Counted from the first letter of the stretch, positions 1 to 20,000 are shown. The stretch: 20,000 nucleotides of DNA from an uncultured virus (IMG/VR IMGVR_UViG_3300046513_000233) (IMGVR_UViG_3300046513_000233); one strand, 5' to 3'. Made by a program: numbers and translations. The notes: generated by a model from the letters alone, not told the origin.

Positions 1-479
1 CTGGCGGTTCTGCCGATCGCGACTAGATCGCCGCAGCCCTCCAGAATGACCGCCTCCAGCGGCCTCCTGTACTTGCTGCCGAGCACAGCCCGGGCCGCTC
101 GATAGTTTGCCCGGCTCTGTGCAGCCATCCTGCTAGGTGGCATGGAACTACCCGCACCGCCCTGCCCGCCCTGAACCTTGCCGTAATCGATCGCCTGCAA
201 GCCACCCATGCCGGCGCCGTACCAATCAGCGTAATACTTCTCGCCGGCCAACTGGCACGCCTCGTTGATCTTGGCATCCGGGTAAAGCTGCCCCTTGCTG
301 CCCATGCGGGTTAGCAGCTCGTCTTGGAACTGGCGGGTTTCGCCAACCATGACAGACTCACCCTTGGCCAGCCGATCCGGTGTAGCCGCATCATTGTCGA
401 CCACAAGCCGAAGATTGTGAGGCTGGGGGCGTGTAACGATGTTGTAGCCATTGGCGTTCTTCTTCTCGGTGATGGTCAA
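1..479 (-). CDS. DUF6456-like putative phage transcription regulator (partial, runs off the left edge)
   Basis: Not in the ORF track; translated by hand. TTG at 479 overlaps the upstream TGA and the frame is open to base 1: MTITEKKNANGYNIV...LAGEKYYADWYGAGMGGLQAIDYGKVQGG...AQSRANYRAARAVLGSKYRRPLEAVILEG. Pattern and position after VRR-NUC resemble DUF6456 proteins. Confidence 0.6.
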   Translation of the reverse strand, partial: MTITEKKNANGYNIVTRPQPHNLRLVVDNDAATPDRLAKGESVMVGETRQFQDELLTRMGSKGQLYPDAKINEACQLAGEKYYADWYGAGMGGLQAIDYGKVQGGQGGAGSSMPPSRMAAQSRANYRAARAVLGSKYRRPLEAVILEGCGDLVAIGRTA

Positions 480-691
480 TTCAATTTCCCCCCGGGTGAT
501 GCGTCATCGATCGGCCTAGCGTTGTGTCTCGCGATCACTGCCGGCCATTCGCTAGGCGGAAGGCGGCGCTTGTTCTCACCGTCAATGCTTTCCGCGAATG
601 CGTTTCCATAAAGCAGGATGTCGGTGTATGCCGCCATCATGTCAGGCGCCGACAGCCCTGTTAGAAATTCGCTGATACTGTGTTTGGTCAA
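476..691 (-). CDS. Hypothetical phage protein (71 aa)
   Basis: Start overlaps the VRR-NUC stop and stop overlaps the next start, consistent with translational coupling. Confidence 0.65.
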   Translation of the reverse strand: MTKHSISEFLTGLSAPDMMAAYTDILLYGNAFAESIDGENKRRLPPSEWPAVIARHNARPIDDASPGGKLN

Positions 692-1131
692 TGCAACGTG
701 CCCCTAATCATTCCTGTTAAAATCTTGCGGCACTTGCTAGCCGCTTCTACTTCGGTCGACGCTTGCACCACATGAATCTTGAAGCCCAACGCTTCTAGTT
801 TCCCATGCCGCTTGATTTGGTCGTCGCTCAACTCGCCTTTCTCGTTCTTCATTTCGATCATGCCGAGCTTCGCACCGGGGAGGTAAATCCTGATATCGGC
901 CTCACCCGCCTTCAACCCTGTCAGCTTCGCCCGGGCTCCGTTGCGCTTGCCTGCATTCATGTCCCCAGCAAATTCGAAGTCCCAGCCCATGTCTTGGCAC
1001 TTGTGAAAATCAGACACGACAGCCGCTTGTAATTTCCACTCCGGCTTGGGTTTTGGTTTGCGGGGCTTCTTGGTGCGGAAGAGGTTTCTGGGTTTCTGTT
1101 TGGATTCGCTGGGTCTACTCTCACCCCCCAT
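688..1131 (-). CDS. VRR-NUC domain nuclease
   Basis: EWKLQ...GLKAGEADIRI...IEMKNEKGELSDDQIKRHGKLEALGF matches the VRR-NUC PD-(D/E)XK pattern. GAGG lies upstream of the ATG. Confidence 0.87.
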   Translation of the reverse strand: MGGESRPSESKQKPRNLFRTKKPRKPKPKPEWKLQAAVVSDFHKCQDMGWDFEFAGDMNAGKRNGARAKLTGLKAGEADIRIYLPGAKLGMIEMKNEKGELSDDQIKRHGKLEALGFKIHVVQASTEVEAASKCRKILTGMIRGTLH

Positions 1132-1149
1132 GGGGCTACCTCATTTCTA

Positions 1150-1316
1150 GGGGTTTATTAGTATCCCCCCTTATATTTACAATAAACTATCTAAGACTAT
1201 TGAAATGATTGAAGAAAAGCTTTGCAGTAAAAACCCCAAATAACCGGTTCTTTGCAAACAAAAAACCTACCCCAATCGTGCGCGTCTTTTGCAATCAACC
1301 GGTTTCTGCAAAAACC
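1150..1316. repeat. AT-rich tract with short imperfect repeats; candidate replication origin
   Basis: CTTTGCA at 1220 and 1250, TTTTGCA at 1287, TTCTGCA at 1304. AAAAACC at 1229, 1261 and 1310. Palindrome AACCGGTT at 1242 and 1297. AT-rich about 1156-1218. Directly downstream of the primase gene. Confidence 0.4.
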
Positions 1317-3691
1317 CTCGCAACATACCTAGTGCTGGGTCGACCGCCCTTTGCGGTAGAGCTTGTCATCTTGGAGTCTATCAAATCTGTACTCACGAGA
1401 TATTCGATAGCGCCCTTGAAGTCTTGAGGCTTGGCGGCTGCGATGCCCCGCTTTCGTCGCAGAACAGAGAACGAAATTCCATCGCACCCAGCGGACTCGA
1501 TGGCGCTCAAGATGGTCTTGTGCAGCGTCTCGAATTCCGACCCGCTCATATGCTTGCGTACACCGTCATCGATCATGTCGATAGACCGCTGAACGATCGC
1601 GTAGCCATATTCAACGTCTTCTAATTCAACAACGGGATTGCCCGGGTCGCGAGAGATAGCTCGAATGGTGGCAATCTTTAGAGTTTGCTCCGCGGTACGA
1701 CCAACGATACCTTCGTACTCCGGCCTTTCAAACATATAGTCGATTTGCCATTGCTCATATTGCTTCCAACGATCTTCCGCGTCTTCGCCCCAAACGCATA
1801 GGTGCATGGATGGCTTTTGCTTCGCGTCACGCGACGCCGTGATAGCTAGATTGCCCTTGACCGGTGCTGCGGTGTACGCCTTCTTCAATTGCTCCACGAG
1901 CAACGTGGGCGTCTTAAGCAGGCTCTTTCCGTTCTGTCGTTTTGGCTGTGTTGTCGCACCTATGATCGTAAGGCGGGCCATGAAGCCGTCGCCAAAGTTG
2001 GCTTCAGTAATGCCTGCGTAGAACTCTGTTGGCGTTGACATTCCAAGCATTGACACGGTTGGAAACCACACGGGGTCACCGCTGGAGTCCTGCTTGTCGT
2101 CTGCTTTTTCTTTACCGGTCCACACGGCCGTGCTCTTGGAATAAAGCTCCAACAACGATTTTCGAATTGAACGCGCCCAACTTGCTGCATTTTTCCCCGA
2201 CATAGATTGGAAGAGAACGCCGACTTCATCGAACGGCATAACGAAGCACGGTCGACGACGGACAACCTTTTCAATTGCGCTATCGCTGGTTACGTCGTTC
2301 GGCCCAATCAGGTGAGACATTCCGGCGCTGTGCCCCAACATTTCTATTGCGCGTCTCGGGTGATCTTTGCCAAATCCCGGTCCCGCTATCCCGATCATAT
2401 AGATATTCAGACCTAATTCCGTGGGTGTTACATATCTGCGACCGAAGAATGCCGAAAGAAAAGTGATTGACGCGATGGTTGCGAATTCCGGCACTGGTGC
2501 GCGGGAGGTTTCTAGAATCCATTGTGAGATTTCCTCTAACAGCCCACCTTGGTTCGGAAGATAGAACGGGTCTACCTTGCCGCGTGGTGCACCGATCTTG
2601 CTTACGACAGCTTCTATCGACTCAATAAATGGCGCGGGCTCCGGAGCTACTAGCGGCGTTGCAATTTCCTCTTTTTTTGCCATCGCTCGCGCAACGAATC
2701 CGGCAACGTCGAAATTGTCTTCTTTCTCTTCGATGCCAAGTTTTTCGACCAACCACGCCGTTGCGGCGTACAAGTCGCAAGAGTTGCTAGTCATAACCAA
2801 GCTAATCGGCGTGTAGTTCTCGCTCGTTCCCCAATCTGTAATTCCCTTTGGATTAAAAGAAAGAGCTTCACCTTTTGCGTTCGAATTTATTTCAGGGCGC
2901 CAGTGCGCAACGGCACGATATCCATTACCGGCCTTAGCGAGTCCAGTTAGACCGAGCGCCGGAACCCATGCGGAAAGATTCCGAAGCGCCGTGTCGTTGA
3001 TCTTGCGCCAATACGTTTCGCCCTCACCAGCCATCAAGGCGTGGTGCTCTTCGGTCGGCTCGTATCCCCAAGGCTTCAGGACTTCGGCCAGAAGCTCAGC
3101 AATATTATCCGGCAATAACGGCAAGGATTTCTGGTCTACGCCCTCTAGCGTCTCCGTTCCTAGCCAATGATACGGCTGACCAGTATCGGGGTGAATAGTT
3201 GGAGGAAGAACAGTTTGGCGACCATAGGCGAGCAAGTCAACGACACGAATCTGCTTACCAAAGTTGAATCGATCTGGGATGCTGAACGGCTCGCTTACAA
3301 TCGCAGGGCTACCGCGATAGAACGCGCTGAAGCCTTTCTGGCCTCGTTTCTTAACATCACTGTCCGGGATAACTGACAGAACTGCGGCCATCATATCCGG
3401 ATCGTCAGTGTCGATATCGATAACCTTGATGGTCTGATTCAGCGGCAGGCACACGCCTGCATCCGGCCAGTTTCGCCAAAGCTCTGTTTCAATTTCGGTC
3501 GGAAGACGATCGCACCAACGCTGCCACTCGCTAGTACACCACCAATCTTTCATGCTGTAGCTGCCCGGAACCTTACGGCCCGGGAATACTGGAATGACGC
3601 TATAACCGTTGTCGATTAGGCGGTGGGCTGTACGATTGTATGGTGAGTCAATTACCGATGCCACTGAACAATGTTCCCCGCTGCATTCCAA
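1295..3691 (-). CDS. Bifunctional DNA primase/polymerase with C-terminal DUF3987-like helicase/NTPase domain
   Basis: N-terminal Prim-Pol motifs (GYSVIPV..GRKVP, VIDIDTDD, GRQTVLPPTIHPDTGQPYHW). C-terminal Walker A-like GPGFGKD and Walker B MPFDE. The true start may be the GTG at 3664. Confidence 0.88.
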   Translation of the reverse strand: MECSGEHCSVASVIDSPYNRTAHRLIDNGYSVIPVFPGRKVPGSYSMKDWWCTSEWQRWCDRLPTEIETELWRNWPDAGVCLPLNQTIKVIDIDTDDPDMMAAVLSVIPDSDVKKRGQKGFSAFYRGSPAIVSEPFSIPDRFNFGKQIRVVDLLAYGRQTVLPPTIHPDTGQPYHWLGTETLEGVDQKSLPLLPDNIAELLAEVLKPWGYEPTEEHHALMAGEGETYWRKINDTALRNLSAWVPALGLTGLAKAGNGYRAVAHWRPEINSNAKGEALSFNPKGITDWGTSENYTPISLVMTSNSCDLYAATAWLVEKLGIEEKEDNFDVAGFVARAMAKKEEIATPLVAPEPAPFIESIEAVVSKIGAPRGKVDPFYLPNQGGLLEEISQWILETSRAPVPEFATIASITFLSAFFGRRYVTPTELGLNIYMIGIAGPGFGKDHPRRAIEMLGHSAGMSHLIGPNDVTSDSAIEKVVRRRPCFVMPFDEVGVLFQSMSGKNAASWARSIRKSLLELYSKSTAVWTGKEKADDKQDSSGDPVWFPTVSMLGMSTPTEFYAGITEANFGDGFMARLTIIGATTQPKRQNGKSLLKTPTLLVEQLKKAYTAAPVKGNLAITASRDAKQKPSMHLCVWGEDAEDRWKQYEQWQIDYMFERPEYEGIVGRTAEQTLKIATIRAISRDPGNPVVELEDVEYGYAIVQRSIDMIDDGVRKHMSGSEFETLHKTILSAIESAGCDGISFSVLRRKRGIAAAKPQDFKGAIEYLVSTDLIDSKMTSSTAKGGRPSTRYVARVFAETG

Positions 3692-4050
3692 TGAGATTCA
3701 GAATCGTCAAAAGTAAATTCGTCCCACCAACCACGCCAGTTTATCCAGCATTGATCTGGTGTGAGTCCACACAGCAATATTCCAGCGGTGCCATTCCCAA
3801 CAAAATACTTGAACATTTTGTCTGCGGTCGAATGATCAAATGACGTAATAGGTTTGACCTCAACGAATTCCGGATGAATACCCCAATGAATAAGGAAGTC
3901 CGGAGACCATCCGCCGAAGTCAATCGGCTCATACACCCACTTGTATTCGTAAGAATCAAAGAAACACGCCCACCTCGCTTCAAGACGTGAACGGAAATTG
4001 ACTCCGCGGTACGTTGTAGGCTTAGCTCTGATGTCGTACTTTACAGTCAC
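3652..4050 (-). CDS. PD-(D/E)XK-family phage nuclease
   Basis: YRGVNFRSRLEARWACFFD...WVYEP...SPDF...VEVKP, a common phage restriction-endonuclease-like signature. Confidence 0.75.
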   Translation of the reverse strand: MTVKYDIRAKPTTYRGVNFRSRLEARWACFFDSYEYKWVYEPIDFGGWSPDFLIHWGIHPEFVEVKPITSFDHSTADKMFKYFVGNGTAGILLCGLTPDQCWINWRGWWDEFTFDDSESHWNAAGNIVQWHR

Positions 4051-4244
4051 TCTACTTTCCTTGTGACCTTGTCGTTATTTGCTGACTCGTTATCTAACGG
4101 CGGCGTATCAAGTAAGATACGCAACTCCTCCATTTCCCTACGAACGTGCATGACCTGATGTAGACAAAAGTCATAAACATCCGGCATATTCTTTAGATAT
4201 CGGTCTACCTCAAAAATCGCATCGTGCATTACATCTGATATCAT
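4047..4244 (-). CDS. Hypothetical protein (65 aa)
   Basis: Strong GGAGGT RBS before ATG 4244, so shorter than the track ORF. GTGA overlap with the next gene. Confidence 0.7.
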   Translation of the reverse strand: MISDVMHDAIFEVDRYLKNMPDVYDFCLHQVMHVRREMEELRILLDTPPLDNESANNDKVTRKVE

Positions 4245-4290
4245 AGAAACACCTCCCTTATTTCCGTAGCTGTCACTATTAGAATCGTGG

Positions 4291-4725
4291 TCACAGACAC
4301 GCCTTAAGCTCCAAATAGAATTCGTGATACCGCACCATGCGAGCAACGTCCTTTTCAGTAACGCCCTTCAGGCGCTTGATGTCGCTGTTATGCCGAAGGT
4401 CTGACATCTTCACGCGGATAGCGTCGGGGTTGGTCTTGACCCATTCTCGGTATGTTGCTTCCGACATACCTTCCCATTTGGTAAGGTCGCGGATTCCATT
4501 TCCGATACGATCACCAAACAGATTTCGAATCTCGCTTTCCGTCGTGCTCGTATCCTCCAACAGATCATGCCCGACCGCGATGCATTGCAACTCTTCATCG
4601 TCGGTGTGAAGCTTGTGCATCACGGCCAGCGGATGAAGAATGTACGGCCTCCCGCCCTTGTCGAATTGGCCCGCGTGTCGCTCTGTCGCGAGCGAAATCA
4701 TTTTCGACAACATCTCGCCGTTCAT
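4291..4725 (-). CDS. HD-domain protein of the RelA/SpoT hydrolase (small alarmone hydrolase/Mesh1-like) type
   Basis: HAGQFDKGGRPYILHPLAV, AVGHDLLEDT and VKMSDLRHN motifs. ATG 4725 follows a GGGGATGG RBS-like sequence. Confidence 0.8.
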   Translation of the reverse strand: MNGEMLSKMISLATERHAGQFDKGGRPYILHPLAVMHKLHTDDEELQCIAVGHDLLEDTSTTESEIRNLFGDRIGNGIRDLTKWEGMSEATYREWVKTNPDAIRVKMSDLRHNSDIKRLKGVTEKDVARMVRYHEFYLELKACL

Positions 4726-4775
4726 TTTCCATCCCCCAAAAGCAGAAATCGCCAGCATGCGAATGCATGCCAGCG

Positions 4776-5066
4776 CTATGACTGTGCTCTGTAATCGTCA
4801 ATTACTTCCTGCACCAACTGATTCAGAATCTGACTCTCCGCATTCTCCGCGACAATGCGTTCAATTTCATCAATCACTTCGTTTGCCGTCTTCGCTGGCG
4901 GGTCTATGTCCGCTTTCTTCGCCTGCTCCCAACCTTCAAGCCAATCCGCCCGGTGGAATTGCGCAATCCAACTCGCACCGATCTTGTACGGGCAGCGCTC
5001 TTCAGCATCGCCGCCGCGGTAGTACGCGTTGCGGCCTTCGCGGCGGTAGCGTGAGGGGCTGGCCAT
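4776..5066 (-). CDS. Ribosome modulation factor (Rmf/CrpP)-like protein
   Basis: EGRNAYYRG....CPY........RADWLEGWEQA parallels RMF RGYQAGIAGRSKEMCPY....RSQWLGGWREA. Confidence 0.6.
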   Translation of the reverse strand: MASPSRYRREGRNAYYRGGDAEERCPYKIGASWIAQFHRADWLEGWEQAKKADIDPPAKTANEVIDEIERIVAENAESQILNQLVQEVIDDYRAQS

Positions 5067-5245
5067 TAGCGATTGACCATTTCGTCAGGATCGAATCCGA
5101 ACCTTAGGCACAATTCACGTGAGTAAGACGAGCCCAATACGAACACATCCATAACGGCGACCCAGCGATAATGCTTTCTGCCATGGTTCTTACTTCTGCA
5201 ATTCGTTATGGCACGCCGCAGCAGATCGTCATCAGTTATGTTCAC
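5066..5245 (-). CDS. Hypothetical phage protein (59 aa)
   Basis: Below the track cutoff. MNITDDDLLRRAITNCRSK...RWVAVMDVFVLGSSYSRELCLRFGFDPDEMVNR. GTGA and TAATG overlaps on both sides. Confidence 0.75.
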   Translation of the reverse strand: MNITDDDLLRRAITNCRSKNHGRKHYRWVAVMDVFVLGSSYSRELCLRFGFDPDEMVNR

Positions 5246-5595
5246 TTCGCCATCTCCTCAAAAGCTGTTTTCATCGCGTCTTCGTATCCGCCCATGAACT
5301 TCGCGAAGAACCCAACGAACTGAAACTGATTCAGTTCAGCTAGGTCCGTCTGCCCGATGCTATCGAGGTACGCACCGGCTGCTTCGCCGCCCTTCTGCAT
5401 CGCGTGTGTTTCGTAGATGTCGAATTGTTTTTTGGTCAACGATGCGGCCTCTTGCATGAACTGTGCGCAGTGATCGCAAAACCACTTGATTGGAAACGTT
5501 GGAGATGCCCTGTAACCGATGTTGTAGTGTCTGCGTTTGCAGACTCGGCAGGCGCCTACAGGGCCGATGTCAGCGGCGCGTTGAGATAGTCCCAT
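5242..5595 (-). CDS. DUF6511-like protein with N-terminal CxxC...CxxC
   Basis: CRVC...FCDHC followed by GGEAAGAYLDSIGQTDLAEL, a pattern of phage replication-module DUF6511 proteins. Confidence 0.7.
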   Translation of the reverse strand: MGLSQRAADIGPVGACRVCKRRHYNIGYRASPTFPIKWFCDHCAQFMQEAASLTKKQFDIYETHAMQKGGEAAGAYLDSIGQTDLAELNQFQFVGFFAKFMGGYEDAMKTAFEEMAK

Positions 5596-5762
5596 TTATT
5601 GGTTGTCCAATTCCACGCCGTGTACCCATCTCGGTACGGTACTTGTCTGAATTTGCCACGCTTGAAATACACAGCGTTCGTCTGCAACGTCGGGCAGCTT
5701 CTCGCGTGCTTGCCTTCCTCGTGGCCGCAGCTAGCACAGTCGGTGGCTTTATCTCCCCACAT
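5556..5762 (-). CDS. Hypothetical protein (68 aa, Cys/His-rich N-terminus)
   Basis: TGATG coupling with the upstream ORF; CASCGHEEGKHARSCP motif. Confidence 0.6.
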   Translation of the reverse strand: MWGDKATDCASCGHEEGKHARSCPTLQTNAVYFKRGKFRQVPYRDGYTAWNWTTNKWDYLNAPLTSAL

Positions 5763-5878
5763 CAGACTAGGACCACGAGAACGATAAGTAGAAGCGGGAT
5801 GCCGTAGGGCGTAAGGCCAAGCGCCAGTGCGCCAAGGTTGGCTAGCACGTCACCAAAGGTGCGGTTGGGAATGAGCAT
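5762..5878 (-). CDS. Small membrane protein (38 aa)
   Basis: MLIPNRTFGDVLANLGALALGLTPYGIPLLLIVLVVLV; TGATG overlaps at both ends fill the gap exactly. Confidence 0.65.
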   Translation of the reverse strand: MLIPNRTFGDVLANLGALALGLTPYGIPLLLIVLVVLV

Positions 5879-6444
5879 CAGGTTGCACGCTGTGGGCGCG
5901 AATGTGCGAGAGCGGCATGGCGCAGCCGCTCGACTACGGCGATAAACGAACCTCGCAGCACCACAGTCCCGCCGCTGTCTTTTCCGGCCACGGCGTTGTC
6001 ATCAACAGCAAGCAGCACGTCATTTATCGCAGTTTGCAGGGTATCTGGCACTTCCTGCGGTACTGCTGGCATGTGGCCGATCAGTTCAAGGACGAACTCA
6101 AGGCTCCGCTTGCGACCCTCGTAGAACCGTTCATTGCCCCATTGGGTCTTGTTCTCTGGATTGCGGTTTGCTGCGATGGTGTCTAGGGCACCTTGGCAAT
6201 CGGTCAGTTCGCGCTTTATCTCGCCCTCGATCCCGGCAGAAGAGCATTGAACCGGGGCGATCTTCAACAACTGCCCCATCGTCTCACACAGTTCGGGGCT
6301 GGCCTGCAACGCCGCAACAGCCTCGCCAATGTCGACAACGATTGCACCGGCATTCACGAGCCGTTCGCAGTCGGAGCGGAAAGAACTGTGTCCGCAGTAT
6401 TCCGCTAGCATGTCTTCGTAGATCGCTTCTTGCGCTTCGTTCAT
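5878..6444 (-). CDS. Hypothetical phage protein (188 aa)
   Basis: Long ORF in the operon direction, AAGGTGG RBS, coupled on both sides. Confidence 0.75.
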   Translation of the reverse strand: MNEAQEAIYEDMLAEYCGHSSFRSDCERLVNAGAIVVDIGEAVAALQASPELCETMGQLLKIAPVQCSSAGIEGEIKRELTDCQGALDTIAANRNPENKTQWGNERFYEGRKRSLEFVLELIGHMPAVPQEVPDTLQTAINDVLLAVDDNAVAGKDSGGTVVLRGSFIAVVERLRHAALAHSRPQRAT

Positions 6445-6515
6445 GACGCCACCTTATCAATTAGGAAACATGCGATTACCGCAAGGAAGAGCGACCACCC
6501 TACAATCTTGCTCAC
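6441..6515 (-). CDS. Hydrophobic microprotein (24 aa)
   Basis: MSKIVGWSLFLAVIACFLIDKVAS; GTGA overlap with the MTase stop and ATGA overlap with the next start. Confidence 0.5.
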   Translation of the reverse strand: MSKIVGWSLFLAVIACFLIDKVAS

Positions 6516-7237
6516 GCCGCCTTCGCAATCGCGTCTTCAAGGTCGATTTGCGCGTTATCGTTGGCAGGCTTCAAAGCCAGCCGCTTCTTCGCTACATTGT
6601 AGTAATCGCTATCGATCTCGATACCGACGAAGCGTCGACCGATGTTCTGGCAAGCAACGCCCGTGGTGCCGCTGCCCATGAACGGGTCAAGCACCTTCCA
6701 TCCGGGCTTCGTTGAATTGCCAACGTAGCGCTGCATCAACTCAACCGGCTTTTCAGTTGGATGCATCTTGCCGCGGGGGTTGTCGCATTCGAACGACTGC
6801 TTATCGCCGGGGTTGTTGATCGGACGCGCCGGGGGTTTGTAGAAGTACAGAACGATTTCCGTATCCTTCATGTACCAACGCGAAGGCGTGCAGTTGTTCT
6901 TGATCCACGGAAGCATGCCGTGAAATTTGAATCCGACATCCTCTGCCGCGTTCAGCATCTCGCAAAGCGTGATGTTGTTGGTCATGAAATACGCATCACG
7001 GCCCGTCCTCAGCACGCGGTAGCACTCCGCGAGGTAGTCAGCCGGCTTGATGCTGTTGTGCTTGAAAATCTTTCCGTCGTTTTTGGCGAGAATTCCGGTT
7101 GGCCTGCCGTCATCAGCGCCGATGTTCGAACCGCCAGATATCACCTTGAACGGCGGGTCTGTCAGGATCAGGTCGACGCTGGCAGCTTTCATGCTGGCCA
7201 TGGTGGCGATTGCATCGCCTAGGATAAGATCGGTCAT
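6512..7237 (-). CDS. Orphan N4/N6 DNA methyltransferase (beta class)
   Basis: Catalytic DPPF near the N-terminus, HPTEKPVELM, and SAM-binding LDPFMGSGTTG near the C-terminus. Ends KPANDNAQIDLEDAIAKAA. Confidence 0.93.
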   Translation of the reverse strand: MTDLILGDAIATMASMKAASVDLILTDPPFKVISGGSNIGADDGRPTGILAKNDGKIFKHNSIKPADYLAECYRVLRTGRDAYFMTNNITLCEMLNAAEDVGFKFHGMLPWIKNNCTPSRWYMKDTEIVLYFYKPPARPINNPGDKQSFECDNPRGKMHPTEKPVELMQRYVGNSTKPGWKVLDPFMGSGTTGVACQNIGRRFVGIEIDSDYYNVAKKRLALKPANDNAQIDLEDAIAKAA

Positions 7238-7404
7238 CGCGGAGCGACCGTGGCGTTAGGATACGGTGCATGGGGGTAGGCCGTGCCAGCCGGCACGAAA
7301 ACCATCGTCTCACGTGCGCTCGTGCTCACGAGATAGAGCCAGCCACCCGGGACGGCTAACCGCGAAGTGTGGTACGGCGTGACGTTCAATACTTCCCAAT
7401 TCAT
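7234..7404 (-). CDS. Hypothetical phage protein (56 aa)
   Basis: MNWEVLNVTPYHTSRLAVPGGWLYLVSTSARETMVFVPAG...; AAGGAG RBS; TGATG and ATGA overlaps. Confidence 0.75.
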   Translation of the reverse strand: MNWEVLNVTPYHTSRLAVPGGWLYLVSTSARETMVFVPAGTAYPHAPYPNATVAPR

Positions 7405-7565
7405 CACATCTCCTTCGTAGTTGGATGTTGCTCAATCGGCACGACGCAGAAACCGTTGTCCGATAGCTCTGCGATGAACTGATCAACATCAAATGACGGA
7501 TCACGATCACGATGAATCACTGAGCTTCGCGCTTCTGCGTTTTTGATCGCTTCTCGCATTTCCAT
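7404..7565 (-). CDS. Hypothetical protein (53 aa)
   Basis: GAGGAGG RBS 5 nt before ATG 7565; this is the C-terminal part of track ORF 7404-7841. Confidence 0.7.
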   Translation of the reverse strand: MEMREAIKNAEARSSVIHRDRDPSFDVDQFIAELSDNGFCVVPIEQHPTTKEM

Positions 7566-7579
7566 TTCCACCTCCTCTA

Positions 7580-7997
7580 AAAATCTGGCGTACAGCCCCA
7601 TCCTAAAGCGTTGCAGGCAGCACCCGAAGGTCGTACCTCGCCCCTTTGAAGAGCTTGCAACAACACGCTGCACACATTGGCCCGCAACACTAATGCGAAG
7701 CCCCCGATAGTCCGTGACGCCTAGCTTCGTCCGACCACCTGTCGCCGTCCTAGTGCTAGGATCAGGCGACCGCTTCCGTAGCCCGCTTGGGGGCAATTGA
7801 TGACTCCACTTCGCAGGACTCGCTAGCAGCCTACGAAACACCGTGTTGATTCACGCGCTGGCGTACCGATCCTGTTTCCCTTGCGGGCGATCTAGCCGCG
7901 GCCGGAGTCGACCGATTAAGACGTGCGCTACTCCGCTCTAGCTTCCGCCAGTGATATCCAGTGATGCCACACCGGCCACGGCTACTAGCGCACGTCT
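7580..7997 (-). ncRNA. Candidate large structured non-coding RNA, family not recognised
   Basis: About 420 nt without a convincing gene in an otherwise gap-free operon. Many complementary segments (12-bp 7919-7930/7986-7997; 13-bp 7893-7905/7972-7984; 8-bp 7810-7817/7830-7837; 7741-7746/7765-7770). cUUCGg and GCAA tetraloops and G-U pairs appear on the minus strand. Confidence 0.55.
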
Positions 7998-7998
7998 A

Positions 7999-8211
7999 TT
8001 AGAAATCTGAAATCACGGAGTACATCATCCCACCGAATAACATCGCCATCCCACCAAGGAATCCAATCAGGCCGATACACAAAAGCCAATCGACTGAACC
8101 CCAAGGCACGTCTACGACTGAGCCTGTGCAGATGTTGTGAATATGATTCACGCCGAAGTCGGTTGATTCTTTTAGGCACTTCGCAAGGTTGACATTCAAG
8201 TCTTCGGTCAT
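7999..8211 (-). CDS. Small membrane protein (70 aa)
   Basis: GAGGA RBS; C-terminal hydrophobic helix WLLCIGLIGFLGGMAMLFGGMMY. Confidence 0.75.
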   Translation of the reverse strand: MTEDLNVNLAKCLKESTDFGVNHIHNICTGSVVDVPWGSVDWLLCIGLIGFLGGMAMLFGGMMYSVISDF

Positions 8212-8227
8212 TTCGTTTCCTCGTCTG

Positions 8228-8301
8228 TACTTACTGAAGCCGTTTCGATCGCTGCAGCGAACCGGGCGATTACATCCCGGGCAAAACGGCTTCAGTAAGT
8301 A
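8228..8301. repeat. Perfect 18-bp inverted repeat enclosing two small hairpins (three-way junction)
   Basis: TACTTACTGAAGCCGTTT (8228-8245) / AAACGGCTTCAGTAAGTA (8284-8301); inside are TCGC-TGCA-GCGA and CCGGG-N9-CCCGG. Confidence 0.85.
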
Positions 8302-8615
8302 AAGGTGCGGTCTTTCCCGCCGTCACACATCTAGGCGCCCCGTGTTCGGGCCAGTTCTAAAAGATCAGTCTTTTTCATCTAAGCCCCGGCTTGACGGGGA
8401 CTGCATACATAAAGAGGAGTTCTGTTAGAGCTTCATGAGAGCACCTACTTTGTTGCGAGTTCTTTGGGTTTCAATCGTCAACTTCGTTTTTCAATTTACG
8501 GGTTTACAGTGTGATACCTAGAACGGGACAACCTCCTATGTTTGGCGTGTTGCTCGCGTCGGCTTCCTTAATCCACCAACCGCGAAGTTGCCTCACGCTT
8601 CGTGTACTCACGCCG

Positions 8616-8888
8616 CTACACAGCGCCGCGAATTTCGTAATGACCGGGCGCGCACTTCACCTGTGCAATGCGCCACTTGTCTGAATGATAAAGCGGATGC
8701 TCGCTCTTCCACTTCGCGACGTTTGCGATGCCGTGAATTTGGCAATCGATGAACGTCAATTCGGGTGTCAGATCGGAGTTGGTAACGATCTCCTCAACCC
8801 GCGACTCCTGCGGGGCGCAATCGCGATCGGCGGACATTGGCCCGGGGACGATCAGTTTGCACATGATGGCAACGACGGTGACGAACAT
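8616..8888 (-). CDS. Cys-containing, probably exported hypothetical protein (90 aa)
   Basis: ATG 8888 overlaps the upstream TGA; hydrophobic N-terminus MFVTVVAIMC, four Cys and a W.SEHP motif. Shorter than track ORF 8616-9131. Confidence 0.72.
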   Translation of the reverse strand: MFVTVVAIMCKLIVPGPMSADRDCAPQESRVEEIVTNSDLTPELTFIDCQIHGIANVAKWKSEHPLYHSDKWRIAQVKCAPGHYEIRGAV

Positions 8889-9073
8889 CAGAAGCCCGCC
8901 GCTGCTCGGAAGGCGTGTACGATCGTACCGAGCCAATGGCCGTAGCTCTCCGGCCAAAAGAACGCGTAGACCACGAACAGAATTCCGCCAGTAAATGGAA
9001 TCACGTTCCGCGTGTTCACGTTCGAAAGGTACTGGCCGAATGCGAACCCGGCCTTGTCTGTATTGTCTGTCAC
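8888..9073 (-). CDS. Small membrane protein (61 aa)
   Basis: GTGA/TGATG coupling; hydrophobic segment VIPFTGGILFVVYAFFW. Confidence 0.7.
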   Translation of the reverse strand: MTDNTDKAGFAFGQYLSNVNTRNVIPFTGGILFVVYAFFWPESYGHWLGTIVHAFRAAAGF

Positions 9074-9195
9074 TGCACCGTCCCCATGCGCAGAGGGTCA
9101 ACGGCGCCAACCACGATCGGCGGCCACTCAAAAGAAAACGGCACGCCCGACTTTCCGTCGTTGCGTGCCTTCTGGTTTTCTTGCCGCTTGGTCAT
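9070..9195 (-). CDS. Hypothetical protein (41 aa), probable first gene of the leftward operon
   Basis: GAGGGG RBS; MTKRQENQKARNDGKSGVPFSFEWPPIVVGAVDPLRMGTVQ; GTGA overlap downstream. Confidence 0.6.
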   Translation of the reverse strand: MTKRQENQKARNDGKSGVPFSFEWPPIVVGAVDPLRMGTVQ

Positions 9196-9223
9196 TTGTC
9201 TGTCCCCTCAATGTGGGACAAGC

Positions 9224-9263
9224 TGTAGCCCGATTAGCTACAAATTACAAGACCGTTCAAGCT
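9224..9263 (-). promoter_or_regulatory. Leftward early promoter with overlapping operator (PL/OL-like)
   Basis: Minus strand AGCTTGAAC-GGTCTTGT-AATT-TGTAGCTAATCGGGCTACA: TTGAAC -35, GCTAATC -10-like element and palindrome TGTAGC-N7-GCTACA. 31/40 identical to 10452-10491. Confidence 0.75.
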
Positions 9264-9602
9264 TTCTCCGTTGCGAACTGTTGAACGAACTGTACGAGGC
9301 GCGCGTTCAAAGGGATTGTAAACCAGTGACGCCCCGATTGGGCGCTCTTCCCATATCTGCTTGGCGAATTGCCCGCGGATGACCGCCCCCGGGTCCGTTC
9401 TCTCTGCCCACAGGTAGAGCGCGGCTAGGCGCTTCCTGTCTACGGCTCGTTGATGGTCTGGCAGCACCCTATCCGCTCTAGGGGCCTCACCCGGTGGCTG
9501 CCAGACATACCAGATAACAGCCAATTCAGAACAGGCTACAGCGAATGACTTCATGTTAAACGTAGAAAGAAGAATGCAAGTATCGACCGCGCTATGACTC
9601 AT
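9234..9602 (-). CDS. Possible accessory protein downstream of the repressor (doubtful)
   Basis: Only long ORF filling the gap between repressor and PL. No recognisable motif, and its 3' end overlaps the promoter/operator. Confidence 0.35.
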   Translation of the reverse strand: MSHSAVDTCILLSTFNMKSFAVACSELAVIWYVWQPPGEAPRADRVLPDHQRAVDRKRLAALYLWAERTDPGAVIRGQFAKQIWEERPIGASLVYNPFERAPRTVRSTVRNGESLNGLVICS

Positions 9603-9712
9603 AACCCCGCCCCGAACTTTCACTTAGGTTGCAACCTGATTGTTGCGCCACCCAGTGCGCTTGTAGCCAAAACGGCTGCGGAGCGTATCCGGTTAACTAC
9701 GGAGATTAAGAC

Positions 9713-10372
9713 TTATTTTAGAATTCTCGTCATGCGACGTATGATGGCCACAACTTTTACGGTTTCGCCCTCTTCTCTGCGCTTCTTCATGCCGGTAGTG
9801 TGGACAATAACGGGCCTATGACCATCGCAGAGGTATTCAGTCCGGTCTTTGTATATTTTCACCACTCGTGGGGATACTTCAATAAGACCGGAACGAGTCC
9901 GCTGGATTACGACTTGCTTTCCGTCAGTGATCTTTTCGACCGGCGCGATACAAATTAGCGTATCGCCATTGAGTATGCCGGACGAAATCATGCACTCGCC
10001 CTTCATCCGGAACGCGAAATGTTCCGCAGAAGGGTGCTCAAAGTCGGATGGAACAACAATCGTTTCAGCGTCATGTGAGTTCAATTCGTCTTGCTCCCGC
10101 CAAACGCCGGCAGCAATTTCCTTTTCAACTCTAAGCGTCTGTAGGTTTTCTAACGAACCCTGCACAGGCATGTTGGGTACGGGCTCTTCTATGTATGCAG
10201 CGATGGCCGCTAGTTCGTTGCTGAAAATCTTCCGAGTGCCCCAAGTCATTTTGTAAACAGTCTGACGCGTCATCCGCGTTTCCAGCTTCAGCGCCTTCGT
10301 TAGCGCCGCAGCTAGGCCAACTGCGCTCTTGCCGGGTTTCTTAAGTCCTTCCTTTAGCCACTTCTCATACAT
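9713..10372 (-). CDS. CI/LexA-like phage repressor (N-terminal HTH, C-terminal S24-like domain)
   Basis: HTH-like N-terminus (KSAVGLAAAL...RQTVYKMTWGTRKI..NELAAIAAYI), IAAG cleavage-site motif and FAFRMKGECM..GILNGD. Divergent from an HTH gene. GAGGG RBS favours ATG 10372 (10378 possible). Confidence 0.85.
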   Translation of the reverse strand: MYEKWLKEGLKKPGKSAVGLAAALTKALKLETRMTRQTVYKMTWGTRKIFSNELAAIAAYIEEPVPNMPVQGSLENLQTLRVEKEIAAGVWREQDELNSHDAETIVVPSDFEHPSAEHFAFRMKGECMISSGILNGDTLICIAPVEKITDGKQVVIQRTRSGLIEVSPRVVKIYKDRTEYLCDGHRPVIVHTTGMKKRREEGETVKVVAIIRRMTRILK

Positions 10373-10451
10373 TCCCATCACCCTCTGAAAACTCAAAACA
10401 CTACGCTAAAGTACAATCAATGTTCCCTTTCAAGCGGCGTGTCAAATTTTT

Positions 10452-10491
10452 AGCTTGAACACCCTAGCAATTTGTCGCGAATCTAGCTACA
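10452..10491 (+). promoter_or_regulatory. Rightward early promoter with overlapping operator (PR/OR-like)
   Basis: AGCTTGAAC-ACCCTAGC-AATT-TGTCGCGAATCTAGCTACA; same layout as 9224-9263; operator TGTCGC-N7-GCTACA at 10473-10491. Confidence 0.75.
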
Positions 10492-10503
10492 CACTACCCA
10501 CGA

Positions 10504-10522
10504 TGTTGCTCGATTGGCGACA
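10504..10522. promoter_or_regulatory. Second rightward operator
   Basis: TGTTGC-TCGATTG-GCGACA; fits TGTnGC-N7-GCnACA with the same central GATT as the other two copies. Confidence 0.72.
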
Positions 10523-10542
10523 CTATTTGGGGGTACTGCTAG

Positions 10543-11040
10543 ATGCAGAATGGGTTGATTGCACAAGCACTTACTAGACGTGAAGAGCGCCCGGATATTC
10601 ATAAGCCTGTCGCCAAAGTTCGAAGCGGAGAATCTTTCCGCGGCAACATAGCCGAAATGGTCCGCGACCTCAAAGAGCACGTCCCCGGCCTATCAGTTAG
10701 GCAGTTGTCCACATTGATTGGCGTCAGCGTCGGCACCGTTCATAACAACCTTCCCAAGACGACAGAGGCCAATGACCATTCGGAACATTGGACGACCGAC
10801 GACAACGAGTCGGCTTCAGCCGCTCACTTGTCAGCTTTGCGTAAGCATCATGAATGCTATCGCGATGAAGTTTCGTACATCCTTTTTGACGGCAAGACCG
10901 CCGATCGCGACGAGTGGTCGACCGTGCCTGCAGTCTACACCACCCCGGAATTTCGCGACCCTTACCGCCGTGCCGATCAGTCTCACACGATCAAGCGGCC
11001 GATTACCTTAGCTACCCGCCCGTTCAGCGTCGCGGCTTAA
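10543..11040 (+). CDS. HTH DNA-binding protein (Cro-position regulator)
   Basis: LSVRQLSTLIGVSVGTVHNNL helix-turn-helix; first gene after PR; ends RPFSVAA. Confidence 0.75.
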   Translation: MQNGLIAQALTRREERPDIHKPVAKVRSGESFRGNIAEMVRDLKEHVPGLSVRQLSTLIGVSVGTVHNNLPKTTEANDHSEHWTTDDNESASAAHLSALRKHHECYRDEVSYILFDGKTADRDEWSTVPAVYTTPEFRDPYRRADQSHTIKRPITLATRPFSVAA

Positions 11041-11087
11041 ACCAAACCCCAACACACCCAAACCGAAACAACATCTGAGGAGATGTG

Positions 11088-11273
11088 ATGCAGGATTTTG
11101 CTTATTCGCTGGATGACGAAGTCATGGTTGGCAACGTCAAAGCAAGCGTCGTTGGTGCCGCAGCATTCTCGCACAAGAGCGACGAATATCTGTTGCGGCT
11201 GATCGATGACGAAGGACTCCCGTCCGAACGTTGGTTCACTGAAAGCGCAATCAGAAAGGCGAGGACTCATTAA
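11088..11273 (+). CDS. Hypothetical phage protein (61 aa)
   Basis: GAGGAG RBS; YLLRLIDDEG...ERWFTESAI; TAATG coupling. Confidence 0.78.
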   Translation: MQDFAYSLDDEVMVGNVKASVVGAAAFSHKSDEYLLRLIDDEGLPSERWFTESAIRKARTH

Positions 11274-12175
11274 TGAATACGTTCAAGAAGGGTGACGTTG
11301 TCAGCGTGTATGGCAAGGGCCGGCATATCGTGGATTACATCGATGGTCCGTACGTCTATCACGACAAGGGCGGGTGCTCCTATCACGGTGACTGCAAGCT
11401 CGTGCCACAGCCGAAGTTTGGGCCGGGGGATGTTGTCAGTAACGGCAGCAGTAGCGGCGAATTCACTATCAAGTGCGTGAAGACGAGCTTCCAAGACGGA
11501 ACACCGTACAACGGCGAGGCTGCTTACGATTACGCGGACTCGTACAAGGGCGCTTGGGATTACGAGCGCCATCTGACTCTCGTCCGTCGCGCCAACCCCG
11601 CACCGACGCTTGGCGACATCGTTAGTGATGCGTTGAAGAGCCGGAGCGGTATCAAGGTTGGCGATCGCGTTCGATTGGACTCGCCCGAATATGACGACAT
11701 CCCGGGCACGGTTACGTCGATTGAGTGGCCGCACTTCAAGGCTCGTTGGGACGGCGGGGGAGGCGATTCCGTTCCATTCCCGATCAAGTACGCCGTCGTT
11801 ATTTCGTCAGCGCCCGGCCTCGAAACTGTTTTTTCGGAGATCAGGGCCGGTCGCGTCATTAACGCGATCAAGGAGTATCGCGCGGTATACGGCGTCGGCC
11901 TGAAGGAAGCCAAGGACTCCGTTGAAGCGATCCGAGAGGCAATGAATTTGGCGGCCCCGGCCCCCGTATCCGCCCCACGCGACTCGATCGTGGTTCGGTT
12001 CGAGAACGGCAAGTACGAACCGAACTCGCCGCCGAAGGTGCACCCGTCGCTTGCGGAAGCCACGGCGGAAGCCGAACGGCTCGCGAAGAAAGAGCCCGGC
12101 ATCGCGTTCGCAACGTTCTCGCTGATGTCGCACAGCACCGCGACGAAGCCGACTGTTTCGACGGTGGCGAAATGA
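11273..12175 (+). CDS. Multidomain protein: three SH3/KOW-like repeats, ribosomal protein bL12 C-terminal-like motif, C-terminal phage domain
   Basis: FKKGDVV, KFGPGDVV and IKVGDRVR repeat starts; INAIKEYRAVYGVGLKEAKDSVE; PKVHPSLAEATAEAERLAKKEPG. Confidence 0.78.
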   Translation: MNTFKKGDVVSVYGKGRHIVDYIDGPYVYHDKGGCSYHGDCKLVPQPKFGPGDVVSNGSSSGEFTIKCVKTSFQDGTPYNGEAAYDYADSYKGAWDYERHLTLVRRANPAPTLGDIVSDALKSRSGIKVGDRVRLDSPEYDDIPGTVTSIEWPHFKARWDGGGGDSVPFPIKYAVVISSAPGLETVFSEIRAGRVINAIKEYRAVYGVGLKEAKDSVEAIREAMNLAAPAPVSAPRDSIVVRFENGKYEPNSPPKVHPSLAEATAEAERLAKKEPGIAFATFSLMSHSTATKPTVSTVAK

Positions 12176-12306
12176 CCACAGACAAGCCGCAACAGCTTCC
12201 GCGGCGTCCACCTCCGGGCGCTGCATACACAACATGGGTTGCCGATGCCAAAGGCGCCCTCACCGAGCAGCCGGCGTACGTCGCGCCAGAGAGTGACGCA
12301 GCATGA
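12172..12306 (+). CDS. Hypothetical protein (44 aa)
   Basis: MTTDKPQQLPRRPPPGAAYTTWVADAKGALTEQPAYVAPESDAA; ATGA overlaps at both ends. Confidence 0.7.
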   Translation: MTTDKPQQLPRRPPPGAAYTTWVADAKGALTEQPAYVAPESDAA

Positions 12307-12884
12307 CGGAATTTGAACCGTTTCCGAAGATCGGCCGGCTTCGCCGCGACTGCGTCGTTACGGAGAAGATTGACGGCACGAATGCACAGGTTTGCATTGT
12401 TGCAGACGGTGAACTTGACGGCGCCGTTGCCTACGTCGGCGGGTACTCGATTTATGCCGGCTCGCGTAGCCGGTGGCTGCAGCCCGGTAAAGGCAATGAC
12501 AACTTTGGCTTTGCCGGCTGGGTTGTCGACAACGCCGCGGAATTGGTCAAGCTTGGCGAGGGAAGGCACTACGGCGAGTGGTGGGGCGTTGGAATCCAAC
12601 GCGGCTACGATCTGACGGAGCGCCGCTTTTCCCTCTTCAACGCCTACCGCTGGCGCGAGGAACGGCCTTCGTGCTGCGGCGTGGTGCCGATCTTGTATGC
12701 CGGGCCGTTCAACACAACCGCAGTCGATGCTGTTGTTTGGGAGTTGGAGCGAACCGGCTCCGTTGCCAAGCCTGATTTCATGAAGCCAGAGGGAATCATC
12801 GTCTATCACGCGGCGACGAAGACGTACTTCAAGCGGCTCTTGGAGAACGACGAGATTTCCAAGGGCGAGGCGCTAGCCGCCTAG
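12303..12884 (+). CDS. RNA ligase family nucleotidyltransferase
   Basis: Motif I TEKIDGTN, AGSRSR, YGEWWG, FSLFN, VVPILYAG and PEGIIVY. Confidence 0.85.
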   Translation: MTEFEPFPKIGRLRRDCVVTEKIDGTNAQVCIVADGELDGAVAYVGGYSIYAGSRSRWLQPGKGNDNFGFAGWVVDNAAELVKLGEGRHYGEWWGVGIQRGYDLTERRFSLFNAYRWREERPSCCGVVPILYAGPFNTTAVDAVVWELERTGSVAKPDFMKPEGIIVYHAATKTYFKRLLENDEISKGEALAA

Positions 12885-13062
12885 CTCCCCAGACGGCACC
12901 ACTACCAATTGTAGCCGGCGCCGCCAAAACACCAGCCCGTTGGGCAAGTTCTGAATTTTCGAACCCGCTGTTGACCACAGTTCGGGAAACCCATATTTCT
13001 GCCAATCAGAAAGGTACGTATCAATGAACTGCGGCATCGGCATTTGGTTCGGCGTGTTCTGA

Positions 13063-13233
13063 GTGCTCGACATCATCCACGGCACCCTAGCATCTTTGGA
13101 TGCTAGCTACTTCGTCGCTTGGATATTTGGACTCATGCTCGCGGTAGTCGTCGCCTGCATTATCGGTCACTTTATCCTGAAACTTATTGACCACTGGAGA
13201 TTTCAGATTTGGCTAAATCAATTGCATCGTTAG
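13063..13233 (+). CDS. Small membrane protein (56 aa), in frame with an upstream 12-codon ORF at 13024-13062
   Basis: GTG...YFVAWIFGLMLAVVVACIIGHFILKLID...; overlaps the ATPase start by 25 nt. Confidence 0.45.
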   Translation: MLDIIHGTLASLDASYFVAWIFGLMLAVVVACIIGHFILKLIDHWRFQIWLNQLHR

Positions 13234-14021
13234 TTTCGACCAAGTCCGACAGGCCGCCGATTTTGTTGCTCTACGGTGTCGGCGGCGTCGGAAAGACCTC
13301 GCTTGCCGCGGAATTTCCCGACCCTGTCTATCTGCATACGCAGGGCGAAGAGCCGCCAAGCAACGTTGAGCTTGCGACCCCCGGTGTCGTCGAGTCCTAC
13401 GACGAAATGATTGAACTGATGACAGAGCTTGTCGTTGGCGATCACGACCGGAAGACTGTCATTATCGATAGCCTTGACGGCTTCGAGTCGTTGGTTTGGG
13501 CGAAGACATGCGGTCGACTCGGCGTCAACTCGATTGAAGACCCCGGCTACGGCAAGGGCTACATCGAAACCGATCAGGAATGGCAGTATTTCATTGACGG
13601 TGCCTTGGCCCTGAAGCAGCGCGGAATTTGCGTTGTGATCTTGGCTCACCCTGAAATCGTTCGTTTCGACTCGCCTATCACGGACCCGTACAGCCGATAC
13701 ACCGTGAAGCTTCACAAGCGAGCCAACGCGATTATCCGTGAGAAATCCGACATCGTCGGATTCATGAACTACCGCACCACCATCAAAGAGAAGGAAGTTG
13801 CCCGGCAGAAGACAGTTGCTCACGGCGAAGGCGGCGGAGATCGGCAGATTCATCTTGAGGAACGGCCGGGCTTCCTAGCCAAGAACCGATACCAAATGCC
13901 GACAGTGATTCAATACAAGATCGGCAAGGGTTACGAAGAACTTTCGAAGCACTTCCCGGCGCCATACGGCGCTGTGGTGGCGAACGACAACACCAAGACG
14001 ACCAAGAAGAAAGCAGCGTGA
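13209..14021 (+). CDS. AAA_24 / Sak4-like phage ATPase (single-strand annealing recombinase family)
   Basis: LLYGVGGVGKTS Walker A, TVIIDSLD Walker B, GYGKGY, ILAH and AKNRY. GGAG RBS before TTG. Ends VANDNTKTTKKKAA. Confidence 0.88.
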   Translation: MAKSIASLVSTKSDRPPILLLYGVGGVGKTSLAAEFPDPVYLHTQGEEPPSNVELATPGVVESYDEMIELMTELVVGDHDRKTVIIDSLDGFESLVWAKTCGRLGVNSIEDPGYGKGYIETDQEWQYFIDGALALKQRGICVVILAHPEIVRFDSPITDPYSRYTVKLHKRANAIIREKSDIVGFMNYRTTIKEKEVARQKTVAHGEGGGDRQIHLEERPGFLAKNRYQMPTVIQYKIGKGYEELSKHFPAPYGAVVANDNTKTTKKKAA

Positions 14022-14674
14022 TGGGACAGTTTAAGATTGGGGACAAGGTCACTAATAGCGGCGTTGTCGCGACGGTGATTGGAGTTGAGCAACTGCTACG
14101 CGTCGATTGGGGTAACGGCATCTTTGGTTTCTGGCCGGCTTCTTCTTTTACGCTCGTGCAGCGCAAGTTCAAGGAAGGCGATTTCGTCCGCAGTATCGCT
14201 GACGACGAAACCAATGGCACCGTTGGAGTCGTCTTCGAAGACGACGGCAGCGAGGAAGATAGCGACCCGTATTGGGTTGGTTTGTTCGATGCTGACTGCA
14301 GCGAATTTCCGTTCTCTGCACACGAGCTAATTCCTTGGGTGCCGATTGTTGGTGAACGCGTCATCGAGGCAGACGCGGACGATGACGAAGAAGGCACGAT
14401 CGTTTCGGTTGCCGATGGTCGCGCGGTTGTTCTCTGGGACTCGTTCCCTCTCGCTCAAGACTGGCCATTGTCTGATCTTGAGCCGGCCGAAGAGTTCGAA
14501 GAAGACGATTTCGAAGTTGGGGACGAAGTCGTTTATTCGAATCCGCTCTTTACCAACACCTACAGCGCTCGTGTGATGGACGTTCAAGAAAACGTCGTCT
14601 TCGTCAACTTCGAGTCTGAAGCTCCGTTGGTCGACGCATATTACCCCAAAGATTTTTTCAGCAAGGCAGCATAG
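14021..14674 (+). CDS. Acidic protein with four SH3/KOW-like repeats
   Basis: FKIGDKV, FKEGDFV, IVGERV and FEVGDEV repeat starts; about 47 D/E versus about 12 K/R by hand count. Confidence 0.75.
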   Translation: MGQFKIGDKVTNSGVVATVIGVEQLLRVDWGNGIFGFWPASSFTLVQRKFKEGDFVRSIADDETNGTVGVVFEDDGSEEDSDPYWVGLFDADCSEFPFSAHELIPWVPIVGERVIEADADDDEEGTIVSVADGRAVVLWDSFPLAQDWPLSDLEPAEEFEEDDFEVGDEVVYSNPLFTNTYSARVMDVQENVVFVNFESEAPLVDAYYPKDFFSKAA

Positions 14675-14688
14675 GAGTTACGAACTAG

Positions 14689-15228
14689 ATGGCAAGTCTT
14701 AACGGTCAATATGATCCGGAAGCAGGCGTACCCGGCGTATACGAAGTCTTCGAAGCCGGCCCCAACCCGATGGAAGTTGTTGAGTCCGACATCGTCGCGA
14801 CGAAGGCCGGCACTGGCAAGCTTCTGAAGTACAAGGTTCGTATTACGGAAGGCGACAACGAAGACCGTTTGGTTTTCGGGCAGTTCAACTTGCAGAACCC
14901 GAATCCCGTCGCAACGAAGATCGGGCAGGAAGAGTTCCGTGCGCTCCGCGAAGTCGTCGGTGTCCTTGAACCGGAAGATACCCAAGACCTGCATTTCAAG
15001 CAGTTCATTGGCTACGTGAAGATTACGCCGGCCAAAGGCGAGTACGCGGCCAAGAACGAAATCGATTGGGGCAAGACCTACAAAATCTTCACCGATGGTG
15101 TCGACGCTGTAGCGCCGCCAGCCAACGACAATGAGAAGCCCGCACCGGCCAAGGCTGCACCGGTCAAGGCCGCTGCGAAGCCCGCTGCAGGCGCTGCCAA
15201 GGCTCCGTGGCCTAGGAAGGCTGCGTAA
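14689..15228 (+). CDS. DUF669-like single-stranded DNA-binding protein
   Basis: SDIVATKAGTGKLLK...ITEG..EDRLVFGQFNLQNPNPVATKIGQ...YAAKNEI; lies between the Sak4-like ATPase and the exonuclease; AGGAG RBS. Confidence 0.82.
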   Translation: MASLNGQYDPEAGVPGVYEVFEAGPNPMEVVESDIVATKAGTGKLLKYKVRITEGDNEDRLVFGQFNLQNPNPVATKIGQEEFRALREVVGVLEPEDTQDLHFKQFIGYVKITPAKGEYAAKNEIDWGKTYKIFTDGVDAVAPPANDNEKPAPAKAAPVKAAAKPAAGAAKAPWPRKAA

Positions 15229-15248
15229 CTAGTCGCCGTAAGACGTTT

Positions 15249-15281
15249 GGGGGTGGAGACGACAAACCCCCGCTTATTTTT
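15249..15281 (+). terminator. Possible weak intrinsic terminator/attenuator
   Basis: GGGGGT (15249-15254) / ACCCCC (15266-15271) followed by GCTTATTTTT. Confidence 0.35.
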
Positions 15282-15292
15282 AGGAAACCATT

Positions 15293-16234
15293 TTGGCAAA
15301 GCTTACCGAAGACCTAGTTATGCCGCCGCAATTGACTGTGGCCGCGATCTACGCCGCGTATGAAGCTGCGAAAGAAGAATGGGACTCGCTTGGCATCTCT
15401 GTTGGCGAGCTTGGCGAAGAGTGTCAGAGGAAATTGTACTATGCACTTCATTGGGTGACGCATCCGGAGAAAGTGCCGGGGCGCAATCTTCGCCTGTTTG
15501 ATACAGGCAATATCGAAGAAGACCGGATGGTGGCGGACCTGCAGCGGGCCGGTATCGAGGTTTTCGGGCAGCAAGATAAAATTCGCTTGGTGTCTGGCCA
15601 CGTGCGCGGAAAGATCGATGGCCGATGCCTTGGCCTGCCGGAAGCTGCGAAGACTGAGCATCTTGTCGAATTCAAATCGAGTAACGACAAGAATTTCAAG
15701 CTGCTTCTAAAGAAGGGATGCAAGGAAGCGAAACCGCTGCACTATTGCCAAGTGCAGATGGGCTGCCACGCGTTTGGCTTGACTCGCGGTCTCTATCTTG
15801 TCGTGAACAAAAACGATGACACCTTGTATCAAGAGCGCATTGAGTACGATGTAGAGTATTGCCTAAAGATGCTTGCGAAGGCTGAACGCATCATTCGCGC
15901 TACATCGCCTCCGCCTCGCATCTCAGAAGACCCCGAGTTTTTCGGCTGCCGGTTCTGCAACAAAAAAGATATTTGCCACCATGACGCTTTGCCGCGCGTG
16001 AGTTGTCGCACGTGCCTATTCGTTACGCCGCAGATGGGTGGTGATGCAGCATGGGAGTGCGGAAAGTACAATAAGCCCCTGTCGTTCGATGAACAGAAGC
16101 TGGGTTGCCCTTCCCACCTATTCGATCCCGATCTGATTTCAGCGGAACAGATCGATTCTGATGAAGTGAACGAGACGGTTACGTACCGCCTTCGTGATGG
16201 CACCATATGGGTTGATGGGCAGGTTGCGGCGTGA
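15293..16234 (+). CDS. Cas4-like PD-(D/E)XK exonuclease with Cys cluster
   Basis: ECQRKLYY, GKIDG, VEFKS, HYCQVQ, CRFCNKKDIC and CRTC; typical partner of Sak4/DUF669. Confidence 0.85.
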   Translation: MAKLTEDLVMPPQLTVAAIYAAYEAAKEEWDSLGISVGELGEECQRKLYYALHWVTHPEKVPGRNLRLFDTGNIEEDRMVADLQRAGIEVFGQQDKIRLVSGHVRGKIDGRCLGLPEAAKTEHLVEFKSSNDKNFKLLLKKGCKEAKPLHYCQVQMGCHAFGLTRGLYLVVNKNDDTLYQERIEYDVEYCLKMLAKAERIIRATSPPPRISEDPEFFGCRFCNKKDICHHDALPRVSCRTCLFVTPQMGGDAAWECGKYNKPLSFDEQKLGCPSHLFDPDLISAEQIDSDEVNETVTYRLRDGTIWVDGQVAA

Positions 16235-16956
16235 GTCTACCTAAGACTTGGAAGAGGGCCATTGAGCTTGGCCGAAAGCACTACAATACCAAGCTCAAGT
16301 GCAGCAAAGGACATTTAAGCAAGAGATTCACTGCGAATAGACAATGCGTAGAATGCTGTCTGGCACGGCAACGTGATGCGTACTGGAAAGACCCCGACTC
16401 GGAAAGAGCCCGTTTGAGAATTCGCCGCCTAGCTGATCCGCAAAAAAGTAAAGACGCTTGGGCTCGCTATTCGAAATTGAACCGCAGGATTCTAAATACC
16501 AAAAGCCGAGATCACTACGCAGCCAACATAGACGCAAAACGAGAACGCGCCCGACGCGACCACGCAAATAATAGAGAAGTCAATAACGCCAGATCGCGCC
16601 GTTACTACCAAGAGAACAAACAAAAGGTTCTTGTACAAAAAACGAATTGGCTTGCGAAACATCCGGGATACGCAGCGAGCGTAGTTCGCAATAGACGCGC
16701 ATTGAAAAAGGGAAATGGCGGCACTCATACAGTCGCGGAAGTTATTGCGATTCTTAAAAAGCAAAACTACCGATGCGTCTACTGCAATATTTCAATTCGT
16801 CACAAGCGGCACATGGATCATATCAAACCATTGTCGCGCGGCGGTTCTAACAACGCAAAGAATTTGCAGGGTCTTTGCCCTAGTTGCAATTCCAGCAAGA
16901 ATGACAAGACCCACGCTGAATATGTCAAATTTCTTAAACTGAGGAATGCAGCATGA
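16231..16956 (+). CDS. HNH endonuclease (probable free-standing homing endonuclease)
   Basis: CSKGH...CVEC N-terminus, basic helical linker, CVYC...HMDHIKPLSRGGSNNAKNLQGLCPSCNSSK; visibly more A-rich than neighbours. Confidence 0.9.
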   Translation: MSLPKTWKRAIELGRKHYNTKLKCSKGHLSKRFTANRQCVECCLARQRDAYWKDPDSERARLRIRRLADPQKSKDAWARYSKLNRRILNTKSRDHYAANIDAKRERARRDHANNREVNNARSRRYYQENKQKVLVQKTNWLAKHPGYAASVVRNRRALKKGNGGTHTVAEVIAILKKQNYRCVYCNISIRHKRHMDHIKPLSRGGSNNAKNLQGLCPSCNSSKNDKTHAEYVKFLKLRNAA

Positions 16957-17075
16957 CCAAACTTCACAAGCAAGTCACCAAAGCTCTTCGTAAAACCGAC
17001 AACGCGGAAGAAATCCCCGACTACGAAGAGTTGGCGCGTGTCGCAATCAAGGCGGTTCGCAGGGCGCTGAAGTGA
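16953..17075 (+). CDS. Hypothetical protein (40 aa)
   Basis: MTKLHKQVTKALRKTDNAEEIPDYEELARVAIKAVRRALK; GAGGA RBS; ATGA and TGATG overlaps. Confidence 0.65.
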   Translation: MTKLHKQVTKALRKTDNAEEIPDYEELARVAIKAVRRALK

Positions 17076-17242
17076 TGACCCTGCAGGTAGGCGACACCGT
17101 CGATAGTATCGAGGTTGGTACGAAGGAAGCATTTACCGGCACCATCGTTAAGGTGTTGCCGTTCGCCTACCACGTCCGCGACGCCTTCAACAAGCGCTGG
17201 CATCGCAGTGAAGACGAACTAACCCTAGTGAGGAAAGCATGA
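17075..17242 (+). CDS. Single SH3/KOW-like domain protein (55 aa)
   Basis: MTLQVGDTVDSIEVGTKEAFTGTIVKVLPFAYHVRDAFNKRWHRSEDELTLVRKA; coupled at both ends. Confidence 0.7.
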   Translation: MTLQVGDTVDSIEVGTKEAFTGTIVKVLPFAYHVRDAFNKRWHRSEDELTLVRKA

Positions 17243-17394
17243 ACACGCTTACAGGCCGCAGGCAGTACAAGTCGACCGTGCACGGACTCATTCTGCAAGT
17301 TGAGTTTTGTTTCTGGGATGTAACACGTTGGCGCTGTGCGTGGCGCGATGCCGACGTTTACGACGTGTGTAGCTTTGAGATGGCGGCTTTGTGA
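17239..17394 (+). CDS. Hypothetical phage protein (51 aa)
   Basis: MNTLTGRRQYKSTVHGLILQVEF...AWRDADVYD...; GAGGA RBS; coupled at both ends. Confidence 0.7.
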   Translation: MNTLTGRRQYKSTVHGLILQVEFCFWDVTRWRCAWRDADVYDVCSFEMAAL

Positions 17395-18179
17395 TGTTTG
17401 ACCCCACGCTAATTCACGGCGATTGCTTGGAAGTTATGGCCGACGCTCCGGACGCGAGCGTTGACATGATCTTGTGCGACTTGCCGTACGGGACGACGGC
17501 TTGCGCTTGGGACGCCGTGATTCCATTCGATCGGCTTTGGGCCGAGTATAGGCGGATATCAAGGCCGAACGCGGCCATAGTGCTAACAGCGAGTCAGCCG
17601 TTTACTTCCGCGCTAATCATGAGCGCAATCGATTTGTTCAAGTACGAATGGATTTGGGAAAAGAGCAGAGCGACGGGGCACGTTCACGCCAAGAATAAGC
17701 CGATGAAGAAGCACGAGAACGTCTTGGTTTTTTCCAAAGGGGTTACAGCCCACGCCCATTTGTCCGATCGAAGGATGAACTACTTTCCTCAAGGACTCGT
17801 GCGGAAGGTCGTTCCAACAATTCGAAAAAAAGGCGGCGAGTCGGACGCGGTTATGGGTGCCAGACCTTCAAACCGCGACACCTTACAAGAGTTCGAAGGT
17901 TACCCGCATTCTATGCTGCAGGTCGCATCAGAAGGCAAGACCGTCCACCCCACTCAAAAGCCCGTTGCGCTGATGGAATACATGATCCGCACCTATACGA
18001 ACCCGGGCGATGTCGTACTTGATAATTGCATGGGCAGCGGGACAACCGGCGTCGCGTGTAAGAATACCGGCCGGGAGTTCATTGGAATCGAAATGGACAA
18101 AACCTATTTCGACATCGCTACGGCTCGCATCTGTGCGGCCAATGATAACACGCCAGCCGTTGAAGCGGTGGCTGCATAA
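17394..18179 (+). CDS. Orphan N4/N6 DNA methyltransferase (beta class)
   Basis: ILCDLPYG, HENVLVF, HPTQKPVALMEY and LDNCMGSGTTG. Ends CAANDNTPAVEAVAA. Confidence 0.93.
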   Translation: MFDPTLIHGDCLEVMADAPDASVDMILCDLPYGTTACAWDAVIPFDRLWAEYRRISRPNAAIVLTASQPFTSALIMSAIDLFKYEWIWEKSRATGHVHAKNKPMKKHENVLVFSKGVTAHAHLSDRRMNYFPQGLVRKVVPTIRKKGGESDAVMGARPSNRDTLQEFEGYPHSMLQVASEGKTVHPTQKPVALMEYMIRTYTNPGDVVLDNCMGSGTTGVACKNTGREFIGIEMDKTYFDIATARICAANDNTPAVEAVAA

Positions 18180-19912
18180 TGCTTGAACTCCGCCCGTACC
18201 AGCATGACGCGCTAGCTGCGCTGAAAGATTATTGGCAGGCGGGTGGTGAACACCCGCTTGTGGTGCTGGCCACTGGCACCGGTAAGAGCCTTGTACAAGC
18301 GAGGCTCTGCAAGGATTTCATTGAAGAGTTCTCCGGCTTGCGCATCATATCCGTTACGCACGTCAAAGAACTGATTGAACAGAACTATCTTGAGATATTG
18401 GGCGAATGGCCGTTCGCTCCAGCCGGTATCTATTCGGCCGGTTTGGGACGCCGCGATTCTCAATCTCAAATTCTGTTTGCTGGTATCCAATCAGTTCACA
18501 ACAAAGCAAAGAAGATCGGCCACGTTGACTTGCTGATGGTCGACGAAGCCCATTTGATCCCGAAGACTGCCGACACAATGTACGGCCGGTTCATTCAAGA
18601 CTTGCTTGCGATCAATCCGGATATGCGGATTGTCGGGTTCACCGCTACGCCATACCGCACTGACAGCGGCCGGCTTGACGAAGGCGATGAGCGATTATTC
18701 ACGGAGGTTGTTTACGACTATGGAATCGCTAACGGAATACGAGACGGTTATCTTTCTCCGTTGGTGTCGAAGGCTACAGACACTGGATTTGATATGTCTG
18801 GCGTTGCTAGGCGAGGTGGGGATTATGTACCCGGTGCGCTCAACGCGGCCGTAGACAAGACAGCCACTACGCAAGCCGCCGTTCGCGAAATTGTAACTGC
18901 CGGGGCTAGCCGCAACGCTTGGCTCGTGTTCTGTGCCGGCGTACAGCATGCGGAGCACGTGAGAGACGAGTTTCGGGCTTGCGGCATTACTTGCGAGATG
19001 GTGACGGGCGATACTCCGTCGAACGAGCGCGCACGCATCCTGCGGGACTTCAAGTCGGGCAAGATTAAGTGCGTTACCAACAACAGCGTGTTGACCACGG
19101 GATTTAACCACCCGGGCATTGATCTAATCGCGGACCTTCGTCCTACCCTGTCGTGTGTGCTGTACGTCCAAATTGCGGGCCGTGGTACGCGCCCGCTCTA
19201 CGCCAAGGGGTTTGACCTGTCCACGGTCGAAGGCCGTTTGGCGGCCATCGCTGCCGGTCCTAAGCCTAACTGCCTGTACATGGACTTCAGCGGCAACGTG
19301 AGTAAGCGCCACGGGCCGGTAGACACTGCGCAGCCGCGGAAGCCGGGTGAAGGTGACGGCGAAGCGCCGTGTAAGGAATGCCCCCAGTGCCGATCGCACG
19401 TACATATCAGCGCGAAGGTTTGTCCGGATTGCGAATACAAATTTCCGGAGAATGAGAAGCCAAAGCACGCCGCGACATCTGCAGCCGCGCCGATCTTGTC
19501 AACGGAGGCCCCTAAATGGCTCAACGTGCAGACTCGAAAGTTCTACTATCACGAGAACGCCGAAGGCTCTGAATCGGTTCGCGTCGAATTCCTAGCAAAC
19601 TTCGTCAACTACAAGCTTTGGCTTTCGGTGCGCAAGGCAAGGGGCCGCTGCGATAAGTTCTGGCGCGATCACGGAGGCCGCGAGCCCTACCCGACCGACG
19701 TTGAAGACTGGCTTGACCGTATCGGAGAACTGAAAGAGACGGCGCAGATTCAGGTTCGGCCGAAAGGCAAATTCTTTGAAATCGTCGGAATGAAGCCGGC
19801 AGAGCAGCACGCCCCACCGCCTAGTGCGGTGGCGATACAGAGCAAGAGGTTTGGTATGGCACCGATCCGACCTGTTACGCATAGAGATTTAGACGACGAT
19901 ATTCCATTTTAA
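18179..19912 (+). CDS. SF2 DEAH-box helicase (RadD/YejH-like) with Zn finger
   Basis: LRPYQ, ATGTGKS, VDEAH, TATPYR, LTTGFNHP, QIAGRGTR and CKECPQC...CPDC. Ends DLDDDIPF. Confidence 0.93.
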   Translation: MLELRPYQHDALAALKDYWQAGGEHPLVVLATGTGKSLVQARLCKDFIEEFSGLRIISVTHVKELIEQNYLEILGEWPFAPAGIYSAGLGRRDSQSQILFAGIQSVHNKAKKIGHVDLLMVDEAHLIPKTADTMYGRFIQDLLAINPDMRIVGFTATPYRTDSGRLDEGDERLFTEVVYDYGIANGIRDGYLSPLVSKATDTGFDMSGVARRGGDYVPGALNAAVDKTATTQAAVREIVTAGASRNAWLVFCAGVQHAEHVRDEFRACGITCEMVTGDTPSNERARILRDFKSGKIKCVTNNSVLTTGFNHPGIDLIADLRPTLSCVLYVQIAGRGTRPLYAKGFDLSTVEGRLAAIAAGPKPNCLYMDFSGNVSKRHGPVDTAQPRKPGEGDGEAPCKECPQCRSHVHISAKVCPDCEYKFPENEKPKHAATSAAAPILSTEAPKWLNVQTRKFYYHENAEGSESVRVEFLANFVNYKLWLSVRKARGRCDKFWRDHGGREPYPTDVEDWLDRIGELKETAQIQVRPKGKFFEIVGMKPAEQHAPPPSAVAIQSKRFGMAPIRPVTHRDLDDDIPF

Positions 19913-19924
19913 CGAGGACTCATT

Positions 19925-20000
19925 ATGGCCACCCACGAAGTCAAATCATGGTCGCACTTCTTCGACGCAATCGAGAGCGGCCACAAGAAGCACGACCTAC
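19925..20000 (+). CDS. DUF3850/ASCH-like protein (partial, runs off the right edge)
   Basis: GAGGA RBS; MATHEVKSWSHFFDAIESGHKKHDL fits the H.LK.W..F.AI..G.K..E.R N-terminus. Confidence 0.65.
   Translation, partial: MATHEVKSWSHFFDAIESGHKKHDL

Follow-up and report, generated by a model that had tools for sequence, protein, structure and literature searches.

In the ssrA tag of alphaproteobacteria, the residues read by the adaptor SspB-alpha lie in the N-terminal head and the terminal Ala-Ala is read by ClpX; the alanine just before the native tag is supplied by the tmRNA itself. Other C-terminal ClpX degrons, such as those of MuA and of the Caulobacter protein CtrA (which ends in Ala-Ala), are read directly through a terminal Ala-Ala or similar end. 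For a Caulobacter protein with a fused ssrA tag, proteolysis is described as very rapid and as slower in an sspB deletion (PMC9393093), and SspB is described as helping ClpXP via the ClpX N-domain (PMC5422525). Our literature searches on ssrA-like tags hard-coded by phages brought up a single case, that of mycobacteriophages using integration-dependent immunity, whose integrase and repressor carry such tags at the C-terminus (Broussard et al. 2013, as cited in PMC9635641). Engineered tags such as DAS+4 are described as combining a head bound by SspB with a spacer and a weakened end for ClpX, which makes degradation tunable and adaptor-dependent (PMC9382460).

The tails analysed here belong to a 24-kb phage contig, of which a stretch of 20,000 nucleotides is referred to as the window. 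They resemble the native alphaproteobacterial tag in their (A)ANDN head, their Ala-Ala end, a length of 12-13 residues in two of them and a disordered C-terminus. However, they are gene-encoded, whereas the native tag is added by trans-translation; their middle is x-Pro instead of [Y/N/K]-Ala; and head and Ala-Ala often stand apart or alone, the head being N-terminal in 53 of 436 copies among relatives. A tag added by tmRNA was rejected, as the tails are read straight from ORFs to ordinary stop codons, and no tmRNA gene was found in the window. The tags of the mycobacteriophages, as summarized in the citing source, are likewise C-terminal, ssrA-like and hard-coded in phage genes, with ClpXP-type proteolysis setting protein levels, but they sit on two regulators and the repressor tag is removed by integration; here at least ten early enzymes are involved, with a putative adaptor-binding head in addition. 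Integration-dependent immunity itself was rejected for this phage: the S24-type repressor (9713-10396) ends in ..RILK, without Ala-Ala or ANDN, and no integrase was found in the window. The CtrA and MuA degrons share the terminal Ala-Ala or similar end but lack the tmRNA-tag head, which recurs here in 33 families.

Ala-Ala endings and ANDN tails in the contig

According to our own codon-usage gene caller, 10 of the 44 genes of the contig end in Ala-Ala, as do 9 of the 18 genes of the rightward early operon (10543-20421), compared with 36 of 691 genes (about 5%) in 2 x 400 kb from two host-type genomes (Fisher p = 1.7e-4 for the contig and 2.4e-7 for the operon). ANDN within the last 40 residues was found in four of the 44 contig genes and in none of the 691 host genes (p = 1.1e-5). 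Thus, in the comparison with host genes that the original prediction had proposed, both features stand out, and what had been observed is genuine and well beyond chance expectation. As about 5% of host proteins end in the same way, Ala-Ala alone cannot mean rapid turnover. The tagged genes and their tails are the following:

6512-7237, minus strand: MTase1 (DNA methylase 1), Pfam N6_N4_Mtase, domain end at residue 218 of 241; ends in Ala-Ala
6515..6565, minus strand: methylase 1 tail ANDNAQIDLEDAIAKAA, 17 residues, with a conserved QIDLE[ED]AI between head and Ala-Ala
10543-11040, plus strand: first protein of the rightward operon ('HTH'), no family match in Pfam or PHROGs; terminal Ala-Ala at 11032..11037
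12172-12306, plus strand: 44-aa ORF; terminal Ala-Ala at 12298..12303
12303-12884, plus strand: RNA ligase, Pfam RNA_ligase; terminal ALAA at 12876..12881
13209-14021, plus strand: Sak4-like AAA_24 ATPase, Pfam AAA_24, domain end at residue 228 of 270
13980..14018, plus strand: C-terminal tail ANDNTKTTKKKAA of the Sak4-like ATPase, a complete 13-residue tag look-alike
14018-14674, plus strand: acidic protein, no family match in Pfam or PHROGs; terminal Ala-Ala at 14666..14671
14689-15228, plus strand: DUF669/SSB-like protein, Pfam DUF669 (sub-threshold), domain end at residue 116 of 179; SSB-like in PHROGs
15121..15225, plus strand: DUF669 tail of 35 residues, with ANDN head, Ala/Pro/Lys-rich linker and terminal Ala-Ala
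15293-16234, plus strand: Cas4-domain exonuclease (PHROGs); terminal Ala-Ala at 16226..16231
16231-16956, plus strand: HNH endonuclease, Pfam HNH; terminal Ala-Ala at 16948..16953
17391-18179, plus strand: MTase2 (DNA methylase 2), Pfam N6_N4_Mtase, domain end at residue 244 of 262
18135..18176, plus strand: methylase 2 tail AANDNTPAVEAVAA, an alanine followed by a 13-residue ANDN...AA

All ten ORFs that had been predicted to end in Ala-Ala were recovered in place, including the five consecutive genes at 13209-16956, and the four predicted ANDN sites proved correct in position and codons: the coding pattern GCNAAYGAYAAY has exactly four matches in the window (6554-6565 on the minus strand, 13980, 15121 and 18138), where 0.12 were expected, and none of 200 shuffles reached four or more. 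These four copies are in frame, every one of their tails also ends in Ala-Ala, and each lies beyond the Pfam domain end, in agreement with the claim that the tails follow a folded domain. The spacing from head to end is 13 residues in the Sak4-like ATPase and in methylase 2, 17 in methylase 1 and 35 in the DUF669 protein. Among the family names, N6_N4_Mtase (twice), RNA_ligase, AAA_24, HNH and, below threshold, DUF669 were recovered by Pfam, but the protein named 'HTH' had no family match. Two further motifs that had been proposed did not stand: for the ANDH inside the latter protein, a tail ANDN was found in 0 of 6 relatives, and for the ENDE of the ligase, the sole relative has GDE.

The length of the Sak4-like tail ANDNTKTTKKKAA equals that of the host tags ANDNKAQGYALAA and ANDNNAKEYALAA. 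In an AF2 model of this ATPase (mean pLDDT 88.7), residues 259-270 fall below 50, suggesting that the tag is disordered; the exposed position of the methylase 1, DUF669 and methylase 2 tails would follow from the Pfam domain ends. Homologues of Sak4 in four other phages end directly after the domain, with no tail, which together with the predicted disorder is consistent with the tails being add-ons to domains.

Selection and distribution among related loci

The comparison set consisted of 106 related loci plus the contig, with 2309 unique tails. Within the last 40 residues of these tails, 347 copies of ANDN were counted, compared with 0-5 for ten anagrams (the anagram NDNA, with 29, overlaps ANDNA), and the ANDN tails are spread over 33 families. 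By place, the 436 copies comprise 347 C-terminal, 53 N-terminal and 36 internal ones. The motif was encoded 441 times in frame, compared with 11 times in other frames, 9 times antisense and 53 times outside called genes, and 31 of its 32 synonymous spellings were used, roughly following general codon usage with GAC in excess. Among tails ending in Ala-Ala, the spacing between the final ANDN and the C-terminus has its peak at 10-14 residues and its mode at 13, the length of the native tag. Alanine is preferred just ahead of ANDN, as in the native tag, whereas the residues following it favor x-Pro (15.5 of 41, family-weighted) over the native [Y/N/K]-Ala. Tails with ANDN end in Ala-Ala in 143 of 318 cases and those without it in 384 of 1991 (p = 2e-21, a value that overstates independence, as the rows are related); Ala-Ala endings without ANDN are likewise enriched. 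Relatives with as little as about 30% identity still show the trait.

A reading without function, in which the pattern stems from chance, from low-complexity tail composition, from a DNA-level site or as a by-product of gene overlaps or ribosome-binding sites, could draw on the Ala-rich tails, on the roughly 5% of host proteins with the same end and on the ATGA or GTGA stop-start overlaps at 4 of the 10 Ala-Ala endings (MTase2 has a further 1-nt overlap). These overlaps do not account for the endings, since they constrain just one base, the third of the final codon, and the alanine codons vary. Four pattern matches were not reached in any of the 200 shuffles, ANDN exceeds its anagrams by 347 to 0-5 and its in-frame copies outnumber the off-frame and antisense ones by 441 to 20 in 31 of 32 spellings; in addition, the trait is conserved to about 30% identity and early and late genes differ in it. 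An absence of function is therefore highly improbable. The in-frame bias, the breadth of spellings, the anagram control, the native spacing and the restriction to early genes bear out the selection at the protein level that had been proposed: such selection acts on both the [A/P/V]-A-N-D-N head and the Ala-Ala end in the flexible C-terminal tails of many early proteins of this phage lineage that are unrelated to one another.

Three whole related prophages gave 125 early, 80 late and 129 host-flank genes, of which 34, 4 and 6, respectively, end in Ala-Ala and 16, 1 and 0 have ANDN. Proteins of replication, recombination and methylation make up most of the carriers. The expectation that homologues elsewhere would lack the tails was satisfied in the four other phages examined, but not as a divide between host classes: three of the four infect alphaproteobacteria, and the trait is thus one of a lineage and not of all alphaproteobacterial phages. 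The lineage in question is that of the 16-3-like Rhizobiales phages.

The families differ in how the two elements are combined. Among the best 120 relatives of the Sak4-like ATPase, 90 end in Ala-Ala and 32 carry ANDN; at 75-90% identity, ANDN has been gained or lost while ..KKAA was kept. Methylase 1 relatives have tails such as ANDN..QIDLEEAIANAA, and in 17 unique tails of methylase 2 relatives Ala-Ala and ANDN each occur 13 times. The 74 unique exonuclease tails include 23 with Ala-Ala and 12 with ANDN (e.g., DGANDNKPNNKQVA). In the DUF669 family, ANDN is found in 67 of 72 unique tails, often twice, and Ala-Ala in 7, most tails ending in RPWG(KK); helicase relatives have ANDN in 60 of 76 tails and Ala-Ala in one. 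As ANDN often occurs without a terminal Ala-Ala, the head has a use apart from the ClpX degron. Ala-Ala ends are also seen in 4 of 6 unique relative tails of the first operon protein, 4 of 5 of the acidic protein and 2 of 2 of the RNA ligase. For the HNH endonuclease the ending may be incidental, being shared by just 2 of the 10 unique tails among its relatives. Whether the 44-aa ORF is a genuine gene is uncertain (coding score 5.9); besides an identical copy (L001), its single relative ends in GA. Other motifs were noted in these tails as well: the helicase of the window ends in ..DLDDDIPF, resembling host SSB tails, and Q[AP]DLFG precedes Ala-Ala in methylase relatives.

Host tags, SspB and the fate of the tagged proteins

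Judging from the relatives, the host of this temperate phage is probably a Rhizobium-type bacterium. In all five genomes with related prophages, ARAGORN identified tmRNA tags of the form ANDN...AA with 12-13 residues (ANDNKAQGYALAA twice, ANDNNAKEYALAA, ANDNYAPVAQAA and ANDNYAEARLAA). SspB (PF04386) was above cut-off in each of the five and is encoded in the same orientation as the tmRNA, 0.1-2.4 kb downstream of it. The original prediction had read the tails as hard-coded copies of the alphaproteobacterial tag through which the proteins are cleared in a timed manner by SspB-ClpXP, to a degree that depends on whether and at what spacing ANDN is present. Its first part fits the host tags, the adaptor and the selection data, and tag mimicry itself is well supported by these sequence comparisons; as for clearance, the tagged early proteins would probably be made short-lived by host SspB-ClpXP. 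We give a probability of roughly 0.55 to the whole reading, in which tails encoded in the phage genome mimic the host tmRNA (ssrA) tag and the proteins bearing them are cleared through SspB-ClpXP.

In such a scheme, the ANDN head would enter the substrate groove of the alpha-type SspB, whose own tail would dock on ClpX. The ClpX pore would then take in the carboxyl-terminal Ala-Ala, with the protein being unfolded and degraded by ClpXP. Proteins with head and Ala-Ala at native spacing (the Sak4-like ATPase and methylase 2) would be degraded fastest, with help from the adaptor; methylase 1 and DUF669, in which the head is distant, would be intermediate; and those with Ala-Ala alone (the ligase, the acidic protein, the exonuclease and the first operon protein) would be weaker and adaptor-independent. 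For a temperate phage, the benefit may lie in the quick removal of nucleases, methylases and recombination proteins that arise from leaky or transient early transcription, so that their levels would track transcription closely.

When residues 1-125 of a host SspB were modelled in silico in complex with a 40-residue Sak4 tail, taken from the prophage resident in the same genome, the score was 0.45, compared with 0.00 for the best of three controls, with a contact agreement between runs of at least 52% and a partner pLDDT of at least 45. For the docking mark, the pass rate was 51 of 78 among solved complexes and 2 of 108 among mismatched pairs; among passes, scores of 0.60 or less came from only 5 of the 78 solved complexes but from all 4 passing mismatches (of 180). 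The score may also reflect memory of a like complex, since SspB-alpha structures exist (2QAS, 2QAZ and 2NYS), and the model hints only weakly at binding of the tail to host SspB.

This weak support (0.45) would also suit a different partner, with ANDN acting as a short linear motif for another hub, either a phage protein or a host protein of replication or repair, the likeness to the tag being convergent or irrelevant and the Ala-Ala ends a separate feature. The main carriers, replication, recombination and methylation proteins, fit this possibility, as do the x-Pro that is unlike native tags and the host-like ..DLDDDIPF and Q[AP]DLFG motifs in the same tails, which imply that the lineage uses tail motifs for recruitment. 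However, ANDN is identical to the invariant head of all host tags read (5/5), alanine is favored before it as natively, and it is coupled to Ala-Ala at native spacing; moreover, no SspB-like protein and no obvious candidate hub came up among the 20 proteins of the window and the 20 representatives of 25 listed families that were scanned with Pfam. A different partner is conceivable but doubtful.

A second alternative, already raised by the original prediction, is that the tails mainly occupy SspB and/or ClpXP: ANDN proteins, with or without Ala-Ala, would, if abundant, titrate an adaptor of low copy number and form a queue for the protease, stabilizing other ClpXP substrates of phage or host or leaving tmRNA-tagged products and cell-cycle substrates uncleared. 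Non-degraded adaptor binders would account for the many relatives with ANDN but no Ala-Ala, sometimes in tandem (helicase 60/76, DUF669 67/72), and for the spread across 33 families. According to a review that also covers proteolytic queueing, an E. coli cell in exponential growth has only about 176-356 SspB dimers (PMC9382460), and Caulobacter ClpXP is described as essential (PMC5422525). A pure SspB decoy, however, would not need the Ala-Ala that is enriched with ANDN at native spacing and that ends all four ANDN tails of the window, and Ala-Ala is enriched without ANDN too. We consider this alternative unlikely.

More tentatively, clearance and saturation might be combined in a shared proteolytic queue acting as a threshold device between lysis and lysogeny. 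Dozens of early proteins would draw on a common, scarce supply of adaptor and protease, so that leaky prophage expression would be erased, whereas full induction would saturate SspB-ClpXP and stabilize all tagged phage proteins together, also blocking the clearance of host tmRNA-tagged products and ClpXP-dependent cell-cycle proteolysis. Proteins with ANDN only (in relatives, the helicase and SSB-like proteins) could then serve as dedicated adaptor sinks.

The whole early proteome of a temperate phage lineage that includes the classic Rhizobium phage 16-3 appears to be wired to host ribosome-rescue degradation, head included. If correct, tag mimicry with SspB-ClpXP clearance would reveal a general means by which phages control how long proteins last or obstruct a host protease, would explain the Ala-Ala enrichment in these prophages and would provide natural, graded, adaptor-dependent degrons for alphaproteobacteria such as rhizobia, Agrobacterium and Caulobacter. 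In this respect, the ANDN tails ending in VA (19) or AV (7) look like natural counterparts of DAS+4, although, in contrast to the engineered tag, they are natural, diverse and putative in function.

Gene content and C-terminal endings of the window

The window belongs to a virus contig of 24,395 bases, most of which it covers, and its genes are laid out in a lambdoid fashion:

9713-10396, minus strand: S24/LexA-type repressor, heading the leftward arm
Leftward arm, behind the repressor: DNA methylase, HD-domain protein and primase-polymerase
Rightward early operon, 10543 to beyond 20000: RNA ligase, Sak4-like AAA_24 ATPase, acidic protein and DUF669/SSB-like protein
Rightward early operon, further genes: Cas4-domain exonuclease, HNH endonuclease, second methylase and helicase

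No tRNA or tmRNA genes were found in the window, and no near-identical DNA was matched in the phage collection. By protein, the closest named phage was Rhizobium phage 16-3, whose Sak4-like p077 showed 65% identity. Relatives of the Sak4-like gene were gathered from IMG/VR, where 80 of 93 confirmed loci were retained, and from 26 genomes, mostly named Rhizobiales (Agrobacterium, Rhizobium, Brucella/Ochrobactrum, Shinella, Devosia and Consotaella) with a few unclassified MAGs; from these relatives, we infer a host of the Rhizobiales type for the contig.

All ten window proteins that the original prediction described as ending in Ala-Ala (AA) were found to do so, each in its place, and the pattern GCNAAYGAYAAY for Ala-Asn-Asp-Asn (ANDN), the head of the host tmRNA (ssrA) tag, matched exactly four times, at the positions and with the codons that had been claimed. 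Only 0.12 matches were expected, and four or more were seen in none of 200 shuffles. With our own codon-usage gene caller, whose start codons are uncertain but whose C-termini are independent of the starts, AA closed 10 of 44 contig genes and half (9/18) of those in the rightward operon. The host background, 2 x 400 kb from two genomes carrying related prophages and called in the same way, had AA endings in 16/326 and 20/365 genes (5.2%, n=691), no ANDN in the last 40 residues of any of the 691 proteins, and ANDN overall four times in 228,000 residues. Both features are thus enriched over the host (Fisher tests: AA in the contig, p = 1.7e-4; AA in the operon, p = 2.4e-7; ANDN, p = 1.1e-5), and the existence of the AA/ANDN pattern in the window is confirmed. 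Two details did not hold up: neither the 'ANDH' seen in the first operon protein nor the ligase 'ENDE' is conserved among relatives, and the 'HTH' label given to that operon protein is without family support.

In the host stretches (L112-L151 of genomes G001 and G005), 118/691 proteins (17%) had a terminal Ala; Ala made up 11-12.5% of residues, and composition alone predicts about 1.5% AA endings, against the 5% or so observed. The 300-aa protein at 11273-12175 of the window matched the ribosomal L7/L12 C-terminal domain weakly and below threshold (24.1 bits, cut-off 25.9), and a relative scored 28.5 bits; AA closes 21 of 25 unique tails in this family, while the window copy ends ..TVAK.

Selection on the tail peptide and its likeness to the host tag

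A survey of the 106 related loci and the contig covered 2924 called proteins with 2309 distinct tails; as its rows are related sequences, p-values overstate their independence and family counts are the safer measure, with ANDN tails occurring in 33 protein families. The ANDN-coding pattern was found 441 times in frame in called genes, against 11 times in other frames, 9 times antisense and 53 times outside called genes. Of its 32 synonymous spellings 31 were used, roughly following general codon usage except for an excess of GAC. ANDN occurred 347 times in the last 40 residues; ten of its anagrams occurred 0-5 times each, and the eleventh, NDNA, which overlaps ANDNA, 29 times. Besides these 347 copies, 53 lay in the first 40 residues and 36 were internal. 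The preceding residue, weighted by family, was Ala in 41%, Pro in 30% and Val in 12%. The in-frame bias, the varied spelling, the anagram control and the terminal position bear out the earlier claim of selection at the protein level. A site acting at the DNA level is ruled out by the frame and strand bias and the 31 spellings, and low-complexity tail composition by the anagrams.

AA closed 527 of the 2309 tails (23%) and was commoner with ANDN (143/318) than without it (384/1991). Among the proteins ending in AA, the spacing between the final ANDN and the C-terminus peaked at 10-14 residues; its mode of 13 equals the native tag length, and a second cluster fell at 17-19. Stop-start overlaps and Shine-Dalgarno sequences, which could in principle have been the whole source of the AA endings, were considered and rejected: only four of the ten ends overlap (that of methylase 2 has, beyond these, a one-base overlap), and the overlaps fail to explain AA because they fix the last base of the last codon alone, while Ala codon choice varies between the genes. 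It is accordingly highly improbable that chance, composition, DNA-level sites or overlap artefacts produced the pattern, being excluded by the shuffle, anagram, frame and spelling, and overlap controls.

In each of five genomes holding related prophages, Rfam alpha_tmRNA gave one match, and the tag peptides reported by ARAGORN were ANDNKAQGYALAA (twice), ANDNNAKEYALAA, ANDNYAPVAQAA and ANDNYAEARLAA. SspB was encoded in all five, by an sspB gene lying downstream of tmRNA, at 0.1-2.4 kb and on its strand; examples of this neighbourhood are the loci L153 (G001:C16:872168-873181), L154 and L155, L152/L107 and L156/L110. The tails of the window Sak4-like protein, ANDNTKTTKKKAA, and of methylase 2, (A)ANDNTPAVEAVAA, are 13 residues long and look like these tags, and the span from ANDN to AA is 17 residues in methylase 1 and 35 in DUF669. 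In an AlphaFold2 model of the Sak4-like protein, confident overall (mean pLDDT 88.7), residues 259-270 fall below 50, meaning that the tag-like 13-mer (residues 258-270) is disordered. Of known systems, the native tmRNA tag, acting through SspB-alpha and ClpXP, comes closest, and on paper the phage tails work alike, except that the native tag is a product of trans-translation and the phage tails are not. The interpretation of the tails as tag mimicry is well supported.

Distribution among genes and phage lineages

Three related prophages were fetched with their surroundings, and AA and ANDN were concentrated in the early genes, as had been anticipated.

AA endings and ANDN proteins by gene class in three related prophages; class boundaries were set by eye from gene content.
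Early genes: AA 34/125; ANDN proteins 16/125
Virion and lysis genes: AA 4/80; ANDN proteins 1/80
Flanking host genes: AA 6/129; ANDN proteins 0/129

Among the families carrying the motif are those of the helicase, Cas4 exonuclease, SSB-like protein and Sak4, DNA methylases of three kinds, Gp157, a sigma-70-like factor and small family-less proteins. In the sigma-70-like family (17/25 unique members) and the Gp157 family (15/32), with examples at L016:13646-14179 and L058:12486-13016, ANDN lies in the first 40 residues and not in the tail. Methylase tails of relatives read ANDN..Q[AP]DLFG[VDE]AA (L084:15274-16092, L052:18424-19239, L030:18341-19630 and others), of which we take the QxDLF part to resemble a beta-clamp-binding motif; in the family of window methylase 1 (6515-6565), QIDLE[ED]AI is kept between ANDN and AA. 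A second, different phage-like element adjoins the prophage in G005:C2 at about 685-698 kb (L161) and in G004:C1 at about 720-731 kb (L168), and there, too, some proteins have tails of the form ANDN..[AV]A and several end in AA.

Phage 16-3 contained 18 pattern matches, against 0 for the reversed-pattern control, and our own gene calls gave it 86 proteins, of which 14 end in AA and 12 carry ANDN.

Pattern matches and AA endings in four other phages with Sak4.
Brucella phage Tb: 1 match; AA 1/50
Roseobacter CRP-901: 0 matches; AA 3/76
Sphingomonas Eidolon: 1 match; AA 0/56
Klebsiella VLCpiS13c: 0-1 matches; AA 2/75

The Sak4 homologues of these four phages terminate directly behind the conserved domain. 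Since the four have 0-1 matches and a Sak4 without a tail, the tails are add-ons typical of the 16-3-like temperate lineage. The expectation that homologues elsewhere lack the tails was correct for all four phages but failed as a rule of host class, as three alphaproteobacterial phages lack them too; Tb, CRP-901 and Eidolon, compared with the 18 matches in 16-3, rule out a trait of all alphaproteobacterial phages.

AA is kept at low identity in methylase (13/17 tails), acidic protein (4/5), first operon protein (4/6) and Sak4 (54/67) orthologues. Among the best 120 Sak4 clusters in a large protein collection, 90 end in AA and 32 have ANDN. In 150 distant Sak4 representatives (50%-identity clusters P0122-P0271, 32-58% identity), no ANDE or ANDD heads were found, and 31 end in AA but only one has ANDN; on this recombinase, the AA end is therefore either more ancient or more widespread than the ANDN head.

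Proposed role in proteolysis and alternative readings

In the known pathway, as described in PMC9382460 and PMC5422525, SspB recognises the tag head and holds it at the N-domain of ClpX; ClpX then takes hold of the Ala-Ala end, and degradation by ClpP follows. By analogy, we infer a role for the phage tails in this pathway: SspB would bind the ANDN head and tether the tail to the ClpX N-domain, and ClpX would engage the carboxyl Ala-Ala for degradation by ClpP. In Caulobacter, a gene-encoded ssrA tag is reported to cause very rapid proteolysis, which was slowed by loss of sspB (PMC9393093). The degradation function is plausible, and we put at roughly 55% the probability that the tails make early enzymes short-lived, with a strength set by the parts present.

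Host SspB (residues 1-125) was modelled with the 40-residue Sak4 tail of a prophage in the same genome. The complex scored 0.45 against 0.00 for the best of three controls, at a mark reached by 51/78 solved complexes and 2/108 mismatched pairs, with 5/78 solved complexes and all four passing mismatches (of 180) at 0.60 or under; at least 52% of contacts agreed between runs, and partner pLDDT was at least 45. This model gives weak support to binding of the tail by SspB. This pass could stem from similarity to an already solved complex, because SspB-alpha structures are in the PDB (2QAS, 2QAZ and 2NYS), one of which presumably contains a tag peptide. When 20 window proteins and, for the 25 listed families, 20 representatives were scanned against Pfam, no phage-encoded SspB-like protein appeared.

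The nearest phage precedent lies in the integrase and repressor of integration-dependent-immunity mycobacteriophages, described as carrying an ssrA-like tag (PMC9635641). Here, unlike that case, the repressor is untagged and the tags, adaptor-binding head included, occur on many enzymes. Engineered DAS+4 tags, as presented in PMC9382460, are a functional analogue. No description of the phenomenon was found in the full-text literature, with subscription journals mostly outside its scope and supplements excluded, and where 'SspB' and 'phage 16-3' were mentioned together, SSPB was an unrelated abbreviation. The mimicry is of importance in being widespread across one phage lineage, specific and open to direct testing.

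Several features of the relatives speak against a simple degron. The ANDN head often occurs without an AA end: helicase tails have 1-2 ANDN copies before ..DDD[IV]PF in 60/76, with one ending in AA, and DUF669 proteins mostly combine ANDN with a ..RPWG(KK) end. Sak4 relatives at 75-90% identity gain or lose ANDN while retaining ..KKAA, and the residues following ANDN favour x-Pro, against [Y/N/K]-Ala in native tags. Together with the roughly 5% of host proteins ending in AA, these features keep two other readings in play. Saturation of a scarce adaptor and protease by the tagged proteins is unlikely, though in line with a review (PMC9382460) that puts SspB at about 176-356 dimers in an exponential E. 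coli cell and describes proteolytic queueing. A different binding partner for ANDN is also unlikely, if slightly less so; in its favour, the lineage plainly uses host-like tail motifs, such as the SSB-like end of the helicase. The window helicase (18179-19912) ends ..HRDLDDDIPF at 19892-19909, nearly the same as the host SSB C-terminal tips ..SRDLDDEIPF (G005) and ..MNDDIPF (G001), and this end looks like a mimic of the tail by which SSB recruits its partners. In relatives, ..PF closes 58 unique tails that carry ANDN, and DDDIPF closes one DUF669 protein (L070).
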